In this document: one piece after another, positions 1 to 64,000 of the stretch
Position numbering within the stretch: the first letter of the stretch is position 1
Layout of the letters: each line of letters starts with the position of its first letter
Notes under the pieces: generated by a model
What the model was told of the DNA's origin: nothing
The model's database searches: none
The model's input: only the letters and a program-made list of their open reading frames with translations
Program-made: the position numbers and the translations under genes
NCBI GenBank assembly: GCA_024102915.1
Contig: JAGFJG010000016.1
Coordinates: forward strand, 22,263 to 86,262
DNA length: 64,000 nt
Source of the DNA: Caldilineales bacterium
Lineage (GTDB): Bacteria; Chloroflexota; Anaerolineae; J102
Reading direction: 5' to 3'

Positions 1-147
1 GAGTCGAGGCAGTTGCCGGGGCGAGTAATAGCGGTATCCGGTCCAGCGGTCGACTTCGTCGGGCTGGAACAGACCAATGTTGTCGTAGTATCGCAGGGTT
101 TTGACCGAGACCTGGCTGAGTTTTGAGAATTCGCCGATCTTGAACAT
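1..147 (-). CDS. MerR-family transcriptional regulator, N-terminal HTH portion (gene runs off the left edge)
   Basis: Not in the ORF track (<60 aa). The reverse complement from ATG (147-145) translates to MFKIGEFSKLSQVSVKTLRYYDNIGLFQPDEVDRWTGYRYYSPRQLPRL. This is the classic MerR/TipA/BmrR winged-HTH signature. GGAG lies about 9 nt upstream. Confidence 0.8.
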   Translation of the reverse strand, partial: MFKIGEFSKLSQVSVKTLRYYDNIGLFQPDEVDRWTGYRYYSPRQLPRL

Positions 148-191
148 GGGAGCGCTCCGGGGCGGTGCAGGCGCGGCGCACCGATAAAGCC

Positions 192-222
192 ATTGTATAC
201 CTTCCTGCAAGGGGAGAGTCAA
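192..222 (-). promoter_or_regulatory. MerR-type promoter candidate: TTGACT, 19-bp spacer, TACAAT, reading toward the merR-like gene
   Basis: The minus strand reads TTGACT(222-217) ctccccttgcaggaaggta (19 nt) TACAAT(197-192). An over-long 19-bp spacer is the hallmark of MerR-family-controlled promoters. The spacer contains CCTT..AAGG dyad symmetry. Confidence 0.45.
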
Positions 223-400
223 GGGTTATTCCAGACGTTGAAAAACCGAGGTTCATTGTTTGAAGCGGAGGTATTAAACATCGGGATGGCTCGCCTTCTA
301 CCTTGCTCATTTCGGTGTGGGCACATACAATTCCACCCGTTTCCGGCCACGATCTCTTAACAGAACGCATCCGATCTTCCCACACAACGGACTAACCATC

Positions 401-2692
401 ATGACCACAGAGCAAACGCATCTCCGTCGCGAATTGGGTTTCTGGTCGGCGCTCACCATAGGCTCCGGCACCATGATCGGCGCCGGCATCTTCTTGCTGT
501 CCGGTCTTGCCGTCTCGCTGGCCGGGCCGTCGGCAATCTTCAGCTATCTGATCGCAGGCGTGGTCTGCATCATCACCGCAGCCAGCGCCGCCGAACTCGC
601 CACCGGCATGCCCACCTCCGGCGGCGATTACTTCTTCGTCTCCCGCTCACTCGGCCCGGCCTTTGGCGCAATCTCCGGCATCGGCATCTGGCTGAGCCTG
701 ACCTTCGCCATCGCCTTCTATCTTTTCGGCATGGGCGAATATCTGCACACTTTCCTGCCCATTTCGCCCTTTTGGGGCGCGATTTTGGGCGGCGTCATCT
801 TCACGCTGTTGAATGTGATCGGGGCCAAAGAATCGGGAGGGACGCAGGTGGTCGTCGTCCTCACGCTGCTGGTTATCCTCATCCTTTTCATTCTGGCCGG
901 GATCGGATTGATCGACCCCGCCAACTACAGCCCGTTTGCGCCATTTGGCAGCACCCCCATCTTCACCACCACCGCCCTGGTCTTCATCTCCTTTCTCGGC
1001 TTCGTCAAAATCGCCGCCGTTTCCGAGGAAATCAAAGAGCCTTCAAAAAATCTGCCCAGAGCGCTGATTGGCTCGGTGGCGCTGGTGACTACGCTCTATG
1101 TGTTGATCGTGCTCGTGCTCGCTGGCGTTTTTTCCACCGAAGAATTGACCACGATCAAGACCCCGTTGACGCTCGTCGCCGAAATGCGATTTGGGGCCGT
1201 GGGAGCAGCCATCTTGATTTTCGCCGGACTGCTGGCCACGCTTTCATCGGCCAACGCCAGCATCATGGCCGCCTCGCGCATCAATCTGGCCATGTCGCGT
1301 GATCGCATGATCCCGCACTGGCTGAGCGAGATTCATCCCAAACGCCTCACGCCCTATCGCGCCATCCTGCTTACGGGTATTCTGGCTATGGGCTTCCTCC
1401 TGGTGGAAAGCCTGGAAACCCTGGCCGAGATCGCCAGCGTTCTGCAACTTTATAGCTACGCCGCCTTGAACATCGGCTGTATTGTGCTGCGCGTGGCCAA
1501 CCCCGATTGGTATCGCCCCACCTTTCGCGTACCCCTGACGCCCTACTTGCAGATCGTCGCCGCCATCGGCTGCCTGCTGATCGTGCTCGTGGCCGGGCCT
1601 ATCGCTCAGGCGATCATCGTCGGCCTGATCATCATCAGCCTCGCCTGGTACTTCATTTGGGGACGGTCAAGGGTGGATATACGCTATGGCCTACCCCTGT
1701 TCCGCCAGAACGTAGCCGAGAAAGGTTGGGGCGTTGTGGCGGCAAAGCCAATCCTTTATGCGCCCGAACCGGAGCTTGCCCCCGCGCCGTCGGTGCGACT
1801 GATCGACGCCAACACACGTCGGCGGATCATGGTGGCGCTGGCCAACCCTGAACACGAAGTCGATCTGCTGCGATTGGGCCGCTATCTGGCGGTTGGCCAC
1901 GCCGAGGCCGGCGAGGTATTGGGAATCCACTTTGTCGTCGTGCCTTTGCAGACGCCGCTCGAATCTGCGCGTGGGCGCTTTGCGGAGAAACATACCCTCG
2001 AAGAAAGCATCGCCAGCGTCGCCGCCGAGGGGATGCGAGCCGAGGCTGCCGCCGGTAATGGCAATTTATTACTCGCCCAGACCGGTTTTACAGCCATCAC
2101 CGATGTGGCCCATGATGTCTTCGGCAGTCTGATCGGCGAGGTGCAGCAAAGACAGGCGGACCTGCTCTTGATGGGCTGGCAAGGCGGATTCAACGTTAGC
2201 CACATCTACAACAGCCCCGTGCAACGCGTGCTGGCGAATGCGCCATCCGACGTGGTCGTGCTCAAGAATCGGGGGATGGACAAAATCGCTTCGATCCTGA
2301 TCCCCTGGGGTGGCGGGCCGCACGCACAATTGGGATTAGAACTGGCCGTGCGCGTGGGGCGTTCCACCGGCGCCGCCATTCATTTGCTGCGGGTTCTGCG
2401 AACCAACCAGGATCCCGTCAGGGAACAGGAATCACTGAGATCGGCGGTGCAGAACATCATCGGCGACTACGCCAGCGTGCAATATCATGTTCCGCAAGGC
2501 GATGATATCTCGGATGTGATGATGGCCAGCATCGATGAAATCTCGCCCCGTCTACTCATCGTCGGCGCATCGCATGAATGGCGGCTTCGCAGCTTCCTGT
2601 TCGGTTCCATTCCCGATGTGGTGGCCGACCATGCCAGTTGTTCGGTGCTCATGGTTCGCCGCCACCTCATTTCTCGGCCCCGCGGCAATTGA
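401..2692 (+). CDS. APC-family amino-acid permease fused to two C-terminal universal stress protein (UspA) domains
   Basis: Start trimmed to ATG 401 (MTTEQTHLRRELGFWSALTIGSGTMIGAGIFLLSG, the APC permease signature). About 12 hydrophobic helices follow. Two Usp-like modules then end in ...SPVQRVLANAPSDVVVLKNRG and ...GSIPDVVADHASCSVLMVRR. Confidence 0.85.
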   Translation: MTTEQTHLRRELGFWSALTIGSGTMIGAGIFLLSGLAVSLAGPSAIFSYLIAGVVCIITAASAAELATGMPTSGGDYFFVSRSLGPAFGAISGIGIWLSLTFAIAFYLFGMGEYLHTFLPISPFWGAILGGVIFTLLNVIGAKESGGTQVVVVLTLLVILILFILAGIGLIDPANYSPFAPFGSTPIFTTTALVFISFLGFVKIAAVSEEIKEPSKNLPRALIGSVALVTTLYVLIVLVLAGVFSTEELTTIKTPLTLVAEMRFGAVGAAILIFAGLLATLSSANASIMAASRINLAMSRDRMIPHWLSEIHPKRLTPYRAILLTGILAMGFLLVESLETLAEIASVLQLYSYAALNIGCIVLRVANPDWYRPTFRVPLTPYLQIVAAIGCLLIVLVAGPIAQAIIVGLIIISLAWYFIWGRSRVDIRYGLPLFRQNVAEKGWGVVAAKPILYAPEPELAPAPSVRLIDANTRRRIMVALANPEHEVDLLRLGRYLAVGHAEAGEVLGIHFVVVPLQTPLESARGRFAEKHTLEESIASVAAEGMRAEAAAGNGNLLLAQTGFTAITDVAHDVFGSLIGEVQQRQADLLLMGWQGGFNVSHIYNSPVQRVLANAPSDVVVLKNRGMDKIASILIPWGGGPHAQLGLELAVRVGRSTGAAIHLLRVLRTNQDPVREQESLRSAVQNIIGDYASVQYHVPQGDDISDVMMASIDEISPRLLIVGASHEWRLRSFLFGSIPDVVADHASCSVLMVRRHLISRPRGN

Positions 2693-2728
2693 CCCCTGCG
2701 GTTTGTAGACTGCGTAAGGTTATTCCAA

Positions 2729-3406
2729 TTAGCGGATCAGCGCCACATGCACTTCTTTCGGGCCGTGCGCGCCTAAAGTCAACGTCTGGGCGATGTCGGC
2801 GCTGCGGCTCGGCCCGGTGATCAACACCGTATTGCTGCTTTCGGCGATCCGATCAGCCACTCCCGCCGCCCGGATCCAATCGCCGATGTCGGCGTAAATC
2901 TGGCTGGCGCGCAGGACTGCGTAATGCACCGGCGGCATCAGGGAAGCCAGCCGCCCATGATAGCGGTCGCTGTGCAAGACAAGCGTGCCGGTGCGCGCCA
3001 ATCCGGCTGCGGCCCCGGTCAAGCCCACCTCGATCTCGGCCAGGTCGGTCAGGCTGGCCTGGCGCATGGGTGAGTCCAGGCGGCTGGGCGTGATTTCAAT
3101 CCCCTGGGAGCGCAGACCCTCGGCCAACCCAGGGATGCCGATGATACCGGGTTCCCAGCACAGCAGGCGGTTGATTTGACGCTGCTCGAATTCGGACAGC
3201 AGAAAATCACGGGCTTCGTCCATCGAATCCATTTCGTACACGCGACCCTGCACTGCCCGCAACGCCTTCGCAAAGACTTCAGGCAGGGGTCTGTCGAAGC
3301 TAGGGGGCGTAGGCGCAAGGGGCGACGTTTCCGTTGTCGCCGGCAGATACGCTTGTTTCAAGCTCTGGCGGATGCGATCGAGGACTTCGCTGCGGGCATC
3401 AGACAT
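2729..3406 (-). CDS. lutC: Lactate utilization protein C (LutC/YkgG family)
   Basis: Only the C-terminal 225 aa of the 387-aa track ORF look real (MSDARSEVLDRIRQSLKQ...). ATG 3406 overlaps the lutB stop by 8 nt. It shows LUD-domain-type sequence and sits last in the lutA-lutB-lutC order. Confidence 0.8.
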   Translation of the reverse strand: MSDARSEVLDRIRQSLKQAYLPATTETSPLAPTPPSFDRPLPEVFAKALRAVQGRVYEMDSMDEARDFLLSEFEQRQINRLLCWEPGIIGIPGLAEGLRSQGIEITPSRLDSPMRQASLTDLAEIEVGLTGAAAGLARTGTLVLHSDRYHGRLASLMPPVHYAVLRASQIYADIGDWIRAAGVADRIAESSNTVLITGPSRSADIAQTLTLGAHGPKEVHVALIR

Positions 3407-4832
3407 CGGTGGTCTCCCCGCCGTTTTTCCTGGCAGCGCCATTCTGTTTCTGCCAGCGCTCGCTGAAACTCTCCCCGGCCAGCGGCGGGAAAGCGCGCGT
3501 GTCAGTCCACCCCGCCAGCGGGCCGGGTAAGCTCTTGTTCCAATGCTCCTGCGTCTTGGGCATGAGGCGTTGGCCGATGCGGGCGAACTTGCGACCCCAG
3601 CGAAACATGCCGGGACGCGTGGCCGCCCAGGCAAAAAGGCGGATGCCATTTCGCAGCCAGGCCGGGGCATGGCTCTCGGCCACGCTCTGCGCTCGCAGCT
3701 TGAGCAGCATGCGAGGAATGTCGATGCGGACGGGGCAGGCCTCGGTGCAGGCCCCGCACAGGCTGGATGCTTGCGGCAACTCTTGCCACGGGTCGAGGCC
3801 GCCGATGGCCGGGGTGACGACGATGCCGATGGGGCCAGGATAGACCGAATCATAGGCATGGCCGCCCACGCTGCGATAGACAGGGCACACATTCAAACAG
3901 GCGCCGCAACGAATGCAATAGAGGATTTCGGCCAAGTCGCCGGCCAGCGCTTTGGTGCGCCCATTGTCCACCAGGATGATATGCACCTGTTCCGGGCCGT
4001 CTTCATCGGGCGCTCGCCGCGGGCCAGTGACAATCGACGTGTAAACGCTCATCGCCTGGCCGGTGGCGCTGCGCGCCAAAACCTGCAACAACGTCCCCAG
4101 ATCGGACAGGGTGGGAGCGATGCGCTCCATCCCGGCAACGGCGATGTGGATGCGAGGCGCGGTGGTGACGAAACGCCCATTCCCTTCGTTGGTGACCAAC
4201 ACGACGCTGCCGGTTTCGGCCACAATAAAATTAGCGCCGCTGATGCCCAAATCCGCCTCGATGAATCCCTTGCGCAGCGCCGCTCTGGCTGCTTCCTGCA
4301 TGGTGGGGATATCGGAGTCGAGAGGCGTGCCCAGATGTTCGTTGAAGAGGGCGGCGCAATCCTCCTGCCGCCAATGCACCACCGGGGCGATGATGTGGCT
4401 GGGGTGATCGCCGGAAAGCTGGGCGATGTATTCCCCCAGGTCGGTTTCCAGCACGTCGATCCCGGCCCGCTCCATCACCTGGTTGAGCTCGATCTCTTCG
4501 CTGAGCATCGATTTGCTTTTGACCACGCGCTGCACACCCTCCTGGCGGATGATGCGCAAAATGATCTGGCGGGCTTCGGCGGCATCACGCGCCCAGTGAA
4601 CCTGGCTGCCATTGGCCTGGGCATTGCGCTCGAACGTCAGCAAGTGCTGGTCGAGATTGGCAATGGCGTTGGCTCGAATCGCCCGCGCATGGTCGCGCAA
4701 GGCTTCGCCGTGGGGCAACTGGGCAAAAGCATTCTCGCGGCCATGCACAAAGTGGTGCATCGCTTTGTCCAGCGCTTGTTGCAAAGGCGCATCCTGCAGG
4801 GCGATTTCCGCCCGCTGGTTGAGGGTAGTCAT
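3399..4832 (-). CDS. lutB: Lactate utilization iron-sulfur protein B (LutB/YkgF)
   Basis: Two 4Fe-4S motifs (CIRCGACLNVCPVY and CGACTEACPV) plus an LUD/DUF162-type N-terminal region. Positioned between lutA and lutC. Confidence 0.9.
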   Translation of the reverse strand: MTTLNQRAEIALQDAPLQQALDKAMHHFVHGRENAFAQLPHGEALRDHARAIRANAIANLDQHLLTFERNAQANGSQVHWARDAAEARQIILRIIRQEGVQRVVKSKSMLSEEIELNQVMERAGIDVLETDLGEYIAQLSGDHPSHIIAPVVHWRQEDCAALFNEHLGTPLDSDIPTMQEAARAALRKGFIEADLGISGANFIVAETGSVVLVTNEGNGRFVTTAPRIHIAVAGMERIAPTLSDLGTLLQVLARSATGQAMSVYTSIVTGPRRAPDEDGPEQVHIILVDNGRTKALAGDLAEILYCIRCGACLNVCPVYRSVGGHAYDSVYPGPIGIVVTPAIGGLDPWQELPQASSLCGACTEACPVRIDIPRMLLKLRAQSVAESHAPAWLRNGIRLFAWAATRPGMFRWGRKFARIGQRLMPKTQEHWNKSLPGPLAGWTDTRAFPPLAGESFSERWQKQNGAARKNGGETTDV

Positions 4833-4833
4833 C

Positions 4834-5559
4834 TCAGCCCTCGCCCTCAGCCAAAACCTGCGCCAGATGCCTGACGATGGGCGGCTTGCCCTGCTTGATC
4901 AGCCCGCCATTCAGATGCGTCATGCAAGATGCGTCACAAACGACGCATGTCTCGGCTCCGCTGGCGGCGATGTACCTCAATTTGCGCTGCATCATCGCCC
5001 CCGACATGGCCGGCATTTTCACGGAAAACAGGCCGCCAAAGCCGCAACAATCCTGCGATTCCGGCAGGGGCGAACGCTGGCCGCCGGGGATAGCGTCCAA
5101 CAGGGTTTCGGCGCAGCCGCGCACACCCAGGTCTCGTGTCAGATGGCAGGAGGGGTGATAGGTATAGCTGCCGGGTGTTCCCCCCGCGCTGTTCACCCCC
5201 AAATCCTCGACTAAAAACTGGCTGAATTCTCGCACGCGGCTGGCGACAGCCTGAGCGCGAGCCATTTGGTCGGGGTCATTGGCGAAGAGATCGGCGTAAT
5301 GATGAGCGACCATCGCCGCACAAGAACCGGAGGGGCAGACGATCAGTCCCTCGGTGTCGGCGAACAGATCGAGGAACCGCACCGCCATCTCCCGCGCTTC
5401 ATCCCAAAAGCCGCCATTGAAAGCAGGCTGGCCGCAACAGGTCTGCCCGGAGGGCACAGATACTTCTACGTCCTGGCGCTCCAGGACTTTCACCACATCT
5501 TCGGCTATTTCGGGATAAAGGTAATCGAGCAGGCAGGTGACGAAAAGCTGGACTCGCAA
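4834..5559 (-). CDS. lutA: Lactate utilization protein A (LutA/YkgE, CCG-domain Fe-S oxidoreductase)
   Basis: Two Cys-rich CCG motifs (GQTCCGQP and QDCCGFGG). Start moved to TTG 5559 (LRVQLFVTCLLD...), preceded by GGAG 8 nt upstream. The longer track ORF would run into fabF. Confidence 0.8.
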   Translation of the reverse strand: MRVQLFVTCLLDYLYPEIAEDVVKVLERQDVEVSVPSGQTCCGQPAFNGGFWDEAREMAVRFLDLFADTEGLIVCPSGSCAAMVAHHYADLFANDPDQMARAQAVASRVREFSQFLVEDLGVNSAGGTPGSYTYHPSCHLTRDLGVRGCAETLLDAIPGGQRSPLPESQDCCGFGGLFSVKMPAMSGAMMQRKLRYIAASGAETCVVCDASCMTHLNGGLIKQGKPPIVRHLAQVLAEGEG

Positions 5560-5564
5560 CCCGG

Positions 5565-6821
5565 CTACTCCTGATATCGCTTGATCACGATAGCGCCGTT
5601 CTGCCCGCCGAAGCCGAATGCGTTGGCAACGCCGGCATTCACGTTGACCTGCCTGGGCTGATTGGGCACATAATCCAGATCGCATTCGGGATCGGGCACG
5701 GAGTAGTTGATGGTGGGCGGAACCCAGCCCGTGCGGATCGCCTGCACGATGGTCAGGGCATTGAAAGCCCCGGCAGCGCCCATCGCATGGCCGATCATCG
5801 GTTTATTCGAAACAACCGGAATGCCATATGCGTGCTCGCCCAGCGCTTTCTTCAGCGCCCGCGTCTCCGAGATGTCATTTAGTTGGGTTCCGGTTCCGTG
5901 CGCAGCGACATAATCGAGCTGTTCCGGCTCGATGGCGGAATCGGCCAGCGCCAGTTTGATGGCGCGGCTGGCGCCCTGCCCGTCTGGATCCGGCGCCGCC
6001 ATGTTGTGACCATCCACGGTGAAACCCATGCCGCCGTACTCGGCCAGGATCGTAGCCCCGCGCGCCTGGGCATGCTCCAGCGATTCCAAGACCATCGTCA
6101 CTGCGCCCTCACCCATGATCATACCATCTCGCTCGGCGTCGAAGGGGCGACAGGCGGTTTCGGGATCGTCATTGCGGGTCGACATAGCGCCAAGACGGCT
6201 GAATGAAGCGATCAGCAGGGGCGTATAATAGGAATCGGTTCCCCCTGCCAACATCACGTCCACCTCGCCGCGCTGGATGCGCCGGGCTGCCTCGCCCAGG
6301 CTGACGACGCCGGTGGCGCAGGCGGCGACGGGCGAGTTAGCTACCCCCTGGATGCCGTAACGAATAGCCATATAACAGGGAGTGGTCGTAATCAAAACCG
6401 CCGGAGCCAGGGCAGGATTGATAGCCCGGAAACCCTGTTCTTTCACAAGAAGGGAATATTCTTCTACGATGCTGAGAGCGCCAAAAGCGCTGCCCATTTC
6501 GATGCCGACGCGTTCAGGGTCTTCTTGCGATAAATCGAGCCCGGCTTCATTGATAGCTTCGTCGGTGGCATCGATGGCCAGATGAGTGAGACGACCCAGA
6601 CGGCGCGCCTCTCGCCGATTCAGCCGCTTCTCCGCATCAAAATCCTTGATGGTTGCGGCAATTCGGGTTGGCAGTTCACTGGCATCATAAGTTGTGATTG
6701 GCGCCGCGCCAGACCGCCCGGCCAACATCCCTTCCCAGGTCGACGGAACATCCAACCCCAGCGGGCTGACCGTTCCCATTCCGGTAATGACAACGCGGCG
6801 ATGCGTATTATTGGTAGTCAA
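5565..6821 (-). CDS. fabF: Beta-ketoacyl-ACP synthase II
   Basis: Active-site contexts VAACATGVVSLG (Cys), AHGTGTQLND and IGHAMGAAG (two His). Length 418 aa, with a typical KAS II C-terminus FGFGGQNGAIVI. Confidence 0.9.
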   Translation of the reverse strand: MTTNNTHRRVVITGMGTVSPLGLDVPSTWEGMLAGRSGAAPITTYDASELPTRIAATIKDFDAEKRLNRREARRLGRLTHLAIDATDEAINEAGLDLSQEDPERVGIEMGSAFGALSIVEEYSLLVKEQGFRAINPALAPAVLITTTPCYMAIRYGIQGVANSPVAACATGVVSLGEAARRIQRGEVDVMLAGGTDSYYTPLLIASFSRLGAMSTRNDDPETACRPFDAERDGMIMGEGAVTMVLESLEHAQARGATILAEYGGMGFTVDGHNMAAPDPDGQGASRAIKLALADSAIEPEQLDYVAAHGTGTQLNDISETRALKKALGEHAYGIPVVSNKPMIGHAMGAAGAFNALTIVQAIRTGWVPPTINYSVPDPECDLDYVPNQPRQVNVNAGVANAFGFGGQNGAIVIKRYQE

Positions 6822-7228
6822 TGTGATCTCCTTCGTACCCGACCATTGGATCAGCCGATTTGATTCTGTTTATTAAAATCCAATTGGTTCAGGTGAAACA
6901 CGATGAAATCGTGCGCAATACTCGTTTGAGTTTAGGGAAAATGTGGATAGTCTACTTTGGTAAGGACTATTGCTAAATCGTCGGCACAGCATAGCATAAG
7001 CGGAAATGGTTGACAATGCTTTGCCTGCCATTTGGCGCGATGCTAAAATGAAAAATCGGCGTATGCTGCCGCACCTGATTGTCATTCGCCAAACCCCTGG
7101 CTCATACGTTTCCGCACCCTGGCGATGGACGTCCGCCAGCATCCGCACTCAAACAACCACTCGCAACCATTACTCACTAACGGTGTTCTATTTAGAGCAA
7201 CGTTGGACTGCCCCGGCAAGGTTCCTGC

Positions 7229-7786
7229 GTGCAACTAGACCAACTGGACGAAGCGGCCCTTATAGAACGCGCCAGACACGATCCCGAAGCTTTTGGCGAA
7301 CTCTACGAGCGTCATGTCGACAGAATTTACAATTATATTTATTACCGGGTTGGAAGCCAGGAAGATGCCGAAGATCTCACCGCTCATACCTTTTTTCAGG
7401 CGCTCGACAATATCGGACGCTACGAAGACCGGGGAGCGCCCTTTTCCGCCTGGCTTTACCGGATTGCCCACAACACAGTCGCCAACCTGCACCGGCATCG
7501 CTCGCGGCACAAAGCGATCCCTCTGGACGATGCCGCAACCACGCGAGAGAAACGACCGACTCCAGGCGTTGCAGTCGAACAGAAAGAATCCAAAGCCGAA
7601 TTGCTCGATGCCATCCAGCGCCTGCCTGAAGAAAGACAGCAATTATTGATCCTCAAATTCGTGGACCGTTTACCCAATGCCCAGATAGGCCAGATCATGG
7701 GGCGCAGCGAATCGTCGATCAAGTCCCTTTATCATCGCACCCTGATCGCCTTACGGGATGACTTCGAGCAGCGAGATTTACTTTAG
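7229..7786 (+). CDS. ECF-type RNA polymerase sigma-70 family factor
   Basis: GTG start. Region 2 reads (F)GELYERHVDRIYNYIYYRVGSQEDAEDLTAHTFFQAL...WLYRIAHN. The region 4 HTH reads RQQLLILKFVDRLPNAQIGQIMGRSESSIKSLYHRTL. Confidence 0.85.
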   Translation: MQLDQLDEAALIERARHDPEAFGELYERHVDRIYNYIYYRVGSQEDAEDLTAHTFFQALDNIGRYEDRGAPFSAWLYRIAHNTVANLHRHRSRHKAIPLDDAATTREKRPTPGVAVEQKESKAELLDAIQRLPEERQQLLILKFVDRLPNAQIGQIMGRSESSIKSLYHRTLIALRDDFEQRDLL

Positions 7787-7789
7787 GCC

Positions 7790-8638
7790 ATGACGAACAT
7801 CGCTGTCGTCACCGATAGCACCTGTGATATGCCTGCCTCGTGGCCCGGATGGCAACGAGGCCACACCATCCCCATCCACATCCGTTTTGGCGACGAGAGC
7901 TTTCGCGAGGGCATCGATATCGATGAAGCGATCTTTTATGCTCGTGTCGCCTCTGAACATGCCATCCCGCAGACCTCACAACCCAGCCCCGGCGAATTCG
8001 CCGAACTCTACCGTCGTCTCAGCGATGAGTACGATGCCATCATCTCCATGCATGTCACCGGCGCTCTCAGCGGCACTTATCAATCCGCTGTATTGGCCGC
8101 CGAAATGGTGAAAGACGTGATTGAAGTCCACCCGGTCGATTCTTCGTGCGGCTCCATGGGTCTGGGCTTCATGGCCGATGAAGCCTTCGCCTTGATCGAC
8201 GAAAACCAGCCCGTTTCCCAGATATTGGCCCGGATGGATGTCATTCGCAAGAGCATGAACATCTTCCTCAGCCCCGACACCCTGGAATATGCCCACCTCA
8301 GCGGTCGGGTCAGCACCCTCGGTTCCGCCGTCGCTTCGCTCTTGCAATTGAAGCCGATCATCGTCCTGCATGACGGCAAGCTTTCGGCGGATGAACGTGT
8401 TCGCACCCGCAAGCGCGCCATGCTGCGCATGGTGGAGATGATGCGAGAGCGTGTGGGCGATTTTCCGGCCAGGGTTGGCGTCGCCCACGCCCAGGCCGAT
8501 GCCGATGCCGAGCAACTGGCGGCGTTGGCGGAAGAATCTCTGCATTGCCTGGGCGGCGTGCAGGTTGCGCCGCTGGCAACCTCGGTCGCCGTTCATCTCG
8601 GGCCGGGCACGATAGGCCTGGTGGCCTACGCCGCTTGA
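7790..8638 (+). CDS. DegV-family fatty-acid-binding protein
   Basis: N-terminal IAVVTDSTCDMP motif and overall DegV length and organisation. It starts 3 nt after the sigma-factor stop. Confidence 0.85.
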   Translation: MTNIAVVTDSTCDMPASWPGWQRGHTIPIHIRFGDESFREGIDIDEAIFYARVASEHAIPQTSQPSPGEFAELYRRLSDEYDAIISMHVTGALSGTYQSAVLAAEMVKDVIEVHPVDSSCGSMGLGFMADEAFALIDENQPVSQILARMDVIRKSMNIFLSPDTLEYAHLSGRVSTLGSAVASLLQLKPIIVLHDGKLSADERVRTRKRAMLRMVEMMRERVGDFPARVGVAHAQADADAEQLAALAEESLHCLGGVQVAPLATSVAVHLGPGTIGLVAYAA

Positions 8639-8690
8639 AACATTCCACAATCCAGAATTACCCTTTTTTATCCCCCGCATAGGTTCATCC

Positions 8691-9074
8691 ATGAAGACAC
8701 CGAACGATCCAGATAGACTCGACGCACATTTCCAGGCTTTGCGCCAGGGCGAGGCAAAGGCGCGCCTGATCGAAGGCGCCCCGGACAATTCTGTGGACTT
8801 GATAAGCCTGTTCGCCATTGTCGATATGCTCTGGCGCATCCTAAGACCGGTTGCAATCGCCCCCGCCTTTCGCGATGAACTCAAACTGCAACTGATGACC
8901 GAAGCGCAAAGACGCGAGACTCGCAAAGTCCTCGGGCTTTATCCCCAGCGCCAGGGGCTCAATCCCATCTGGTTGGTGCCGTTCGCCGCTCTGGGCACGG
9001 CATCCCTGGTTGGGGCGCTGGTCTGGCGGCGCGCTCGACACCAGGTCGAACCGGACACAGCGCTTGCCGCCTGA
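8691..9074 (+). CDS. Hypothetical single-pass membrane protein (possible anti-sigma-like partner, unproven)
   Basis: 127-aa ORF with one C-terminal hydrophobic helix (IWLVPFAALGTASLVGALVW). I recognise no family. Confidence 0.45.
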   Translation: MKTPNDPDRLDAHFQALRQGEAKARLIEGAPDNSVDLISLFAIVDMLWRILRPVAIAPAFRDELKLQLMTEAQRRETRKVLGLYPQRQGLNPIWLVPFAALGTASLVGALVWRRARHQVEPDTALAA

Positions 9075-9393
9075 AAGAGCGCGGTCGCTTACAATAATTT
9101 TCGCGCTCAGTGGTTGTTTGGTTTATACTCCCTTAATCTGAGTGACCGAAGCTTGATGATCAATGCTCAAGCTGGATGCTGCGAAAGTAGATCGGGCTTC
9201 GAGCTATAATCTTCAGCTATTGACTTACCTCTGCCAATACCGTCAGATTTCTCAATTCACAAATCATATTATTCTTCCGGTTCGCCTCTTCAGCGAGCGA
9301 ACAGCCTTCTTTATCCGAGAAATCTACGAGTTGGTCCAAACGGGATACTCTGATAATTCAATAACCGCCGCACTTATTTCGAGGATATGATTT

Positions 9394-10611
9394 ATGTCAA
9401 TGTATCATAGCCGCATCACCGGTTGGGGCTCTTACTCGCCCGCACGCATTCTGACCAACGCCGAACTGGAAGGAATGGTGGACACCAGCGACGAGTGGAT
9501 CGTTTCACGCACAGGCATTCGGGAAAGACATCTGGCCGCCGCGGACGAGACGACCGCCGACATGGCCGTCGTCGCCTGTGAAAAGGCGTTGGCGCGGGCG
9601 GAGATCGACGCCTCCGAGATCGACCTCATCATCCTGGCCACATCCACGCCCGACCATTTGTGCCCGCCCTCGTCTAGCATCATCCAACATCGTTTGGGCG
9701 CAACCAGAGCCGGGGCGATGTCGGTCGTCACGGGTTGCACGGGATTCGTCTATGGGTTGGTGACGGCGACGCAGTTCATTCAGACTGGCGCTTATAAGAA
9801 TATTCTGGTCGTGGGTTCCGAGAAATTGAGCTACGCCATCGATTGGGAAGACCGCAACACTTGCGTGCTGTTCGGTGATGGCGCCGGCGCGGTAGTCGTC
9901 AGCCAGAGCGAACAGCCGGGCGGCATGTTGAGCATGCTCCTGGGCTCGGACGGCTCGGATTGGGACGCTCTCATCGTCCCCGGCATCGGCAGCGCCTCGG
10001 AACTGACCAACGAAGCGCTGGCACGCAAGGAACACAAATTGCGCATGGACGGCCAGCGCGTCTTCAAATTCGCCGCGCGCACCATGATCGATTCGGTCAC
10101 GCAGGTCGTGGTGGACGCCGGTATGACGCTGAACGACATCCAACTGGTGATCCCGCATCAGGCCAATCAACGCATCATCGATCTGGCGGCGAAACGGCTG
10201 GGCATCGATCAGGACAAGATCGTGTCGAACATCGCCCGCTATGGCAACACCTCGGCGGCGTCCATCCCCCTGGCTTTGTGCGAGGCCCTGGATGACGGGC
10301 GACTTAAGCCGGGCGACCGCGCCGTTTTCGTCGCCTTTGGCGCAGGGCTGACCAACGCCGCCTGCGTTTGGGAATTCCAGCCGGAGCATGTGGAAGAACA
10401 GCCGATCCTGGTCACCAACTGGCCCGTCTCCGAAGCTTTTCGGGAACGCGCATTGCAGATGAAGGCGGCAGCCTGGCGAGCCCAGGTGCAGGCCAGAACG
10501 ATGGCCTCGGATGCGGCCATGTCGGTGATGCTGCCGCTGTACACATTCCGCAAGGGCGTAAAGAAACGCCTGCAGGAACTCGACCTGACGCAGCCGAACG
10601 ACGAGTCATGA
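9394..10611 (+). CDS. fabH: Beta-ketoacyl-ACP synthase III with a ~77-aa C-terminal extension
   Basis: FabH catalytic triad contexts GCTGFVYGL (Cys), IPHQANQRI (His) and YGNTSAASIP (Asn). The conserved core ends near ...AACVWEF, and an unrelated tail follows. Confidence 0.85.
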   Translation: MSMYHSRITGWGSYSPARILTNAELEGMVDTSDEWIVSRTGIRERHLAAADETTADMAVVACEKALARAEIDASEIDLIILATSTPDHLCPPSSSIIQHRLGATRAGAMSVVTGCTGFVYGLVTATQFIQTGAYKNILVVGSEKLSYAIDWEDRNTCVLFGDGAGAVVVSQSEQPGGMLSMLLGSDGSDWDALIVPGIGSASELTNEALARKEHKLRMDGQRVFKFAARTMIDSVTQVVVDAGMTLNDIQLVIPHQANQRIIDLAAKRLGIDQDKIVSNIARYGNTSAASIPLALCEALDDGRLKPGDRAVFVAFGAGLTNAACVWEFQPEHVEEQPILVTNWPVSEAFRERALQMKAAAWRAQVQARTMASDAAMSVMLPLYTFRKGVKKRLQELDLTQPNDES

Positions 10612-10618
10612 TTTCAAC

Positions 10619-10662
10619 GCCCGGATGATGCAAGAACCGCCATCCGGGCGATTTGTTTTTTT
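10619..10662 (+). terminator. Rho-independent terminator after fabH
   Basis: Stem GCCCGGATG / CATCCGGGC with a 13-nt loop, followed by GATTTGTTTTTTT. Confidence 0.65.
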
Positions 10663-10829
10663 AAGCTGACGTCAATTTGAGACCGTTACTTTTGATCGAC
10701 TGTTGACGATAGACCATTGACGATGGACAATGGCGGTTGCACTGACAAAACAAGTCCAATCGTCTATCGTCTGTCGTCCATCGTCGAGCCAAAAAACTAC
10801 TGTTTTTGTTGTGACTTCAGTTTAGGTTT
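10659..10829. repeat. MITE-like ~170-bp palindromic repeat element, copy A
   Basis: About 88% identical over ~157 aligned nt to the reverse complement of 46301-46470. The ends resemble each other in inverted orientation (AACCTAAACTGA(A/C)GTC). The interior is made of heptamer arrays: NNNNGAC x5 at 10694-10728 and CGTCNNN x4 at 10761-10788. Confidence 0.75.
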
Positions 10830-10864
10830 CGATAGCCTTGCGGTGGAGTGATGGGACGGCTCGT

Positions 10865-12388
10865 ATGAGATTGGCGTTGCAGGTTCCTGAGCAGGCGCTT
10901 GACGAAATCGTGGCCGGAGCCTTGCGCATCCTGGCCGAGGTCGGCGTCGAAGTGGGCAGCGAGGCCCTGCGCAACGAATTGATGGCGCGAGGTTTGCGCC
11001 CGGACAGAACCAGCGGACGAATCCTGTTCCCGCCCGACCTCGTGCATTCGGCCATTTCCTCCACCCCCAACAGCTTCAACCTTTTCGATTCCGAAGGCCG
11101 ACCGCATGCCGAGATCGGCGGCGACCGCACCCATTTCACGCCCGGCTCCAGCGCTCTCCACATCCTCGACCATCGCACAGGCGTCACCCGCCCGGCCACA
11201 ACCGTAGACTTCGTCGAATTCGTGCGGCTTGCCGACGGGCTGCCCCATCTCAGCTATCTGGCCACCGCCTTCTCCACCAACGACGTGCCGGTCGAGATCG
11301 CCGATGCCTGGCGGCTGTTCCTCTGCCTGACAAACTCGCACAAGCCGGTTGTGAGCGGAGCCTTCACCGCCCGCGGCATCCAGCGCATGGCCGAGATGAT
11401 GGCGCTGTTTCGCAACGATAAACTCGACCTCGCCGCCCGTCCCCTGGCGATCATGACGATCACAGCCACAGGCCATTTCCGCTACGGCGAGGATTCCTGC
11501 CAAAACCTGCTCGATTGCCTGGATTGGGGCATTCCCATCGAGATCGTGCCCGTCACGCTCATGGGGTTGATTGCGCCTGTGACGCCGGTCGCGGCGGCGG
11601 CTTTTCACGTGGCCGATGTGTTGGCCGGTGTGACTATGGCCCAAACGCTGCGCCCCGGCCATCCTCTGCTTTTCGGCGGCGCCCCGGCAGCCTTTCACAT
11701 GCGCACGACCGCCTCGCCCATGGCCGCCATCGAAGCCATGCAATTGACGACGCTCTATGTGGCCGCGGCGAAACGGCTGGGTTTTCCCACGCAGGCGTAT
11801 CTGGCCCTGGGCGACGGCAAGGGGATCGACGCCCAGGCCGGGGCTGAGACTTTCGCCGGGGCGTTGTTGGCGACGCTGACCGGGGTCAATTCCGTGTCCG
11901 GGCCGGGGATGCTGGACTATGTGTTGGTTTTCAGCCTCGCCAAGCTGGCTCTGGACGACGAGCTTTGCGGTCAGGCATTGCACTTCGCCCGGGAATGGCA
12001 GGCTGATGGCGCAGACTCGGCGGTCGAGTTGGCGAAAGTCATTTTGTCGGGTGGGCATCTGCTCACGCACTCACACACCCGCTCGCACTGGCCCGAAGCC
12101 CTGTATCTGCCAGGCGATGTGATCGACCGCCTCAATCGAGACGCCTGGGAACGCGCCGGCGCGCCTGGCCTTATTGCACGCGCCGCAGCCGAAGTGAACA
12201 GGCGTCTGGCCGCCTATCAGCCTATTTCGCTTGATAATCGCCTGGAAACCGAACTACGCAAAATCCTGATTTCTGGATTGGCTCCTGCGCCCCACCTGCC
12301 GGAGACGCCCCAACCGCAGACGTTCATCCTCAATCCCCGCAGCGCAACGGCACGTCGCCAGCGACCACGCGTTCGCAACCAATCATAG
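10865..12388 (+). CDS. MttB-superfamily (trimethylamine methyltransferase-like) protein, non-pyrrolysine type
   Basis: Overall resemblance to MttB/MtgB-family TIM-barrel methyltransferases, judged from memory. About 500 aa with no in-frame TAG. Start placed at ATG 10865; the track begins at TTG 10838. Confidence 0.65.
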   Translation: MRLALQVPEQALDEIVAGALRILAEVGVEVGSEALRNELMARGLRPDRTSGRILFPPDLVHSAISSTPNSFNLFDSEGRPHAEIGGDRTHFTPGSSALHILDHRTGVTRPATTVDFVEFVRLADGLPHLSYLATAFSTNDVPVEIADAWRLFLCLTNSHKPVVSGAFTARGIQRMAEMMALFRNDKLDLAARPLAIMTITATGHFRYGEDSCQNLLDCLDWGIPIEIVPVTLMGLIAPVTPVAAAAFHVADVLAGVTMAQTLRPGHPLLFGGAPAAFHMRTTASPMAAIEAMQLTTLYVAAAKRLGFPTQAYLALGDGKGIDAQAGAETFAGALLATLTGVNSVSGPGMLDYVLVFSLAKLALDDELCGQALHFAREWQADGADSAVELAKVILSGGHLLTHSHTRSHWPEALYLPGDVIDRLNRDAWERAGAPGLIARAAAEVNRRLAAYQPISLDNRLETELRKILISGLAPAPHLPETPQPQTFILNPRSATARRQRPRVRNQS

Positions 12389-12458
12389 CCGCCTCCCAAA
12401 CGCGACACAGCCGCCTGGCGGCAGACGGCTGCGATTCATTTTGCGAATAAGCGCTGGT

Positions 12459-13157
12459 TCAGTCGCGGCGGCCAAAGAGTAAAAACGCGTAATAGAGCAC
12501 CTGCCCGATGGCGGCGATGGCGGCGGCCACATAAGTCAGGGCCGCGGCATCGAGGGTCTTGTTCACGCCGACCATTTCATCCTTGGTCAGGATGTTCATG
12601 GTAACCAGTTCTTTCTTGGCCCGGCGCGTGGCGTCGAACTCGACCGGCAGCGTGATCACGGTGAAAAGGGCGGTGATGCCAAACAGGATTAGGCCGACCA
12701 GAGCCAGGTTGAAGCCAATGCCGCTGAACGCCTGGAGTAAGAATCCGGCCATGAACAGGATCGGGCCGAGGAAAGAGCCGAACTGCACAGCCGGGACAAT
12801 GGCCGAACGCAGTTGCAACGGCTTGTAGCCTTTGGCATGTTGCAGGGCGTGGCCCGATTCGTGGGCGGCGATGCCGACAGCAGCAATCGAGGGCGTGCGG
12901 CTCACATCGGGGGACAGGCGCAATGTGCGGCTGCGCGGATCGTAATGGTCGCTGAGGAAGCCCTTGGTCTCCTCCACCTTCACATCGTAAAGCGCGTAAT
13001 GGTCGAGAATGGCACGGGCGGTCTGGGCTCCGGTCATGCCGCGCGAGTTGCCGACTTTGCTATACTTATTGAAGGCGCCCTTGACTCGCATCTGCGCCCA
13101 AATACCCAGAATGAGACCGGGCAGAGCCAGGATAATCCAGATAGGACTGATGAACAT
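12459..13157 (-). CDS. Membrane zinc metallopeptidase (YugP / Zn_peptidase_2 family)
   Basis: HExxH motif (AHESGHALQH) in a protein with an N-terminal and several C-terminal hydrophobic helices. 232 aa. Confidence 0.8.
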   Translation of the reverse strand: MFISPIWIILALPGLILGIWAQMRVKGAFNKYSKVGNSRGMTGAQTARAILDHYALYDVKVEETKGFLSDHYDPRSRTLRLSPDVSRTPSIAAVGIAAHESGHALQHAKGYKPLQLRSAIVPAVQFGSFLGPILFMAGFLLQAFSGIGFNLALVGLILFGITALFTVITLPVEFDATRRAKKELVTMNILTKDEMVGVNKTLDAAALTYVAAAIAAIGQVLYYAFLLFGRRD

Positions 13158-13394
13158 AGGTTGAAAATCCTCTTAGGGAGTGGTGCGAAGTAAGAGAAGT
13201 TTGGAGATTGATGATTACGACGAAACGATTGCAAATCCATCGTGCGATTGGCGACAGTGAACCATCATGACTCCATTTAAGCCGATGGACGTATGCAGTA
13301 CATAAGATTCAAGTGTGCGGAACATTAAGTCAGCCCCATCATACCGGATTCGCTGCTCGGAAGTTTGACGCCTGGCTGACATTTTGGCGTCAGT

Positions 13395-13895
13395 TCAGGC
13401 ATAGAATGCCTGCCAGATGAAAATCACGACCAGGATCACGCCGACGCTGAATTTCGTCACCATCGCCAGAAGATATCCGATCAACACGCCGCGGCTGGCG
13501 CGCCAGGCCGCCCGCCAATCTCCCTGTCGGTGATAGGTCTCCCAGGCAAGCATGCCCGCCGCCGCGCCGATCAACGCGCCGATTAAGTTGAATACCAGGA
13601 AGCCGATCAGGGCGGCAACGCCGGCAATGATCAGGCCACGCCACGAGGCCCCGCCCTGTCTCGCTCCCAGTGACGCCAGCGCCACATCAGCAAGCTCGAC
13701 TGCAATCACCAGTAGCCCCATCACAAGCAACGTAGGCCAGCCGATCTGCTCAAAGCCATCTGCCCAGGCCCAAAGTAGGGCGCTCAGCCAGATCAGAATC
13801 GTGCCCGGTATCAGCGGTAAAATTGTGCCCAACAGGCCCAAGCCCAGGCCGATGTAAGCGATGAATTGCAGGGCTGCGCTCAAGTCGGGATTCAT
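13395..13895 (-). CDS. DUF456-family membrane protein
   Basis: Small four-helix membrane protein (GTILPLIPGTILIWLSALLW...). It overlaps the upstream nnrE-like stop by 4 nt. Confidence 0.6.
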   Translation of the reverse strand: MNPDLSAALQFIAYIGLGLGLLGTILPLIPGTILIWLSALLWAWADGFEQIGWPTLLVMGLLVIAVELADVALASLGARQGGASWRGLIIAGVAALIGFLVFNLIGALIGAAAGMLAWETYHRQGDWRAAWRASRGVLIGYLLAMVTKFSVGVILVVIFIWQAFYA

Positions 13896-14653
13896 GACGG
13901 ATCGACCACGCGTTGCAAGTACAGGATGGAACTGTTGGCGAACAGGGGCGGCACATCGAATCCGATTGCCTGGTACAGTTGCGGCGGCACGCTGATGTCG
14001 GCCAGATAGAGGTCGCCGACCGCCGTTTGGGGAGCGGCGAGCAATCCTTGTTTGGGCAGGGCCAGGGTCATCGTCGCTGCGGGACGAATGACGGGATCAT
14101 AGGCCTGGCCGGTGGCGGCGTCGAGACCAGATGGTGTGTCCAACGAAAGGATGGGAGCGGGATGGCTGTTTGCCAGACGGATGAGATCGGCCATTTCGCC
14201 GCGCGGGTTTCCACGCAAACCATAGCCGATCAGAGCATCGAGCGCCAGATCGGCGGCAGGCAATTCCCACCCGTCGCCGGAAAGCGAGACCGAAACGCCC
14301 ATCGCCAACAGGGTTTGCAACTGCCGCGCCGGGACGCCCGCAAAAGTATCGAAGGGGTACGGCGTGATCACCTGGATGTCAGCTCCCCGGTTTGCCAGGT
14401 GCCGGGCGGCGACCAGACCCCCGCCGCCGTTCGCACCCCGGCCGCAGAGCGTCAGAACGGGCCGATCAGCGATTTCGCCGCCCAACATCGTCTGGGCCAG
14501 GTCGGCCAGATTCCGTCCGGCGTTCTCCATCATTTGCAACAGCGCGATGCCATATTCCGCTTCCATAAGCCGATCCACCTCGCGCATCTGTGCGGCGGAG
14601 AGCGAAGGCAGGGCGGATATCGAGAGGAAGGGATAGGGCGATGGTGGGGTCAT
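13892..14653 (-). CDS. nnrE: NAD(P)H-hydrate epimerase (YjeF N-terminal domain)
   Basis: YjeF_N signature ...MENAGRNLADL...VLTLCGRGANGGGGLVAARHLANRG.... Start trimmed to ATG 14653 (MTPPSPYPFL...). Confidence 0.75.
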   Translation of the reverse strand: MTPPSPYPFLSISALPSLSAAQMREVDRLMEAEYGIALLQMMENAGRNLADLAQTMLGGEIADRPVLTLCGRGANGGGGLVAARHLANRGADIQVITPYPFDTFAGVPARQLQTLLAMGVSVSLSGDGWELPAADLALDALIGYGLRGNPRGEMADLIRLANSHPAPILSLDTPSGLDAATGQAYDPVIRPAATMTLALPKQGLLAAPQTAVGDLYLADISVPPQLYQAIGFDVPPLFANSSILYLQRVVDPS

Positions 14654-15116
14654 GGCGAAAATGGGTAGGGAACTGGGCTGGGCGCATCTGCCATCTATCA
14701 TACACGCTTTTTTGCAGGCGCTGAAGAGTGGGGATGATGCGCGGGAGGACATCCGAGAGGGAGGCGCAAACATTGACTCTCGGCAGCGTCTTCATGCACA
14801 CCTCGCCGGAGATATGCACCGTAGTCCCGCGAGTCGCCGACGAACCGATTGAAGGTTTGGCGGCTGGCAGACTTCACGAAATTTCGTTTGGAATTTGCGA
14901 AGTTATTGTCTATTGATTGCGCTTTGCAGCCGTGATACGCTCTTTTTGCAGGGACATCAGGGTTTTCACTGCAAGTTCTTGGCGCAACCGCCACCCTGCC
15001 AATCCTGGCACTGCAAGATTGGCAGCCCTCATCGGCGTATCCACAGAGGTTCCGAAACAATTTGCAGCGCCGCCTGCCGTGAACGAATGGCGTTCAAGGT
15101 GCAACATGGAGGGAAA

Positions 15117-15383
15117 ATGAAAAGCGCACAAAAGCTGTTCCTGCTCTGCCTGATCGTGGTGGCGGCCTTATTGTGGGGAGTTGGCGTCGTCCAGGCCGCA
15201 GCGCCTCCGCCACCCACTCAACAACCGGATATCGATCCCTGCGACCGTATGTTCTTCACCGCCGGATACATCCTCGTCCCCGCCGCTGCACAACCAGTCC
15301 AGGCTGACCATGCCGCCGACATCGATCCTTGCGACCGCAAATTCTTCACCGCCGGATACCTTTCAAACGAGACTTTGCAGTAA
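15117..15383 (+). CDS. Small secreted protein (88 aa) with a tandem 30-aa repeat containing DIDPCDRxFFTAGY
   Basis: ATG 15117 is preceded by GGAGGG. A signal-peptide-like N-terminus (MKSAQKLFLLCLIVVAALLWGVGVVQAAA) is followed by two copies of DIDPCDR(M/K)FFTAGY. At the DNA level these lie at 15228-15269 and 15318-15359. Confidence 0.6.
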   Translation: MKSAQKLFLLCLIVVAALLWGVGVVQAAAPPPPTQQPDIDPCDRMFFTAGYILVPAAAQPVQADHAADIDPCDRKFFTAGYLSNETLQ

Positions 15384-15531
15384 TCAGAAACAGTCGATGA
15401 TCTAAACGCCTCCCGAACAATATCTGACATCGATCCCTTCGTCGGACGCGGGCAAGTATGGCAGGCGTCGGGCTATGCAAGTATAATGACGGACATCTTT
15501 GCATGGCTACATCGCAGCCAAACGAGTCCGT

Positions 15532-16443
15532 ATGCAGTACACCCGCGCCCGCACCACAAACAAACTTGATCCGCAACGATTGGCCCTGGTCACCCTCACG
15601 ATCGGCATCGGGGCCATTGCATTTTCTCCTATCTTCGTCCGCCTGAGCGATGTCGGCGCCAATGCCGTGGCCTTTTGGCGACTGACCCTGGCCATCCCGC
15701 TGCTGTGGCTATGGTCTTGGAACAGTGAGACGCCCAAACGAATCCACCGAACCAGGCCGCACAGTCTGGTCGATTTCGCGCCACTGGTCGCCATGGGCGT
15801 CGTCTTCGCTCTTGACCTGATCGCCTGGCATCAGGCTATCCGCCTCACCTCTGTGGCCAACGCCACCTTTTTCCCCAACATGGCCCCGCTGCTGGTCAGC
15901 ATCGTCGCCTGGCGTTTCATGGGCGAGAAATTGCGGCCTATCTTCGTCATGGGGTTGTTGATGGCGATTCTCGGCATCGCCTTTATGGTCAGGGCCAGCG
16001 CCGCCGGCGGGGAGAGCAATATCATCGGTGACGCGCTTGGTTTGCTCACCGCCTTTTTCTACGCCAGTTATATCTTGTTGGTGAAGAAAATGCGCGCCCA
16101 TTTCGATGCCGGGACGATTCTGCTGGTCGTTGCGATTACAGGCGGCTCGTTGCTCTTCGTCGTCACGCAACTGACCGGTGAGCAGCTTTTCCCGGCCGCT
16201 CTGGCCGGATGGGCGGTGCTGCTGGCATTGGCATGGTTCTCGCACGCTGGCGGCCAGGGCCTGATCGCTCATTCCCTGGCGCATCTGCCCGCATCTTTCT
16301 CCTCGGTCAGCCTCCTCGGTCAGCCGGTGTTGGCCGCGGTCATCGCCTGGCTGCTTTTGGGCGAGGTGCTGCCGCCGTTGCAGGTAGCGGGCGGGGTTTT
16401 GGTTTTGGTGGGGATCATCCTGGCGCGCAAGGGGAGCGTTTGA
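15532..16443 (+). CDS. EamA/DMT-family transporter
   Basis: About 10 hydrophobic helices in two EamA-like halves. ATG 15532 is preferred over the TTG at 15499 because a TATAAT box sits at 15482-15487. Confidence 0.75.
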   Translation: MQYTRARTTNKLDPQRLALVTLTIGIGAIAFSPIFVRLSDVGANAVAFWRLTLAIPLLWLWSWNSETPKRIHRTRPHSLVDFAPLVAMGVVFALDLIAWHQAIRLTSVANATFFPNMAPLLVSIVAWRFMGEKLRPIFVMGLLMAILGIAFMVRASAAGGESNIIGDALGLLTAFFYASYILLVKKMRAHFDAGTILLVVAITGGSLLFVVTQLTGEQLFPAALAGWAVLLALAWFSHAGGQGLIAHSLAHLPASFSSVSLLGQPVLAAVIAWLLLGEVLPPLQVAGGVLVLVGIILARKGSV

Positions 16444-17681
16444 TGGCGGAATTCTTCAAGGTGCTCACCCCGAACGACGCCTGGCGGAAATTCAGCGAAC
16501 ATTACAATCCCACGCCCATTCCCGAAGCGGTGGCGGTGGTCGATGCCCTCGACCGCTTTCTGGCCGTCGCCCCCGTCGCCCCCCACGACCTGCCTGAATT
16601 TCCCCGCTCGACCGTCGATGGTTATGCCGTGCGCGCCGCCGACACCTTTGGCGCTTCGGGCAGCCTGCCCGCTTTTCTGGATGTGGTCGGCGAAGTGGCG
16701 ATGGGCCGGGCGGCGGATGTGGCTCTCACCCCTGGTCAGACCGCCATCGTTCACACCGGCGGCATGATCCCGCCCGGAGCCGATGCCGTGGTCATGGTCG
16801 AAAACACCCAGCGTGCGGATGAAATCAGCATCGAGGTATTGAAAGCGGCGGCGGTGGGCGAGAATGTGATCCAGGTGGGTGAAGATGTGCGCGCGGGCGA
16901 GCAAATCCTCCCTATCGGGCATCGCCTGCGCCCACAGGATGTCGGCGGCTTGCTGGCTGTGGGCATCGTCACGGTCGAGGCGGCGCGGCGCCCGCGCATA
17001 GCCATTATTTCCACCGGCGACGAAGTGATCCCGCCCGACCAGCGCCCTGGCCCCGGCCAGATTCGCGACATCAACAGCTATACCCTCTCGTTGCTGGCCC
17101 AACGCGCCGGGGCCGACCCCGTGCCATTCGGCATCATCCCAGACCGCCGCGCCGCCCTGGAAGGGGCCTGCAAACGCGCGGTCGAAACCTGTGACATCGT
17201 CGTGCTCAGCGCTGGTTCATCGGTCAGCTATCGCGACATGAGTTTCGACGTGATCTCGGAGCTCGGCCAGCCCGGCGTGCTCGCCCACGGCATCTCGATC
17301 CGGCCCGGCAAGCCCACGATCATCGGCGTCGCCCAGGGCAAAGCCATCTTCGGCCTGCCCGGCAATCCCGTCAGCGCCATGGTGCTTTTCGATCTGCTTG
17401 TCGCCCCGGCCATCCGTCTGCACCTCGGCGCGGAGCCAATGGGCGCGTTCAAGCCGCAAGTGCAGGCGCGTCTTTCTCGCCAGATCCCCAGCGCCGCCGG
17501 CCGCGAGGATCATATCCAGGTGCGGCTGGAAACCCGCACGGGCGAGCTTTGGGCTGTGCCCATCTTCGGCAAATCCAACCTGATCTACACCCTCGTGCGC
17601 GCCGACGGCGTCGTCCGCATCCCGCTCGATAGCCTCGGCATCGAGCAAGGCGCGTGGGTGACGGTGACGCTGCACCAGTAG
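16443..17681 (+). CDS. moeA: Molybdopterin molybdenumtransferase MoeA
   Basis: Start at ATG 16443 (MAEFFKVLTPNDAW...) overlaps the EamA stop (ATGA). It has MoeA N-terminal, MPT-binding (IVVLSAGSSVSYRD) and C-terminal domains. The 5' part of the 490-aa track ORF is read-through of the upstream gene. Confidence 0.85.
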   Translation: MAEFFKVLTPNDAWRKFSEHYNPTPIPEAVAVVDALDRFLAVAPVAPHDLPEFPRSTVDGYAVRAADTFGASGSLPAFLDVVGEVAMGRAADVALTPGQTAIVHTGGMIPPGADAVVMVENTQRADEISIEVLKAAAVGENVIQVGEDVRAGEQILPIGHRLRPQDVGGLLAVGIVTVEAARRPRIAIISTGDEVIPPDQRPGPGQIRDINSYTLSLLAQRAGADPVPFGIIPDRRAALEGACKRAVETCDIVVLSAGSSVSYRDMSFDVISELGQPGVLAHGISIRPGKPTIIGVAQGKAIFGLPGNPVSAMVLFDLLVAPAIRLHLGAEPMGAFKPQVQARLSRQIPSAAGREDHIQVRLETRTGELWAVPIFGKSNLIYTLVRADGVVRIPLDSLGIEQGAWVTVTLHQ

Positions 17682-17761
17682 TGAGTAAGCAGTATTCAGT
17701 GAGCAGTGAAAATCTGAATACTGAATACTGATCACTGATTACTCCATCACTGACCACTGAG
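17682..17761. repeat. Heptanucleotide tandem-repeat hairpin (CAGTnnn / nnnACTG type) filling the moeA-moeA spacer
   Basis: Read in register: GCAGTAT TCAGTGA GCAGTGA ... AATACTG AATACTG ATCACTG ATTACTC CATCACTG ACCACTG. CAGTATTCAG pairs with CTGAATACTG. Confidence 0.7.
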
Positions 17762-19702
17762 ATGACTTACCTCCATGACATCCCGCTCGACGAAGCGATC
17801 GCTGCCTGGCATGGGGCGCTGCTCGAAATTGGGGCGCTGCGGCGGCTATCGTCCGAATCTCTGCCGGTGGCGGAAGCCAATGGCCGCATCACGGCGGCGC
17901 CGGTGTGGGCGCGCATCTCGGTTCCGCATTATCACGCGGCGGCGATGGACGGCTATGCCGTGCGGGCGACCGAAACGGTGGGGGCCACGCTCACGCGTCC
18001 CCTGCGGCTGGAATTGGGAACTCAGGCCGCCTATGTCGATACCGGCGACCCGATCCCCGCCCAGTTCGACGCCGTCATCCCGATCGAAGAAGCGCAACGG
18101 CTGGAAACTGAACCCGGCCCGGTGATCGAAATCCTGGCCGCCGTCACGCCCTGGAATCATGTGCGCACCATGGGCGAAGATATCGTCGCCACCGAACTGG
18201 TCGTGCCCGCCAACCATCGCCTGCGCCCGCAAGATTTGGGGGCGATTGCGGGCAGCGGCCACAGCGAGGTGCAGGTTTATCGTCGCCCTCGCATTGCCAT
18301 CCTGCCCACCGGCACCGAACTGGTCGCGCCGGGCTCCGACCTGAAACCGGGCGATATCATCGAATTCAACTCCATCATCCTCTCGGCCATGGCCCAGGAT
18401 TGGAACGCTTGCGCCAATCGTCTGCCCATGCTGGCCGACGATTACGAGGCGATCAAAAAAACCGTGATCGCCGCTCTGGAAGACCATGATCTGGTGGTGG
18501 TCAACGCCGGATCGTCAGCCGGTTCCGAGGATTACACGGCTCGCATTATCGCCGAATTGGGCGAGGTGCAGGTGCATGGCATCGCCATCCGCCCCGGCCA
18601 TCCCGTCGTTTTGGGTCACGCTCGCGGCAAACCGGTGGTGGGCATCCCCGGCTATCCGGTCAGCGCCATGATCACATTCGAATTGCTGGTCAAGCCGCTC
18701 TTGCAGCAATGGATGGGCCAGGAGCCACAAGCCTGGCCCACCGTGCAGGCGACGATCACACGCAAGGTGCTGTCGCCCATGGGCCAGGATGAGTACATGC
18801 GCGTGACGCTGGGCCGCGTGGAGAATGCGGCGGGTGATGCCCGCATCGTGGCCACGCCCCTTTCGCGCGGGGCTGGCGTGATCATGTCGATGGTGAGGGC
18901 CGACGGCATCGCCCACATCCCCCGCTTTTCGGAGGGACTGAACGCCGGTGACCCGGTGACGGTGGAATTGCTGCGCCCGCCCGGCGTCATCGACCAGACT
19001 ATCGTGCATCTGGGTAGCCACGATCTCACCCTCGACCTGTTGGCGGATCAACTGCGCCGACTGCACCCCAACCGTTCGTTTAGCTCCGGCAACGTGGGAT
19101 CGCTCAGCGGTCTGCTGGCGTTGCGCCGGGGAGAAGCGCATCTGGCCGGGTCGCATCTGCTGGATGCCGAGACCGGGGAATACAACCTCAGCTACATTCG
19201 CCGTTATTTGTCGGATGAGCCGGTCGTCGTCCTGGGGTTTGTGGGGCGCACTCAGGGACTGATCACGCCGCCGGGGAACCCGAAGGCGCTGGCCGGGTTG
19301 GCAGACCTTGTGCGATCAGATATCGTTTATGTCAATCGCCAGCGCGGGGCAGGTACGCGGGTGTTGCTCGATTATCATCTACAAAATCTGGGGATCGATC
19401 CAGCCGGGATACAGGGCTATGATCGGGTGGAGTTCACACATCTGGCCGTGGCCGCCGCCGTCGCCAGCGGAGCCGCCGATTGCGGTTTGGGCATCCTGGC
19501 CGCAGCCCGGGCTTTGCATCTGGATTTCATCCCGCTGTTCGAGGAACAATACCAGTTGATTATCCCCCGCCGCTTTTACGAATCCGACCTGCTGGCCCCC
19601 CTGCTGGAGATCATCCGCAGCGAGGGCTTCCGGCAGGCCGTCTCGGCATTGGGCGGGTATGACGTTGGGCATATGGGCGAGATTCTGGCCAGCATTGATT
19701 AG
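17762..19702 (+). CDS. MoeA-family protein fused to a C-terminal periplasmic-binding-protein-like (PBP-like) domain
   Basis: The first ~410 aa are a second MoeA (LVVVNAGSSAGSEDY...). The last ~235 aa (TIVHLGSHDLTLDLLADQL...YVNRQRGAGTRVLLD...) resemble a type-2 PBP / LysR-substrate-like fold. Confidence 0.75.
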   Translation: MTYLHDIPLDEAIAAWHGALLEIGALRRLSSESLPVAEANGRITAAPVWARISVPHYHAAAMDGYAVRATETVGATLTRPLRLELGTQAAYVDTGDPIPAQFDAVIPIEEAQRLETEPGPVIEILAAVTPWNHVRTMGEDIVATELVVPANHRLRPQDLGAIAGSGHSEVQVYRRPRIAILPTGTELVAPGSDLKPGDIIEFNSIILSAMAQDWNACANRLPMLADDYEAIKKTVIAALEDHDLVVVNAGSSAGSEDYTARIIAELGEVQVHGIAIRPGHPVVLGHARGKPVVGIPGYPVSAMITFELLVKPLLQQWMGQEPQAWPTVQATITRKVLSPMGQDEYMRVTLGRVENAAGDARIVATPLSRGAGVIMSMVRADGIAHIPRFSEGLNAGDPVTVELLRPPGVIDQTIVHLGSHDLTLDLLADQLRRLHPNRSFSSGNVGSLSGLLALRRGEAHLAGSHLLDAETGEYNLSYIRRYLSDEPVVVLGFVGRTQGLITPPGNPKALAGLADLVRSDIVYVNRQRGAGTRVLLDYHLQNLGIDPAGIQGYDRVEFTHLAVAAAVASGAADCGLGILAAARALHLDFIPLFEEQYQLIIPRRFYESDLLAPLLEIIRSEGFRQAVSALGGYDVGHMGEILASID

Positions 19703-19761
19703 TACGATGAATCGTGCTATCATTGCCCTGTCAATCGTACTCTTTTTATGTGAGATAAACT

Positions 19762-20031
19762 ATGACTGTGATGACGGCCAACGAGTTGAAAACCAAGGGA
19801 GTCTCCGGCATCGAAGAATCCTTGCGTGAGGCGCGCGAGGTCATTGTCAGCGTCAGGGGCAAGCCCCGCTACGTGGTGATGGAGATCGAACAATATGAGC
19901 TGATGCGCGAGAGTGAAATCGAAGCGGCGTGGTATCAGGCCAAGGCTGATATAAAAGCGGGTCGATTTCAGCGAGAAACAGCAGAGGCGCACGCGAATCG
20001 AATAATCGCCGAGCTAGATGATGACGTATGA
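19762..20031 (+). CDS. Type II antitoxin (Phd/YefM-like)
   Basis: 89-aa acidic protein immediately upstream of a RelE-like toxin gene and overlapping it by 14 nt. The N-terminus ...VIVSVRGKPRYVVMEIEQYE is typical of Phd/YefM-type antitoxins. Confidence 0.65.
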   Translation: MTVMTANELKTKGVSGIEESLREAREVIVSVRGKPRYVVMEIEQYELMRESEIEAAWYQAKADIKAGRFQRETAEAHANRIIAELDDDV

Positions 20032-20296
20032 GCTTATTTTCACCGAACAGTATGAGAAGATAGAAAAACGTTTTCTAAAACGTCACCCCGCTCTGCAAGA
20101 TCGATATGTAAAGACGCTCATCCTTCTCGAACAAGATCCATTCCACCCATCCTTGAGACTCCACGCACTCAAGGGTCGATTAACCGGTTTGCACTCAGCG
20201 TCCATCAATTTGCAATACCGCATCACCCTCGAATTGGAATTGCGAGAGCAGGAAATTATCCTCGTCAGTATCGGCAGTCACGGCGAAGTGTACTAA
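20018..20296 (+). CDS. Type II toxin, RelE/ParE/YafQ superfamily
   Basis: 92 aa. The pattern ...DPFHPSLRLHALKGRLTGLHSASINLQYRITLE...IILVSIGSHGEVY is characteristic of RelE/YafQ-type mRNA interferases. Confidence 0.75.
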   Translation: MMTYELIFTEQYEKIEKRFLKRHPALQDRYVKTLILLEQDPFHPSLRLHALKGRLTGLHSASINLQYRITLELELREQEIILVSIGSHGEVY

Positions 20297-20341
20297 AACG
20301 AGTTTCGTGTCCCCTAGGCCCGCTCAATTAATCTCCGACCT

Positions 20342-20656
20342 ATGACCTACACCTTCACAAAATGGAACTGGGGCGCCGATGTGCGTGAAGACGAGTTGCG
20401 CGCCCAAATGAATTCCGAGGGCCTGCGCCCGTATGTGTGGAGCAACGGCCCCGATTATGAGTACAGCGCCCACACGCATTCATACACCAAAGTGATCTAC
20501 GTCGTGCGAGGTTCGATCACTTTCATCCTGCCCGCCGCCAATGAAGAAATCGCCATGGCCGCGGGCGATCGTCTGGAATTGCCGGCGCGGGTCCTGCACG
20601 CGGCTATCGTCGGGCCGGAAGGGGTATCCTGCCTGGAAGCGGCGAAACGGGACTAG
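20342..20656 (+). CDS. Cupin-domain protein
   Basis: 104 aa with cupin motifs (AHTHSYTKVIYVVRGS ... GDRLELPARVLHAA). Confidence 0.7.
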   Translation: MTYTFTKWNWGADVREDELRAQMNSEGLRPYVWSNGPDYEYSAHTHSYTKVIYVVRGSITFILPAANEEIAMAAGDRLELPARVLHAAIVGPEGVSCLEAAKRD

Positions 20657-20665
20657 TTGAGTGGG

Positions 20666-20728
20666 CAGTATTCAGTAATCAGTGGTCAGTCATCGGTCTG
20701 CTGAATACTGATTACTGAATACTGGAAA
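20666..20728. repeat. Heptanucleotide tandem-repeat hairpin between convergent genes (probable bidirectional terminator)
   Basis: CAGTATT CAGTAAT CAGTGGT CAGTCAT CGGTCTG CTGAATA CTGATTA CTGAATA CTGGAAA. CAGTATTCAGTAATCAG (20666-20682) is perfectly complementary to CTGATTACTGAATACTG (20708-20724). Confidence 0.75.
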
Positions 20729-20733
20729 CCAAA

Positions 20734-21693
20734 CTACAGCTTCGCTTTGGCGGCGGCAGTGAGAGCAGGGACAACCTCAAACAGGTCGCCGACGATGCCG
20801 TAATTGGCGACGCTGAAGATGGGCGATTCGCTGTCTTTGTTGATGGCGACGATCACCTTGCTGGAACCCATGCCCGCCAGATGCTGCACCGCCCCGCTGA
20901 TGCCGCAGGCGATGTAGAGATCAGGGCGGACAACCTTGCCGGTCTGGCCGACCTGGTGCTTGTAGGGGATGAATCCGGCATCGACCGCGGCGCGGGATGC
21001 GCCGACCGCAGCGCCCAGGGTGTCGGCCAGTTCGCCGATCAGCTTGAAGCCGAGTTCGGGGTCCTTGGCCACGCCGCGCCCGCCGGAGACGATGATGCTG
21101 GCGTCGGTGAGGCTGATCTCGCCGGTCTCGGCTCGCTCGACGTTTTCGACGACGACCGGGCTGGCTCCGGCGGTCGGGGTCACCGCCGCCACTTCGGCGC
21201 TGCCGCCAATGTTCGGGGCGGGCGAAGCCGCGCGGGGCCGGATGGTGGCGATCTGTACCGGGCCGCTGGCCGTCGCATCCGCCAGGATGCTGCCGGAATA
21301 GATCGGGCGGACGCCCTTGAGTTTGCCGCCATCCGCGCTCAATGCCAGACAGTCGGCGATCACGCCTGCGCTCAGGTCAAAGCCCACGGCAGCGGCCAGG
21401 TCGCGGCCATTGCCGGTGTGCGAGGCCAGGAAAGCGTCCGCGCCGCTCTGCGATAAAACGGCTTTGACATCGGCGGCATAGAAGTCAAGGTCGAATAGGG
21501 CGCGGCTGGCATCGTCGATACTGTAGACTTTGCCCGCGCCGCGTGCGCCCGCTTCCGCCGCCACATCGGCCACGCCGGCGCCGATCACCAACGCTGCCAC
21601 TTCCCCGCCCAAAGTCAGGCCAGCGCCCAGAGCTTCCCAACTGCTGGCGACTGCTGCGCCGTTATCGGTTTCGATGAATACGAGGGTTTTCAT
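20734..21693 (-). CDS. etfA: Electron transfer flavoprotein alpha subunit
   Basis: C-terminal FAD-binding signature PDLYIACGISGAVQHLAGM. 319 aa, downstream of etfB. Confidence 0.9.
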   Translation of the reverse strand: MKTLVFIETDNGAAVASSWEALGAGLTLGGEVAALVIGAGVADVAAEAGARGAGKVYSIDDASRALFDLDFYAADVKAVLSQSGADAFLASHTGNGRDLAAAVGFDLSAGVIADCLALSADGGKLKGVRPIYSGSILADATASGPVQIATIRPRAASPAPNIGGSAEVAAVTPTAGASPVVVENVERAETGEISLTDASIIVSGGRGVAKDPELGFKLIGELADTLGAAVGASRAAVDAGFIPYKHQVGQTGKVVRPDLYIACGISGAVQHLAGMGSSKVIVAINKDSESPIFSVANYGIVGDLFEVVPALTAAAKAKL

Positions 21694-21720
21694 GATAGTT
21701 TCTCCATATTGGGCAATGGT

Positions 21721-21790
21721 CAGTATCCAGTATTCAGTGGTCAGTATTCAGTGAATGACCTACTGATTACTGCCAACTGTTCACTGATCA
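21721..21790. repeat. Heptanucleotide tandem-repeat hairpin in the etfB-etfA spacer
   Basis: CAGTATC CAGTATT CAGTGGT CAGTATT CAGTGAA TGACCTA CTGATTA CTGCCAA CTGTTCA CTGATCA. The last unit contains the etfB stop codon. Confidence 0.7.
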
Positions 21791-22540
21791 AAGCACCTTC
21801 TCTGCCAGCAGGGCGTCGATGAGGTCGGCGGCGTTGTCGAAAAGCTGTACGTGGGCATCGCGGGCCGGCGGCTTGCGGAAGTTCGTCATCTCCACCACCG
21901 GAGCCGGCGCACTCACGCCCAGATCGGAGGCGGTGAGAACCGGGATTTCCACTTTGGCGGCTTTGCGGATATTGATGAACGTGGGATAGCGCGGCTCGCC
22001 GATCTCTTTAATCACCGAGATCACCGCCGGGGTCGGGGCTTTGACCGTCTGACGGCTCTGCCCGACCACGCGCTCCACTGTCACGCTGCTTTCGTCGGCG
22101 GCGATGATCTTGGCGACGCCGGTGAGGACGGGCCAGCCCAGCTTGCGGGCGACCGCCACCGGCACCATGCCGCTGTTGCCGTCCACCGTCATCTGGCCGG
22201 TGACGATCAGCGTGACATCGCCGGATTTCTGCGCGGCGGCGGCCAATAGATCAGCCACGCCCCAGGCGTCCGCCGCGGCATCCTTAACCAGAGTGGCGTC
22301 CTTGCAGCCCATAGCCAGGGCGCTGCGCAGGGCTTCGACCGCACTATCGCCGCCGACGGTGATGGCGCTGGCCGTGCCGCCAAAATTCTCGCCCATTTGC
22401 AGCCCGGCTTCCAGCGCGTGCTCATCCCAGGGATTGACCACCAGTTGGATGCTGAGATCGCCGCTGGCCGCCTCTTCCGGCTTCACCTTGGGCAGCTCGG
22501 CCGTGTCTGGCGTTTGTTTGATACAAACAAGAAAGCGCAT
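21788..22540 (-). CDS. etfB: Electron transfer flavoprotein beta subunit
   Basis: 250 aa with a typical EtfB N-terminus (MRFLVCIKQTPDT...) and gene order acd-etfB-etfA. Confidence 0.9.
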   Translation of the reverse strand: MRFLVCIKQTPDTAELPKVKPEEAASGDLSIQLVVNPWDEHALEAGLQMGENFGGTASAITVGGDSAVEALRSALAMGCKDATLVKDAAADAWGVADLLAAAAQKSGDVTLIVTGQMTVDGNSGMVPVAVARKLGWPVLTGVAKIIAADESSVTVERVVGQSRQTVKAPTPAVISVIKEIGEPRYPTFINIRKAAKVEIPVLTASDLGVSAPAPVVEMTNFRKPPARDAHVQLFDNAADLIDALLAEKVL

Positions 22541-22642
22541 AGAAATATCTCCTTATGTTTGTAGGTGGGATGGTGGGATGGTTGGTTAGTTGGTTGGGAG
22601 GTCACCCAATCGATCATCTATCCAACGAACCAACTTCCAATC

Positions 22643-23857
22643 CTATTCTTCAGCTTGCCAATAGTCGGCATCATACGCGGGCAATTCGCAGCGCAGGGGC
22701 TTGTCTTCGCGATAGCCCAGCTCGTAATCCGCCTGGATGAGTTGCTGCAATTCACGCGTGCCCTCGTAGATCACCGCGCCCTTGCTATTGCGCAGGAAGC
22801 GCTCCGGATCGTATTCGTCCGAGAAGCCGTAAGCGCCGTGGATCTGGATGGCGTCGGAGGCGGAGTCGAAGCTGGCGTCGGTGCAGAACCATTTTGCCAG
22901 CGTAGTCTCGCGGGTGTTGCGCAGGCCCTGGTTCTTCATCCAACCGGCGCGGTAAACCAGCAATCGTCCGGCCTCCACCCGTTGCACCATCAGCGAGATC
23001 ATGCGCTTGACCAACTGATGCTCGCCGATCTCGACGCCAAAGGTTTTGCGCTGATGGGCATAGGCGACCGAGGCGTCCAACGAGGCCCGGGTGAGGCCCA
23101 GCGCCCCGGCGGCCACGGTGTAACGGCCATTGTCCAGGCAGGACATGGCGATCTTGAAACCCTCGCCCTCGTTGCCAATGCGATGGCTGGCCGGGACCCG
23201 CACTTCGTCGCAGTGCACCCAGCCGGTGTTGCCGGCCCGCACGCCCAGCTTGCCGTGGATGGGGCCGCTGGTCACGCCTGGCATATCGCGGGTGACCATG
23301 AAGGCGGTCATGCCCTTGTGCGCGGGTTTGGCCTGCGGGTCGGTCTTGGCGAACCACAGGAAATGGTCAGCCACGTCGGACAGGCTGATCCACATCTTTT
23401 CGCCGGAGATGATGTAATCGTCGCCATCCTTTTTGGCGCTGGAACGCAGGGCCACCACATCGGTGCCCGCGCCCGGCTCGGTCAGACAGAAGGCGGCGTA
23501 CTTTTCGCCGCGGGCCTGCGGGGCCAGGAACATCTGCTTCTGTTCTTCCGTGCCCCATTGGAACACGCCCAGCGAGTTGAGACCGTTGTGCACGGAGATG
23601 ATGACGCGAGCGCTGGTGTCGGCGTATTCCAGTTCCTCGGCCACGATGCCCAGGCTGATGTAGTCGAACCCGGCCCCGCCATAGCGCACCGGCACCGAGA
23701 TGCCCAGCAAGCCCGCCTCGGCCATCTTCGGCAACAATGTTTTGTCGAAGGTCTGATTGCGGTCGTTTTCTTTGATGTTGGGGATGATCTCGCGGGCGGC
23801 GAAGTCTCGTACGGCTTTGCGAACCTGTTCGTGTTCGGATGTGAAGGCGAAATCCAT
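22643..23857 (-). CDS. Acyl-CoA dehydrogenase (short/medium-chain type)
   Basis: Start trimmed to ATG 23857 ([20 protein letters not shown]...). ACAD motifs are present, including the C-terminal catalytic-Glu context AVIYEGT. Confidence 0.9.
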
Positions 23858-24228
23858 TGAACGCTCCGTTGCGTGTGTGCGATCAGGTGACTGGCACTTG
23901 ATTTTGACTACGAGGAATTGCTGAGAAAAGGGTGCTGCATCGACGCAAATGTCGTAGTGCCGGTCACCTTTTCTCAATTCATGACGCGCTGCATTATATC
24001 AGGCGGACGCGAGCGGCTGCAAAGAAATCCGCTTCCCTGTGGGGGTCGAGCTATTGGAAAATCGAGGTCTGCAACTGAATTCGCAGCTTCGCAATGAGTC
24101 TTGCGGGGGCGATCCCCCGCACCCCCCTTTTGGGGGATGTTACACTCCCCCAAACCCCCTCGAAAGGTCTGTGCGCAGGACAACACCTTACATGTCTACA
24201 GGGTTTACCTGAATTTTCAATTCGCAAT

Positions 24229-26937
24229 TCACGATTCCCCATTCCCCTCGTCCAGAGGTCCGGGGGCGACGACACGGAACCCGTAGGGGTCGAGCCCGTA
24301 GTGCGGGTGGTCCCAGTGACGGGCGGCGCAGCGCACGCCGTGACGGCTGTCGATGAACGAGCCGCCACGCACCACGCGACGTTCATCGCCTTTTGGTCGA
24401 TTATCCGGTTGGTAATCGGTATAGTCATTCGTCCACTCGGCCATTGTCCATTCCCACACATTCCCGCTCATATCCAGGCAGCCGTAAGGGCTGGCCCCGG
24501 CATCGAATAGGCCTACCGGGCTGACGCCGCCAATGCCGGTTTCGACCATGTTACACTTGCGGGGGTCGAATTGCTCGCCCCAGGGGTAGGCGCGGGCATC
24601 TTTTTCCCCGCGGGCAGCCTTCTCCCACTCCGCCTCGGTGGGCAGGCGGTATTCCCGGCCTTTTTGCTGGCTCACCCAATCGCAAAAGGCGCGGGCGTCG
24701 TGCCAGCGCACGTTCACCACCGGATGGTTGCGCAATTCCGGCGGCGGCTCCTGGCCCCGCCAGTGGCGAGGAGGTTCGTGGTCGGTGGCAGCGATGAAGA
24801 GGGCGTACTGGCTATTGGTGATGGGATATTTGCCGATGCGGAAGGTTTCGACCTGCTGGGTGTGTTGCGGGCGTTCGTCGTCGAATGAATCGGGCTCGCC
24901 CTCCTTGCTGCCCATCGTAAAGGGCCCGGCGGGCACGGGCAACATCTCGTCGAAGTCGCGGGGGTCGCCCAGCGCGGCCAGCACGCCGCCCGCCTCGGCC
25001 CGCTCGCGCGGTTCCAGCAGGTCGTGGGTGATGAGGGTGGTGAGATGCATTTGCAGGCGCGGCAGCAATTCGCCGCTCAAATCACGGCGTTGCGCCCGTT
25101 TCAGGCCAATCTCGCGCAGGCAGGCTCCCGACAGCCATATCTTGCGCCAGGCGATGGCGTCGTCGAAAGCGGGCGCCTCTTTGGGACAAAGCTCGTGGGC
25201 CAGCATCAACGGTTTGTCGATATTCTTATTCACGTGTACCAGCCGTCCCACCGCCAGCAAAATCACCACCCACCAGAACGCGCCTTCCCCGGCCAGTTCC
25301 TCCGCCCGCTCGATGAAATCCTCCTGGCCGCTGAGGTAGCATCCGGCCAGGTATTCCTGGAAAGTGCGATGGGGAAAACGATAGATGGCCGGGTGTTCGT
25401 CCGTGCGGGAGGTGGTCTCCACCAGCAAGCCCGCCCGCAAATTCATCAACTGGATCATGGCATCCACCCAGGTCTGGCTGCCGTCGGGGGCCAGCTTGCG
25501 AAGTTCATTTTGCAGGGCCGCTTCCGAGATATCGGCTGTGGCCTCACCGTCCTCATCATCCCGCACCTGGGCATGGGCATTAAAAGCCAGTTCCCACAGC
25601 GCCAACTGCACATCCACATCCTCCAGATCGGCCTGTTTCAGCAACATGCGCCAGTCGGTGTCCTCCCCTTCTTTGGTCTGCACCTTGCCTGCCTCCCAGC
25701 GCCACAGCAGCAACTCCACCGCATCTTCGTAGAGCAGGGCGCGAGCGTCGGGCAATTCGCCTTTGCGCGTGTGCACCAGCGCCATCACCGTCAGCAACAA
25801 TGGATTCTGCGCCAGCCGCCGCAGGTCTTCCTGGCGCACGGCCCGCTGCAATTTTCCGGCGCGGGCGTCGGCGTCAGGAACGACATTCATCGCCTTCAAC
25901 TGCCCGTACCAGGCAGCAATGAAGCCGTCGATTTTTCCTTCGTCCAGCCTGGCCAGTTCATAGCTCGGCCACTGCTCGGCTCGCAATTTCCAGCGCGGGT
26001 CCTGATAGCTGAGCACCCGGCAGGTGACAACCATCGGGCTTTTGTAGGCGTTGGGCAGATCGTCCAGCATCTCCCGCACCCGCCCGCAGGTGGCAGCATC
26101 GCCCGGCACCTCATCCAGCCCATCCAATAAAAGGATGGCGTCGCCGTCACGCAGGAAACCGCGCAGGGTTGGGTAGAAATCCGCCAGGCCCATGTCGGTG
26201 AGCCAGGCCAGCAAATAGCCTTCCAACAAACCGGTCTTGCGTGCGCTCGAACCGGACACATCCATCCAGGCGGCCAGCTCGCGCAATGCCACCGGTACAG
26301 GCAACAATCGATCCCATTTCTGCGGCCAGGCGTCCAATTGCCGCACCATGTGGCTGCGGCTATTCAGGGCGTCACTTGCCAGGCAATAGGCCAGGTGGTT
26401 GGCGAAGGTGGTCTTGCCGCCGCCGGGGTCGCCCAGGAGGACGATGCGATTGTCGTTGACCACTGCCTCCAGCGCCGGCAACGGGCGCGTATCCCGACCG
26501 AATGGCTCCTTCTCCTCCCGCCTGAGCAAACCCTTCTTTTCCTTCTCCACTTCGACGCTGGCGGTTGTATCCAGCTTGATGTAGACATCGGCCAGTCGCA
26601 TTCGTTCGCTCTCGCCGGTGCTGGCGTCGGCGGCCTTGAAATCGACGGTGGCAAGCGTCAGGTATTGCGTATCGTCGAACACGCGTTTCAAGTAACGGTC
26701 GCGCTGGCTCTCGTACTCTTCCAGCACCTCAGGGACATCGATTTCACTATCATCGATCGAGACTTTGCGTTTGTACCAGATGCCGAGGACGGTTAATATC
26801 GCCAGAACCACGAACCCAACCCATGCCACTACTGATTTGAAGGGATCGTTGAGGAATGGGCTTATAAACAGAACTGCCACAGCAATAAGGGCAGGGATAA
26901 TCCAGGTTCGGCGTCTTCGTTTCGATTTCTGCGACAT
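24229..26937 (-). CDS. Membrane-anchored NACHT (STAND) NTPase fused to a C-terminal FGE-sulfatase (SUMF1-like) domain
   Basis: Two N-terminal hydrophobic helices. Walker A is LLGDPGGGKTTF and Walker B is AILLLDGLDEV. A helical middle region follows. The C-terminal ~250 aa match the FGE-sulfatase fold (FRIGKYPITNSQY...NHPVVNVRWHDARAFCDW...YRLPTEAEWEKAARG...GNVWEWT...RGGSF). Confidence 0.85.
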   Translation of the reverse strand: MSQKSKRRRRTWIIPALIAVAVLFISPFLNDPFKSVVAWVGFVVLAILTVLGIWYKRKVSIDDSEIDVPEVLEEYESQRDRYLKRVFDDTQYLTLATVDFKAADASTGESERMRLADVYIKLDTTASVEVEKEKKGLLRREEKEPFGRDTRPLPALEAVVNDNRIVLLGDPGGGKTTFANHLAYCLASDALNSRSHMVRQLDAWPQKWDRLLPVPVALRELAAWMDVSGSSARKTGLLEGYLLAWLTDMGLADFYPTLRGFLRDGDAILLLDGLDEVPGDAATCGRVREMLDDLPNAYKSPMVVTCRVLSYQDPRWKLRAEQWPSYELARLDEGKIDGFIAAWYGQLKAMNVVPDADARAGKLQRAVRQEDLRRLAQNPLLLTVMALVHTRKGELPDARALLYEDAVELLLWRWEAGKVQTKEGEDTDWRMLLKQADLEDVDVQLALWELAFNAHAQVRDDEDGEATADISEAALQNELRKLAPDGSQTWVDAMIQLMNLRAGLLVETTSRTDEHPAIYRFPHRTFQEYLAGCYLSGQEDFIERAEELAGEGAFWWVVILLAVGRLVHVNKNIDKPLMLAHELCPKEAPAFDDAIAWRKIWLSGACLREIGLKRAQRRDLSGELLPRLQMHLTTLITHDLLEPRERAEAGGVLAALGDPRDFDEMLPVPAGPFTMGSKEGEPDSFDDERPQHTQQVETFRIGKYPITNSQYALFIAATDHEPPRHWRGQEPPPELRNHPVVNVRWHDARAFCDWVSQQKGREYRLPTEAEWEKAARGEKDARAYPWGEQFDPRKCNMVETGIGGVSPVGLFDAGASPYGCLDMSGNVWEWTMAEWTNDYTDYQPDNRPKGDERRVVRGGSFIDSRHGVRCAARHWDHPHYGLDPYGFRVVAPGPLDEGNGES

Positions 26938-27162
26938 GATGTCCCGCCTTGAAAGAACGATGTCAGATCGATATGCGATTCGTAATCCAGTTTCCCAAGA
27001 TTATACGCGGTTGGGGTTGGCAGCGTCAAAGTGTTTTCCTGGGGCGGGCATAGGACTATGACCTTTGGGAGGCGGATGGCAGGACTTGCCGATCACGCGC
27101 TTTTACCTTTGCCTCCCGAAGGTCAAGCATGCGCAACCAACCACCCAACTTACCAACCCCCA

Positions 27163-30100
27163 TCACCCCGGCAAATCCACGCAATTCCCCGTGCCCTGCT
27201 CCACCGAATGATCCGAATTCGCTACCAGCGCGCAGATCTGCGTGGCCCGGCCTGGCCGGTCGCTGACCCGGAACAGGCGGAAGGGGCTTTCGCCCACCAC
27301 GCCCGCCTCGGTGGGATAAAGCTGCCAGGGGCCGCTGCCGGGCATGCCTGCCTGCTCCGGCGGAACCGTATTCCAAAAGAAATGCACGTGACGATTGCCG
27401 CCGCCCAACCGGGGTTCATAGCCCGAGGTGCGGAAATCGACCACATAACGGTTGTTGCCGCCGATCGTAATGCCCGTGATCTCCACCCAATCGCCGGGCG
27501 GGGTGGGCGTGACCGCGACGGTCGTGGGCGTCGGCGGCAGCGCCGTGGATGTCGGCGGCAGCGCCGTCGGCGTCGGCTCGATTTGCTGCTGCGGTTCCGG
27601 CCCGCCCGCATAGCCCTCTCCCCACGATGGCGCCCATTCCGAGCCTGGGAGCTCGATCAGCGGCGTGAGCAGGTTGTCGCTCAGCCGCAGCGCCCAGATG
27701 TCGGATTCGTCGGCGTCGGTCAACTCGCCGTCCCCGTCCACATCGACCCCGCGGGCGAACACGATCCATTCGCCATCGGGCGACCAGGCGGGGGTTGCGG
27801 CGAAGGCGTCGGTGAGGACGGTGGGCGTGCGTCCGTCCGGCGTGCCCAGCATCAACTGCCCGAAGGCGTCGGCGGCGTGTTCCTTGCGCACATAGACGAT
27901 CCACTGGCCGTCCGGCGACCACGAGGGCTGATTCTCGTCCGCCCCGCTGATATACAGCGCCCGCGGCTGCGACAGCGGCAGACCCACATCGACGGCATAG
28001 ATATCCATATCGCCATTGTGATCCGAACCGAACGCCAGCGACCGCCCATCCGGCGACCAGGAGGGCCATTCATCCCGCCCCGCGTTCGTGGTCTGGCGGA
28101 AGGACTCATTCTCGTTGCCCACAAAAATCTCGGCGTTCGCCACGCCCTCGGTGTCGGCGGTGCTGGAGAATGCGATCAGCACGCGCACAGCCGCCTGCGC
28201 CATGCGTGAGGCCAGACCGGCGGATCGGTCGCCCCCGGCATCGGCCACGATGCGACCGCCATTCGGCTCCCAGGCTGCATACTCATCCCAGGCTCCCGTG
28301 CTGACGAAAACCCGCTGGTTTGAGCCATCGCCATCCATCACCCAGATGTCATAAGCGCCGGGCACGCCCGACCGATTGCTGGTGAAAGCGATCTGGCTGC
28401 CATCGGGCGACCAGCGTGGAATGTGATCGTCGAACTCGTTGGAGGTCAAAAGCTCGAAGCTCAGGGTTTCCAGGTCATAGAGCGTGATCTCGTTCGTCTC
28501 TGGCCCGCCCTGGTTGTGGGTAAACACAATCTGGCCGGAGAGAGGCGGCGGGGCCACGGTGGCGGTGGGTTGAGTCGTCACTAGCTCATTCACAGGCTCA
28601 AGCGATCTGATCACCAGTTCATCGATAACGCCCTCGGCATAAAAATCGCCATTCTCATTGCCCGCGCCCACAAAGATCGAGCCGAGGCCAGCCACGTCGC
28701 CCAAATCCCATCCGCCCACAGCGCCGCCATTGTCCACCCGCTCACCGTTCAAATAGATAGCCATGGCGTCATCGCTGCGCGAATTGTCCCAGACCGCCCT
28801 GATCTGAATCCACTCGCCCGCCTCCCACAATGGCGTCAGCCAATCCGTTTCCACCGCGGTGTGATTGTAGTCGGCGTCCACGAAGGCCATGCCCAGGAAT
28901 CCGCCCTTTTCCAAAATGATGAAGGGTGGGTTGTAGATATCGCCGAGCGCCACGAAATAGTGATCGGTCTCGCTCGCGACCGCATCGTAATCGGGCCGAT
29001 ACCAGAATTCAATTTCGCCGGCGTCAAGCGAGAACGCAGATTCGCCTTGATGGACGACAGGGAAACGCGCCCATTTGCCGTGATCGTTGAAATACGCGCC
29101 GCTGCCCACCTTGCCCGGCACGAAGTTTTCCTCCGACAGACTGGTCTCGCCCGCGCCGCCTCGCTCCGGGCTGCGGATCGAGTCGAGATTGTCGAGACTG
29201 GAATAGAAGGAAACCCCATCGACGGCCACGAATTCGTGGGTGGGCGTCGGTTCCACGATCTCGACGGTCGCCGTCGGTGCGGGCGTTGCTTCCGCCTCGG
29301 CCACGGTCGCCGGCGTGGGCGTTGGTTTGACCTGCTCTGTCGGCTCGCTCTCCCTGCCGAAAAGCATCCAGCCCAGGCCCGCCACCGCCACAATGGCGAT
29401 GATCGCCAGGACGATGACCGGCAGCGACGACCGACCGCCATTCTCAGGCTGTGATCTTGGCTCGACCGGCGGGATGTCGGACGGCGGCTGGCCGCCCCCG
29501 GATGCTGGCGTGGCGGCTCGTTTGGTTGTCACCGCTGCCACCGCCACAGGTTTGACGACCGTTCCCGCCGGCGCGGTCGAAGCCTGTAAAGCATCGACAA
29601 ATGCCGCCGCCGAAGGATAACGATCCTGCGGTTCCTTCGCCATCGCTTTCAGGATCACATCCGAAGTGGCGGCAGGCAGGTCGGCGCGCAGTTCGCTGGG
29701 CGAGACCGCCTTCTTATTGAGATGCCCGTTGATCACCTGCACGGTGCTGCCGCTAAACGGAACCTGACCGGTCAGCATGTGATACGCTACCACGCCCAGG
29801 GCGTAAATGTCGGTGGCGGGGCCGATCTCATCCGCCCGCTCGAAATCGATCTGCTCGGGGGCCATGTATTCGACTGTGCCCAGGATGCTGTCGGAGCGGG
29901 TGAGATGCGAGCTGGCCGAGAGCGCTTTCACCAGCCCGAAATCGGTCAGCAGCGGGCGCTCTTGCTGGCGATACGCAGTCTTTAGCAGGATGTTGGCGGG
30001 CTTGACATCGCGATGGACTAAATCCTGGCTGTGGGCGTAATCGAGGGCGTCGGCGACGCTATCCAGCACCGCGACCGTCTCGTCCAACGACATCGCGCCG

Positions 30101-30408
30101 GTCGTTTGCAGGCGTTGCAACAGCGATCCCCCATCCACCAGTTCCATGGCGATGAAGAGTTGCCCGTCGAGATTCCCCACCTCGTAAACGGTGACGATGT
30201 TGGCGTGATCGAGATTGGCGACGGTCTTCGCTTCTTTGATGAAGCGCTCGGCCACCGCCGGATCGCCGCTGAACTGGGCGTGCAACAATTTGAGGGCGAC
30301 ATCACGGTCGAGCGTGGTGTCCCGCGCCTTGTAGACGACGGCAAAACCGCCGCGTCCCAACTCGGCGAACACCTCGTATTTTCCAAACTTGCGTGAAGAT
30401 GCGGTCAA
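27163..30408 (-). CDS. Receptor Ser/Thr protein kinase with extracellular LamG-like and TolB/PD40 beta-propeller domains
   Basis: Hanks kinase motifs: GRGGFAVVYKA, VALKLL, HRDVKPANILL, DFG and YMAPE. A Pro-rich linker and one TM helix (LPVIVLAIIAIVAVAGLGWMLF) follow. The ectodomain has a ConA/LamG-like segment and repeated WSPDG...(I/V)(A/V)F PD40 blades. Confidence 0.85.
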   Translation of the reverse strand: MTASSRKFGKYEVFAELGRGGFAVVYKARDTTLDRDVALKLLHAQFSGDPAVAERFIKEAKTVANLDHANIVTVYEVGNLDGQLFIAMELVDGGSLLQRLQTTGAMSLDETVAVLDSVADALDYAHSQDLVHRDVKPANILLKTAYRQQERPLLTDFGLVKALSASSHLTRSDSILGTVEYMAPEQIDFERADEIGPATDIYALGVVAYHMLTGQVPFSGSTVQVINGHLNKKAVSPSELRADLPAATSDVILKAMAKEPQDRYPSAAAFVDALQASTAPAGTVVKPVAVAAVTTKRAATPASGGGQPPSDIPPVEPRSQPENGGRSSLPVIVLAIIAIVAVAGLGWMLFGRESEPTEQVKPTPTPATVAEAEATPAPTATVEIVEPTPTHEFVAVDGVSFYSSLDNLDSIRSPERGGAGETSLSEENFVPGKVGSGAYFNDHGKWARFPVVHQGESAFSLDAGEIEFWYRPDYDAVASETDHYFVALGDIYNPPFIILEKGGFLGMAFVDADYNHTAVETDWLTPLWEAGEWIQIRAVWDNSRSDDAMAIYLNGERVDNGGAVGGWDLGDVAGLGSIFVGAGNENGDFYAEGVIDELVIRSLEPVNELVTTQPTATVAPPPLSGQIVFTHNQGGPETNEITLYDLETLSFELLTSNEFDDHIPRWSPDGSQIAFTSNRSGVPGAYDIWVMDGDGSNQRVFVSTGAWDEYAAWEPNGGRIVADAGGDRSAGLASRMAQAAVRVLIAFSSTADTEGVANAEIFVGNENESFRQTTNAGRDEWPSWSPDGRSLAFGSDHNGDMDIYAVDVGLPLSQPRALYISGADENQPSWSPDGQWIVYVRKEHAADAFGQLMLGTPDGRTPTVLTDAFAATPAWSPDGEWIVFARGVDVDGDGELTDADESDIWALRLSDNLLTPLIELPGSEWAPSWGEGYAGGPEPQQQIEPTPTALPPTSTALPPTPTTVAVTPTPPGDWVEITGITIGGNNRYVVDFRTSGYEPRLGGGNRHVHFFWNTVPPEQAGMPGSGPWQLYPTEAGVVGESPFRLFRVSDRPGRATQICALVANSDHSVEQGTGNCVDLPG

Positions 30409-30453
30409 TCGTTCACTCCTTCAGGGATTTTCACTCGACAACGTGCGTGTGAT

Positions 30454-30523
30454 TTAGTTCGATGTTCAGAGTTCGATGTTGTTAGTTGAACTTCGCACCT
30501 CGCACCCGGAACTTCGAACCCAG
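30454..30523. repeat. Heptanucleotide tandem-repeat hairpin (nnnGTTC / AACnnnG type)
   Basis: TTAGTTC GATGTTC AGAGTTC GATGTTG TTAGTTG | AACTTCG CACCTCG CACCCGG AACTTCG AACCCAG, in the spacer between the PQQ-propeller gene and the kinase gene. Confidence 0.6.
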
Positions 30524-30551
30524 ACAAGGTTAGCAGCCCTCACCCCTGCGG

Positions 30552-32723
30552 TCAAACCGATCCCCCGGCACCCTCTTTCGCATTCGATTCCGCGACGAGA
30601 TCGTCGAGCGTGCGTTTGATCTCCGCCTCGCGTTCCTTCAGCATGTCGATCTCGTTTTCCAGCCATAGCGGGGCGGCGATGCCATATTGGTCGCGTTGCA
30701 GTTCTCGCTTCGCCAGAGAGCGCTGCACGTTCTCCAACTGCTGGCGATAAATTTCGTCCTCCGAACGCCGGAAGGAGGAGCGTTCGATCACATCAAAACC
30801 TTCGTTGATCTGATCGGCCAGATCGGACGAGGACTGGCGATAATCCTCATGCGAAGCGACATCGACAAAAACCGAGAGGCTGACATCATGCGGCGCGCCG
30901 CGCAAGCCCAACAGAAACCCCACCTCCAGCGTCAGCGGCACTTTGCCGGCGCTGGTCGGGCGCAATCCCAGGGGCAAGTCCATGCTGTTGCCCGGCCCCA
31001 GGTTGCCCAGCTCGGTCGTCTGCATGTGCTCGCCGGAAAACCCGGTGCCGGTGGCGCGGGCGCTGACGGCGGCGGCGATCCCCTGGCCCTCGTTATGCAC
31101 CAGCAGGCGCAAAATATTGAACTGTTCCTTGACGAACCCTGCTTCGGGCACGGCCTCGATCCGCACAAAAGGATAGCGCAGCAGGCGGCATATCTCACGC
31201 CAGGAGGCAGCCGCTTCTTTGCTCATGCCCGCATCCAGATAGGCCTGCCGCGCCTGCTGCCACGCCTCGGCCGTATCCTGCAATTCCGCCACGCGGTGCA
31301 GCGCTACGGCCCTGGCGGTGAAATCTCCGGTGTTCTCTTGCAGAACGGCGATCTCCGCCCAACCTTCGACCGTATCCGCACTTTGGAACTGCTCGATAGC
31401 TTTAGCCACATCCCCCGACCGCAGCCACAGCCTGGCCGCGCCCAACGCATCGTCACGCTCCTCCAACATCTTCGCCGCCTTGACGACTTCGCCCTGCTGT
31501 TCCATCAGTTCCGCCGCCATACGCCAATCGCCCGCGGCCATGGCCTGCTGAGGCGAAAGTTGACGTTGCGGCAATTCCAGCAATGTCAGGGCGTCGCCCG
31601 CGTCCAGGATCGCAAGGCCGGTCGGGGTTGGCATCGGGTCGGCTTCGATACGGCGCTCGCCCTGCCACTGCCAGAGTTCGTCGCCGTCGAAGGGATCGAA
31701 CGCTCGCACCGTATGATCATGCCCAGCTACGATCAGGGCGTTTTCGTGCAAGAGCGGTTGCGCCGTCACCTTGCGCTCACTGGCATGCCGCCACCGCTCG
31801 GCTCCGTCCGCCAGATTCAGGGCCACGATCCCAGACTCGCAGCCCACAAAAAGGACCTCGCCATTGCTCGTCATGCTCGGCAACGATTTGCCCAAATCGG
31901 TTCGCGCCCAGCCCAGCTTGCCGGAATTGGCGTCGATCAATGCCAGGCTGCCATCGGTGAAAGGCGTGATCACGCAATTGCCGCACACCAACGGCGTGCT
32001 CGCCCAGGCGTCGGTCGCATGTCGATAACGCCATCGCACCGAACCTGTGCCGCCATCCACGGCGATCAGCGTGGCGTCGAGCGTAGGGATCAGTAGCGTC
32101 TGACCATGCACAGCCGCAGCCGCCACCTGCTGTGAGCCGCCGAGCTCGATTGGGCTGGAACCGGTTGGCTGGCCGGAATGCAGGTCGAGCGACCACACGC
32201 TGTTCTCGCTGCCCACCGTCCAGAGACGATCCATCGCCCAGGCCGGAGCCGAGAGCGCGCGCATGTCGGGTCGCCAGCGCCAGCGTGACGCGCCCGTCGC
32301 CGTGTCCAGGGCATACAGGCTGGCATTCAGGGCCAGAGCGCTGGCCGTACGTGTGGCGACGATCACCAGATCGTTGATGACAAGTATGGGCGGATTGATC
32401 AGTTCATCCGGAAAGTCCTGCTGCCAGCGTATCTTCATCTGCGCCGGGTCGATGGCGAGCACGCGGCCAAATCGACTGCCCATCGCTTCGCCTTTCACCG
32501 AAACCGGCACAAACAAAACCCCGTACTGCTGCGCTATCCCGCCCTGCACATCCCCTTCCAGTTGCATAGAACCCTTTGCCCTCGGCTCATCCCCGGCGCC
32601 CTGTTGGCGCGTAAAACCGCAGTGCGGGCACACATCTGCATCACCCATCAAGCCGGAACAATTCGGGCAGCTATCATTCATAAGCGCAACCGGCTGCTGT
32701 ACCTGAGGCGAGGCCGATTGCAT
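30552..32723 (-). CDS. Zinc-ribbon / PQQ-like beta-propeller repeat protein with TPR-like and Ig-like C-terminal regions
   Basis: N-terminal CPNCSG...CPHCGF zinc ribbon. A BamB/PQQ-like repeat propeller follows (repeated W(R/Q)... motifs), then a helical region, and a coiled-coil tail. Confidence 0.65.
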   Translation of the reverse strand: MQSASPQVQQPVALMNDSCPNCSGLMGDADVCPHCGFTRQQGAGDEPRAKGSMQLEGDVQGGIAQQYGVLFVPVSVKGEAMGSRFGRVLAIDPAQMKIRWQQDFPDELINPPILVINDLVIVATRTASALALNASLYALDTATGASRWRWRPDMRALSAPAWAMDRLWTVGSENSVWSLDLHSGQPTGSSPIELGGSQQVAAAAVHGQTLLIPTLDATLIAVDGGTGSVRWRYRHATDAWASTPLVCGNCVITPFTDGSLALIDANSGKLGWARTDLGKSLPSMTSNGEVLFVGCESGIVALNLADGAERWRHASERKVTAQPLLHENALIVAGHDHTVRAFDPFDGDELWQWQGERRIEADPMPTPTGLAILDAGDALTLLELPQRQLSPQQAMAAGDWRMAAELMEQQGEVVKAAKMLEERDDALGAARLWLRSGDVAKAIEQFQSADTVEGWAEIAVLQENTGDFTARAVALHRVAELQDTAEAWQQARQAYLDAGMSKEAAASWREICRLLRYPFVRIEAVPEAGFVKEQFNILRLLVHNEGQGIAAAVSARATGTGFSGEHMQTTELGNLGPGNSMDLPLGLRPTSAGKVPLTLEVGFLLGLRGAPHDVSLSVFVDVASHEDYRQSSSDLADQINEGFDVIERSSFRRSEDEIYRQQLENVQRSLAKRELQRDQYGIAAPLWLENEIDMLKEREAEIKRTLDDLVAESNAKEGAGGSV

Positions 32724-32868
32724 GTCACCCCAGCGCGCAACCGGGCAGCATTATAGCTTTCCGCAAGTGCTCGCGCCAACTGTCCATCAACCGAGGGGTT
32801 TGGTATAATTCGTTTCGATTTGGCTTCCAAAGCGATGCCATTGTTTCCTGGAGGACTCGAGAAGATTT

Positions 32869-33624
32869 ATGTCTGGTCACAGCAAATGGTCTACCATCAA
32901 ACGCAAAAAATCGGCGGTTGACGCCAAGAGGGGTCAGGTCTTCACGAAGATCGCGCGTGAATTGCAAATTGCGGCGCGCGAAGGCGGGCCGGACCCCGAT
33001 ATGAACATACGCTTGCGCCTGGTATTAGATAAAGCTCGCGCGGCGAACATGCCCAAAGATAATATAGAACGAGCCATCGCTCGCGGCTCGGGATTGGAAA
33101 AAGGCGATGAATTGGAGGAAACGACCTACGAAGGTTATGGCCCGCATGGCATCGCCATTATGATCGAGACCCTGACCGATAATCGCAACCGCACTGTGTC
33201 GGAAGTCCGCCACGCATTGACCAAATCGGGCGGGAACATGGCCAGCGCCGGCGCGGTTGCCTGGCAATTCGACCGCAAAGGTCAAATCATCGTCACGACA
33301 AATGGCATGGATCAGGACGAGATATTCTTGCTCGCGGTCGATGCCGGAGCCGAGGATGTCGTGCCTAACGACGACGGCACCACCGAAATCATCACCGCTG
33401 ATGTCGATCTGGCCGCGGTGCGCGATAGCCTGATCGCATCCGGCGTCAAGCTGGAAAGCGCCGAACTCACCCTGGTCGCCCAAAACGAAATCGACCTGCC
33501 CCTCGACGCAGCCGCCAGTGTGATGGCTCTGCTGGAGCGGCTCGAAGACCTCGATGACGTACAGCAAGTCTACTCGAACCTGGCCATCAGCGATGAATTG
33601 GTCAGCCAGATGGAAGCTGTGTGA
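32869..33624 (+). CDS. yebC: YebC/PmpR-family transcriptional regulator
   Basis: MSGHSKWSTIKRKKSAVDAKRG... is the invariant YebC N-terminus. 251 aa. Confidence 0.9.
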   Translation: MSGHSKWSTIKRKKSAVDAKRGQVFTKIARELQIAAREGGPDPDMNIRLRLVLDKARAANMPKDNIERAIARGSGLEKGDELEETTYEGYGPHGIAIMIETLTDNRNRTVSEVRHALTKSGGNMASAGAVAWQFDRKGQIIVTTNGMDQDEIFLLAVDAGAEDVVPNDDGTTEIITADVDLAAVRDSLIASGVKLESAELTLVAQNEIDLPLDAAASVMALLERLEDLDDVQQVYSNLAISDELVSQMEAV

Positions 33625-34127
33625 GCCGGGAATCCAGCGTCGTTATCGGCATCGATCCGGGGACGGCCATCACCGGTTTTGGCGTCCTGGCGACCTCAGG
33701 CCCCGATCTGCGAGCGCTAGATTATGGCGTAATTCGCACATCATCCAACGACCCTTTACAACGCCGACTGGTCATCCTCTACGATGAATTGACCAGTTTG
33801 TTCGCACGGCATCAGCCGCAGGCAATCGCCGTCGAGGAATTATTCTTCGCCAAGAACGCTCGCACCGCCCTCACTGTCGGACACGCCAGAGGCGTCGTGT
33901 TGTTGGCCGTCGCTCAGACAGGCGCACACTTCGCCCAATTCAAGCCATCCGAAGTCAAACAGGCCGTAACCGGCTATGGCGCCGCCGACAAAAAGCAAAT
34001 GCAGGACATGGTGCGTTTGCTGCTCGGCCTGGAAGAAACACCGCAGCCGGATGACGCAGCCGACGCACTGGCGGTGGCGATCTGTTATCAGAACTCAGCC
34101 GCTCTTCAACAACTCTATGTAGGGTAA
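33621..34127 (+). CDS. ruvC: Holliday junction resolvase RuvC
   Basis: VIGIDPGTAITGFGV... and ...PQPDDAADALAVAICY motifs carry the catalytic acidic residues. It overlaps the yebC stop by 4 nt. Confidence 0.9.
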   Translation: MSRESSVVIGIDPGTAITGFGVLATSGPDLRALDYGVIRTSSNDPLQRRLVILYDELTSLFARHQPQAIAVEELFFAKNARTALTVGHARGVVLLAVAQTGAHFAQFKPSEVKQAVTGYGAADKKQMQDMVRLLLGLEETPQPDDAADALAVAICYQNSAALQQLYVG

Positions 34128-34131
34128 AGAC

Positions 34132-34872
<741 letters not shown>

Positions 34873-34874
34873 AG

Positions 34875-35453
34875 ATGCTGGCGCGCTTGAGAGGACGAAT
34901 CGAAGAGATCGACGAGAACCAGGTCATCGTTGACGTGGGCGCCTTCGGCATCATTGTAGCGATGCCGGTCTCGCAGATCGCACAAATGCACGAGGGGCAA
35001 ACGGTGGCGCTCTATACCCACCTGCACGTGCGAGAACAGGATATCTCACTCTTCGGCTTTACGACCGAGGAAGAACTGCAACTCTTCCAGCTTCTGCTGG
35101 GCGTGGATGGCGTCGGCCCCCGCCTGGCGCTCAATATCCTCTCGACATTGCCTCCCGATACCTTGCGGCTGGCCGTGGCGAATGAAGAACCCGGCATTCT
35201 CACGCGTGTTCCCGGCATCGGGGCCAAGAGCGCGCGCAAAATCCTTTTCCACCTGAAAGACAAACTGGCGCCGACCGATCTGGGAGCAGCCGGCATTCAT
35301 GCCATGAGCGATGATGACGCCGATGTGATCGAGGCATTGACCAGTCTGGGCTACAGTGTGGTGGAAGCGCAACGCGCGGTGCAGGCGCTGCCCAAGGATG
35401 TGAAAGGAGTCGAGGAGCGCCTGGTTTTGGCCCTGGCTCAGCTCGCCCCCTGA
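34875..35453 (+). CDS. ruvA: Holliday junction DNA helicase subunit RuvA
   Basis: MLARLRGRIEEIDENQVIVDVGAFGI..., HhH motifs (VDGVGPRLALNIL; VPGIGAKSARKI) and a C-terminal domain III. Confidence 0.9.
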   Translation: MLARLRGRIEEIDENQVIVDVGAFGIIVAMPVSQIAQMHEGQTVALYTHLHVREQDISLFGFTTEEELQLFQLLLGVDGVGPRLALNILSTLPPDTLRLAVANEEPGILTRVPGIGAKSARKILFHLKDKLAPTDLGAAGIHAMSDDDADVIEALTSLGYSVVEAQRAVQALPKDVKGVEERLVLALAQLAP

Positions 35454-35500
35454 CCATGAGAAAAGAGAGGCGTTGAATCGAACGCTCGAGCCCAGGCTGT

Positions 35501-35529
35501 TTGCCCGCGCCCCCTTTGCTTGCTATAAT
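35501..35529 (+). promoter_or_regulatory. Sigma-70-type promoter candidate for tRNA-Thr
   Basis: TTGCCC (35501-35506), a 17-nt spacer and TATAAT (35524-35529). The tRNA 5' end lies 14 nt downstream. Confidence 0.5.
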
Positions 35530-35542
35530 GCCTCCACACCGC

Positions 35543-35618
35543 GCCACCCTAGCTCAGTCGGTAGAGCAACGCACTCGTAATGCGTCGGTCATCGGTTCAA
35601 ATCCGATGGGTGGCTCCA
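35543..35618 (+). tRNA. tRNA-Thr (anticodon CGU), CCA encoded
   Basis: Acceptor stem GCCACCC/GGGTGGC, D-loop AGCTCAGTCGGTAGAGC, anticodon arm ACGCA-CTCGTAA-TGCGT, T-arm GGTTCAAATCC and 3' TCCA. Confidence 0.9.
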
Positions 35619-35669
35619 CCCTTCGCCCTGGCCCATTGGCTGGGGCGTTTTTGCGATGACGCTGGTTTG

Positions 35670-36965
35670 ATGTCCGTTCTCTATTCCGTTGAATCCGGCT
35701 CCAAAACCTGGCCGCTGCGGCTGTGGGGCGCATTGACGCATCCCTTGCTGCTCATCGTGTTGCTGGCGCTGGCGGGCGTGGCGTTGATCGGGCATAACGT
35801 CATACCCCAGTTGCCCACGCCCCTGGTCAACGATCCCATCGCCCGCAGCCAGTGGCTGGTCGCCAGCGCCGAGAATTCACTTGGCGGCCAGATTATCGCC
35901 GCGCTGGGCCTTTTTAATATCGCTGGCAACAGCGCCCTGCGCATCCTTCTGCCCTTCCTGGCGGCGGTTCTGATTTTGCGAGCGCTGGAGCGGCTCTACC
36001 TCGCCTGGCGCACTCGCACAGTGGCCCCGCCGCTGGAACTCCTCCCGACCGTGCAGACTATGGATATGCGGGTGGAGGCGGAGATCGAAGACGCAACGTG
36101 CCAGGATTTCGTGCAACGACTCTGCACCCGCTGGCGCGAGCCCGAAGAAACGAGCGGACTGGATGAATGGTATGGCGACCGCAATCATCGTGCGATCTGG
36201 TTCAGCCCCCTGTTGGAAGCCGGTTTGCTGTTGATGGTTCTGGCCTTGGCTCTGAACGTGCGCTTCGGCTGGCAAAGCGACTTGATCAGACTCGACCCGG
36301 ACACGCAGGCCAGTCTATCGCCGCTCAGCGCTGCATCCGTCCGGCTGGATGCGACGCCTTTGCCCGAACCTTGTTGCATGCCTGGTCAGTCAGCGCCGCT
36401 CATGCTTGAGCCAGAATCATGGCCGGGCAAAGCGATCCGTCAGCTTGCATTGAACCCGGCATTATCGGTATCGGTGAACGGCGGCGGCGATATGCTCGAC
36501 CTGCAGGCGATTGAACAGGGCGGGGCACAGGCCAAGGAACTGGCGTTGCGTTTCCCGCAGGCCCGCACCGAACGAGCCTTCGCCATCCCCCAACGCAATC
36601 TATTCGTGCGGATCGTCAACACCGGGGAGCAATCGTTCAATATCCAGGTTTTAGACGCGTCAGAAAATGTGCTGTTGGCGCAGGATATCGAAGCTGCTAT
36701 CGCCCTGCCGGTCGAAGACCTCACGTTGGATCTGCGTCCATCCTATTTCGCCACTTTCAGCGTCGTCAGCCGCCCCTGGAACTGGTTACTTATCCCGGCC
36801 TTCCTGCTCGCCCTGGCCGGATTACTTCTGCGCTGGCGGTTCCCGTATTCCAGGCTGGGATTGCGCAGTAACGAAGCGGGGCTTGCCGTGCGTCGTCAGG
36901 CGCAGTATGGCGCACGACCTTCCCAAGCAGACGTCGAACAATGGCTTGGAGGCCTTGCCTCATGA
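35670..36965 (+). CDS. ResB/Ccs1-like membrane protein (tentative cytochrome c biogenesis System II component)
   Basis: Start trimmed to ATG 35670; the track ORF begins inside the tRNA. The N-terminal helix ends ...LIGHNVIPQ and a second helix ends ...LILRALER, as in ResB. A large extracytoplasmic region and a final TM helix follow. The assignment rests on pattern memory only. Confidence 0.4.
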   Translation: MSVLYSVESGSKTWPLRLWGALTHPLLLIVLLALAGVALIGHNVIPQLPTPLVNDPIARSQWLVASAENSLGGQIIAALGLFNIAGNSALRILLPFLAAVLILRALERLYLAWRTRTVAPPLELLPTVQTMDMRVEAEIEDATCQDFVQRLCTRWREPEETSGLDEWYGDRNHRAIWFSPLLEAGLLLMVLALALNVRFGWQSDLIRLDPDTQASLSPLSAASVRLDATPLPEPCCMPGQSAPLMLEPESWPGKAIRQLALNPALSVSVNGGGDMLDLQAIEQGGAQAKELALRFPQARTERAFAIPQRNLFVRIVNTGEQSFNIQVLDASENVLLAQDIEAAIALPVEDLTLDLRPSYFATFSVVSRPWNWLLIPAFLLALAGLLLRWRFPYSRLGLRSNEAGLAVRRQAQYGARPSQADVEQWLGGLAS

Positions 36966-37642
36966 GCGATTCCGATCCAACCGCTCCGGTCGTAGTGGGC
37001 ATCGCCGGCGGCAGCGGCTCCGGCAAGACCACGGTCATCCAGCGCCTGCTGGAACGTGTCGGCTGGGATCGGATCGCCTATCTGCCGCACGATGCCTATT
37101 ACAAGGACGCGGCTCATCTCCCCGCCTACGAGCGCGTACATCTCAATTTCGACCATCCCAATTCGCTGGACAACAAACTGCTCATCGCCCAGATTCAGGC
37201 TTTGCTGCAAGGCCAGCCCGTCGATGTGCCGCTCTACGATTTCACCACGTACACGCGCCGGGCCGAAACGCGCCATGTGTCACCCAGCCCGGTCATCCTG
37301 GTCGAGGGCATCCTGGTGTTCGCTGACGAAGATCTACGGGATTTGATGGATATCAAAATCTATGTCGAAACCGATCCCGATATCCGCTTCATTCGCCGCC
37401 TGCGCCGGGACATCGAAGAGCGCGGGCGCTCCGTGCAATCTGTGATCGAGCAATATCTGAGCACTGTGCGCCCCATGCATCTGCAATTTGTCGAACCCAG
37501 CAAGCGCTACGCCGATCTGATCATTCCCGAAGGCGGGTACAACGACGTGGCGTTAGAGATGGTAATCAGCCGGATCGAGAATCTGTTGGCCGCGGGCGGC
37601 AGTGATCAGGATAGGGTCAATACCGGGTTGGACTCGGCATAG
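36962..37642 (+). CDS. udk: Uridine kinase
   Basis: Start ATG 36962 (MSDSDPTAPVVVGIAGGSGSGKTT P-loop), ...DHPNSLD..., ...ILVEGI.... It overlaps the upstream stop. Confidence 0.9.
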   Translation: MSDSDPTAPVVVGIAGGSGSGKTTVIQRLLERVGWDRIAYLPHDAYYKDAAHLPAYERVHLNFDHPNSLDNKLLIAQIQALLQGQPVDVPLYDFTTYTRRAETRHVSPSPVILVEGILVFADEDLRDLMDIKIYVETDPDIRFIRRLRRDIEERGRSVQSVIEQYLSTVRPMHLQFVEPSKRYADLIIPEGGYNDVALEMVISRIENLLAAGGSDQDRVNTGLDSA

Positions 37643-38106
37643 TCCGGGCCGCGGTCGATTTCCCAGGGATAGATGATCCATTTATCCGTGACCGCGCCAT
37701 AAAAATCGGGCCTGCGCTCGCGGAAGCGCGAGCGTTGGGGTTTATAGTGCAGTACACAGGTGCGCGGCTGCCCGACCACCGCTTCGACACGCCCCCGCAC
37801 CGTGTTGATGGTGCGCCCGCTATCCCATACGTCATCAATAACCAACACGCGGCGGCCGCGCAACAGCCGATCTTCGGGGAATTGCAAAAAGGTGGGCCAG
37901 GCCAGCCGTTCGAGGCCAGGGTCCTTGGGAAATTCCACAGCGGCGGTCAACACATCGGAAATTTGGAGCGCCTCGGCCAGCATGCCGCCGGGGATGATGC
38001 CCCCGCGCGTGATCATCAACAGCACATCAAAGCTGCCCGCCACTTGCGGCAGAATATGGTCAATCAGGGACTCAACATCACGCCAGGATAATTCTTCGCG
38101 CTGCAT
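37606..38106 (-). CDS. Phosphoribosyltransferase (purine PRTase-like)
   Basis: PRPP-binding motif RVLVIDDVWDSGRT. 166 aa. The 3' end overlaps the udk 3' end by 37 nt in convergent orientation. Confidence 0.75.
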   Translation of the reverse strand: MQREELSWRDVESLIDHILPQVAGSFDVLLMITRGGIIPGGMLAEALQISDVLTAAVEFPKDPGLERLAWPTFLQFPEDRLLRGRRVLVIDDVWDSGRTINTVRGRVEAVVGQPRTCVLHYKPQRSRFRERRPDFYGAVTDKWIIYPWEIDRGPDYAESNPVLTLS

Positions 38107-38129
38107 AGAATACGTCGCTTATGAGAATG

Positions 38130-38534
38130 TCAGCTTGGGTCGGCGTCAGTAGCTCTCCGCCGAGGATTGAGTTGCGCCATGCGGCTTGAGAAAATCGAGG
38201 CAAGAATGGCCATCAACAAAGTCAGGATGTTTGAAATGGGCGGGGCGGGAGTGGTCACGATGTAAAGCAAGCCCACGCCCAGGGCAATCAGCACGCCATT
38301 GAGCAAGTGGCCGGAGGGCAGGCTGCGGGTGGCTACGAACGCGCCCCAGGCGCAGGCCAGAGCGACCATAATGTTGCTGACGAATGAATAGCGAGGAAGC
38401 GCCTGCACGTCCTGGATGGTTTGGGCGGGACTGATGGCGATAAGCACAGCGACGAGCAAACCCATGCCCAGCACGGCCAGGATGACCCCAACCAGTATGC
38501 CCATGAGCACGCGCGACCAGCGGATGCCTTTCAT
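38130..38534 (-). CDS. Hypothetical four-helix membrane protein
   Basis: 134-aa hydrophobic ORF that overlaps the upstream TPR gene stop by 4 nt. I recognise no family. Confidence 0.5.
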   Translation of the reverse strand: MKGIRWSRVLMGILVGVILAVLGMGLLVAVLIAISPAQTIQDVQALPRYSFVSNIMVALACAWGAFVATRSLPSGHLLNGVLIALGVGLLYIVTTPAPPISNILTLLMAILASIFSSRMAQLNPRRRATDADPS

Positions 38535-39373
38535 CGGCGGCTGGCTTTCTGCGCCACTGCCAATTGCACGCGCAGGTCTTTCAATCCCTCCGCCTCAGGA
38601 TGATGTTCCATCACTTCGTCGAAATCCTCAAGGTGCTGCATCAGTTCGGCGTCACGACGATCCAGCCTGCGCGCCGTTTTATAAAGCTCGTCAGCGCGCT
38701 CCAGATCGCCTTGCAGCCACACCGATAGCGCCAGATTGTAACGTGCGCGCAAGAAGCTTTCGTCCTTGGCGATGCAATTCTCAAAATTCGGGTCAGCGGA
38801 TTCGTAGTCGCCCAGCAGCAGGTCGAGATAGCCGACATTGTTGTAGATTTCGGCGTAGTCCGGGTCCAGTTCCACAGCGCGGGCAAAGGCAGCGCGTGAA
38901 TCCTGCAAGCGCTTGGCGGCATAATAGAGATACCCCAGCGAAGCGAAGATGTCTTCATTCTCTACCCCGGCATCCGCCGCCGCCTGCAATGTCGTGATGG
39001 CCTCATCATTCTTGCCAGCTTTGTAGAAATTGAATCCGAGCGCAGCCTGATACTCGCCGTTATCAGGTTCGGCGTCCACGGCGACGCGCAGATTCTCTTC
39101 GCCTTGCGGCAGCAATCCCGTGTCGGTCTGCAAGGTTCCCAGATGGTAGCGCGCCAGCGGATAGTTCGGATCGAGTTCGACCGCGTGTTTGAACGCGCGC
39201 ATGGCATCGCGCGGCTGCTCCAACGCCATGTAAGTCAGCCCCAGGCCGGTCTGCGTCGTCGCGTCATCGGGCAGGTTGGGAGCGGTTGCGCGCAGGGCTT
39301 TGCGGGCGCTCTTGAGGTCAGCGCCTGCTTCGGCAATGATGGAATCGAGTTCGAGTACGTTTGTTTTCGTCAT
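38531..39373 (-). CDS. Tetratricopeptide repeat (TPR) protein
   Basis: At least 6 consecutive 34-aa TPR units (...A...F..A(V/I)ELDP(N/D)YA.A(Y/R)(Y/H)NLG...). Confidence 0.8.
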   Translation of the reverse strand: MTKTNVLELDSIIAEAGADLKSARKALRATAPNLPDDATTQTGLGLTYMALEQPRDAMRAFKHAVELDPNYPLARYHLGTLQTDTGLLPQGEENLRVAVDAEPDNGEYQAALGFNFYKAGKNDEAITTLQAAADAGVENEDIFASLGYLYYAAKRLQDSRAAFARAVELDPDYAEIYNNVGYLDLLLGDYESADPNFENCIAKDESFLRARYNLALSVWLQGDLERADELYKTARRLDRRDAELMQHLEDFDEVMEHHPEAEGLKDLRVQLAVAQKASRR

Positions 39374-39378
39374 GATAT

Positions 39379-40173
39379 TTAGTGGTTCGCCACCGTTTGT
39401 TCAGCGGCGGGCGGGGAAGGCGGCTGATCGTTGTAGAGGCCGCGCGCATGATTGATGCGAATGCGAATGACATCCCAAAACATCTGCCAGGTATCGTGTA
39501 GAGGGTCCACCCGGCTGTCGGCGTCGAAATACCAGTGGATCGGCACTTCCGCCACCTTCGCGCCACGCCGGATAGCGAGATAAAGCGCCTCGACATCGAA
39601 TGTCCAGCCGGTGATGCGTTGACGAGCAAAGACATCCTGGGCGACTTCGCGCTTGAACAGCTTGAACCCGCATTGAGTGTCATGGAAGCCAGGCACTGCC
39701 AACACCCGCACGATCAGATTAAAAACCCGACCCATGAGGTGACGATAGGGCGGTTCGTTGTAACGCACTGCGCCGGGCGCTTCACGGCTGCCAATAGCGA
39801 CATCGTAGCCCTGCAATTGCGGGGGCAGGAACTTCTCGACCTCGGTGATGGGCATGGAAAGGTCTGAATCGCAGATGAACAAGTAATCGCCGCGGCCCTT
39901 GAGCATGCCTTCGCGCACAGCTGCACCCTTGCCCTTGGCGCTGTGCAATACCCGCACATTCTGATTCGCCCGCGCGTATCCCTCCGCAATTTCGGTCGTG
40001 TGATCCTTGCTGCCATTTTCCACCACCACGACTTCGACTGCGTAGGGCACGGTGTCGATCCAGGCCAGAATCTTGTCGAGGGATTCGGGCAGGCGGCTTT
40101 CTTCGTTGTAGGCCGGGATAATGATGCTGAGGTAAGGCCGGCTCATTTCATCTTCGACGAGTGACTGGGGCAT
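39379..40173 (-). CDS. Family 2 glycosyltransferase (polyprenyl-phosphate glycosyltransferase-like)
   Basis: LSIIIPAYNEE N-terminus and a DxD context (FICDSDLS). GT-A fold length. Confidence 0.85.
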   Translation of the reverse strand: MPQSLVEDEMSRPYLSIIIPAYNEESRLPESLDKILAWIDTVPYAVEVVVVENGSKDHTTEIAEGYARANQNVRVLHSAKGKGAAVREGMLKGRGDYLFICDSDLSMPITEVEKFLPPQLQGYDVAIGSREAPGAVRYNEPPYRHLMGRVFNLIVRVLAVPGFHDTQCGFKLFKREVAQDVFARQRITGWTFDVEALYLAIRRGAKVAEVPIHWYFDADSRVDPLHDTWQMFWDVIRIRINHARGLYNDQPPSPPAAEQTVANH

Positions 40174-40176
40174 GGC

Positions 40177-41016
40177 TTAGAGAAACAGACGGCCCAAAAG
40201 AGCCGCCAGGATGGCTCCGAAAGCCGTTGCCAGAAAATTGACCCCATCATTGTCCAACCAGGAAAATCCGCTGATTCGACGCGCGATGGAGCCGCAAGAG
40301 TGAATTGCGCTTTCGGTCACGGTGTCACACTGCGGGCATTTGTAAAGCGTTTGCCAGCGAGCGCCAAGCAGAGAATCGAGGAGCGATCCGCCGAAACCAA
40401 CCGTTGCGCAAACAGGGATCAAAAACCAATCTTGCAGAAACCACGCTCCGGTCGTCATTAGCGATGCGATCTGGATGAGACCAAAAGCGCACAGACCGAG
40501 AAACGCGCCGCCTGCCAGACTGGCTAACAAACCGGCAGTCGTGATCCCGCCGGAACGGCCTGGAGGGACAGGCTGGCCGGTGGTCAATAGCCGGGGCTGT
40601 TGCCGGGAAAGCATGCCAAGTTCGGACGCCCAGGTGTCGGCCGTGGCGACACTGAGCGCTCCGAAATAGGCGATCGTCAGGAAAGGATACCAGGGACTTT
40701 CACGGGTGACAATTCCCACGGCCATCGCGAGAGAGGCGGCAACGCCGCCATTGGCGAGAACCTGCGCCAGGTCGCGACGCCGGCCTTTTGCGCCGATGTC
40801 TGCCCCGGTCTTGCGCTCCGCATGGTAGAAAGATAAGAGCGTGCTGCTGAGAAAAAACGCCACAAGCACAGCGCCCCAGGTCGGCCCGCCCAATCCGAAC
40901 ACCAGCCCGCCGACCAAGGTAGCGCCGAGTGCGCCGCTGTTCGTCAGTGCCTCCAGCCGCCAACCCGCGGCAGAGACCGCTGCTGCTAACAGAAACCCAA
41001 GTATGACCTGCGGCAT
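40177..41016 (-). CDS. DUF92 (TMEM19-like) integral membrane protein
   Basis: Polytopic, about 7 helices, with a ...RDLAQVLANGGVAASLA... motif reminiscent of DUF92. Assignment from memory. Confidence 0.55.
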   Translation of the reverse strand: MPQVILGFLLAAAVSAAGWRLEALTNSGALGATLVGGLVFGLGGPTWGAVLVAFFLSSTLLSFYHAERKTGADIGAKGRRRDLAQVLANGGVAASLAMAVGIVTRESPWYPFLTIAYFGALSVATADTWASELGMLSRQQPRLLTTGQPVPPGRSGGITTAGLLASLAGGAFLGLCAFGLIQIASLMTTGAWFLQDWFLIPVCATVGFGGSLLDSLLGARWQTLYKCPQCDTVTESAIHSCGSIARRISGFSWLDNDGVNFLATAFGAILAALLGRLFL

Positions 41017-41077
41017 CCTGAGGATTCAGCCCCTGGCCTGGCCTGGCCAAACGTAAAAGCGCTTCATCGTAAAGACG

Positions 41078-41974
41078 CTAAAAAGTCACCAGTTCCAGCA
41101 GTTTGCGCAGAACAAACAGCCCGGCCAACTGGATCAGGATGGCATTTCCCCACAACAGATAGGCCGCCAAACGCTGACCCCGATCGTAGAAAAAGATACC
41201 CAAAACGACGTTGAGCGCCCACATCAACAGTGTGATGATCGGCAAAATAAAAAGCGAACTTCTGGCGGCCATGCGGTCAGGCACGCCCGCGGCATTGAAG
41301 TGCAGAGGAATCTCGGCGGGGAGCATGGGAAAGCGCCAAATGATGTTAGCCAGCAACAACAAACCCAACAAAAGCCCGGCGACGATGAGCGCCTGGCCCA
41401 GACGTTCCTTGACAACCCAGTGCTGCCGCCAGAAGGGCGTTTCCACTTTCTCTTCCAGCTTACGCATCGCGCCGAACTGCTGCCGTTCCGCGATTGCCTG
41501 AGTGAAATCAGGTATGCTGTCCGGGGTGAGCAGATAGGATCGGCGGTTGGTGTTGACCAGCAAGCCCTCGGATGGGCCGTGCGATGCATAGGCCGCCAGA
41601 CGCACGCCCGCGTTGACCGGTTGCACCCAGCCCGCCGGCCATTTCCACCAACGATGGCTGAGATTCACGCCAACAGGTTGGGTGTCGAGGGATTGAATGG
41701 CGTCGAGGGGGATGATGACGGTTTCCCCCGCCCAAAGCACTCGCAAGGCATCCCGGTCGATCCAATAGTCCAGCGAACGCAGTTCCCACAACCGGTAAAG
41801 AAGCACCGCCAGCAGACCAAAACCCACGATGAGCAAGACGCCGATGATCACCGTCGATGGGCCGAGTGGATTGCGCAGAAAAATCAATGCAAACAGGGCG
41901 GCGACAATCGCCAGAACAACGGCGGCGATGACAGCGTAAAGATGATCCTTCGAGGTCAGTGGGTGGAATGACAC
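41078..41974 (-). CDS. Membrane protein with bacterial PH-like and DUF1648-like regions
   Basis: Two N-terminal TM helices are followed by a soluble segment. C-terminal helices are preceded by EIPLHFNAAGVPDRM, a DUF1648-like motif. Confidence 0.45.
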   Translation of the reverse strand: MSFHPLTSKDHLYAVIAAVVLAIVAALFALIFLRNPLGPSTVIIGVLLIVGFGLLAVLLYRLWELRSLDYWIDRDALRVLWAGETVIIPLDAIQSLDTQPVGVNLSHRWWKWPAGWVQPVNAGVRLAAYASHGPSEGLLVNTNRRSYLLTPDSIPDFTQAIAERQQFGAMRKLEEKVETPFWRQHWVVKERLGQALIVAGLLLGLLLLANIIWRFPMLPAEIPLHFNAAGVPDRMAARSSLFILPIITLLMWALNVVLGIFFYDRGQRLAAYLLWGNAILIQLAGLFVLRKLLELVTF

Positions 41975-42007
41975 GATTTATGTGCCCAAAATGTACAAAC
42001 GCTCGAA

Positions 42008-42787
42008 TCAACCGGCGCGCGGCTCTGCTTGCGAAAGCCACCCACGCACGGTTTCAAGCAAAGGTCGAAATGTCATGTCCATGTGCAAGGGCGTCACCGA
42101 CACATAGCCCTGGCTGACCGCTTCCAAATCGGTGCCCTCGTCGAGTTGGCCGCCGGGCGGGTCGCCGCCGATCCAATAATAGGGAACCCCGCGCGGATCG
42201 GATCGCTCCACCAGGACATCACGATAGACGCGATTGCCAAGCCGGGTGACGCGAATGCCGCGCAGTTCCGCCAAGGGAATGTTAGGAGCATTCAGGTTCA
42301 GGAGCGAATTCTCGGGAACCCCGAACTTCAATGCCTGCCGCGTGATCTCGACGGCGGCAGTCGCCGCTGTGTCCCAATGGCGCGGACCTTCATAATCATC
42401 CGACGAAACGGCGATGCCGGGCCAGCCGTTGATGGCGGCCTCCATGGCCGCGGCAACCGTACCCGAATAGGTGACGTCATAGCCGAGGTTTGGACCGTTG
42501 TTGATGCCGGAAACGACGATATCGACCGGCTTCTTCACCAGCCCCAGGCGGGCAAGCGCCACACAATCGGAAGGAGCGCCATCCGTGGTCATGGCCTGAG
42601 AACCATCTTCGAGCGACACGCTCCAAACCCGCAATGGTTTGTGCATGGTCTTGTTGTGGCCCGCTGCCGACCAATTGCGGTTGGGAGCAAAAACTGTCAC
42701 GTCGCCAATCGTCCGCAAAGCCTGGGCCAAGGCCAGCAGGCCGGGCGACTCGACGCCGTCATCGTTGGTTACGAGAATGTGAGGCAT
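42008..42787 (-). CDS. surE: 5'/3'-nucleotidase SurE
   Basis: MPHILVTNDDGVESPGLLAL... is the invariant SurE N-terminus. 259 aa. Confidence 0.9.
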   Translation of the reverse strand: MPHILVTNDDGVESPGLLALAQALRTIGDVTVFAPNRNWSAAGHNKTMHKPLRVWSVSLEDGSQAMTTDGAPSDCVALARLGLVKKPVDIVVSGINNGPNLGYDVTYSGTVAAAMEAAINGWPGIAVSSDDYEGPRHWDTAATAAVEITRQALKFGVPENSLLNLNAPNIPLAELRGIRVTRLGNRVYRDVLVERSDPRGVPYYWIGGDPPGGQLDEGTDLEAVSQGYVSVTPLHMDMTFRPLLETVRGWLSQAEPRAG

Positions 42788-42795
42788 GTTGGTGG

Positions 42796-42830
42796 TCGGA
42801 AGACAGAAGTCAGTGGTCAGAGGTCAGGTA
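42796..42830. repeat. Five tandem heptamers (GTCGGAA GACAGAA GTCAGTG GTCAGAG GTCAGGT)
   Basis: Read directly from the sequence in the surE-PBP spacer. I saw no clear inverted arm. Confidence 0.5.
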
Positions 42831-42860
42831 ATCGGATGTTGTTTGGCCCTCGCCTCGGCG

Positions 42861-45800
42861 TCAGAATGATCGTCGTTGGGGCAAAAGGGCTACTTTCGGC
42901 GGGTCGAGGGCGGCGCGGGGTTTGGGGCCTTTATCCTTCTCATGCTGCACAAAGATGCGCACTTCCTCGCTTTCCTGTTCATTGCCGGCCGTGTCGAAGG
43001 CGACAGCCTTGAACACGTGGGTTTCGGTATAACCGCCCGAATCGTGGATGATGCCAAAGCCGTTGTCGAATGTCTTGATCACTCGATTGGGTTCGTTGGG
43101 ATCGACCGTGACCGAACTGACGATCTTTTCCTGGGCGGTGACGGTTCCGTCGGCGTTTGTAATTATCTCGGTGGCGCGCACCTCGCCCTCGGCCAGGCTT
43201 GGCGGGCGGTCCACCATTTTGATCGTCCAGCGGGCGTTGTACGGAGCAACAGTGGTTGTGACGATGGGCGAGTCGTCGAGATAGAAGACCACCTTGTCCA
43301 TCGACCAGTCATCGGTAGCGAGGGCGTTGAGGTTCACCCATTCGTCATCCTCCATCACATACGTCCGGCCATTGGCAGGCCCGATCATGTTGACGGTGGG
43401 CGGATCATTATCCACGGTGAGGGGGATGGCGTTTTGGCGGACATTGCCGCTGTTCTCGATCACGCTCAGACGCAGGGTGAATGGCCCATTCAGCCCGGTC
43501 GTGTCCCAATATTCCAAGGGGCCACGATCCACCTGGTTGTAGTGGTCGGGGCCAATCTGCTGCCAGTTTTGCGGTTGCAGGCCCTGGCCGAAATGAAGCT
43601 GGTACAGCCGAAAATCGCCGTTGCGGGCATTGCCCAGGATGTCGAAGCCGCCTTTGACGTAGCTAAATGGCGCGGGCTGAGCGATTGCCACTTCCTCGCT
43701 GGTGAAGACGGCACCGTAGGTATCGTCGAATTCGCGCGGCGGCAATTCCAGATTCCCGGCCTCAGCCTGCTCGTTCGCCCAATCGGCGGCCACAGGCGGA
43801 TAAACGCGATAGACGCGGCGTTCGATCAATTCCGGCGGCGTATAGGGCGTGGCCAGCCGCCCATTTTCACGATTGATCTCGAACACCTGATACACATTGT
43901 CGTAAGTGGTGGGCTCGGTGCCGGCGATGAACAATTCGGTTTTGCGGCGCTGGCACAGATCGGTGGGCAAAAGCCCGCTGTCCACGCAAACTGTCTTGCG
44001 TACCATGCCCTCCGGCTCTTCCCATCCTTCCACCGGCATGCCCTCGTGGGCGGCCTCCATGATATCGTAGAAAATCGGCGCCGCCCCGACCGAACCGGAA
44101 ATGCGATCCATAGGGGCGTTATCGGCATTGCCGACCCACACACCCACAGCAATCTGCGGCGATGCGCCCAGCGTCCAGCTATCCCGATAATCATTGGTCG
44201 TGCCTGTCTTGGCGATGATAGGACGATCGGGCAGTTGCAGATACCGGGAGTAGATGCCGAACGCTGCCGGGCGCGGTGCGGGATCGCTCAGGATGTTATC
44301 CATCAAATAACCCAACTGCGGACTGATCACGCGCAGTTCGTCCGGGCCATCATATTTATAGAGGATGGAACCCGTGCGGTCGCGCACTTCCAGCACCGAA
44401 ACCGGGTCGAGCGTGCGGTAACCTGGGCGCAGATTCTCTTCCGCGATCGCCTCGCCTTTCATAACGCCATTGTTTGCCAGAGTGGCGAAGACATAGGCCA
44501 TATCCAGCAACTTGACTTCACCGCCGCCTAGCGTCAGGCTCAGGCCATAATAATCCTTGTTCAGACTGGTGATGCCCATGCGGTGCGCCATATTGACCAC
44601 GTTCTTAACCCCGACCTGATTCATCACCCACACGGCTGGGATGTTGTACGAACGCTGCAAGGCGTCACGCAGGCTGACGACTCCGTGATAATTGCGGTCG
44701 TAGTTTTCGGGCGTGTAGGGCTCGACGGCGTCGGGGAAGACCTGGCGCACATCCATCACTGCGGTGGCTGCGTTCAAGCCCTGGCTGAATCCGGTGAGGT
44801 AGGTCAGCGGCTTGAAGGAGGAGCCGGGCTGGCGGTCGGCCAGGGCGATATTCACTTCGCCATCGATCTCAGCATTGTTGTAGTCCAGGGACCCCAGCAT
44901 TGCCAATATCTCGCCGGTCTTGGCATCAAGCACCACGGCGGCGGCATTCGACACCTTGGCCTCGTCATCATTTTTGATCACTCGAATGCCCTCTGCCGGT
45001 TCCAACTTCTCGCAACCGGGCAGGTCGGGGTTTTCGCCGTTGACATGAGCGATGCGCTGGCGGGCGATGCAGGCGACTTTCTCCTGCATGTCTACGTCCA
45101 GCGTTGTGATCACCGTGAGACCGTTGCGCCAGATAAAGAAGGGATCTTCGGGCGTATTGAACTTGCGCTTGACCTCTTCCAGGGCATACAGGGCGAAATG
45201 CGGGGCGATATCGATGTCGAAGCGTTCCAATGCGGATTCTCGCACCTGGAGTTCCTCGGCGAATGCGGCATCAGCCTGCTCCTGGGTGATGTAGCCCGCC
45301 TCGACCATCGAGGTGAGCACTTTGCCCTGCCGCCGCTTGGCATCCTCAGGCGCTTGAATCGGGTTCAGGCCGGGGAACTGGGGCAGCGCCGCCAGCATGG
45401 AAGCTTCAGCCAGGTCAATCTCGCTGGCTGATTTTCCAAAGTAGATCTGCGAAGCCGACTCGATCCCATAGCTGAAATTACCGTAGAAATTGTTGTTTAA
45501 ATACCATTCCAGAATCTGTTCTTTGGAGAACTGATTGGTCAGTTCCACGGCCATGAGCGCTTCCTTAATTTTGCGAGTATAGGAACGCTCATATTGCTCT
45601 TCCAGCGTGAAGAAATTCTGCTTGATCAGCTGTTGCGTGATGCTGGACGCGCCCTGAATCTGGCCGCCCTGAACATTCTGGACAAAGGCGCGGGCGATAC
45701 CGCGCGGATTGACGCCGGGGTTGGTCCAGAACGAGCGATCTTCCAGCGCCACGGTGGCGTTGATCAGGTAAGGGCTGATCTCGTCCAGGGCCATATAGGT

Positions 45801-46115
45801 GCGGTCGCCACGGAAGGGCCGGGGATCGATGCTCTCGAACAACAGGTGCTGGCCCGTGCGATCGTAAATTTTGACCGTCTCGAAATGTTCCTGTTCGGTG
45901 ACGATGCTGCTGGGGTCTGGCAGGTCACGCGTGAAGTAAACATAGACGCCGCCCGCCACAGCGGCGGCAGCGGCTGTCGATACAAGTGTGAGAATCAAAG
46001 CTGCCACCAGGGCGATCGCCGTAATGCGGGCGACAGTCACCCAGCCTGGGGTGCGGCTGGCTTCCGCCCGGCGACGAATACGCCTGGTGATCATGATGCG
46101 AGTTGAACGATTCAT
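42861..46115 (-). CDS. Class A penicillin-binding protein (PBP1A: glycosyltransferase plus transpeptidase) with a long C-terminal Ig-like extension
   Basis: GT51 motifs EDRSFWTNPGVNPRG, GASSITQQL and RKIKEAL. Transpeptidase motifs SSFKP (SxxK), SYN (SxN) and KTGTT. One N-terminal TM helix. Start placed at ATG 46115; the track begins at TTG 46136. Confidence 0.85.
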   Translation of the reverse strand: MNRSTRIMITRRIRRRAEASRTPGWVTVARITAIALVAALILTLVSTAAAAAVAGGVYVYFTRDLPDPSSIVTEQEHFETVKIYDRTGQHLLFESIDPRPFRGDRTYMALDEISPYLINATVALEDRSFWTNPGVNPRGIARAFVQNVQGGQIQGASSITQQLIKQNFFTLEEQYERSYTRKIKEALMAVELTNQFSKEQILEWYLNNNFYGNFSYGIESASQIYFGKSASEIDLAEASMLAALPQFPGLNPIQAPEDAKRRQGKVLTSMVEAGYITQEQADAAFAEELQVRESALERFDIDIAPHFALYALEEVKRKFNTPEDPFFIWRNGLTVITTLDVDMQEKVACIARQRIAHVNGENPDLPGCEKLEPAEGIRVIKNDDEAKVSNAAAVVLDAKTGEILAMLGSLDYNNAEIDGEVNIALADRQPGSSFKPLTYLTGFSQGLNAATAVMDVRQVFPDAVEPYTPENYDRNYHGVVSLRDALQRSYNIPAVWVMNQVGVKNVVNMAHRMGITSLNKDYYGLSLTLGGGEVKLLDMAYVFATLANNGVMKGEAIAEENLRPGYRTLDPVSVLEVRDRTGSILYKYDGPDELRVISPQLGYLMDNILSDPAPRPAAFGIYSRYLQLPDRPIIAKTGTTNDYRDSWTLGASPQIAVGVWVGNADNAPMDRISGSVGAAPIFYDIMEAAHEGMPVEGWEEPEGMVRKTVCVDSGLLPTDLCQRRKTELFIAGTEPTTYDNVYQVFEINRENGRLATPYTPPELIERRVYRVYPPVAADWANEQAEAGNLELPPREFDDTYGAVFTSEEVAIAQPAPFSYVKGGFDILGNARNGDFRLYQLHFGQGLQPQNWQQIGPDHYNQVDRGPLEYWDTTGLNGPFTLRLSVIENSGNVRQNAIPLTVDNDPPTVNMIGPANGRTYVMEDDEWVNLNALATDDWSMDKVVFYLDDSPIVTTTVAPYNARWTIKMVDRPPSLAEGEVRATEIITNADGTVTAQEKIVSSVTVDPNEPNRVIKTFDNGFGIIHDSGGYTETHVFKAVAFDTAGNEQESEEVRIFVQHEKDKGPKPRAALDPPKVALLPQRRSF

Positions 46116-46249
46116 TCGTAGGTGATATCCGGACAAGGTTAAGGGCGGTGGTAAGACCGCCCTTTTGATGCGAACGCTTATTCTAGCACGGCGCTCGCGT
46201 CGGCGGCAAAGCCGATCTCAATACGCTGCGACCGATGTCGGGGTTCCCC

Positions 46250-46292
46250 GGCAACAACAAAGCCCCCGGTACGGGTGCATCACCGGGGGCTT
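46250..46292 (-). terminator. Terminator-like hairpin downstream of the minus-strand cytochrome operon
   Basis: AAGCCCCCGGT (46260-46270) pairs with ACCGGGGGCTT (46282-46292) around an 11-nt loop. TTGTTGTTG follows on the minus strand. Confidence 0.5.
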
Positions 46293-46300
46293 GAATAACA

Positions 46301-46470
46301 AACTAGGCTGAAGTCACAACAAGAACAGTAGTTTTTTACTCGACGATGGACGACCGACGATAGACGATGGAACTCGCTTTGTCAGTGCTTCCGCCATCGT
46401 CCATCGTCAATGGTCTATCGTCAACGATTGGTCAAAGGTAGCGGTCTCAAACTAACGTCAGTTTAGGTTA
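46301..46470. repeat. MITE-like ~170-bp palindromic repeat element, copy B (inverted relative to copy A)
   Basis: Its reverse complement aligns with 10666-10822 at about 88% identity (19 differences in ~157 nt, hand alignment). The right end abuts the stop codon (46471-46473) of the NapC/NirT-like gene. Confidence 0.75.
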
Positions 46471-48054
46471 TTAGTTGGTCAGCACAGGCGCCAGCTTGTG
46501 GCATTCCGTACAGGCTTCCGCCGGAAATCCCTCGGTCACATGGAATTCGGTGTAGGGGCGCAGACCGTCGGGGCCATGACAGTTGAGACATTGGCCGATG
46601 CGCTGATCATCCAGCGGGTGCGGGATGCGCGGCACGAATTCGGCATCCGGCGTTGGCGCTTCGATCACCGGCTCCGACGACTCTGTCGGTTCGGGCAAAT
46701 AGCTACGCAAACCCGGCGCATTCAATCCGGCGTAAACCCATTTGGTGCCATGACAAGCGCTGTTGGCGCAGAAGGAACTATTATCGGAGCCGCCGCGATT
46801 GTACGTGCTGTGACAGCCCACGCAGGTCTCATCGAACTCTTCGCGGTGGCGGGCCAACCAGTTGCTGTCCATGTGCGATTCTGGCTCCGTACCGCTTTCC
46901 AGGGCGATGACAGGGGCGGGCAGACCAGGACCGGCCACGCGCGGGATCGAATGGCAGATGTTGCATTCCAGGCGGATGGTTTCGCCCTCGGGGCTGACAT
47001 GTTTGCCGTCGTGGCAGCGGAAACAGCCGGGGTCTTCAAGATGCCCGACATTGTTGGGATGCGTCTCCCAACCGACCTGCATCTCCGGGAAGAAGGACTC
47101 CCCGGCCTGTCGCTTGATCTCCTCGATTGCTTTGGCGATCAGCGCTCGGTTTTGCTCGTAGTATTCAGGATAAGTCGTCTTGTACCACGTATCCAGATTC
47201 TCGACAGCGGCATTGAGAGTCTCATGGCTTTCATGTTTACTGGTGAGGATGTTGACTGCCTGGGCCCGGATAAAGGGAATGCTAGGGTCGATGATGCCCT
47301 TGGAAATCGCCTCATCGATGGAACGGTTGGGGTGTTCGAATTTGTGAGAGATGCGGTTATGGCAGTCGATACAATCCATCCGTCGCAGGTTTTGCTCATT
47401 CTCGGCCACATACTCAGGCGTGATATCCGATTCCAGATCGTAGTATTCGGTGACGCGCCCCTCAGCATCCACCTCGCGCACATAGGGGATATCCTGCTTG
47501 AGAGGATCGTTGGGCAGGAACCAGACCTCATTTTCGACATGCCAGTGGATGCCACGGCCCAGGCCCTCGCGGGAGCTGCCGCCGCCCGTTTTCAGGGCGA
47601 GAATCGTACGGCGTTCGGTGTTTCTTTCGTCATTGCCAAAACTTTGGATTTCCTTAACCGAATCATTGGAAAACTTGTCTGGGTTGTGACACTGTTCGCA
47701 GGTATCGCGGGCAGGGCGAAGATTCCTCACATAGATCGGGATCTCATAATCCTGGGTCAGTGCGTAGACAACGTGCCGCACTTCCATCGCCTTGCGCGGC
47801 AACGCCCGCAATACCGATTCCTGGCCCAGATGGCAATCGACGCAGGCCACGCGGGCGTGCGGCGAATGTTGGTAGGCGACATATTCTGGCGGCATCGTGT
47901 GACAGGTGGTGCCGCAAAACTCCGTGCTATTGGTGTATTCCCAGGCCGTCACGCCGCCCGCGAAGACGGCCATGCCTATGAGCAAGAGAATGAAGAGCGA
48001 GACGAGAGTGAGTTTCCAGTGTTCTCTCACCCAGCGGAAGAATCGGCGGATCAT
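46471..48054 (-). CDS. NapC/NirT-family membrane-anchored multihaem cytochrome c, extended (10 haem motifs)
   Basis: An N-terminal TM helix is followed by the NapC/NirT-like tetrahaem spacing. Eight CxxCH motifs are present (CVDCH, CEQCH, CIDCH, CFRCH, CNICH, CVGCH, CLNCH, CTECH). Two variants are also present: CGTTCH (Cx3CH) and CANSACH (Cx4CH). Confidence 0.8.
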   Translation of the reverse strand: MIRRFFRWVREHWKLTLVSLFILLLIGMAVFAGGVTAWEYTNSTEFCGTTCHTMPPEYVAYQHSPHARVACVDCHLGQESVLRALPRKAMEVRHVVYALTQDYEIPIYVRNLRPARDTCEQCHNPDKFSNDSVKEIQSFGNDERNTERRTILALKTGGGSSREGLGRGIHWHVENEVWFLPNDPLKQDIPYVREVDAEGRVTEYYDLESDITPEYVAENEQNLRRMDCIDCHNRISHKFEHPNRSIDEAISKGIIDPSIPFIRAQAVNILTSKHESHETLNAAVENLDTWYKTTYPEYYEQNRALIAKAIEEIKRQAGESFFPEMQVGWETHPNNVGHLEDPGCFRCHDGKHVSPEGETIRLECNICHSIPRVAGPGLPAPVIALESGTEPESHMDSNWLARHREEFDETCVGCHSTYNRGGSDNSSFCANSACHGTKWVYAGLNAPGLRSYLPEPTESSEPVIEAPTPDAEFVPRIPHPLDDQRIGQCLNCHGPDGLRPYTEFHVTEGFPAEACTECHKLAPVLTN

Positions 48055-48176
48055 ACGGAAGGATTACCTCGGAGGGATAGTCAGACATCGGGCGACAATA
48101 GCGCCCTGATAATGCTGATAATAACTCAAATTCAATGCAAGCCGCCAATCCAAATCTGGAGCGTTCGGAACGGAAC

Positions 48177-49541
48177 CTAGTTGTTGGGCGCACCGGCGGC
48201 AATCCACAATCGAACACGTTCCAGTTGTTCAGGCGTAAGACGGGTGGGATGCGCTTCGACGGGCATAGACTGTACAAGCAACAGGCGGCTGTGATCAGGA
48301 TCGCCGGGAATAATGACAGGCCCGGAAGCTCCGCCCTGCATCAGGCTGCGATAGCTGATCAGGTTGAGTGAACTGCTGGTACCGTGGCAGGCGACGCACT
48401 TGGCATTGATGATGGGACGGATCGAGGATGCAAAACTGGGAATGTCCAACGCCTCGACAGTGGGGAGTTCGCCATTGTTCGTTTCGAGCAATACATGACA
48501 ACTCAGGCAGGTCTCATTCCCCAAAGCCAACTCGTCATGGAAAGGCGTAAAGGGTTGGATGGCGCCCAGGCCGTGACAGGAAAGACAGTCCTCGCGTCCT
48601 TCGCTGATGGCATGGGGAATTGGCGGCGCTGCTGACCGCCGAGCCGTCATTGCCTGCTCTGGATCAGGCGTGGGCGTGGGCGTCGGCGTCGCTCGCACGA
48701 ATGCCTCGCCTTGCTCCGGCAGAGGCGGCACGGTGGCAATGGCAGTCTGCTCGTAAGTGATGAAAAAGTAAAGGACGACGACGAAAATCAGGGTCGAGAC
48801 AAAAGCGAAGGGCAGATAAATGCGTTCACGGCGGCGGATCACCTCTCGCGGCGGCTCCGGTCGGACATCCCCGGCCTCGATTCGTTCCAGCTCGCGGCCA
48901 TGTTCGTGCTCCATTTGCTCGCGCGTGAGCTTGCCGGTGAAGATGCTGCGATTGAAGGTCTTGAGATGGACGTTGTACATATGCCAGACCACAATCGCCA
49001 GAAAAGCCAGGAGGGCTTCGCCGCCATGGGCGGCCTTCGCCGCCGGAATCCAACTGCCTGGGAAAAACCGGGTGATTGAGATCGGGTTCCAGAGCATGAA
49101 CCCAGTCAACACCATCACCCCTGTGCCCCAGACCACCGCCCAGTACTCCAGCTTTTCCTCAAAGCTATAGCGATCGTACTTGGGGCGATTACGGGCCAAC
49201 CCCAGATTGTAACGGATGGCATCGATGAAATCGATCACGTCCTGGAACGAAGGCAGCATAGCGGGCGAGACGCGGCGGACATAGAGCTTGTATCCCACAG
49301 CTAGAATGTGATAGGCGCTTTCGATGATCATGATGATGGCGGCGAGGCGATGGATGATCCGCACAGTCTCGACCCCGCCCATCCAATTGATCATCGTCAT
49401 CGCCCAGGGCGCGGGCGCGTATTTCTGGGGGATGCCGGTGATGACCAGAACCGTAAACGAAACCAACAGCAGCAGGTGTTCCACCCGATCCATGCGGGCG
49501 AAACGCACATAATACTCCTTCACTTTAGAATTGGCGCTCAT
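48177..49541 (-). CDS. FdnI/HydC-like b-type cytochrome membrane subunit fused to a C-terminal trihaem c domain
   Basis: N-terminal RFARMDRVEHLLLLVSFTVLVITG plus 4-5 helices with conserved His (IIH, AHGGE..WHMY), as in formate-dehydrogenase-gamma / Ni-Fe hydrogenase cytochrome b. The tail has CLSCH, CLSCH and CVACHG...GGASGPVIIPGDPDHSRLL, which resembles the Planctomycete-type cytochrome c domain. Confidence 0.75.
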   Translation of the reverse strand: MSANSKVKEYYVRFARMDRVEHLLLLVSFTVLVITGIPQKYAPAPWAMTMINWMGGVETVRIIHRLAAIIMIIESAYHILAVGYKLYVRRVSPAMLPSFQDVIDFIDAIRYNLGLARNRPKYDRYSFEEKLEYWAVVWGTGVMVLTGFMLWNPISITRFFPGSWIPAAKAAHGGEALLAFLAIVVWHMYNVHLKTFNRSIFTGKLTREQMEHEHGRELERIEAGDVRPEPPREVIRRRERIYLPFAFVSTLIFVVVLYFFITYEQTAIATVPPLPEQGEAFVRATPTPTPTPDPEQAMTARRSAAPPIPHAISEGREDCLSCHGLGAIQPFTPFHDELALGNETCLSCHVLLETNNGELPTVEALDIPSFASSIRPIINAKCVACHGTSSSLNLISYRSLMQGGASGPVIIPGDPDHSRLLLVQSMPVEAHPTRLTPEQLERVRLWIAAGAPNN

Positions 49542-50668
49542 GCTCCCTCCCCTCCGTGTCCCTGGTCATGTCCCCGACCAAAGATGCGGCCCACGATGCG
49601 CCGGATGGCATCGAGTGAGACGAATGCGATCATGAAACCGATCGTGCCGGGAATGATCAGCAGATAGAACAGGTTGATGTAGTAGACCAGGGGGTTGTGT
49701 TCTTTGTCCGGGATATAGTGGCTGGTCCAGGAGGTGGGGAAGTTGGCGTCGGCATCGGGATGGCAGCGCTGGCATGTCACCAGCAGATTCTCTTTGACGA
49801 CCAAGGCATTCGGATCATCGATCGCCTTGATATTGTGGATGCCATGACAGTCATAACAGACTGCCTTGTTGGTTAGCTGATCGGGTGACTGCCGCTCGAA
49901 TAGCGTGACCGTCGTGCCGTGGAAATCAGCCACATAGGTATTGAACACATCGGTCGAAATCCCATACTTCGACATCAATGCTTCATCGGCATGGCATTCG
50001 CCGCACAACTCCGGCGATTTGATGCGGAATTCGGCTGTGCGCGGGTCTTCCATGCTGTGCACCCCATGACAATCCACGCAAGTGGGCACATCCGGATTGC
50101 TCTCATCGAACAAAGCGGCGCCATGAACGCTTTCTTTATAATTATCGAAGATCGTGGCGTGGCACTGGCTGCAAGTGGCCGAAACCTGCTGGCGAGGTTC
50201 GTGGGGATTGCTTATATCATGGCTGCCATGACAATCGGTGCAAATGGCCGCATCGCGGTTGCCGCCCGCCAGCAACTTGGCATGCATCGAGTCCAGGGTG
50301 GCGTCGTATTGCTCGGAATGGCAGTTACGACAGGCCTCATAACGGTCGATCTGGAAGTCGCGGCGGCTGTTCGCATTGAGCGGCGGATGCGGATAACCGG
50401 AGATATTTGTATGGCAGGCGGTGCAGGTCAGGTGCTCTTGCCCGTGAACCGAATCACTGAAAACTTCGGCATCGACATAGAGCGACATCACCTCGCCATT
50501 CGCCAGTTCGATCTCGCGGTCGGGAATGCCATGACAGGCAAGACATGTATTGTTGGGATCGCCGCTCTGGGCTGGCGGGGCGGCTTGCGTTGTTGGAATT
50601 CCGGCAAGAAAAAGGAGCGCCAGGGCCAGGGTGAGGGCCGCGATGGGCAGGCGGGAAAGGAAGGGCAT
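49538..50668 (-). CDS. Nonahaem c-type cytochrome with signal peptide and C-terminal membrane anchor
   Basis: Nine CxxCH motifs (CLACH, CTACH, CRNCH, CTDCH, CSQCH, CVDCH, CGECH, CYDCH, CQRCH). Signal peptide ...AGIPTTQA. C-terminal helix LFYLLIIPGTIGFMIAFVSL. The stop overlaps the cytochrome b start by 4 nt. Confidence 0.85.
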   Translation of the reverse strand: MPFLSRLPIAALTLALALLFLAGIPTTQAAPPAQSGDPNNTCLACHGIPDREIELANGEVMSLYVDAEVFSDSVHGQEHLTCTACHTNISGYPHPPLNANSRRDFQIDRYEACRNCHSEQYDATLDSMHAKLLAGGNRDAAICTDCHGSHDISNPHEPRQQVSATCSQCHATIFDNYKESVHGAALFDESNPDVPTCVDCHGVHSMEDPRTAEFRIKSPELCGECHADEALMSKYGISTDVFNTYVADFHGTTVTLFERQSPDQLTNKAVCYDCHGIHNIKAIDDPNALVVKENLLVTCQRCHPDADANFPTSWTSHYIPDKEHNPLVYYINLFYLLIIPGTIGFMIAFVSLDAIRRIVGRIFGRGHDQGHGGEGA

Positions 50669-50693
50669 TGAAGTGAGTCAGCGGGAGGGGTAA

Positions 50694-50754
50694 AGGTATT
50701 GGTAAATTGGGTATCGGATATTAGGGGCTATCGGCCAAATACCCAATACCCAAT
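50694..50754. repeat. Heptamer-based hairpin inside the cytochrome operon (28-haem / 9-haem spacer)
   Basis: ATTGGGTAT (50706-50714) is perfectly complementary to ATACCCAAT (50739-50747). The flanks read GGTATTG GTAAATT GGGTATC GGATATT ... ACCCAAT ACCCAAT. Confidence 0.55.
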
Positions 50755-50765
50755 CAGTTTTCAAC

Positions 50766-53700
50766 TTACTGTGGCCGGTAATACTTGATGCCGGCGCTGG
50801 GGTGGCAGGTGTTGCAGCGGTTGGTGTAACCCGTCTTCGTAACCTGACCGAAGGCGCCGGTGGCGTCCTGACCATGGGTGATGCCTATGTCGGCATAGGT
50901 CATGGCCGGATAATTGACGCCGTCAGCCGTCGATTTGACGCCGTGCGGATCGTGGCAGGTGACGCAGCTTGGCTTCGATTCTTTCGTGCCGTCGCCGTCG
51001 CTATCCCAGGCCAGTTGGTTCATGTCGAGATGATCCCAATGGATGTTGGCAGGCACATTACCGAAGTAAAAGCCCTGCGCCGACTCGTTTCGGAAACTCG
51101 TGATGACGGGATCGACCTGAAGAGGATATCCGGCAGGCGGCGGATTGGAATGCGTAAACAACGCGTTGCTGTATCCTGGCCCCATCCCCACCTGGTTGGG
51201 TTCCAGATGGCAGGTGTAGCACAGTGCGTAATTCGACTTCTGATAGGATTCAGAATCGGTGATTGGCACGTTCAGCCCGCCGAAATTAAGCCAGAGAGCC
51301 TGCTGGTAATTATCAGCAGCGGCCTTATAAGTTTGGGCTACGCCATCGAAATGGATGCTGTTCTGCCCCTTCTGATGGCAGGTTATGCAGGCGAAACCCT
51401 TACTGCCGTGGCCGGTGACGGCGAAGCCGTAAGTCGAACCATCGCCTACCACGTTGGGAGCGGGAACGCCCTTGACCATGGCCGGAGCGTTATCGTGGCA
51501 GCCTTCGCAGCTTAAAGCGCCGCCGCTCGACCACTTGCTCTTCGCCTCGGCCACGCCATTCACAGCGCCGCCAGCGCTATGGCAATCATTACAGACGGCA
51601 GTGCTCGACAACGTCTTGCCGTCGGCAAAATTGACCTTGCCGTTGACGTGATCTTCGCTGGGGTAGTTGCTGTGGCAGGTATTGCAAGACTGAATACCGG
51701 GGCCCTGGTTGGAGCTGTCGAAGTGGCGGGCGTGCGCGCCGCTGGTCAAATCCTGCGCATTGACGCCGTGACAGGTTCCGCATGTGCCGCTGGCCGCATT
51801 GCCCCAGAGCGGGGTGCTGAACTTCGGCGTGCCGGGTTGTTCCCGGCTGGCCGCGCCGTCGGAATGGCACAGGCTGTTGGCGCAGGTCAGATCATTCGAT
51901 CGGAAGGCCGAATTATCGATGCGCCCGAAAACGTCCTTGACATTCATCGCCACCTGTTTCTGGAAGTCAACATGATTGTCGATATTCGCCACGGCATCGT
52001 TATTGTTGTTCTGCGCCGTCACGCTATGGCATTCGAAACACCCGATGGAATCATCGCCCCGGTCTTTGTAGTTGGGCGTCAGGTGTTTTCCATGGCTGCC
52101 TGTGGTGAGATTGGTCTGATCATTATGGCATCCGGCACAGGTCAATGTTGCGCCTTCCGCCCAAACCGGATTCTTGTACACCAGTTGACCAGTGCTGGGT
52201 GCGCCGTTGCTGTGGCAACCCACCGTAGCACAGGTGCGCGACGTGCGATCATAGCTGCCGCCGGGATTCAGCGAATCGAAGAATACATCCTGGAACGAAG
52301 GCGGCGAGGTGATGTGACCGCTGTAACCGGGGGCGGCATCATTGTGGCAGGCGCTGCATTCCAGCCCATATTGGCCGGGATCATCACCCGCATGGATGAG
52401 ATGAGGAGTCAGATTTTCGTTGAGGGGATAATCATTGCGGCTGGCCGGCGGCGGCGGCGTGCCATGACAGGCGTCGCATCCGCCCACAGGCATAAACGCA
52501 TCCGCCGTTCCCGGAACGCCATCCGTTTCGTGCCTGTGGCAAGAGGTGCAGTCGGCGCCCTCGAAGTGGGGGTTCTCATTCCAATTGCTGGGATTGCGGT
52601 TGTGCGCAGTCGTGGTATGGCAGGTGGCGCAGAGATCGTTGGCGTTGTTGTCGCCCGGCGGATCAAAGCTGAACTCACCGGTCCGGGCCAGGAAAGCCAC
52701 CGGATTGTTGCGAATCTGAGGGCGAATGGCGCTCAGATTGCTGCTGCCATGCGCGTTGTGGCAATTGACGCATGTCTCCACAAAGGGGTCTTGTGTGGCG
52801 GCGTCGAAAGCCTGATTGCCGTGGGCGCTGACATCCATGCCCGCGCGGCTGGAGTCGGCATGACAGCGAGCGCACAATTCGTTTGGCGGAGCCAGCAGTC
52901 GAGGGTTGGACGCATCCGTAAAGTGGGGGGCGTCAGGATTGTGGCAGCTCTGGCAATCAACGCCAGACGCTGCGCCATGTCCATTGACCGCCCAGAACTG
53001 ATCGACCGCCGGTGCGGTCTTGCCGTGCAACACGCCGGGTTTGATGCTGTTATGGCAACCTGTGCAATCCTCGATCTCGCGGTTCGCTCGCCACGCCGAC
53101 TTGGCTTCCAATACGCCCTGCGGCGTGCCGTGGCAGTCATTGCAAACGGCAGTCTGATTCAAGTCCTTGTTGTCCGCCATGTTGACCCAGCCGTTGTAAT
53201 GGCCCTTGTCGGTCCAGTTCTTGACTTTGGGATGACAGGCGGTGCAATTATCCAGGCCAATGTCGGCCTGTTCGTGGCGGCTGTGGGCGCTATTCCCCGG
53301 CGGCGTACCATGACAAGCGCGGCAACTCTGCGGGTTGACGTAGAATCCATCCGTATGCGGATGACACCTGGTGCAATCCTGATCTTCGTAATGGGTCTTA
53401 TTGGCCGATGTGCTGTGATAATTGGTCGTCGTATGACAGGTCTCACAGATAGCCCATGATCCGCCGTCAAAGCGACGGCCATCAAATCGCACCTCTTTGC
53501 CAAAGATCGCCTTCTGGATAAGGGCGGCGTTGTCGGTTTTGGCGTGCGGTTCATGGCACGTTGCGCACTCATTCTGCTTATGCGTCAGAGCCGTGGGATG
53601 GCAGGAGTAGCAGGCGGTTTCCGGGTCGGTCACCAACACATGCGGCTGATGACAGGTCATGCAACTGCTGGTCGATGCACTGTAATTGCCATGCGGATTG

Positions 53701-53837
53701 AACGGAGCCCCTTGCAGCGCGGTGACGCGCCACAAATTACTGCTGCCGGCGTTCAACAATAGCAACAGCACAACGGTGAGGATCAGCAAAGGTGCGAACC
53801 TCAGTAGCTTGCTCACGAATCTAGGCATCGACTTCAT
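50766..53837 (-). CDS. Giant multihaem c-type cytochrome (28 haem motifs, 1023 aa), N-terminal membrane/signal anchor
   Basis: I count 26 CxxCH motifs plus 2 Cx4CH motifs (CATVGCH, CANSLCH). Each Cx4CH is followed by a CxxCH, as in the Geobacter CxxxxCH...CxxCH repeat family. Hydrophobic N-terminus LLRFAPLLILTVVLLLLL. Confidence 0.85.
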   Translation of the reverse strand: MKSMPRFVSKLLRFAPLLILTVVLLLLLNAGSSNLWRVTALQGAPFNPHGNYSASTSSCMTCHQPHVLVTDPETACYSCHPTALTHKQNECATCHEPHAKTDNAALIQKAIFGKEVRFDGRRFDGGSWAICETCHTTTNYHSTSANKTHYEDQDCTRCHPHTDGFYVNPQSCRACHGTPPGNSAHSRHEQADIGLDNCTACHPKVKNWTDKGHYNGWVNMADNKDLNQTAVCNDCHGTPQGVLEAKSAWRANREIEDCTGCHNSIKPGVLHGKTAPAVDQFWAVNGHGAASGVDCQSCHNPDAPHFTDASNPRLLAPPNELCARCHADSSRAGMDVSAHGNQAFDAATQDPFVETCVNCHNAHGSSNLSAIRPQIRNNPVAFLARTGEFSFDPPGDNNANDLCATCHTTTAHNRNPSNWNENPHFEGADCTSCHRHETDGVPGTADAFMPVGGCDACHGTPPPPASRNDYPLNENLTPHLIHAGDDPGQYGLECSACHNDAAPGYSGHITSPPSFQDVFFDSLNPGGSYDRTSRTCATVGCHSNGAPSTGQLVYKNPVWAEGATLTCAGCHNDQTNLTTGSHGKHLTPNYKDRGDDSIGCFECHSVTAQNNNNDAVANIDNHVDFQKQVAMNVKDVFGRIDNSAFRSNDLTCANSLCHSDGAASREQPGTPKFSTPLWGNAASGTCGTCHGVNAQDLTSGAHARHFDSSNQGPGIQSCNTCHSNYPSEDHVNGKVNFADGKTLSSTAVCNDCHSAGGAVNGVAEAKSKWSSGGALSCEGCHDNAPAMVKGVPAPNVVGDGSTYGFAVTGHGSKGFACITCHQKGQNSIHFDGVAQTYKAAADNYQQALWLNFGGLNVPITDSESYQKSNYALCYTCHLEPNQVGMGPGYSNALFTHSNPPPAGYPLQVDPVITSFRNESAQGFYFGNVPANIHWDHLDMNQLAWDSDGDGTKESKPSCVTCHDPHGVKSTADGVNYPAMTYADIGITHGQDATGAFGQVTKTGYTNRCNTCHPSAGIKYYRPQ

Positions 53838-53843
53838 CGTGGG

Positions 53844-55604
53844 CTATCTCCGTGCGGTGGGTGGGGAGGAGGGAGCCTGGAATGAGTGGCACTCGATACA
53901 GAGGGCGTCGCCCGCTGCTCTCAGGTCAAAGTCATGCTGCGTGCCGTGCGGGCTGTGGCAGCTTACACAGGACAGTCCCTCTCCGATGACGGGATGGAAA
54001 CCGTGCGGCAAACCGCTATGGCAGGATTCGCAGAGGGCGTTGGTGCGATTTTTCAGCAGGCCATCGATGTTGCCGCTATGGGCGTTGTGGCAGGCGGCGC
54101 ATTGCTCGCGCAATTGGGTGGAATGTTTGCTGTTGGCGAATGTGGCGGCCTGGCCGCTATGGCATTCGCCGCACAACTGCCGCGCCGAAGTCTGCAACAA
54201 ATCCGGGTGACTGCTGCTGTGCGATACATGGCAGGATGTACAATCCCCGGAAGCGACCGGCTGATGTTTGATAGCGCCCTGTTGCAAGTCATGGCAGTCG
54301 GTGCAGATATTGCTTGCCACCGCCGCCAGGGTCGTTCTGCTCTTGCCGTGGAATTCGGTGTGGCACTGTGCGCAATCGCCCGCGGCCACCGGTTCGTGCG
54401 TGCTGCCGGATGAAGCCAGCACGATATCGCTATGACATTCGACGCAGGTCTCGGCCAACTGCGTTCCCGAAGTTTTCGGCTCGTGCGGCGAATGGCAGGA
54501 GGTGCAGGATGGCAGTTTGTCGGCGGAATGATTGGCGAACGTATGCTGCGTGTCGAACTGCTCGGTGTGGCAGGTCTTGCAGATCGCATCCTCCGACTGC
54601 ACCAGGAGGTTGGCGTTGTTGCTGCCATGCCCATCGTGGCAAAGCAGACATTCACCCACGGCCAGGCTGGGATGCGGTTGGCTCACCATCTGCCCGTGAT
54701 CTTGATGGCATTCGTTACAAGATGCCGCCTGGGTCTCGGCCAGCAAGGGTGCATCCGGCCCCTGGTGGAATCCGCCATGACAATCAGAGCACTTGCCTTC
54801 GGCAAATGGCTGGTGCGGATGACTGAAGCTGTCCGGCTCCGGCAGATCGGTATGGCATTGTTCGCAGGCTTCCCGGTCCAGCGTCATCTCTGAGGGTGGA
54901 TGGGGGTCGTGCGGATCATGGCATAGGCTGCACTGGATGTTTTCATCCTGGGCATGGCTGGCGAAGCTAATGGACGGATCCGTCTGATCGGTATGGCAGG
55001 TTCCGCACAATTTCTGCTGAGGCTGGCGCAGGATAGCGGCATTGTCGGAACCATGCGACACATGGCAAAGATTACACTCGCCCGCGGCCAGGTCGGGATG
55101 CGGTTGATCGATCTCGCCACCCAAATCCTTGTGACACTCATTGCAAGCGTCATTGACATTCGTGACCATGAGCGCGGGATAGGCGCTGGCGTGGGGATTA
55201 TGGCAGGAGGTGCAATCCCCGCGGGCGAATGGCTGGTGCGGGTGACTGACCGGCGATTCGGGATCGGGCAAATCCTGCCAGTGACAATCCCGGCAAACAG
55301 CATCCTGCGTCCCCCACAACTGTTTTGGATCCGACCCGCTGAGATCATGGCACGCGCCACAGGCCCCATCCCCAAACGGCGGATGCACGTAATCCAGGCT
55401 ATCCAAAGGCGCTGGACCCAAACCCGCCGCGATCGCATCAGCTGGCGGCGTGGGCGTGAAAAAGGGCGTCGGCGTGGGTGTGGGCGTCCCTTCCGGCCCG
55501 GAATCGCGACGACAGCTATTGAGGACGAGGATCGCCAGGATTAATAGCGCTGTCAGAGCTGCAATAGGAAGAAGGCGGCGCCAGCGCTGCGAGTGCAATG
55601 TCAT
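53844..55604 (-). CDS. 22-haem c-type cytochrome, probable lipoprotein with Pro/Thr linker (polymer of c7/c3-like modules)
   Basis: 22 CxxCH motifs. N-terminal LLILAILVLNSC is a lipobox-like Cys, followed by GTPTPTPTPFFTPTPP. The unit HP(H/D)xP(F/L)AxGxCxxCHxxH...CxxCH recurs about 7-8 times. Confidence 0.85.
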   Translation of the reverse strand: MTLHSQRWRRLLPIAALTALLILAILVLNSCRRDSGPEGTPTPTPTPFFTPTPPADAIAAGLGPAPLDSLDYVHPPFGDGACGACHDLSGSDPKQLWGTQDAVCRDCHWQDLPDPESPVSHPHQPFARGDCTSCHNPHASAYPALMVTNVNDACNECHKDLGGEIDQPHPDLAAGECNLCHVSHGSDNAAILRQPQQKLCGTCHTDQTDPSISFASHAQDENIQCSLCHDPHDPHPPSEMTLDREACEQCHTDLPEPDSFSHPHQPFAEGKCSDCHGGFHQGPDAPLLAETQAASCNECHQDHGQMVSQPHPSLAVGECLLCHDGHGSNNANLLVQSEDAICKTCHTEQFDTQHTFANHSADKLPSCTSCHSPHEPKTSGTQLAETCVECHSDIVLASSGSTHEPVAAGDCAQCHTEFHGKSRTTLAAVASNICTDCHDLQQGAIKHQPVASGDCTSCHVSHSSSHPDLLQTSARQLCGECHSGQAATFANSKHSTQLREQCAACHNAHSGNIDGLLKNRTNALCESCHSGLPHGFHPVIGEGLSCVSCHSPHGTQHDFDLRAAGDALCIECHSFQAPSSPPTARR

Positions 55605-55948
55605 GCTTTACAAAGAATCCAGGGAATGATTAGGGCATTATAACGCAGAATGAGAAATGTGAATATGATATTAATCAGGTTCCTAGTGCGCAAATTGTGA
55701 CACATGGATCGGACAGACCCTTCATCATGGAGGATAATCTGCCGCGCGTGCATCCGAATATGCCTTGTTGCATCAAGAAATAGTCCATCGAAGTCGAAAC
55801 AAGTGCAAAAATTACCTCCAATTATGACAAAGATCATGTCGCAACTTAGAAACGAGTGCTATTCTATTTTAACGTGTCAGTTCAGGCTGACAGTCGGGAA
55901 TAGTTTATAAGGCCAAACTTGCCACTATCTTGAACGGAGGCGACTCAC
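55605..55948. promoter_or_regulatory. AT-rich divergent control region between the two cytochrome operons
   Basis: A 344-bp non-coding, visibly AT-rich spacer between the divergent starts at 55604 (-) and 55949 (+). It contains the palindrome TGTGACACA (~55696-55704) and the hairpin TGTCAG-ttcagg-CTGACA (~55875-55892). Confidence 0.4.
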
Positions 55949-56416
55949 GTGAAAGACCCAGTTCAGATTTTCAACAACGAGCAGAAAACCGATCGTCGTG
56001 GATTCCTGAAGCTTTTGTTGGGTTTTTCCGGGCTGGTCACAGCCGTTGGCGTTCTCACGCCCGTGATCGGCTATTTGTGGCCGCCTAAGCAGGCGTCGAC
56101 AGTAGGCGCTGGCCGGGTGCCGGTAGGATCGACCGAAGAATTTCCTGTGGGGCAGGGCAAGGTTGTGCCGGTGGATGGCAAACCAGTGATAATTGTAAAC
56201 ACAGATCAAGGCGGATTAACCGCCTACTCAGCCGTCTGCACGCATTTGGGCTGCGTTGTGGAATGGGACGATAGAAGGCAATTCATTCTTTGCCCCTGCC
56301 ATGATGGACGATTCAACGCCATCAATGGCGCTGTAATCTCTGGCCCGCCACCCACGCCTCTGCCTGAATTGCCCCTCGTCGTGGAGCAGGATACCGTTTA
56401 CGTCTCACCCGCCTAA
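55949..56416 (+). CDS. Rieske [2Fe-2S] subunit with twin-arginine signal
   Basis: GTG start with GGAGG 8 nt upstream. Tat motif DRRGFLKLLLG. Cluster boxes CTHLGC and CPCHDGRF. Confidence 0.9.
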   Translation: MKDPVQIFNNEQKTDRRGFLKLLLGFSGLVTAVGVLTPVIGYLWPPKQASTVGAGRVPVGSTEEFPVGQGKVVPVDGKPVIIVNTDQGGLTAYSAVCTHLGCVVEWDDRRQFILCPCHDGRFNAINGAVISGPPPTPLPELPLVVEQDTVYVSPA

Positions 56417-56445
56417 ATCTCATCGATCAATTCGCAGGAGGCGAC

Positions 56446-57507
56446 ATGGAGGCTAAGAAATCGAGCTTTAACCGGATGTGGGATTGGGTGGATACACGTT
56501 ACCGTGCCAATGAACTGATCCAGGCGCTGCTTCACGTCGAGATCCCGCGCTCGGCCAAAACTTTCTATTTCGGCGGGATCACACTCTTCTTTTTCATCGT
56601 CCAAGCCGCAACCGGCATCCTGCTGTCTATTTACTATCAGCCATCGCCCGATTCAGCTTTTAACAGCATTCTTTTCATTATGAATAACGTGCGCTTCGGC
56701 TGGCTGATCCGCAGCATTCACGCCTGGAGCGCCAATCTCATGGTGCTGTTCTGCGTACTGCATCTGCTGCGCATTTTCTTCCAGGCAGCTTATAAGAAGC
56801 CCAGAGAGATGACGTGGGTATTTGGCGTAGTCCTGTTGGGCGTAACCCTGGTGTTCGGTTTCACAGGCTATCTCTTGCCCTGGGACCAACGGGCTTACTG
56901 GGCGACAGTGGTAGGAAGCGAGATCGCCGGGGCGTTGCCCATCGTGGGCGGGCAACTGCTCACCTTCCTGCGCGGCGGCGCTGACATCACCGCAGCAACC
57001 CTGACCCGATTTTTCGGCATCCATGTACTCATACTCCCGGTTACTCTGGCGCTGGTGCTGGTCATCCATATCACGATGGTGCACCAACAGGGCCTTGCTG
57101 ACCCCAAACGTGAAAAAGTGGATGACCAGTCGCGCAAAAAGAGGCTCCTGCCTTTCTTCCCGAATTATGTACTCGATGAAATGATCGCCTGGTATCTGAT
57201 GCTGGCCGGATTAATCGTACTGGCATCCGTTTTCCCCGGCGGATTGGAGGAACCGGCCGACCCCCTGCGTACGCCCGAACACACAAAACCGGAATGGTAT
57301 TTTCTTTTCCTCTACCAGGCCTTGAAAGTAGTGCCTCGCATCATCGGCGTCACTTTGCCCATCATCGGCGGCATTCTCTTGTTATTACTGCCATTCATCG
57401 ATCGCAGCCCCTATGTCGAACTCAGGAAACGTCCTGTGGCTCTGGCGGTGGGCGTTATCTGCGTGGCTGGCATTGTCGGATTCACGATATGGGGCTGGCT
57501 AAGCTAG
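56446..57507 (+). CDS. Cytochrome b, fused b6 plus subunit-IV type
   Basis: AGGAGG RBS. Haem ligands are spaced H-x13-H (IHAWSANLMVLFCVLH) and H-x14-H (IHVLILPVTLALVLVIH), which is the b6 pattern. The PEWY motif (KPEWYFLFLYQ) sits in the subunit-IV-like C-terminal part. Confidence 0.9.
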   Translation: MEAKKSSFNRMWDWVDTRYRANELIQALLHVEIPRSAKTFYFGGITLFFFIVQAATGILLSIYYQPSPDSAFNSILFIMNNVRFGWLIRSIHAWSANLMVLFCVLHLLRIFFQAAYKKPREMTWVFGVVLLGVTLVFGFTGYLLPWDQRAYWATVVGSEIAGALPIVGGQLLTFLRGGADITAATLTRFFGIHVLILPVTLALVLVIHITMVHQQGLADPKREKVDDQSRKKRLLPFFPNYVLDEMIAWYLMLAGLIVLASVFPGGLEEPADPLRTPEHTKPEWYFLFLYQALKVVPRIIGVTLPIIGGILLLLLPFIDRSPYVELRKRPVALAVGVICVAGIVGFTIWGWLS

Positions 57508-57523
57508 CACAGGGAGCAATGTC

Positions 57524-59476
57524 ATGAACCATCGGCTTCGCACTCGCCTGCTTATCCTATCGGTGCTGCTGATTGCCGCCGGTATCGCATCGACCCTGAC
57601 GCTGGCGCAAGGCACGCCCCCAACGATCCCGCATCCGCTCAAGAATTACCGCGGCTGCCTGGTTTGCCACGGCACGGGATTGGCCAGCGCGCCCCAGGTC
57701 CCCGACAGCCATGATGGCTTCGAAAATGAAATCTGCACTTCGTGTCACCTGACCGGCGAAGAGGCGGCCGAGCAAAGCGGCGCTGCGGCTGCGGGCCCAG
57801 GCCCAGAGCAGATTCCGCATCCCATTGAGGGGCGCGAGAACTGTGTGCAGTGCCATCAACCTGCCGAGGGCGGTGAAATCATCCCCGCCGCCGCGGGTGC
57901 GCCTGCGATACCACACACTTTGGAAGGTCACGATAAATGCCTGGCCTGCCATCAGGAAGGCGTGGGCGGCGCACCTCAAATGCCTGACGACCACGCCGGG
58001 CGCACAGAAGAGATTTGTCAGGCCTGTCATCAGCCTGGTGGCACGATGACAGTTGGTGGAAGCGGTGAAGGCGGAGCGCCCAACATCCCTCACACACTGG
58101 TGGGGCGAGATGATTGTTTGGGTTGCCACGAACAGGGGTTCGGCGGCGCACCCCAAATCCCTGACGACCATGCCGGGCGCAGCAATGACATCTGCCAGGC
58201 CTGTCACCAATCCACCGAAGCAGCGCCTGAGGCAGCGGAACCGATCGCCAGCGGCCCCATCCCCACGCCCATTCCCCACCCGCCGGTACAGGACACGGAT
58301 TCCTGCGTAGCCTGCCACGAGGCATTGGAAGGAGCGCAGGGGCAGGTGACCGCCGATTGGGCGATGAGCATCCATGCCGAGCGTGATGTCTCTTGCGCGG
58401 ATTGCCACGGCGGCGACCCCACTGCCTCTACCGTCAATGAATCAATGGACCCGGCAGCGGGTTATATCGGCGCTCCTGATAAAGCTGACATTCCAGCACT
58501 GTGCGCCAGTTGTCACGCCGACGTGAATTTAATGCGCCAATATGATCTGCCCACCGACCAGTGGGCCAAGTATCAGGAAAGCATCCACGGCATCCAGCTT
58601 GCCCGCGGCGATGAGAAGGTCACGACCTGTTACGATTGCCACGGCGGGCATAAAATCCTCAAGGCCAATGACCCGGCTTCCACGGTTTATGCCAGTAATG
58701 TGCCAGCATTGTGCGCCGGATGCCATTCTGATCAGGAATTGATGCGGCCTTATGGCATCCCCACCGACCAGTATGACCTCTACCGTGAAAGTGTGCACGG
58801 CATCGCTCTGCTCGATCATCAGGATTTCCGGGCGCCCAATTGCGCCACCTGTCATGGCACCCACGGGGCTGCGCCTCCGGGTTTCAATGAGGTGAGCAAT
58901 GTCTGCGGAAGCTGCCATTCCGCCACGCAAGAACATTATCTGCAAAGCGCCCACGCCAATGTCGAGGGCGGCCCTGAATGCGTGACCTGCCATGGCCGCT
59001 ATGATGTGGGCGTGCCCGACGACTCGATGTATCTGGGTTCAGAGCCGCGACACTGTGGTTCGTGTCATCCCGAAGACAGCCCGGAAGGCCAGATCGTTCA
59101 ATCAATCTATGACAATATCACGCAAGCGGACGCAGCTTACGAGGAAGCAGAAAACCGGGTGGAAGGGGTGAAACGCCTGGGCATGCTTGTATTGGACGAG
59201 GAGGGCCGCTTGCAGGAATCGAATACAAAACTGATCACGGCGCGGGCTTTGCAGCATACCACCGACCTGGCAACGGTGAAGGAAAAGACCGACGAAGCGG
59301 CAAGCCTGGCGAATGAGGCCAAACAAGGCGCTGACTCCGCCGCCGCTGAAAACCTGTTCCGGCGGCAAGCGATGGTGGTCGCCGTCATCGCCATCGCCTT
59401 CGCCATCGGCGCTCTCTATCTATTGAAGCGAGAGCTAGATCGGCGGTTGGAACGCGAGGATGCCCAGGAGCAGTAA
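57524..59476 (+). CDS. 16-haem c-type cytochrome with signal peptide, coiled-coil and C-terminal membrane anchor (c subunit of the Rieske/cyt b complex by position)
   Basis: 16 CxxCH motifs. The N-terminal half holds about five IPHx(5-7)CxxCH modules, three of them in near-identical dihaem units (...IPHTL(E/V)G(H/R)D(K/D)CL(A/G)CH(Q/E)(E/Q)G(V/F)GGAPQ(M/I)PDDHAGR...ICQACHQ). C-terminal helix AMVVAVIAIAFAIGALYLL. Confidence 0.85.
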   Translation: MNHRLRTRLLILSVLLIAAGIASTLTLAQGTPPTIPHPLKNYRGCLVCHGTGLASAPQVPDSHDGFENEICTSCHLTGEEAAEQSGAAAAGPGPEQIPHPIEGRENCVQCHQPAEGGEIIPAAAGAPAIPHTLEGHDKCLACHQEGVGGAPQMPDDHAGRTEEICQACHQPGGTMTVGGSGEGGAPNIPHTLVGRDDCLGCHEQGFGGAPQIPDDHAGRSNDICQACHQSTEAAPEAAEPIASGPIPTPIPHPPVQDTDSCVACHEALEGAQGQVTADWAMSIHAERDVSCADCHGGDPTASTVNESMDPAAGYIGAPDKADIPALCASCHADVNLMRQYDLPTDQWAKYQESIHGIQLARGDEKVTTCYDCHGGHKILKANDPASTVYASNVPALCAGCHSDQELMRPYGIPTDQYDLYRESVHGIALLDHQDFRAPNCATCHGTHGAAPPGFNEVSNVCGSCHSATQEHYLQSAHANVEGGPECVTCHGRYDVGVPDDSMYLGSEPRHCGSCHPEDSPEGQIVQSIYDNITQADAAYEEAENRVEGVKRLGMLVLDEEGRLQESNTKLITARALQHTTDLATVKEKTDEAASLANEAKQGADSAAAENLFRRQAMVVAVIAIAFAIGALYLLKRELDRRLEREDAQEQ

Positions 59477-59530
59477 GATTGGATCATCGAAAGATTGCAC
59501 TCCCACATCGCTTCATAGGACAGGAGAAAA

Positions 59531-60343
59531 GTGAGAGTCAAAAATAAAATCATCGTGGTTACGGGCGGCGGGAATGGCATGGGGCGCGAGCTTGTCTTGA
59601 ACTTGCTTGTCAGAGGCGCCAGCGTAGCAGCCGTCGACATCAGTGAAGCTGCACTGCAGGAAACAATCGAACTGGCAGGCGACAAAAGGGGCAGCCTTTC
59701 AACCTATGTGGTAGACATCACCAACAGAGATGCGGTGGCGTCGCTCCCCGAACAGGTCATTGCCAGGCATGGAGCCGTAGATGGCCTCATCAACAATGCC
59801 GGGATCATCCAACCCTTCGTTCGTGTCAACGATCTGGATTATGCCGCCATCGAGCAGGTGATGAATGTCAATTTCTATGGAACTCTTTACATGACCAAAA
59901 CATTCTTACCCCACCTTCTAAAGAGACCCGAAGCGCATATTTCAAACACATCCAGCATGGGCGGATACCTGCCTGTCCCCGGACAGACGATCTACGGAGC
60001 CACGAAAGCGGCCATCAAGTTATTCACCGAGGGATTGCACTCCGAACTCCTGAATACCAACGTCAAAGTCACCGTCGTATTTCCCGGCGCTATTGGCACC
60101 AATATTGCCGCCAATTCGGGCGTCGGGGACTCGCTAAATGTTTCCAGTGAAGACAGCCAGAGGTCGTTTCGGCCATTGGCCGCCAGTAAAGCGGCGCAAA
60201 TCATCCTCGATGGCATCGAGAAAGATCGGTACAGCATTTTCGTGGGGCGGGACGCACGATTCATGGACTTATTGGTCAGGATCAGCCCAAAACGAGCCGC
60301 GAATTATATTTTCAAGCAGATGCAATCGCTCTTGCCAGCCTAA
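59531..60343 (+). CDS. Short-chain dehydrogenase/reductase (SDR)
   Basis: GTG start with AGGAGA upstream. TGGGNGMG cofactor motif, NNAG, and the catalytic Y-x3-K (YGATKAA). Confidence 0.85.
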   Translation: MRVKNKIIVVTGGGNGMGRELVLNLLVRGASVAAVDISEAALQETIELAGDKRGSLSTYVVDITNRDAVASLPEQVIARHGAVDGLINNAGIIQPFVRVNDLDYAAIEQVMNVNFYGTLYMTKTFLPHLLKRPEAHISNTSSMGGYLPVPGQTIYGATKAAIKLFTEGLHSELLNTNVKVTVVFPGAIGTNIAANSGVGDSLNVSSEDSQRSFRPLAASKAAQIILDGIEKDRYSIFVGRDARFMDLLVRISPKRAANYIFKQMQSLLPA

Positions 60344-60420
60344 CATGATGGTGATTTTAGAGGTTCGTCTTTCCTGATTATAGCGATTGAATATCAGGTT
60401 TTCCTGGTCGCAACAAAATC

Positions 60421-60460
60421 GCATAAACAACAATCGGGCGCTCCAGGTGGAGCGCCCGAT
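60421..60460 (-). terminator. Strong hairpin terminator after the decahaem gene (between convergent genes)
   Basis: Perfect 12-bp stem ATCGGGCGCTCC (60433-60444) / GGAGCGCCCGAT (60449-60460) with loop AGGT. On the minus strand, TTGTTGTTTATGCGATTTTG follows. Confidence 0.65.
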
Positions 60461-60492
60461 CGTACGGTGTAGACAGGGGTGATGGATGTGTT

Positions 60493-62694
60493 TTACTGGG
60501 GTCGGGTCTTGCCAGTGGTCAATCCATCGGCGTAGTCGGACATCTCCAGATCTTCGAGATTGTCGAAGAGAGCCTGACCGACGTACTTGTTGTTGTGAGC
60601 GAAAGCGCCTGGATCCTTCAGGAAGTACTGGTAATTGTAGGCTGCGCGCAGCAGGCGAGGCGTCCAGGTGCTATAGCGAGCGCCCGAACCATTGAACCAG
60701 TAAGGATAGCGGCTGCCATCGTAGACGATGTCGTCGGAAACCGGGTTGGCGGTGGCGTAGGTCTGCATGCCCGCGTAGAGTGCTGCTGCAAGTCCTTCCA
60801 ATTCGCCATTGACGCCTTCAGCGGTGTTGCCATCGCCATCGTAGTCAGGTGTGGTGGCCCAACGGATGTTCTTGAGATCATCGGGGCTGCCGAGCGGGCC
60901 GTGGCAGGCGGTGCAAGCCTGGTACTCGACCTCAAGTTCGTGCACATTGTGGCAGTCTTCGCAGGTTGCAAACATACTGCCGCCGAACGGATGCTTGTTC
61001 TGGCCGACGTAGGTCTTGCCTTCGAACTCGTAGATGCCGTTGGTGACATTGCCGAAGAGCGTAGCGCCCGCAGCGAAGTAGTGGACGTTGATGAAGCCCT
61101 GACCAGTGTCAAGATCATCATCACCGACACCGGCTGTGGCATCGTCGATCTGGCCGCCATAGGCGCGACCCTGGTGGCACTGGATACACAGGTTATTGTC
61201 CTTGTCGCCGCCCTTCTCCAGACTGACATCAGCGCCGTTCGGGAAGGTCACTTCATCGAACACCCAGCGGTCCGGCCAGGATTCGCCGTTATGACAGGTG
61301 GTGCACATCATGCCGTTGGCGGCTTCCTGGGTGATGCTGACGCCTTCTTTGACCAGGAAGGGAATGCCGTCGGCGCTATGGCATTTGCTGCAGCTTCCGG
61401 GCACTTCGTAGTCATCCCCGTCCCAATGCCGCCATGCTTCCTCGGAACCGGCGAAGTGGCCGGGGTCGATGCGATGGGCATTGCTCATGTCCACCTTATT
61501 GGTGATGGCCTCATTCAGATCGCCGATCGAATCATGCAGCAATTGGATGACGTACTTGCCATTGTGGGCGAACTTGCCGGGGTCCTTCTGACCAACCTGA
61601 TAGTTAAATGTCGCTTTCATCAGGCGAGCAGTATAGGCATTGTAGTTTACGGCGGGATCATCCTTTACGTTATCGCAGTTTGCATCGACGAACCAATAGG
61701 GATGGCTACTCGAATCGTAAACGATGCATTTCTGAGACACTTCCTCTGCATAATCCTGAATTGCTCCGTAAAGAAGCGCCTGTAAACCTGCGATCTCTTC
61801 GCCCACGCCTTCCTCGTCATTACCATCGCCGTCATAATCGGCCAGCGAGCCCATCATGCGCACCATATCGAAATCATCTGCTGATTCGACATCGGCGTGG
61901 CATTCCTGGCACTCCGTGAGCTTCAGTTCCAGCGTGTGCATGTCATGGCACTCGTAACACTGATCGTATTGTTCGACATGGCGGAAGTTGATATCGTAGC
62001 TCATGCCTTCATATTCATAGCCGCCATGCACCAGTGCGCCGTATTGCGTCGCCGCCGCAGCGAAGTAATGTATATTCTGGAAGGAAGCGGTTGGCTCGAC
62101 TGCGTCCACATCAGCAGTCATGCCCTTCCCTTCCAGATAGGTGTCAACCTGCGGTCCAGACGAACGTCCTTGATGGCATTCCATACAGCGGGATTCATCG
62201 CCCAGGTTCTCGATAGTAACGCCAGAGGGGAATTTGACGCTTGTCTTGTGCAGGGTGACGTCGTTGTGGCAGGCCACACATTCGACTGTAGACCCCACAG
62301 GAGGCGCTACTTCAACAGAGCCAGCGGCGCTGCCATCCGCGCCCAAGAAGTCCAGGTAGCCTGGCGTGCTGTGGCACTTGGCGCAGCTCGTTTGAACGAC
62401 GCCGGCATCATCCCAGTGCCGGAAAGCTTCAGCGTCATGGTCATTGTGCGGAGAATTCGCCCAACGATCCAGGAACGGCACTTCTACGGCCACACCCGTG
62501 CACGGTGATAACTGGTAGGGCATGAATAGTTTGACCGGCAGTTCTCCGCCTTGCAACGCCGGCCCTATCAGCGATGCTTGCGGACAAACTGGGTTGAGGT
62601 CAGGCGCAGCCGCTTGCGCAGAACCGCCGCTCACCACGAGCAGCAGGGCCAATGCAAGCGCCAAAGCGCCCAAAATCGTGTATCTTCCTTTCAT
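60493..62694 (-). CDS. Secreted decahaem c-type cytochrome built from two tandem pentahaem halves
   Basis: Start ATG 62694 (MKGRYTILGALALALALLLVVSGGSAQA) with AGGAGG upstream. There are 10 CxxCH motifs, 5 + 5. Both halves share WRHWD, SC(A/S)KCHS, CxxCHQGR, N(I/V)HYFAA, DYDGDGN, PYWF and KDPGxFAHNxKYV. Confidence 0.85.
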   Translation of the reverse strand: MKGRYTILGALALALALLLVVSGGSAQAAAPDLNPVCPQASLIGPALQGGELPVKLFMPYQLSPCTGVAVEVPFLDRWANSPHNDHDAEAFRHWDDAGVVQTSCAKCHSTPGYLDFLGADGSAAGSVEVAPPVGSTVECVACHNDVTLHKTSVKFPSGVTIENLGDESRCMECHQGRSSGPQVDTYLEGKGMTADVDAVEPTASFQNIHYFAAAATQYGALVHGGYEYEGMSYDINFRHVEQYDQCYECHDMHTLELKLTECQECHADVESADDFDMVRMMGSLADYDGDGNDEEGVGEEIAGLQALLYGAIQDYAEEVSQKCIVYDSSSHPYWFVDANCDNVKDDPAVNYNAYTARLMKATFNYQVGQKDPGKFAHNGKYVIQLLHDSIGDLNEAITNKVDMSNAHRIDPGHFAGSEEAWRHWDGDDYEVPGSCSKCHSADGIPFLVKEGVSITQEAANGMMCTTCHNGESWPDRWVFDEVTFPNGADVSLEKGGDKDNNLCIQCHQGRAYGGQIDDATAGVGDDDLDTGQGFINVHYFAAGATLFGNVTNGIYEFEGKTYVGQNKHPFGGSMFATCEDCHNVHELEVEYQACTACHGPLGSPDDLKNIRWATTPDYDGDGNTAEGVNGELEGLAAALYAGMQTYATANPVSDDIVYDGSRYPYWFNGSGARYSTWTPRLLRAAYNYQYFLKDPGAFAHNNKYVGQALFDNLEDLEMSDYADGLTTGKTRPQ

Positions 62695-63274
62695 TGCTAT
62701 TCCTCCTCTAAGTGAAAAAAGCAATGCAGCGATGGGGTGGATGCGGGGTGATTACCAATTGTGCAGCAGATGCAGCAAATACATCTTAGTGCACATCTCG
62801 TACTCCCCTTGTACAAATGTATACTAACATGATAGCAAGATTAATGGAAATCCGATATGATCTATGTCAGGTTAATCAAAAATAAATTTGGGTTCGTGGG
62901 ATGAGAGGACGACGATCGGGGGGCCGCAGGTCGGGAAACAGGGTGATGCCGAGTCGGGCAGGGTAGCGATGAACATTTAGCGAAAAATCACGCAATAGTC
63001 CGACAAAAAAGTGAATTCGTTCACCAAAACTGATCTAAGTCATATTCAAACCGCATTTGCAGCGCGAAAATAGAAGCGCTTGAAGTGTCGCAATCTCGCA
63101 TGGACGCTTTCTTCGCACGACCTTCTGGCATACCAACACCGGCCGGGCTGCGCCACAACGCTGGGGCTAACATCGCATCAGCCTAGCTGGATCATCATGG
63201 AGATGGATTGACGATCACCGGCTTCGGTCAGAGATTGGCAATCTGTCATTGCCGTGTTCAAAGGAGCAAACGTT

Positions 63275-63880
63275 ATGGTCGCACAAGGCAGTGCATCAAG
63301 GGCGTCGCCTCCCATCTTCATTGATGAGGTGATCGCCAGGACGCCGGGGGGTAACCCCCATCTGGAGTCATGCGTGCAATGCGGCACCTGCGGCGGTTCC
63401 TGTCCCTCCGGCCCGGACATGGAGCACACGCCGCGCCAACTCTTCGCCATGATCGAGGCGGGGATGAAGGAGGAAGTACTGCGCAGCAACACGCCCTGGT
63501 ATTGCGTATCCTGCTATTACTGCATGGTGCGCTGTCCCCAGGACGTGCACATCACCGACCTCATGTACACGCTCAAGCGCATGGCCATCCGCGAGGGGCT
63601 GTACCATGAGTCCACCGCCGCGGATGCACCCGACTTCTCCGAAACCTTTATCGATTTCGTGGAGAACTATGGGCGCAGCTTCGAGTTGGGGCTGGCCACC
63701 CGCTACCATCTCAAACACCATCCCTTGGGCGCAGTGAAAATGGCCGGGTTCGGATTGAGCATGTTACGGCGGGGGCGCATGGATATCACGCCCAAACGCA
63801 TCGAGGGGATCGGCCAACTCAAAGCGATTCTCAGCAAAGCCAAAGAACTAAGCGCAGCCGCCGACGGAGGCAGACTATGA
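63275..63880 (+). CDS. HdrC-like 4Fe-4S dicluster protein (heterodisulfide reductase subunit C family)
   Basis: ATG 63275 with AAGGAG 7 nt upstream. Cluster motifs CVQCGTCGGSCP and CVSCYYCMVRCP. Directly followed by an HdrB-like gene. Confidence 0.75.
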   Translation: MVAQGSASRASPPIFIDEVIARTPGGNPHLESCVQCGTCGGSCPSGPDMEHTPRQLFAMIEAGMKEEVLRSNTPWYCVSCYYCMVRCPQDVHITDLMYTLKRMAIREGLYHESTAADAPDFSETFIDFVENYGRSFELGLATRYHLKHHPLGAVKMAGFGLSMLRRGRMDITPKRIEGIGQLKAILSKAKELSAAADGGRL

Positions 63881-64000
63881 AATATGGTTACTATCCCGGC
63901 TGCTCACTGGAACGAAACGCCAGCGCTTATCAAGATTCGGCGCTCGCCGTGGCCGAGAAGCTCGATGTCGATCTGGTGGAAACGCCGGACTGGAACTGTT
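63877..64000 (+). CDS. HdrB-like CCG-domain protein, N-terminal fragment (runs off the right edge)
   Basis: Not in the track. ATG 63877 overlaps the hdrC-like stop. It translates to MKYGYYPGCSLERNASAYQDSALAVAEKLDVDLVETPDWNC, the typical HdrB/CCG-domain start (YYPGCSL...WNCCG). Confidence 0.7.
   Translation, partial: MKYGYYPGCSLERNASAYQDSALAVAEKLDVDLVETPDWNC

Follow-up and report, generated by a model that had tools for sequence, protein, structure and literature searches.

A 28-haem CxxxxCH/CxxCH-family cytochrome encoded in a conserved five-gene multihaem operon of uncultured Chloroflexota

In this study, we analysed a 64,000-nt stretch of DNA (the window) from an uncultured Chloroflexota bacterium that groups with Caldilineales MAGs. 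The gene MHC28 lies on the minus strand at positions 50766-53837, starts with ATG and encodes a 28-haem c-type cytochrome of 1023 aa. A GGAG sequence is located 10 nt 5′ of its start codon, within the 3′ end of the preceding gene. The original prediction of a 1023-aa ORF at this position proved real, its previously unstated strand being minus, and its count of 28 haem motifs, including two Cx4CH...CxxCH pairs, was exact on recount. Together, 26 CxxCH motifs, CATVGCH (residue 536) and CANSLCH (residue 652) make up 28 CH dipeptides; all 56 cysteines of the protein lie in haem motifs, and the haem density is one per 36.5 residues. CATVGCH is followed 31 residues on by CAGCH (residue 567), and CANSLCH 34 residues on by CGTCH (residue 686). 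When the sequence was shuffled 5000 times, CxxCH occurred 0.19 times on average and three times at most, and two Cx4CH motifs appeared in only 1.2% of the shuffles, so that the motif set is far above chance expectation. Among the checked ORFs of at least 150 aa outside the 46.4-62.7 kb region of the window, no CxxCH was found.

MHC28 is the second gene of a tightly packed minus-strand operon comprising, in order, MHC22, MHC28, MHC9, a cytochrome b gene with three c-type haems and a NapC/NirT-like 10-haem gene, separated by gaps of 6, 97, -4 and 122 nt. The five genes encode a total of 72 c-type haem motifs and a b-type cytochrome. MHC22 (53844-55604), 6 nt upstream of the MHC28 start codon, encodes a predicted lipoprotein of 586 aa with 22 haems, in which the lipobox ..LNSC is followed by a Pro/Thr-rich linker. 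The lipobox Cys is the only MHC22 Cys outside the haem motifs, and both this Cys and the linker are conserved in every full-length orthologue, the lipobox being ..VLNSC in the window and LLSAC, LLAGC, LLGSC, ILSTC, LVAC, LLSSC or LSVGC in the orthologues. MHC9 (49538-50668) encodes a 9-haem cytochrome of 376 aa that has a signal peptide and, at its C-terminus, a transmembrane helix; those related loci in which MHC9 is present have it in synteny, at 56-70% identity. The fourth gene (48177-49541) combines an FdnI/HydC-like cytochrome b561 (PF01292, 43.4 bits; TIGR01583, E 7e-12) with a PT linker and a 3-haem c-type domain; its synteny is kept in related loci, and its product is a candidate quinol oxidoreductase. 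The fifth gene (46471-48054) encodes a NapC/NirT-like membrane cytochrome (PF03264, 51.7 bits; TIGR03153, E 1e-15), a candidate quinol dehydrogenase, whose 10 haem motifs comprise eight CxxCH and two variants that are conserved in orthologues, CGTTCHTM (Cx3CH, first haem) and CANSACH (Cx4CH). The last two genes, one with a NapC/NirT-type N-terminal region and the other with a b561-type membrane domain joined to c-type haems, presumably share their domain logic with the inner-membrane quinol oxidoreductases ImcH (NapC/NirT-like) and CbcL (HydC/FdnI b plus c haems) of Geobacter and CymA of Shewanella, a likeness that for ImcH and CbcL is based on their architectures and not on an alignment; they differ from these proteins in having 10 and 3 haems and in the Cx3CH motif of the first NapC-like haem, and no equivalog model matched either of them.

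A divergent operon on the plus strand (55949-59476) encodes a Rieske protein (55949-56416), a cytochrome b6-like protein (56446-57507) and a cytochrome (57524-59476) that has 16 haems and carries a transmembrane helix at its C-terminus, and this arrangement recurs in the related loci L001/L006, L007 and L014. Further along on the minus strand, a 743-aa, 10-haem cytochrome with four extra cysteines (60493-62724) may be another component of the module; in related genomes its counterparts often precede the module, and in L002, L004, L011 and L012 they adjoin it. The five genes were found in identical order in nine Chloroflexota MAG loci (Caldilineales and Anaerolineales), and partially in several more. 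In some genomes, the 22-haem and 28/34-haem proteins form one lipoprotein polypeptide: P0011, P0013 and P0017 (1772-1777 aa) are fusions of MHC22-like and MHC34-like proteins with an N-terminal lipobox, and one such fusion gene adjoins the same NapC and cytochrome b genes. No porin or beta-barrel family was found in the module in the window or in the Pfam-annotated loci (L001 and L053), where the module genes all encode cytochromes, cytochrome b or Rieske proteins. This gene context agrees with the envelope electron-conduit role that had been suggested for MHC28.

A single N-terminal hydrophobic anchor had also been proposed. MHC28 does have only one hydrophobic stretch (residues 6-37), but an anchor role is the less likely one. 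Residues 1-40 (53718-53837, minus strand) consist of a basic N-region, a hydrophobic core and a small-residue c-region (NAG/SS, VTA/L), as in a putative Sec signal peptide; the orthologues begin with MKR, 15-18 hydrophobic residues and GG, GSG or xDA, followed by QGAPFNPHG; and a hydrophobic stretch of the MHC28 type is missing from the fusion proteins, in which the lipoprotein partner provides the anchor. Judging from these features, residues 1-40 are probably a Sec signal peptide and only possibly an uncleaved anchor.

The N-terminal haem chain (residues 49-366; 52740-53693, minus strand) resembles MtrA/DmsE-type decahaem wires and c7/c3-type modules. The TIGR03508 model gave 59.9 bits over residues 131-366, under its cut-off of 192.2, and a profile of MHC28 matched the PDB entries 6R2Q_A, a 333-aa decahaem chain (E 5.8e-11), 3OUQ (E 1.3e-7) and 6I5B (E 7.7e-7). 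Like the MtrA/DmsE wires (TIGR03508; 6R2Q chain A), which are thought to cross an envelope layer, MHC28 would be a dense bis-His wire, but besides falling short of the TIGR03508 cut-off it has nearly three times more haems and no MtrB-type beta-barrel sheath in its cluster. With the GSU1996-type dodecahaem chains (PF14522, TIGR04257; 3OUQ) it shares c7-like trihaem units in series, whereas the Cx4CH variant, the CxxCHG-PP..H..H signature and a much larger size set it apart; GSU1996, which comes from a diderm, is soluble and periplasmic. The entry 6I5B, an 'Uncharacterized protein' in the PDB table, we take to be OcwA of the Gram-positive Thermincola potens, a surface multihaem cytochrome proposed to take electrons across the wall with no outer-membrane porin, and a functional analogue of MHC28. 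The similarity between the two is a weak one at the profile level, with no orthology and a different operon, and OcwA has nine haems, some of which are not bis-His ligated.

Four trihaem units, all encoded on the minus strand, were recognized in MHC28, which scores 100 bits against Pfam Cytochrome_C7. Unit A (residues 168-262; 53052-53336) has three canonical motifs in the pattern CxxCHGTPP..H..H, CxxCH, H.NG and AVCNDCH, and scores 29.2 bits against PF14522 and 17.6 bits, under the cut-off, against TIGR01904. In unit B (residues 450-566; 52140-52490), CATVGCH (residues 536-542, nt 52212-52232), the first Cx4CH, takes the place of the third haem site, as CANSLCH (residues 652-658, nt 51864-51884), the second Cx4CH, does in unit C (residues 563-685; 51783-52151). 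Unit D (residues 682-781; 51495-51794) is a paralogue of unit A, 46% identical to it, in which a canonical CNDCH replaces Cx4CH. Units B, C and D each exceed the TIGR01904 cut-off alone (32.3, 31.0 and 34.0 bits), and the whole protein scores 72.1 bits against TIGR01904 (curated cut-off 27) and 44.6 bits against PF09698 (curated cut-off 21.7), so the CxxxxCH/CxxCH family named in the original prediction was the correct one. The comparison with homologues likewise bore out the variant motifs: both Cx4CH were present, about 116 residues apart, in all 23 of the orthologues (within P0002-P0025) that cover both sites, while the incomplete P0020 retains the first only. Because they are conserved across orthologues, the Cx4CH motifs are not chance occurrences. 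In the unit alignment, the second Cys and the His of each fall in line with those of the canonical CxxCH in the paralogous units A and D. In class III (c3) cytochromes, Cx4CH is an established haem c site (PMC11492766).

The MHC28 orthologues, named 'CxxxxCH/CxxCH domain-containing protein' at NCBI, all came from MAGs or metagenome contigs and none from a cultured organism. The Geobacter repeats of this family (TIGR01904/PF09698, GSu_C4xC__C2xCH) resemble MHC28 in the succession of Cx4CH, W, CxxCHG(PP) and H..H with a spacing of about 30 residues. MHC28 differs from the Geobacter family in its Chloroflexota host, in the lack of porin partners and in two additions, the MtrA-like chain at its N-terminus and the distinct tetrahaem domain at its C-terminus, and its identity to family members outside the Chloroflexota is only 23-30%. 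It has two Cx4CH in four units, whereas distant relatives, some of them annotated as Desulfuromonadaceae or Acidobacteria, have up to 7-9. No solved structure of a CxxxxCH/CxxCH family member was matched in the PDB comparisons made.

The C-terminal tetrahaem domain (residues 786-1023; 50769-51482, minus strand) contains a WDSDGDG loop and a Met that is nearly invariant. No other part of MHC28 is as well conserved (54-73% identity in orthologues), and the domain is present in 229 representative clusters. No Pfam or NCBIfam model specific to it was matched. Its AlphaFold2 model (pLDDT 82.4, pTM 0.79) had no fold match in the PDB by Foldseek (best E 1.1). Relatives of the domain sit in cytochromes with lectin-like extracellular domains, and the domain is likely to be the outer, distal tip of the protein. 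A kinship to known nanowire cytochromes was considered as well. No significant match to OmcS or OmcZ was obtained, and the link to OmcE was weak, was not reproduced and concerned the last domain only: a profile of this domain matched two OmcE nanowires, 9YUQ_N at E 6.5e-6 (i-E 0.047 for the best stretch) and 7TFS_A at E 0.26, and its first three haem motifs are spaced 56/85, compared with about 56/87 in the printed alignment of 9YUQ_N. The stand-alone relative P0153 did not match OmcE, the whole MHC28 sequence matched nothing in the PDB at E ≤ 1, and none of the 21 PDB matches of the MHC28 profile was OmcS, OmcZ or OmcE. OmcE is tetrahaem, and its gene is accompanied by porin and beta-propeller genes (bioRxiv 10.1101/2025.10.22.684050).

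Taking these data together, we think it reasonably probable that MHC28 is a secreted, non-catalytic 28-haem segment of a multi-protein, porin-free wire between quinol and the cell exterior. Four c7-like trihaem units, together with an MtrA-like haem chain at the N-terminus and the tetrahaem domain at the C-terminus, would make up the protein. Besides the haem motifs it has 30 conserved His for 28 haems, as well as a conserved Met; these His can suffice for bis-His ligation of every haem, and one haem may possibly be His/Met ligated. The NapC/NirT-like (10 haems) and cytochrome b561-like (3 haems) proteins would link the menaquinone pool to the membrane-tethered MHC9, from which electrons would hop from haem to haem through MHC22, borne on a Pro/Thr linker, and then MHC28, crossing the multilayered envelope of Chloroflexota, which has no porins. 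At the far end, the tetrahaem tip would meet an insoluble or extracellular partner (Fe(III)/Mn(IV) oxides, humics, electrodes or partner cells). It has been reported that Chloroflexota are without BAM and LPS genes and that one cultured Caldilineae member has a multilayered envelope (PMC13319060).

The haem motifs, family membership, conservation of the variant motifs, ligand count, synteny, lipobox and fusion were observed as such, and we infer where the proteins lie, how they follow one another along the chain, the outward flow and the extended length of the wire. Solved haem wires measure about 0.8-1 nm per haem; on this scale MHC28 would reach at most about 22-28 nm with its 28 haems in line, and MHC28 and MHC22 together about 40-50 nm. 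The AlphaFold2 model of the whole protein (pLDDT 52.5, pTM 0.34) is unreliable, and a continuous linear haem chain is therefore an assumption. MHC28 had been put forward as a wall- or sheath-spanning wire; the envelope-crossing context fits, and the protein is better described as one segment of a multi-protein wire than as a wire with an anchor of its own.

The same wire might instead run in reverse, taking in electrons from extracellular donors (such as Fe(II) minerals, cathodes or partner cells) and passing them on either to the quinone pool or to the Rieske/cytochrome b complex encoded next to the module; this would be lithotrophic or syntrophic electron uptake instead of metal reduction. 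We regard this as unlikely, although several observations speak for it. Multihaem conduits are reversible; the Rieske/cytochrome b6-like/16-haem operon diverges from an intergenic region shared with the MHC28 operon and, as described above, recurs in related loci; and the nearly invariant Met of the tetrahaem domain aligns with the Met-bearing segment of photosynthetic reaction-centre cytochromes and could give a higher-potential His/Met haem. However, such ligation is itself conjectural, the window contains neither a Cyc2-type protein nor any other known Fe(II) oxidase, and NapC/NirT-like and CbcL-like proteins, the partners seen here, are best known from Shewanella and Geobacter as quinol oxidases that feed outward pathways. 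Uptake does have a parallel in Ardenticatena, for which both anodic and cathodic transfer have been shown (PMC5808234).

It is rather improbable that the module serves as a charge store, with 70 or more haems between membrane and wall, or as an electron bus among the cells of a filament under a common outer layer, instead of as a path to an external mineral. The Caldilineae are filamentous with cells under a shared outer layer (PMC13319060), the haem content per operon is very high and three components are membrane-tethered; nevertheless, nothing ties the source MAG to a filamentous morphology, a capacitor would have no need of a modular architecture whose order is conserved along more than 1000 residues, and an exposed distal end is indicated by the polarity of the fusions and by the lectin-associated relatives of the C-terminal domain.

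We consider it very improbable that MHC28 or its C-terminal domain is a catalytic reductase acting on nitrite, hydroxylamine, sulfite or selenite/tellurite at a special haem. The C-terminal domain is without a known function, and the cytochrome b encoded nearby is similar to ExtP, a protein from an operon for selenite/tellurite reduction, but this match (233.6 bits) is under the cut-off of 290 and belongs to a different gene. Assignment to an enzymatic family (HAO, ONR or MccA) had been named as the outcome that would speak against a wire, and it failed: none of the HAO, ONR, NrfA (PF02335) and MccA family models matched MHC28 or its pieces, neither CxxCK nor Cx15CH occurs in the protein, and the 30 conserved distal His are enough for the 28 haems. 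That MHC28 is a polymerising nanowire subunit, joined end to end through an OmcE-like C-terminal domain into micrometre filaments, is hardly credible despite the weak OmcE profile matches and the OmcE-like motif spacing, since the confident domain model (pLDDT 82) lacks a PDB fold match, P0153 did not match OmcE and the whole protein matched none of OmcS, OmcZ and OmcE, the porin and beta-propeller genes accompanying omcE are missing here, and OmcS, OmcE and OmcZ, which are likewise extracellular bis-His haem chains, are small polymerising subunits, known nanowire subunits having 4-8 haems, whereas MHC28 is a single very long polypeptide with 28.

As to the secreted wire segment, MHC28-like proteins have already been flagged in Anaerolineae genome surveys, and in this light MHC28 is a solid but unsurprising finding. 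In these surveys (PMC7399161; bioRxiv 10.1101/2021.08.23.457424), large Anaerolineales cytochromes without porin-cytochrome complexes are proposed for extracellular electron transfer and haem number is said to vary by gain and loss of segments; the proteins share with MHC28 the phylum and the named Pfam family, whereas the five-gene module, the lipoprotein partner, the fusions and the C-terminal domain are not known to be described there. Among Chloroflexota isolates, extracellular electron transfer has been demonstrated for Ardenticatena alone, whose cytochromes have at most seven haems (PMC5808234), and there is therefore no physiological precedent that ties the five-gene module to this process. 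In a bioanode study, Anaerolineales with large multihaem cytochromes were mostly planktonic (PMC7399161), an observation that counts against a wire.

The natural fusions of 1772-1777 aa suggest that MHC22 and MHC28 dock head to tail. We tentatively put forward the possibility, which we hold to be less than even, that the docked proteins form one lipid-tethered wire of at least 50 haems and about 40-50 nm across the porin-free, multilayered envelope of filamentous Chloroflexota, ending in an undescribed tetrahaem tip. The tip domain also occurs in surface cytochromes of archaea (Methanosarcinales-type) and planctomycetes. If true, such a wire would stand next to porin-cytochrome complexes and polymerised nanowires as a third architectural route to extracellular electron transfer.

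The 28-haem cytochrome MHC28 is encoded on the minus strand at positions 50766–53837, and translation of this interval gives a product of 1023 aa; reading the same coordinates on the plus strand yields no ORF but a translation riddled with stops. The ATG has a GGAG 10 nt upstream, which falls within the 3′ end of the preceding gene; 6 nt separate the stop codon of that gene from the MHC28 start. Recounting the haem motifs gave exactly the numbers of the original prediction, namely 26 CxxCH motifs and two CxxxxCH (Cx4CH) variants, each then followed by a CxxCH. The variants are CATVGCH (residue 536) and CANSLCH (residue 652), the next CxxCH lies 31 and 34 residues on, respectively, and all 56 cysteines of the protein fall inside the 28 motifs. 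Shuffled MHC28 sequences contained a mean of 0.19 CxxCH (maximum 3, compared with 26 observed), and two Cx4CH occurred in 1.2% of the shuffles. Outside the 46.4–62.7 kb region of the window, no CxxCH was found in the checked ORFs of at least 150 aa.

MHC28 scored 72.1 bits against TIGR01904 (curated cut-off 27), the CxxxxCH...CxxCH repeat family that had been correctly named in the original prediction, and 44.6 bits against Pfam PF09698 (cut-off 21.7). Dissection of the protein revealed a trihaem unit that occurs four times; each copy has CxxCHG(T)PP..H..H, CxxCH, H.NG and a third haem site, in this order. The third site is the canonical AVCNDCH in units A (residues 168–262) and D (residues 682–781), which share 46% identity, and a Cx4CH in units B (residues 450–566) and C (residues 563–685), which share 30%. 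When the units are aligned, the second Cys and the His of Cx4CH are in register with those of CxxCH and the first Cys lies two residues earlier, suggesting that Cx4CH takes the haem site held by a canonical motif in the paralogous units. Scanned singly, units B, C and D all exceeded the TIGR01904 cut-off (32.3, 31.0 and 34.0 bits, respectively); unit A alone scored 17.6 bits, under the cut-off, and passed Pfam Cytochrome_C7.

A total of 97 relatives of MHC28 were found, the closest 24 of which, from MAGs and metagenome contigs of Chloroflexi, Caldilineae and Anaerolineae, are 39–55% identical over the best local alignment. Several orthologues bear the NCBI name ‘CxxxxCH/CxxCH domain-containing protein’. 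Conservation of the two variant motifs had been set as a check on their significance, and both were kept, about 116 residues apart, in 23 out of 23 close orthologues covering both sites; the truncated protein P0020 has the first Cx4CH only. A scan of species-representative genomes found no locus identical to that of the window; the nearest loci belonged to Caldilineales/Chloroflexota MAGs with 50–54% best-segment identity, and one locus, L011, reached 67% over the best segment. The orthologues fall into three length classes: the 28-haem form of the window, a 34-haem form, and proteins of 1772–1777 aa with 54 motifs. In the 34-haem orthologues (P0002–P0009), a stretch of about 227 aa with 6 haems is duplicated in tandem after residue ~455 of the window protein (window position ~52470). 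Relative to this class, the 28-haem form may be ancestral, the product of a deletion, or an assembly collapse of the repeat.

An enzymatic identity was rejected, as neither MHC28 nor any separately scanned piece of it matched the HAO/ONR, NrfA or MccA families; assignment to such a family, the outcome named in advance as contrary to a wire, was looked for and did not occur. No CxxCK or Cx15CH motif is present in MHC28. Thirty non-motif His residues are conserved among the orthologues, so that a second axial ligand is available for all 28 haems. A comparison with the nanowire cytochromes OmcS, OmcZ and OmcE had also been suggested originally. Searching the PDB with the single MHC28 sequence gave zero matches at E ≤ 1, and a profile of 31 orthologues matched 6R2Q chain A, a chain that bears another label in the PDB table and that we take for MtrA, the decahaem protein of the MtrCAB complex (E 5.8e-11, residues 49–210 and 277–346). 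The same profile also matched 3OUQ (a GSU1996-type fragment), NrfH, MtrF and 6I5B, presumably Thermincola OcwA (E 7.7e-7); OmcS, OmcE and OmcZ were not among its PDB matches, and residues 450–1023 had no PDB match with it. The AlphaFold2 model of the whole protein (31 sequences) was unusable because its pLDDT was 52.5 and its pTM 0.34, and Foldseek with this model returned noise only.

The C-terminal domain of MHC28 (residues 786–1023) contains four haems and is the best-conserved region, with 54–73% identity in orthologues, and none of the Pfam and NCBIfam models scanned is specific for it. An exhaustive HMMER search of a 50%-identity representative library, which replaced a word-indexed search of the domain alone that had returned 2 fragments only, found it in 229 clusters, at varied positions in cytochromes of 5–16 haems. 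Some of these cytochromes also have Laminin_G_3, F5/8 type C or Ig-like domains, as is usual for proteins exposed at the surface. Named members are few; they belong to Planctomycetota, to Chloroflexota, to a Methanosarcinales archaeon MAG and to an uncultured archaeon, in which the domain forms a stand-alone tetrahaem cytochrome of 263 aa. The archaeal copies (the homologues P0104, P0153 and related proteins) hint at module exchange between archaeal and bacterial electron-transfer systems.

An AlphaFold2 model of the C-terminal domain, built from 29 aligned domain copies, was confident (pLDDT 82.4, pTM 0.79), and Foldseek found no match to it in the PDB (best E 1.1), a search that may be insensitive for coil-rich haem proteins. 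The domain profile matched weakly the photosynthetic reaction-centre tetrahaem cytochromes (E 5e-6) and the Desulfuromonas soudanensis OmcE nanowire 9YUQ (E 6.5e-6, best stretch i-E 0.047); against Geobacter OmcE 7TFS the E value was 0.26. The first three haem-motif spacings of the domain resemble those in the printed 9YUQ alignment, and a stand-alone relative did not match OmcE. Kinship with OmcE is thus suggested as a lead only. Judging from residue conservation, the last haem may have His/Met ligation through a nearly invariant Met (residue 979, in PAMT), and a conserved WDSDxxG loop looks like a putative cation site.

MHC28 comes second in a minus-strand operon whose genes are tightly packed and together encode 72 c-type haem motifs and a b-type cytochrome. 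It is preceded by MHC22 (53844–55604), a 22-haem protein whose lipobox Cys is its sole non-haem Cys and is followed by a TPTPTP linker; lipobox and linker are kept in every full-length orthologue. Downstream lie, on the same strand, MHC9 (49538–50668), with 9 haems, a signal peptide and a C-terminal transmembrane helix, a cytochrome b561/FdnI-like membrane protein (48177–49541) joined by a PT linker to three c-type haems, and a NapC/NirT-like protein (46471–48054) with 10 haem motifs. The first haem of the NapC/NirT family is usually bound by CxxCHxM, whereas the protein of the window has a Cx3CH (FCGTTCHTM); it also has its own Cx4CH (CANSACH), and both variants are kept in 11 out of 11 orthologues covering both sites, a shorter ORF in L011 being without the Cx3CH. 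Pro/Thr-rich linkers (TPTPTPTP...) thus occur twice, between the b561 domain and its c-type haem domain and after the MHC22 lipobox. Geobacter PgcA has flexible tethers resembling these linkers.

The MHC28 operon shares one 344-bp intergenic region with a divergent plus-strand operon (55949–59476) encoding a Rieske protein, a cytochrome b6-like protein and a cytochrome that has 16 haems and a transmembrane helix at its C-terminus; the three together are a bc-type complex with a multihaem wire as its c subunit. The cytochrome b6-like protein scored 233.6 bits against ExtP of the selenite/tellurite-reduction operon, under the cut-off of 290. A 743-aa cytochrome (60493–62724, minus strand) with 10 haems and four extra cysteines had no PDB or family assignment; it adjoins the module in four related loci and is perhaps a terminal component that also contains non-haem domains. 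The five genes were found in the same order in nine loci of Caldilineales, Anaerolineales and unclassified Chloroflexota MAGs, parts of the module alone in shorter or rearranged loci, and the divergent Rieske operon in three independent loci; the partner genes are 47–71% identical in the loci having them. Where loci have Pfam-annotated gene calls, these include no porin or beta-barrel family; the other loci were searched for the window's genes only. Promoter and terminator scanning of 45.9–60.6 kb was uninformative because the counts were the same as the shuffled expectation, and tRNA and Rfam scans of the window gave an unrelated tRNA-Thr only.

The next gene downstream of the cytochrome operon (42861–46136, minus strand) encodes a 1091-aa class A penicillin-binding protein whose C-terminus is extended by a long stretch containing a bacterial Ig (Big_7) domain. 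At the window edge, an HdrC/QmoC-like 4Fe-4S dicluster protein (63254–63880, plus strand) scored under every family cut-off. Three large genes in a row (24229–32723, minus strand) encode an FGE-sulfatase-domain protein of 902 aa with a weak NACHT match, a fusion of a Ser/Thr protein kinase with PD40/WD40-like beta-propeller repeats (1081 aa), and a PQQ-like beta-propeller protein of 723 aa. Two tandem MoeA-like molybdopterin molybdenumtransferase genes, the second fused to a PBP-like domain, are followed by an electron-transfer flavoprotein alpha/beta pair (16209–19702, plus strand, and 20734–22540, minus strand).

The longest orthologues, P0011, P0013 and P0017, are natural fusions. Their residues ~3–645 align with full-length MHC22 and those from ~561 to the end with MHC28 residues 47–1021; they have a lipobox at the N-terminus, and one of them adjoins NapC-like and cytochrome b genes. 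This arrangement argues that MHC22 and MHC28 act as a single physical unit, with MHC22 membrane-proximal and the C-terminal tetrahaem domain at the distal end. It also shows that MHC28 can do without its N-terminal hydrophobic stretch. That stretch had been taken for a single hydrophobic anchor; the orthologue N-termini, consisting of MKR, 15–18 hydrophobic residues and then small residues, instead resemble a typical predicted Sec signal peptide.

In our reading, MHC28 is not catalytic and forms one segment of a haem wire that would cross the envelope. Quinol would be oxidized at the NapC-like and/or the b561-type protein, whose domain logic is that of CymA/ImcH and CbcL; electrons would pass to the tethered MHC9 and MHC22 and then through MHC28 and its C-terminal domain to an external partner. 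The envelope of a Caldilineae culture comprises the cytoplasmic membrane, peptidoglycan, an inner layer, a shared outer layer and a protein layer, and BAM and LPS genes are absent from Chloroflexota (PMC13319060). Such a multilayered envelope lacking these genes makes a long porin-independent wire plausible. Solved wires (MtrA, GSU1996 and OmcS) extend ~0.8–1 nm per haem; on this scale, 28 haems in line would give MHC28 a length of at most ~22–28 nm, and MHC28 plus MHC22 an upper bound of ~40–50 nm. Electron uptake instead of outward flow would also fit, as both the neighbouring Rieske/cytochrome b operon and the putative His/Met haem are compatible with it.

Members of the Chloroflexota abound in sediments, the subsurface and wastewater. 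What they contribute to iron and manganese cycling and to electrode biofilms has been deduced mostly from gene counts. To our knowledge, the passage of electrons through thick or multilayered envelopes without an outer membrane or porin-cytochrome complexes is poorly understood and has been studied mainly in a few Firmicutes. Two papers already describe large multihaem cytochromes of variable haem number without porin partners in Anaerolineales (PMC7399161) and Anaerolineae proteins of at least 20 haems that match GSu_C4xC_C2xCH and are proposed for extracellular electron transfer (bioRxiv 10.1101/2021.08.23.457424). MHC28 belongs to this kind of large cytochrome. In these two papers (PMC7399161; bioRxiv 10.1101/2021.08.23.457424) we found no description of the conserved five-gene module, the lipoprotein that partners MHC28, the fused forms, the equivalent positions of Cx4CH and CxxCH, or the widespread, unmodelled C-terminal tetrahaem domain, which we regard as useful but unsurprising additions. 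Such electron transfer has been shown for a single Chloroflexota isolate, Ardenticatena maritima, which is no precedent for the module because its largest cytochrome has 7 haems (PMC5808234).

In summary, the locus encodes a compact, conserved and testable module of two candidate quinol oxidoreductases, three predicted tethered cytochromes and a probably secreted 28-haem segment, and natural fusion variants indicate its assembly order. The TIGR01904 trihaem unit and the C-terminal tetrahaem domain are structurally uncharacterised, which makes a structure worthwhile. If the model of MHC28 as part of a conduit is true, the annotation of extracellular electron transfer capacity in Chloroflexota MAGs would become more reliable than by haem counting.

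Follow-up and report, generated by a model that had tools for sequence, protein, structure and literature searches.

A 22-haem MtrA-like cytochrome as a candidate membrane-tethered wire for porin-free extracellular electron transfer in Chloroflexota

In the 64-kb stretch of Caldilineales DNA analysed here (the window), we identified the gene of a 22-haem cytochrome related to MtrA, and we hold with moderate confidence that its product is a membrane-tethered MtrA-like wire in a porin-free extracellular electron-transfer conduit.

53844..55604, minus strand: 22-haem cytochrome gene (586 aa, ATG start, 11 Paired_CXXCH dihaem units)

The initial annotation had already called a 22-haem ORF here, and the translation agrees, with 22 CxxCH motifs spaced 20–27 residues apart against a chance expectation of ~0.3 from composition (45 Cys and 52 His in 586 aa); a scan of the same protein for CxxxCH, CxxxxCH, and CxxCK gave none. 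The haem motifs account for 44 of the 45 Cys, leaving Cys31 as the sole Cys outside them, and the haem density is 23.4 residues per haem. Some 29–30 His lie outside the motifs for the 22 haems, all of which are probably bis-His ligated, and an exported c-type cytochrome is the best explanation of the product. An exact-sequence search of a public gene-position collection returned no match to the protein, and its closest relatives are 52–60% identical.

Judged by sequence, the repeat is the dihaem Paired_CXXCH unit, the module of the decahaem MtrA/DmsE wires. The profile PF09699 (Paired_CXXCH_1), which describes a domain of ~41 aa with two CxxCH and a score above the curated cutoff, matches the protein in 10 separate stretches (297.3 bits, cutoff 20.6, E = 1.3e-90), and TIGR01905 matches it in nine (258.8 bits, cutoff 25.2). 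The Pfam models Cytochrome_C7, Cytochrom_c3_2, and Cytochrom_CIII overlap on the same CxxCH-rich sequence. Our manual unit table gives 11 dihaem units of 44–49 aa each where Pfam gives 10 stretches; the unit pattern H-x7-9-CxxCH-x2-H-x14-17-CxxCH occurs 10–11 times, and two His of each unit, lying about −8 and +3 from its first CxxCH, are conserved across 65 relatives. After masking of the haem Cys and His, autocorrelation peaked at an offset of 142 aa (mean BLOSUM 0.095), as against −0.32 ± 0.065, with a maximum of −0.127, in 200 shuffled controls. The periodic module proposed in the initial annotation is therefore real, as both the Pfam match and the 142-aa peak indicate, but its count of seven to eight units was too low. 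A 23/47-aa period did not appear in the ungapped autocorrelation after masking, whereas the 142-aa period survived; the spacers differ in length, which explains the absence, and the evidence for the dihaem period is therefore that of the Pfam stretches and the unit table. Above the dihaem level, three hexahaem super-repeats were delimited:

54822..55244, minus strand: hexahaem super-repeat 1 (residues 121–261, dihaem units 2–4)
54405..54821, minus strand: hexahaem super-repeat 2 (residues 262–400, units 5–7)
54000..54404, minus strand: hexahaem super-repeat 3 (residues 401–535, units 8–10)

Super-repeat 1 has 46% identity with super-repeat 2 and 32% with super-repeat 3, and triplication of a six-haem block is the best explanation for part of the origin of the protein. 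A search for recent DNA-level repeats within the gene gave no more than short, degenerate matches at the codons of CxxCH, which is indicative that there was no recent amplification. In a sister clade with 18 haems, four haems of super-repeat 3 are deleted, as seen from the alignment gap in P0008 and P0009.

By sequence and predicted fold, MtrA of Shewanella MtrCAB is the only solved relative of the protein. The MtrA chain 6r2q_A is the top PDB sequence match (E = 2.6e-13 with the single sequence, 2.6e-17 with the family profile), and the AF2 model (65-sequence alignment, mean pLDDT 77, haem-free) is similar in fold to it, 6r2q_A being the sole Foldseek match at E <= 0.001 (probability 1.00, E = 2.9e-4). 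This structural alignment covers 225 columns of the 586 residues, with a target TM of 0.51, a query TM of 0.26, and ~28% identity over the aligned columns. A model built from the 7-sequence orthologue alignment was discarded for its mean pLDDT of 39, and it was the 65-sequence alignment that rescued the model. The DmsE/MtrA profile TIGR03508 scores 222.6 bits (cutoff 192.2), but this score is the sum of five partial stretches in a protein full of repeats, and the best stretch covers just profile positions 96–226 of 258. The protein shares with MtrA, DmsE, MtoA, and PioA the same dihaem Paired_CXXCH module and distal-His pattern; nevertheless, its 22 CxxCH in 586 aa lie outside the size of the MtrA/DmsE family (ten haems in ~300–350 aa; ~330 aa in MtrA), and no gene for the MtrB/PioB-type barrel that is encoded with that family and sheathes it was seen among the domain assignments of the window cluster. 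It further differs from MtrA in carrying a lipobox-like Cys and a Pro/Thr-rich stalk in place of a plain signal peptide, in having a 28–34-haem protein rather than MtrC as the partner, and in belonging to a phylum without BAM and LPS.

The N-terminus reads MTLHSQRWRRLLPIAALTALLILAILVLNSC followed by RRDSGPEGTPTPTPTPFFTPTPP, as quoted in the initial annotation, and comprises two features:

55512..55604, minus strand: n-region, hydrophobic segment, and LNSC (residues 1–31, ending at Cys31)
55392..55511, minus strand: Pro/Thr-rich stalk RRDSGPEGTPTPTPTPFFTPTPPADAIAAGLGPAPLDSLD (residues 32–71, 10 Pro and 6 Thr in 40)

The first 31 residues consist of an RWRR n-region (R7, R9, and R10), an 18-residue hydrophobic segment, and L-N-S-C, so that, as in lipoproteins, a charged n-region and an h-region end at a Cys within residues 15–35. 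The AF2 model predicts a helix over residues 11–31, and its pLDDT is low in the stalk. A Tat signal, suggested by RWRR, was rejected because the RR is not conserved in orthologues; moreover, c-type cytochromes mature after Sec export. Every one of the nine 22-haem orthologues whose N-terminus could be read has the Cys at the lipobox position, amid flanking residues that differ between them, and the stalk is conserved in its core (PTPTPFxxPTPPP...GLGPAP) with a length of 37–42 aa. Six of these nine carry a canonical lipobox ([LVI][ASTVI][GAS]C, the PROSITE PS51257 core), namely LSAC, LGSC, LAGC, LSSC (twice), and SVGC, whereas the window protein and locus L001 carry LNSC and locus L005 carries LSTC. 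The lipid-anchored Cys and Pro/Thr stalk of the initial annotation thus stand as conserved features, but the window's own LNSC is a non-canonical box, which fails both the PS51257 core and the G+LPPv2 patterns with its Asn at −2. Most likely, the protein is lipidated on Cys31 and so anchored to the cytoplasmic membrane on its external side.

We consider it possible, though rather unlikely, that the wire carries no lipid and is held by an uncleaved signal anchor or released as a soluble protein by a type-I signal peptide, with Cys31 being incidental or lying at the membrane interface. The non-canonical LNSC and LSTC agree with this, as does the hydrophobic segment, whose 18 residues suffice for a transmembrane helix. 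The 18-haem sister clade retains the hydrophobic segment and the Pro/Thr stalk and has no usable lipobox (no lipobox Cys in P0008, R at −1 in P0009 and L010), and therefore a plain signal anchor evidently works too. A relaxed lipobox regex run over all window ORFs matched the 22-haem gene alone, so the window gives no independent evidence on lipobox usage in this organism, and neither lgt nor lspA was seen in its scanned ORFs. Nevertheless, the invariance of the Cys and the six textbook lipoboxes argue for lipidation, and lipoboxes also occur in 12 of 120 wider relatives (~10%), none of which has a long Pro/Thr stalk. A free thiol near the haem-attachment machinery would, moreover, be a liability unless modified, and Cys31 is the only non-haem Cys of the chain.

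The 22-haem gene lies in an operon with a second, larger cytochrome gene:

50766..53837, minus strand: 28-haem cytochrome gene (1023 aa, 26 CxxCH and 2 CxxxxCH)
53847..53851, minus strand: Shine-Dalgarno-like GGAGA, within the last codons of the 22-haem gene and 9 nt before the 28-haem ATG
55605..55948, no strand assigned: divergent intergenic region of 344 nt between the 22-haem operon and the Rieske/cyt b operon

The stop codon of the 22-haem gene (53844–53846) and the next ATG (53837) leave the gap of 6 nt that the initial annotation had described. Its proposal that the two cytochromes are made together gains support from the GGAGA, which may act as the ribosome-binding site of the 28-haem gene, and from the adjacency of a 28–34-haem gene to the 22-haem gene in every orthologous locus. 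The 22-haem gene was also taken to be the first of its operon, in agreement with the 344-nt divergent intergenic region upstream, in which a single sigma-70-like match (55893–55866, minus strand) is a consensus match only. The 28-haem protein has an N-terminal signal or anchor without a Cys and carries GSu_C4xC__C2xCH domains, and it has no PDB relative at E <= 0.01. Around this pair, the following genes were found:

49538..50668, minus strand: 9-haem cytochrome with a C-terminal transmembrane helix, c-type half of a split CbcL-like module, conserved in position
48177..49541, minus strand: FdnI/HydC-like b-type cytochrome membrane protein with 3 c-haem motifs (Pfam Ni_hydr_CYTB and PSCyt1)
46471..48054, minus strand: NapC/NirT/NrfH-like membrane-anchored cytochrome with 10 haem motifs
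55949..59476, plus strand: divergent operon of Rieske protein, cytochrome b6-like protein, and 16-haem cytochrome with a C-terminal transmembrane helix
60493..62724, minus strand: 10-haem secreted cytochrome (743 aa), a frequent neighbour of the cassette

The start of the b-type cytochrome gene overlaps the 9-haem gene by 4 nt, and its product also matches an NCBIfam formate-DH gamma-like model. The window cluster thus appears to contain a split module of the CbcL type, the architecture of which is described in PMC6295460; in a survey of quinol oxidases from 2018, Chloroflexi yielded no homologue of the CbcL type (PMC6295460). The NapC/NirT/NrfH-like protein, a candidate quinol dehydrogenase or quinone reductase, is present in every locus that extends far enough, even where the CbcL-like pair is absent. 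The order 22-haem, 28–34-haem, split CbcL-like, NapC-like is collinear across the Chloroflexota MAG loci (carriers of the cassette include JAYRVO01, JAKOVD01, JBBINH01, and CAVOYG01), and the divergent Rieske/cyt b/16-haem arrangement recurs in L004, L006, and L008. The gene of the 10-haem, 743-aa protein, for which no PDB relative was found at E <= 0.01, immediately precedes the 22-haem gene in L001, L003, and L007, but its membership of the cassette is not certain. The 727-aa P0004 was suspected to be a gene-calling error and proved to be a real extra ORF in L001. A c22/c28 recombinant was also seen in L001. In total, the window cluster carries 98 c-haem motifs, and all genes from 46471 to 62724 were assigned to cytochromes, Rieske, cyt b, or an SDR. 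By domain assignments and gene sizes, there is no porin gene in the cassette and no unassigned barrel-sized gene in the window cluster or the 11 related loci, and a search of the ~30 other window ORFs for lgt/lspA, cytochrome-maturation, and barrel genes yielded just one CcmH-like TPR protein.

All 11 related genome loci, and likewise the nine readable 22-haem orthologues, come from Chloroflexota MAGs, a phylum without BAM and LPS genes (PMC5808234, PMC13319060), in support of the expectation in the initial annotation of a host lacking a classical outer membrane. The envelope of Caldilineae is multilayered, the layers being given in the Litorilinea cryo-ET paper without usable thickness values. 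We found no description of the 22-haem cluster in the literature on Caldilineales or Anaerolineae with multihaem cytochromes, and Ardenticatena maritima, the one electroactive Chloroflexota isolate studied, has a cytochrome of at most 7 haems (PMC5808234).

In the reading that we favour, the 22-haem protein would be exported by Sec, loaded with haem, and then lipidated on Cys31, and the stalk of ~40 Pro/Thr-rich residues would hold it on the external side of the cytoplasmic membrane with the haem region forming one continuous chain. MtrA conducts electrons through an envelope barrier along a wire of 10 bis-His haems, which extends over 80 Å (PMC7198977), and at this pitch the 22-haem chain would be ~19 nm long; as the AF2 model is haem-free, both the linear geometry and this length are extrapolations. 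Exchange with the quinone pool could be handled by the NapC/NirT-like decahaem protein, the split CbcL-like pair of 9-haem and b-type cytochromes, and the Rieske/cyt b/16-haem complex. The wire would take electrons from these membrane modules and, with no porin sheath, unlike in MtrAB, carry them through the wall layers to the secreted 28-haem cytochrome, a presumed distal partner that may hand them to an extracellular acceptor; flow in reverse, from an extracellular donor, is possible.

Such inward flow, as in MtoA/PioA, would draw electrons from Fe(II), from a cathode, or from a partner cell, with the Rieske/cyt b complex joining onward or reverse transport, and we regard it as a tentative option. 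It is compatible with the structural explanation given above and differs from it in direction alone. MtrA homologues operate in both directions (PMC7198977, PMC9671151), CbcL/MtoC-type modules are found in reducers and oxidisers alike (PMC6295460), and the cultured A. maritima performs both anodic and cathodic electron transfer (PMC5808234); the conservation of the divergent Rieske/cyt b/16-haem operon beside the cassette in three loci points the same way. On the other hand, no Cyc2, oxidase, or carbon-fixation genes are linked to the cassette within the window, and direction cannot be set by sequence alone. We think it unlikely that the protein, instead of belonging to a conduit to the exterior, acts as a "capacitor" that stores or distributes electrons in the envelope, or that it supplies a reductase of soluble substrates. 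The high haem density would suit a store, and capacitor-like roles have been put forward for multihaem cytochromes of very large size from metagenomes (PMC11495043); relatives of the DmsE type, going by the family name, work with soluble substrates, and no acceptor is identifiable from the window. However, the conserved cassette holds no catalytic reductase gene (molybdoenzyme, nitrite reductase, etc.), its conserved partners are multihaem cytochromes and quinol modules only, and the secreted 28–34-haem partner always adjoins, all of which favours the conduit.

The initial annotation had likened the protein to a polymer of c7/c3-type trihaem domains such as the Geobacter dodecahaem GSU1996, which we now consider highly improbable, given the dihaem period, the lack of a TIGR04257 match, and MtrA as the best relative. 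Pfam Cytochrome_C7 does match in seven stretches (2e-25), Cytochrom_c3_2 and Cytochrom_CIII match as well, and the super-repeat of six haems is a multiple of three; yet the basic period is of two haems (11 units, 44–49 aa) and 22 is indivisible by three. TIGR04257, the c7-type trihaem nanowire domain, gave no match at E <= 0.01, the cytochrome c7 model NF043011 (CytC7_Geobact) reached 21 bits against a cutoff of 120, and the best c7 chains matched the family profile at E = 0.0047–0.0081, far from the value for MtrA. The chain 1rwj_A, which we take to be a GSU1996 domain, scored E = 0.092, and no c7 or GSU1996 chain appeared in the Foldseek list. Each GSU1996 domain has one His-Met ligated haem, whereas the mature chain here has only three Met (M146, M240, and M306), and none of these is periodic, so that a regular His-Met haem of that kind is absent. 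What the protein shares with GSU1996, GSU0592, and GSU2210 is the plan of a single-chain "nanowire" of small repeated haem domains with little polypeptide per haem, and the overlap of the C7/c3 models places both in the same broad multihaem superfamily. The Geobacter polymers, however, are built of trihaem domains and are soluble, periplasmic proteins of a diderm, while the window protein is a probably tethered chain of dihaem units in Chloroflexota without significant similarity to c7 chains.

Long Paired_CXXCH polymers (16 to 42 haems or more) are common in metagenomes, and monoderm iron reducers are already known to have MtrA/DmsE-like cytochromes. We found relatives with 16, 21, 26, 29, and 42 haems and representatives of up to 3,592 aa that share the repeat unit and the consensus HxPVxxGxCxxCHxPHxS...LLx6LCxxCH with the 22-haem protein but are just 25–40% identical to it; those with a source name are mostly from Desulfobacterota, Acidobacteriota, and similar groups. 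As the 26-, 29-, and 42-haem relatives are among the best 120 matches, length is not the distinction that the initial annotation had made of it. Among monoderms, Thermincola has the pathway ImdcA/PdcA/CwcA/OcwA, and Carboxydothermus has MtrA/DmsE-like multihaem cytochromes, with up to 22 haem motifs in C. ferrireducens (PMC7911101, PMC7829351). Compared by description, these systems likewise form a porin-free multihaem chain from a quinol-side membrane cytochrome through the wall to a surface cytochrome, but in Firmicutes rather than Chloroflexota, and the lipid/Pro-Thr tether and the conserved 28–34-haem partner are specific to the Chloroflexota clade. One 22-haem chain could span a distance for which, in Thermincola, a soluble decahaem together with a polymerising hexahaem cytochrome has been proposed.

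How respiratory electrons cross a wall tens of nanometres thick in bacteria without an outer-membrane porin is, to our knowledge, poorly understood, with experiments in a few Firmicutes only, and sediments, the subsurface, and sludge are rich in Chloroflexota. The cassette, with its putatively tethered 22-haem MtrA-like wire, 28–34-haem secreted partner, and three different quinol-side modules, is phylum-specific and conserved, and is a concrete candidate, open to testing, for the system by which Chloroflexota may respire minerals or electrodes or else take up Fe(II) or electrons. It would be evidence that the MtrA module is able to function without a sheath and to be lengthened by simple block duplication, which is of relevance to protein-wire engineering. 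A bolder and rather doubtful extension is that the 22-haem lipoprotein and its translationally coupled 28–34-haem partner make up a porin-free conduit of ~50 haems, covalently tethered to the membrane and specific to filamentous Chloroflexota, which would cross their multilayered, non-lipid envelope (peptidoglycan, inner layer, and shared outer layer) and perhaps feed the shared outer layer. If true, this would be a third trans-envelope solution beside porin-cytochrome complexes and polymerised cytochrome filaments, and by feeding the shared outer layer it would allow electron sharing between cells, loosely like that of cable bacteria.

From our analysis of the 586-aa ORF at 53844..55604 (-), we found 22 CxxCH motifs spaced 20-27 residues apart and no variant haem motifs in the protein; the chance expectation, by arithmetic from its own Cys/His content, is ∼0.3 CxxCH. 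Haem motifs account for 44 of its 45 Cys, which leaves Cys31 as the single Cys outside them. The N-terminus reads MTLHSQRWRR-LLPIAALTALLILAILVL-NSC, then RRDSGPEGTPTPTPTPFFTPTPP; the ORF, its motif count and this N-terminus are as the initial annotation described. An exact look-up of the protein in a public gene-position collection returned no match. The cytochrome genes of the window are as follows.

53844..55604, (-): 22-haem cytochrome gene, ORF, 586 aa
50766-53837, (-): 28-haem cytochrome, 1023 aa; 26 CxxCH and 2 CxxxxCH
49538-50668, (-): 9-haem cytochrome with a C-terminal TM helix
48177-49541, (-): FdnI/HydC-like b-type cytochrome with three c-haem motifs; 4-nt overlap with the 9-haem gene
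46471-48054, (-): NapC/NirT/NrfH-like cytochrome with ten haem motifs and an N-terminal TM helix
55949-59476, (+), divergent: Rieske, cytochrome b6-like and 16-haem (650 aa, C-terminal TM helix) genes
60493-62724, (-): 10-haem secreted cytochrome, 743 aa

The cluster totals 98 c-haem motifs. A 344-nt divergent intergenic region lies upstream of the 22-haem gene, which therefore opens its transcription unit, and 6 nt separate its stop codon (53844-53846) from the ATG (53837) of the 1023-aa ORF; both points, previously read from the sequence, were borne out. GGAGA occurs within the final codons of the 22-haem gene, 9 nt ahead of the 28-haem ATG.

Cutting the protein ten residues ahead of each odd-numbered CxxCH gave 11 units of 44-49 aa with the pattern H-x7-9-CxxCH-x2-H-x14-17-CxxCH. 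The periodic module of the initial annotation is present, as 11 dihaem units rather than the 7-8 repeats counted there. In a 65-sequence family alignment (consensus HxPVxxGxCxxCHxPHxS(x4)LL(x6)LCxxCH), the first CxxCH in every unit is flanked by two (near-)invariant His, one ahead of it and one three residues past it. The 22 haems have 30 His available outside the motifs (29 of them in the mature chain) and Met is limited to three non-periodic residues, so bis-His ligation of all haems is plausible from composition. The ungapped autocorrelation has a peak at 142 aa which survives masking of haem Cys and His (0.095 after masking vs. -0.32 ± 0.065 in shuffles, maximum -0.127). Based on this period and on the alignment of three blocks, with identities of 46%, 32% and 38%, the architecture is a cap unit, then three hexahaem blocks that each comprise three dihaem units, then a terminal unit.

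Residues 121-261: super-repeat 1
Residues 262-400: super-repeat 2
Residues 401-535: super-repeat 3

Across the haem region there is one haem per 23.4 residues. Short degenerate matches are all that remain of DNA-level repeats inside the gene; the duplications are thus old.

We then gathered relatives by protein search and by scanning one genome for each GTDB species. The 11 genome loci all belong to MAGs of Chloroflexota (labelled Caldilineales, Anaerolineae, ‘Chloroflexia’ or unclassified) and none to an isolate. In each of the nine 22-haem orthologues whose N-terminus is readable, a Cys closes the hydrophobic segment and is followed by a basic residue and then a Pro/Thr-rich stalk of 37-42 residues (conserved core PTPTPFxxPTPPP...GLGPAP). 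The Cys and stalk, proposed earlier as a lipid anchor and tether, are conserved, but the window’s own box is non-canonical: LSAC, LGSC, LAGC, LSSC (twice) and SVGC pass the PS51257 core, and LNSC (the window and locus L001) and LSTC (L005) fail it by one residue. The boxes of L003 and L008 were read by eye, the script having chosen an upstream Cys. An 18-haem sister clade (proteins P0008 and P0009, locus L010; 36-40% identity) retains the hydrophobic segment and PT stalk and lacks a usable lipobox. In our reading, the conserved feature would be a membrane tether plus stalk, and in the 22-haem clade this tether is most probably a lipidated Cys, with an uncleaved N-terminal anchor as a serious alternative. 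In the 18-haem clade (L010:9941-11512), four haems are deleted inside the third super-repeat and the PT-rich stalk is longer. In the wider family, lipoboxes occur in 12 of the 120 matches listed, 26- and 42-haem forms included; of these, only P0001, the Chloroflexota orthologue, has a long PT stalk.

The best Pfam model for the 22-haem protein is Paired_CXXCH_1 (E = 1.3e-90, 10 stretches), and the Cytochrome_C7, c3 and CIII models match the identical residues more weakly. Among NCBIfam models, TIGR01905 matches at 258.8 bits and TIGR03508 (the DmsE/MtrA decahaem family) at 222.6 bits summed over five partial stretches (cutoff 192.2), and the cytochrome c7 model reaches 21 bits vs. a cutoff of 120. 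The best PDB chain by sequence is 6r2q_A (E = 2.6e-13 with the single sequence, 2.6e-17 with the orthologue profile), from the MtrCAB structure of Shewanella baltica (PMC7198977), followed by 16-haem HMC (3.7e-7). An AF2 model from 7 sequences (pLDDT 39) was set aside; the haem-free model from 65 sequences has a mean pLDDT of 77.1 (≥70 in 415/586 residues). In Foldseek its only significant PDB match is MtrA (6R2Q, ‘Structure of the Mtr complex’), with probability 1.00, E = 2.9e-4, target TM 0.51, 225 columns, 28% identity and 38% of the query covered. From these results, the repeat is the MtrA/DmsE dihaem unit rather than the trihaem c7 domain seen in GSU1996. The c7 polymer of the Geobacter GSU1996 type, suggested in the initial annotation, is unsupported given the dihaem models and the MtrA sequence and fold matches, with TIGR04257 (the c7-polymer domain model) unmatched in the NCBIfam search and c7 chains far weaker in the PDB search (E 0.005-0.09), although both proteins belong to a common broad multihaem superfamily.

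The cassette was compared by tblastn of the window cluster proteins against the 11 loci. The order 22-haem, 28-34-haem, 9-haem, b-type, NapC-like is found in L001-L004, L006, L008 and L009; L005 and L007 end too early to show the full order. In L004, L006 and L008 the Rieske/cytochrome b/16-haem operon sits upstream in divergent orientation. In L001, L003 and L007 the gene immediately upstream of the 22-haem gene is the 10-haem one, present as two tandem copies on the L001 contig. No porin-like or otherwise unassigned large gene was seen within the cassette. The window 9-haem/b-type pair has the make-up of Geobacter CbcL (nine CX2CH and a HydC/FdnI-like b domain; PMC6295460), but is split across two genes here; the pair is absent from L010 and L011 by tblastn, and a 2018 survey lists no CbcL-type homologue in Chloroflexi (PMC6295460). 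The three c-haem motifs of the b-type protein sit in a PSCyt1-like C-terminal extension. The 28-haem protein contains Geobacter-type CxxxxCH/CxxCH domains, has no PDB sequence relative at E ≤ 0.01, and is shorter than most orthologues, which in L001, L007 and other loci have ∼1264 aa with 32+2 motifs. In L001, an extra 29-haem ORF (P0004, L001:7257-9569) lies between the 22-haem and 34-haem genes; it is similar to the 28/34-haem protein at the N-terminus and to the 22-haem protein over the C-terminal ∼440 residues (54% identical to that of the window), and it looks like a putative recombinant paralogue of the two giant cytochromes.

The 16-haem protein is the c-type subunit of the Rieske/cytochrome b6-like complex (55949-59476), whose cytochrome b scores 233.6 bits with the ‘ExtP’ selenite/tellurite-operon b-type model, close to but below the 290 cutoff. 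Haem spacings in the 10-haem protein repeat by halves (35, 31, 76, 16, then 29, 39, 75, 16), which suggests an internally duplicated pentahaem unit; no PDB relative of this 743-aa protein was found. The remainder of the 64-kb window is ordinary chromosome. A 1091-aa class A penicillin-binding protein (42861-46136 (-); transglycosylase, transpeptidase and Big_7 Ig-like domains) follows the cytochrome operon on the same strand after a gap of 334 nt, and by tblastn is not conserved beside the cassette in other loci. The only cytochrome-maturation-like gene seen in the window encodes a TPR protein (38531-39373 (-)) matching the CcmH/CycH TPR model PF23914 (2.9e-16). Two large signalling-type ORFs at 24229-30408 (-), one of 902 aa (FGE-sulfatase domain, weak NACHT match) and a 1081-aa Ser/Thr kinase with PD40 beta-propeller repeats, bear no relation to the 22-haem finding. 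An adjacent MoeA-family gene pair at 16209-19702 (+), the second fused to a PBP-like domain, and an MttB-family methyltransferase at 10838-12388 are ordinary metabolic context.

Among 1.84 billion representative proteins, the module has 4,510 matches at E ≤ 0.001 and 253 at E ≤ 1e-30; the longest representative is 3,592 aa, and the first 120 matches listed include 16-, 21-, 26-, 29- and 42-haem forms. Metagenome cytochromes with >100 haem motifs are on record (PMC11495043), and Desulfuromonadia are predicted to have long wires made of a single chain (PMC11492766). The count of 22 haems is therefore unremarkable in itself. What is particular is the combination of an MtrA-type module, a lipobox with a conserved PT stalk, no porin and a fixed 28-34-haem partner, confined to a few uncultured Chloroflexota that form a small clade, made up of the 18-haem clade and a single cluster at 50% identity. 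A literature search for Caldilineales with ‘multiheme cytochrome’ gave zero matches, and one for Anaerolineae multihaem cytochromes gave nothing relevant and no description of the cluster; as the library searched has gaps, this amounts to no more than absence of evidence.

MtrA carries ten bis-His haems with edge-to-edge gaps of 3.9-6.5 Å in an 80 Å chain insulated by the MtrB barrel (PMC7198977). By extrapolation, its pitch scaled to 21 haem-to-haem steps gives ∼187 Å, and a fully extended 40-residue stalk could add up to ∼12 nm. Chloroflexota are regarded as without lipid outer membrane, BAM or LPS (PMC13319060, PMC5808234), and the envelope of Litorilinea aerophila (Caldilineae) consists of cytoplasmic membrane, peptidoglycan, inner layer and a shared, protein-coated outer layer (PMC13319060). 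Functional precedent exists in the Thermincola chain ImdcA, PdcA, CwcA, OcwA, and further precedent in the MtrA/DmsE-like cytochromes of Carboxydothermus, with up to 22 haems (PMC7911101, PMC7829351). The haem motifs, the repeats, the homology and fold similarity to MtrA, the conservation, the synteny and the taxonomy are shown directly, and from there we infer lipidation, a linear form and its length, contacts, direction and substrate. We therefore propose that the protein would be a membrane-tethered wire to which quinol-side modules may deliver electrons and from which they would pass across the wall layers to the secreted 28-haem cytochrome, or in the reverse direction.

Follow-up and report, generated by a model that had tools for sequence, protein, structure and literature searches.

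A three-gene operon in the window (the whole 64,000-nucleotide stretch of Caldilineales DNA analysed here) probably encodes a menaquinol:multihaem-cytochrome oxidoreductase that would pass electrons to the 22- and 28-haem cytochromes encoded next to it. The genes, their motifs, the membrane-topology signals and the conserved joint inheritance of the cassette are observed; physical assembly, the menaquinol substrate, haem ligation, the direction in which electrons flow and the acceptor are inferred. We envision that the three genes form one operon for a b6-like Rieske/cytochrome b complex, in which menaquinol would be oxidised at the PEWY Qo site of cytochrome b and cytochrome f/c1 would be replaced by the complex's own cytochrome, from a widespread and as yet uncharacterised family built on a nine-haem core. 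Here, tethered di-haem repeats precede this core, giving 16 haems in total. Electrons would pass from the Rieske head to the membrane-proximal core of the cytochrome, spread through it and leave by way of the N-terminal di-haem modules for the 22- and 28-haem cytochromes, which are extracytoplasmic and encoded by a divergent operon. From there they would reach an extracellular or cell-surface acceptor, and the Q-cycle would conserve energy along the path.

Three genes for a predicted Rieske/cytochrome b complex

The operon consists of a Rieske gene, a cytochrome b gene and the gene of a 16-haem cytochrome, with 29 nt between the first two and 16 nt between the last two; a GGAGG-like ribosome-binding site lies upstream of each ORF. 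An earlier note on this DNA had described a Tat-exported Rieske protein, a fused b6 plus subunit-IV cytochrome b with b6-like ligand spacing but lacking the Cys that binds haem ci, and a multihaem protein in the cytochrome f/c1 slot. The ORF list places the three genes exactly where that note had them, and these descriptions are all borne out by the features given below.

The Rieske 2Fe-2S subunit (155 aa; 55949..56416, forward strand) was recognised from its ORF, Pfam match (E = 9e-14) and motifs. A Tat twin-arginine motif, RRGFL, at aa 16 precedes a single N-terminal TM segment (aa 22-40), and both cluster-binding boxes (CxHxGC and CxCH) are found, as CTHLGC at aa 97 and CPCHDGRF at aa 115. 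Against PetC models the protein scores 73-75, under the cut-offs of 154-250. Box II carries Gly and Phe where high-potential Rieske proteins have Ser and Tyr; by the established hydrogen-bond rule, this replacement suggests a low-potential cluster of the menaquinol type (potential classes in PMC4122944).

The second gene (56446..57507, forward strand) encodes a cytochrome b of 353 aa, in which Pfam matches and motifs delimit a b6-like four-helix half (Cytochrome_B, aa 38-216, E = 3.6e-54) fused to a subunit-IV-like three-helix half (Cytochrom_B_C, aa 270-350). The protein has seven TM segments, ligand pairs H92-x13-H106 and H193-x14-H208 in helices B and D, a PEWY Qo motif at aa 282, and cysteines at aa 103 and 339 only. 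Its best PDB matches are cyanobacterial b6 over aa 4-220 (217 bits) and subunit IV over aa 236-341, and it scores 244.5 with the NCBIfam model 'cytochrome b6', below the cut-off of 325. The two halves share a single ORF rather than lying in separate petB and petD genes; some relatives have a split cytochrome b (L002, L012). A bc1-type identity was rejected, since the helices number seven and not eight, the ligand spacing is x13/x14 and not x13/x13, and there is no c1 gene.

HMMER sets KTFY-FGG of this protein opposite NIFYCLGG of b6 with a gap facing the b6 Cys, and so the haem-ci Cys is missing. The same holds for every related cytochrome b examined: none has a CxGG cysteine, and the motif is [YF]xGG wherever it is readable. 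Judged from this alignment, haem ci would not be expected, in which case the quinone-reduction site should resemble that of bc1 more than that of b6f. Loss of CxGG and fusion of b6 with subunit IV have been linked as a recurrent trend (Dibrova et al. 2017, PMC5600118).

The third gene (57524..59476, forward strand) encodes a cytochrome of 650 aa with exactly 16 CxxCH motifs and neither CxxCK nor CxxxCH. So many haem motifs, kept in more than 100 homologues, are far above chance expectation. A putative signal peptide (aa 1-30, ending in TLAQG; 57524..57613) contains a hydrophobic segment at aa 9-27 that is kept in homologues, its cleavage site being predicted. Repeats, alignment and pLDDT define an N-terminal extension with seven haems (aa 31-235; 57614..58228), composed of three di-haem repeats of the form IPH..CxxCH..DH..CxxCH and one single-haem unit, with Pro/Ala/Gly-rich linkers between them. 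The number of repeats and the length of the linkers differ among homologues, and in the AF2 model pLDDT falls below 50 at aa 83-125, 173-184 and 230-240. A rigid 16-haem wire is not supported, since the di-haem units sit on variable-length linkers; with disorder predicted for these linkers, no continuous wire is demonstrated.

By conservation and AF2 modelling (pLDDT 94.5), the extension is followed by the nine-haem core (aa 236-519; 58229..59080), with CxxCH at aa 261, 291, 327, 369, 397, 440, 461, 486 and 511. Next comes a helical hairpin and stalk (aa 520-613; 59081..59362) with invariant H578 and R613, in which helices span aa 520-551, aa 557-579 and aa 582 onwards at pLDDT above 90. The C-terminal part (59363..59476) holds a TM anchor at about aa 614-636, delimited by hydropathy (KD maximum 2.7 at aa 616-634), a short charged cytoplasmic tail and the stop codon. 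What had been called a coiled-coil is helical in the model (aa 520-649), where it is confidently predicted as a helix-hairpin and a long stalk helix that continues into the TM segment.

A widespread nine-haem family

Of 79 species-level genomes, from at least 12 phyla, 70 have a homologue of the cytochrome adjoining genes for a Rieske protein and a cytochrome b, and four more carry the cytochrome b and cytochrome genes at a contig end. The gene order is the same in 64 of the 70 loci that have all three genes, and over 62 loci the three proteins diverge in a correlated manner (Spearman 0.78-0.86). The cassette is found in Chloroflexota, Acidobacteriota, Zixibacteria, KSB1, Omnitrophota, Armatimonadota, Nitrospirota, Ignavibacteria, Calditrichota, Bacillota and others, and the C-terminal core has matches in about 500 clusters at 50% identity. 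It is therefore not the rarity that had been implied: uncultured bacteria from many phyla commonly carry it, with no assigned function, and it has apparently gone unstudied.

The unit shared across homologues consists of the nine-haem core, the helical stalk and the TM anchor, the TM segment being present in 120 of the 120 best homologues. Outside Chloroflexota the N-terminal extension is missing and the proteins have 9 haems; they have 10 in Limnocylindria and 11-35 in Anaerolineae. Nothing supports a special meaning of the number 16, which is one value in this range of 9-35, reached by adding repeats before the conserved core. The extension does not track cell envelope type perfectly, since a Bacillota member with a monoderm label (L055) has only 9 haems.

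The CxxCH motifs of the core are conserved in at least 90% of the 79 sequences, mostly in 97-100%, with the exception of the first Cys pair, C261/C264, which is missing from the list at that threshold. Also conserved in at least 90% of these sequences, across at least 12 phyla, are H284, H355, H376, H425, H447, H477, H578, M337, M407 and R613. The nine CxxCH are thus matched by exactly nine conserved potential sixth ligands, seven His and two Met; the two Met would each ligate a core haem, and H578 of the stalk is a probable ligand. Nine candidates for nine haems, with no CxxCK, fit an electron-transfer rather than a catalytic role.

This bears on whether the third protein could be an enzyme, that is, a distant relative of HAO, ONR or NrfA with a five-coordinate catalytic haem, such as a nitrite, hydroxylamine or sulfite reductase. 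We consider this very improbable, as we do its corollary that the Rieske/b complex would feed the enzyme directly, in parallel with the HAO-like subunit of the anammox complex Kuste4569-4574, its precedent (PMC12954380). The nine-haem core has no close solved relative. Foldseek searches with the confident core, C-terminal helices included, returned HAO of Kuenenia and Brocadia, then MccA, ONR and NrfA, but these best matches are weak, with TM-scores of at most 0.41 and a best E of 3e-3, none being below 1e-3. Likewise, profile searches gave short matches to ONR, NrfA and HAO and a stronger one to MtrA, a pure electron carrier. The two haems with presumed Met ligation might be open, as an enzyme would need; against this, the invariant His and Met together equal the haems in number. 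The cassette cytochrome also departs from HAO, ONR, MccA and NrfA in having nine haems and a TM anchor and in lying beside Rieske and cytochrome b genes. Membership of the HAO/ONR/NrfA enzyme class was rejected on the missing CxxCK, the balance of ligand candidates and haems (a coordination read from sequence) and the lack of a significant fold match.

Neighbouring cytochromes and the proposed route of electrons

In the window, the operon stands back-to-back with a series of reverse-strand genes. An AT-richer intergenic region of 344 bp (55605..55948), common to both operons, is a probable promoter region by its position; it contains one weak sigma-70-like site per strand, not above shuffle expectation. 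The first gene of the divergent operon (53844..55604, reverse strand) encodes a cytochrome recognised by its motifs, with 22 haems, a lipobox-like LNSC and a Pro/Thr linker, and is followed by that of a 1023-aa, 28-haem cytochrome (50766..53837, reverse strand; 26 CxxCH and 2 CxxxxCH by motif count). Both are probable partners of the Rieske/b complex, and the pairing of cassette and divergent 22-haem gene recurs in another locus (L005). Beyond them, sequence and profiles reveal a 9-haem C-terminally anchored cytochrome (376 aa) and an FdnI/HydC-type cytochrome b (454 aa), whose genes overlap by 4 nt (48177..50668, reverse strand) and whose products together are a candidate split CbcL-like quinol oxidoreductase. 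The same kinds of evidence identify an ImcH-like NapC/NirT-family cytochrome of 527 aa, which has one TM segment with an adjoining CGTTCH and 8 CxxCH (46471..48054, reverse strand). The CbcL architecture and the features of ImcH are described in PMC6295460.

Across the cassette loci, multihaem cytochromes are the main same-strand neighbours (21 of 64 downstream, 18 of 56 upstream), and NapC/NirT and b561 proteins also occur there; many loci have no multihaem neighbour.

Some of these data would suit a housekeeping complex III, in which the multihaem subunit replaces c1 and the soluble carriers and the acceptors are terminal oxidases or periplasmic nitrite or nitrate reductases. In Actinobacteria, a di-haem cytochrome cc stands in for cytochrome c1 and soluble carriers in just this way. 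The source annotation of the cytochrome b is 'cytochrome bc complex cytochrome b subunit', many soil and aerobic lineages (such as Limnocylindria and Blastocatellia) carry the cassette, often without multihaem neighbours, and in one locus (L001) a mono- or di-haem Cytochrom_C gene lies 1 kb downstream. [quoted passage not shown] Nevertheless, we find a housekeeping role unlikely. No haem-copper oxidase is found among the 25 commonest of the 56-69 Pfam families in 120 same-strand neighbour genes, a tally that a rare COX could escape; the window operon sits among five further multihaem cytochromes and two other quinol-oxidase-like modules; and delivery to an oxidase alone would hardly account for a lengthening to 14-35 haems.

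If the complex is instead a menaquinol:multihaem-cytochrome oxidoreductase, as we prefer, the direction of flow has to be considered. Bis-His haems usually have a lower potential than the Rieske cluster, so that outward flow would include uphill steps. Uphill electron flow has been proposed for bc1 in iron oxidisers, and the architecture described here favours neither direction. Electrons from an extracellular donor (Fe(II), reduced humics, a cathode or a partner cell) might pass through the haem modules and the Rieske protein to menaquinone, driven by pmf. Starting from neutral-pH Fe(II), they would have a small step to climb to menaquinone (about -80 mV; PMC4122944), modules of the CbcL/MtoC type are known in reducers and oxidisers alike (PMC6295460), and Castelle et al. 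preferred iron oxidation for a PetAB and multihaem cluster of Zixibacteria (PMC3903129). Still, reverse flow appears improbable: the same island holds an ImcH-like gene, from a family known only from reducers (PMC6295460); near the operon there are no carbon-fixation or lithotrophy genes, save for an ambiguous protein of the PRK/uridine-kinase family (36941-37642); and other genes of the window are heterotrophic (lactate utilisation, ETF, acyl-CoA dehydrogenase).

Relation to known complexes

That Rieske/b complexes can be coupled to multihaem cytochromes is not a new idea (Dibrova 2013, cited in PMC5317091), and multihaem cytochromes have been put forward before as acceptors for Rieske proteins (PMC2825233, PMC5877670, PMC12954380, PMC5317091). 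With b6f and the b6-type complexes of Firmicutes and Heliobacteria, the cassette shares the Tat-type Rieske anchor, the x13/x14 ligands, PEWY and the seven helices; it differs in that b6 and subunit IV occupy one gene, the CxGG Cys is absent and a 16-haem protein replaces cytochrome f or a mono- or di-haem c.

The Geobacter ExtMNOPQS cluster (GSU2930-2935), whose function is still uncharacterised, similarly combines a Rieske protein and b6-like cytochrome b with large multihaem cytochromes, of 10 and 12 haems, in a metal-respiring context (PMC2825233, PMC5877670). There, however, the cytochrome b is split (ExtP and ExtQ), the Rieske gene is preceded by the multihaem genes, and the neighbourhood differs, with a porin, a rhodanese and a selenoprotein. 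With scores under the cut-offs for ExtP (233.6 against 290) and ExtQ (24.4 against 150) and this different neighbourhood, membership of ExtOPQ (the selenite/tellurite 'ext' operon) was rejected.

In Kuenenia, Kustd1480-85 and Kuste4569-74 pair a b6-like cytochrome b and subunit IV with a TM-anchored hexa- or octa-haem cytochrome instead of cytochrome f (PMC12954380). Their cytochrome b genes are split whereas that of the cassette is fused, and planctomycete cytochrome b forms retain CxGG (Dibrova et al., PMC5600118). Moreover, these complexes add an NAD(P) oxidoreductase subunit, and one of them an HAO-like enzyme; neither gene is found in the operon or its flanks, and for want of the former an anammox-type complex was rejected.

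In its proposed role of linking the quinone pool to extracytoplasmic multihaem cytochromes, the cassette resembles CymA, CbcL/MtoC and ImcH, which in a 2018 survey were the only families known for the step from quinol to extracellular electron transfer (PMC6295460). These are unrelated to it in sequence and mechanism, having no Rieske cluster and no Qo/Qi bifurcation. The cassette may add to these three a fourth class of quinol oxidoreductases serving extracellular electron transfer, one that conserves energy; this is a possibility that we regard as doubtful for now. If true, a Q-cycle machine would be wired directly to a nine-haem anchor, which in Anaerolineae was lengthened stepwise from 9 to up to 35 haems by tethered di-haem repeats, so that the complex itself would span the envelope to the surface cytochromes.

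Two smaller observations concern the operon and its flank. The gene at 59531-60343 encodes an ordinary short-chain dehydrogenase (SDR) and is not kept in related loci. The adjacency of the cassette genes in 70 of the 79 genomes lends indirect support to an assembly of the three subunits as a dimeric membrane complex.

A conserved Rieske, cytochrome b and multihaem cytochrome cassette

The three genes on the plus strand at 55949-59476 of the window are those that the earlier note had read from the sequence, and every detail of that reading holds, gaps included. ORF calling places a 155-aa Rieske protein (Pfam Rieske, E = 9e-14) at 55949-56416, a 353-aa cytochrome b (Pfam Cytochrome_B at aa 38-216, Cytochrom_B_C at aa 270-350) at 56446-57507 and a 650-aa multihaem cytochrome with 16 CxxCH motifs at 57524-59476. 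The intergenic gaps are 29 and 16 nt and a GGAGG-like ribosome-binding site precedes every start codon. Because a promoter and terminator scan of 55400-60600 did no better than shuffled sequence, operon status rests on gene spacing and synteny.

With an alignment of the multihaem cytochrome family as query, we searched one genome for each GTDB species. Relatives are encoded in at least 346 stretches; the 79 best loci were examined further, by tblastn and ORF calling, for Rieske and cytochrome b neighbours. The gene order of the window recurs in 64 of the 79 loci, six carry the order cytochrome b, multihaem cytochrome, Rieske, and four hold cytochrome b and multihaem cytochrome before the contig ends; only L019 and L037 (loci are numbered L001 onward) genuinely lack adjacent Rieske and b genes, two further loci being ambiguous. 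Three randomly chosen contexts all read Rieske, cytochrome b, multihaem cytochrome. Over 62 loci, identity to the window's own proteins co-varies among the three subunits (Spearman 0.78-0.86), the pattern that inheritance of the cassette as one unit would give. The Rieske protein, the cytochrome b and the multihaem cytochrome belong to one conserved cassette. The loci are labelled Chloroflexota (Anaerolineae, Limnocylindria), Acidobacteriota, Zixibacteria, KSB1, Omnitrophota, Armatimonadota, Gemmatimonadota, Nitrospirota, Ignavibacteria, Calditrichota, Bacteroidota, Bacillota and Proteobacteria; in fact, what had looked like an oddity emerges from the database search as a common cassette across more than a dozen phyla.

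The two loci without adjacent partners come from an Anaerolineales MAG (L019) and an Ardenticatenales MAG (L037) and encode 17-haem homologues (43% identity, near full-length coverage); the sole Rieske/b pair of L037, a distant one, lies about 5 kb downstream. We set aside Ardenticatena maritima as a cultured model, since at most 7 haems per protein are reported there (PMC5808234) and the Ardenticatenales locus has no adjacent Rieske/b genes. Six other loci (L008, L013, L014, L015, L017 and L018) have a split cytochrome b followed by a 13-haem cytochrome and then a Rieske gene, whose box II reads CPCHDG[FI]F.

Searching with the 650-aa protein gave more than 2,800 matches; the best 120 of them share 34-63% identity (mostly 50-63%). 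All 120 have a C-terminal TM segment, and those with a named organism come from Chloroflexota MAGs (Anaerolineae, Caldilineae). Their haem counts span 11-35 with 14 the commonest by far (74/120), so the number 16, which the earlier note had singled out, is not special. HMMER with the C-terminal 415 residues against 1.84 billion cluster representatives matched 499 clusters at E <= 1e-30, mostly 410-430 aa long. Outside Chloroflexota the matches align only to residues ~235-645 of the 650-aa protein and carry nine haems, with one exception (L022, 11); Limnocylindria-type loci carry ten, and in Anaerolineae the count is 11-17 in genomes, rising to as many as 35 in metagenomes. By these alignments, the 16 haems reflect a lineage-specific extension of a nine-haem subunit.

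Anatomy of the multihaem subunit

As the earlier note had described, the 650-aa protein holds exactly 16 CxxCH motifs and a single C-terminal TM segment (aa 616-634), to which we add an N-terminal signal peptide; a search of the protein for CxxCK found none. An alignment of 79 cores (residues ~235 onward) yields a signature of nine CxxCH motifs, His 284, 355, 376, 425, 447, 477 and 578, Met 337 and 407, and R613 directly before the TM helix. All signature positions are at least 90% conserved in the 79 sequences and most 97-100%, except the first Cys pair, C261/C264. Since nine candidate sixth ligands match nine haems, the core would hold seven bis-His and two His/Met haems and no open catalytic site.

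AlphaFold2 modelled the whole protein at pLDDT 74, with the core and C-terminal helices confident and aa 83-125, 173-184 and 230-240 of low confidence (pLDDT <50). Because Foldseek with this model found no match below E = 0.18, the core was re-modelled alone with a deeper alignment (72 sequences; pLDDT 94.5, pTM 0.85). In the core model, a helical hairpin (aa 520-579) that holds H578 follows the compact haem domain and is succeeded by one long helix that continues into the membrane anchor. Thus, the 'coiled-coil' of the earlier note is indeed helical but is better taken as a predicted stalk that also supplies a probable haem ligand, H578.

With the core model, Foldseek found no PDB match below E = 1e-3. 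The weak matches that did appear were led by the Kuenenia and Brocadia hydroxylamine oxidoreductases, with TM-scores of at most 0.41; MccA, octahaem nitrite reductases and NrfA ranked next. PDB sequence and profile searches returned generic multihaem proteins only (MtrA, and short stretches of NrfA, ONR and HAO). From these matches the core is a distant relative of known multihaem folds with no close homologue among solved structures. Being generic, the sequence and profile matches were not taken as evidence of family membership. A catalytic role for the multihaem cytochrome could take these distant likenesses in its favour; set beside nine candidate ligands for nine haems, it is the less likely reading.

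The N-terminal 200 residues consist of di-haem repeats of the form IPH..CxxCH..DH..CxxCH, in three copies plus one single-haem unit, joined by Pro/Ala/Thr-rich linkers. Because the length of these linkers varies widely across homologues, we would picture tethered di-haem modules borne by a rigid nine-haem core. A rigid version of the '16-haem wire' of the earlier note is not supported, the N-terminal modules being joined by low-pLDDT linkers of variable length. The same repeat (PPIPH..CLSCH..H..CLSCH) occurs as one unit at aa ~305-454 of a b-type cytochrome on the minus strand (48177-49541), whose C-terminal extension also bears a PSCyt1-type mono-haem domain. Given its presence in both proteins, the di-haem repeat behaves as a mobile module in this lineage.

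The Rieske protein, the cytochrome b and their precedents

Rieske/cytochrome b complexes are life's main energy-conserving quinol oxidases, and their c-type subunit sets the destination of the electrons. The Rieske protein of the window carries a twin-arginine motif (RRGFL), a single TM segment and both cluster-binding boxes, CTHLGC and CPCHDGRF, Pfam and motif reading agreeing with the Tat-exported protein first noticed. By the hydrogen-bond rule, Ser and Tyr in box II go with high-potential Rieske clusters and their absence with low potential. Here Gly and Phe stand where high-potential proteins hold Ser and Tyr, which predicts a low-potential, menaquinol-type cluster with an expected value near +100 to +150 mV; low-potential clusters pair with menaquinol (potential classes and quinone potentials, PMC4122944).

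The fused cytochrome b has the b6-type ligand pairs claimed for it (H92-x13-H106 and H193-x14-H208), PEWY at aa 282, seven hydrophobic segments, and cysteines at aa 103 and aa 339 only. Its closest solved relatives are cyanobacterial and plant cytochrome b6 for the N-terminal half (217 bits) and subunit IV for aa 236-341. HMMER sets 'KTFY-FGG' of the window protein opposite 'NIFYCLGG' of b6, and the haem ci-binding cysteine is therefore missing, as the earlier note had held. In fact, wherever the motif can be read in related cytochromes b it is [YF][FLYWM]GG and no CxGG cysteine was found, in genes fused as in the window and split (L002, L012) alike. Dibrova et al. (PMC5600118) argued that CxGG and haem cn were lost recurrently in several lineages and that the loss favoured fusion of b6 and subunit IV, a trend that the window protein fits. 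Since its NCBIfam scores lie below cut-off both for 'cytochrome b6' (244 vs 325) and for Geobacter ExtP (234 vs 290), we place it in neither family. Of the earlier interpretation, then, a real, b6-like complex without the haem ci cysteine stands; the implied rarity, a special meaning of 16 and a rigid wire are not supported.

A multihaem c subunit for Rieske/b complexes is an already established concept. Geobacter ExtMNOPQS combines a Rieske/b complex with 10- and 12-haem cytochromes and is still without assigned function (PMC2825233, PMC5877670), TM-anchored hexa- and octa-haem subunits replace cytochrome f in anammox bacteria (PMC12954380), and PetAB lies inside a multihaem cluster in Zixibacteria (PMC3903129). 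Early anaerobic complexes generally had multihaem partners, according to Dibrova 2013 as cited in PMC5317091. In the literature covered, subscription journals incompletely, we found no description of the cassette in Chloroflexota or of 9-, 14- or 16-haem Rieske partners, and no paper on the family of nine-haem core, stalk and anchor, its phylum-wide spread or its repeat expansion in Anaerolineae.

The cytochrome island and a candidate electron route

Upstream of the cassette, and sharing with it an intergenic region of 344 bp, a divergent operon runs on the minus strand. Its first gene (53844-55604) encodes a 22-haem protein whose lipobox-like LNSC and Pro/Thr-rich linker suggest a surface-tethered lipoprotein. 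Six nt downstream of it starts the gene for a 1023-aa protein with 26 CxxCH and 2 CxxxxCH motifs (50766-53837), and the same divergent 28- and 22-haem pair is found in the Chloroflexota MAG locus L005. Further along (48177-50668) comes a nine-haem cytochrome of 376 aa that is anchored by a C-terminal TM helix and shares 27% identity with the core of the 650-aa protein; its gene overlaps by 4 nt that of a 454-aa FdnI/HydC-type cytochrome b (48177-49541). This pair resembles a CbcL-type quinol oxidoreductase split in two genes (PMC6295460), and it also adjoins the Rieske/b cassette in L002, L003, L011 and L021. The gene at 46471-48054, on the same strand, encodes a 527-aa NapC/NirT-family cytochrome with one N-terminal TM helix, CGTTCH (CX3CH) directly after it and 8 CxxCH motifs. 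It resembles ImcH: these are features that Zhong and Shi (PMC6295460) report for homologues of ImcH, among them the Anaerolinea thermophila form with its single TM. The island would thus hold three different candidate quinol oxidoreductases.

The best-supported reading of the cassette is a menaquinol:multihaem-cytochrome c oxidoreductase, for which we infer assembly, substrate, haem ligation, direction of flow and acceptor. Quinol would be oxidised at the PEWY Qo site. One of its electrons would reach the anchored nine-haem core by way of the Rieske cluster, and the second would travel through both b haems to a Qi site without haem ci. The core would then hand electrons to the tethered di-haem modules, and these to the large extracytoplasmic cytochromes encoded by the neighbouring operon. 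Reverse (uphill) flow through the complex is less likely. The rest of the window is made of ordinary heterotrophic genes (lactate utilisation, ETF, acyl-CoA dehydrogenase, fatty-acid synthesis, MoeA), among them LutABC-like genes with LUD, 4Fe-4S and CCG domains (2729-5685, minus strand) and an ETF alpha/beta and acyl-CoA dehydrogenase cluster (20734-23977, minus strand), which suggest that heterotrophic donors feed the quinone pool.

The main competing reading takes the cassette for no more than these bacteria's complex III, which would supply oxidases or nitrogen-oxide reductases, as Ward et al. (PMC5826079) assumed for Chloroflexota bc complexes. In many related loci the neighbours are unrelated genes; across the loci as a whole, other multihaem cytochromes dominate on the same strand, with NapC/NirT and b561 proteins also present, and no haem-copper oxidase family is among the 25 most frequent same-strand neighbour families. 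The two readings are not exclusive and both could hold. Even an ordinary complex III would correct public annotation, in which the Chloroflexota cytochrome b is a 'cytochrome bc complex cytochrome b subunit' and its partner is 'hypothetical' or a 'cytochrome c3 family protein'.

Anaerolineae and Limnocylindria, both plentiful in sediments, soils and wastewater sludge, are the classes in which the nine-haem anchor dominates. Conserved in more than a dozen phyla, it would represent a major way out of the quinone pool that has gone unstudied. If the oxidoreductase feeds surface cytochromes, these bacteria could conserve more energy per electron when respiring metals or electrodes than the Geobacter and Shewanella pathways allow, and the repeat expansion would be a natural experiment in lengthening haem chains. 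The cassette, no surprise to specialists, lends itself well to structural and biochemical study.

Several smaller features surround these genes. About 7 kb from the island, a TPR protein (38531-39373, minus strand) whose TPR domain is of the CcmH/CycH type may act in cytochrome c maturation. Downstream of the cassette, an SDR gene (59531-60343, plus strand) that related loci do not keep lies between the 16-haem gene and a convergent gene for a 743-aa ten-haem cytochrome (60493-62724, minus strand), after which comes a strong 15-bp GC-rich hairpin (60430-60463). A 4Fe-4S dicluster protein closes the window (63254-63880, plus strand) and in L001 CCG-domain and FAD/4Fe-4S (Hdr-like) genes (14816-17761) follow the cassette at a distance of a few kb; such genes may be a recurring neighbour.
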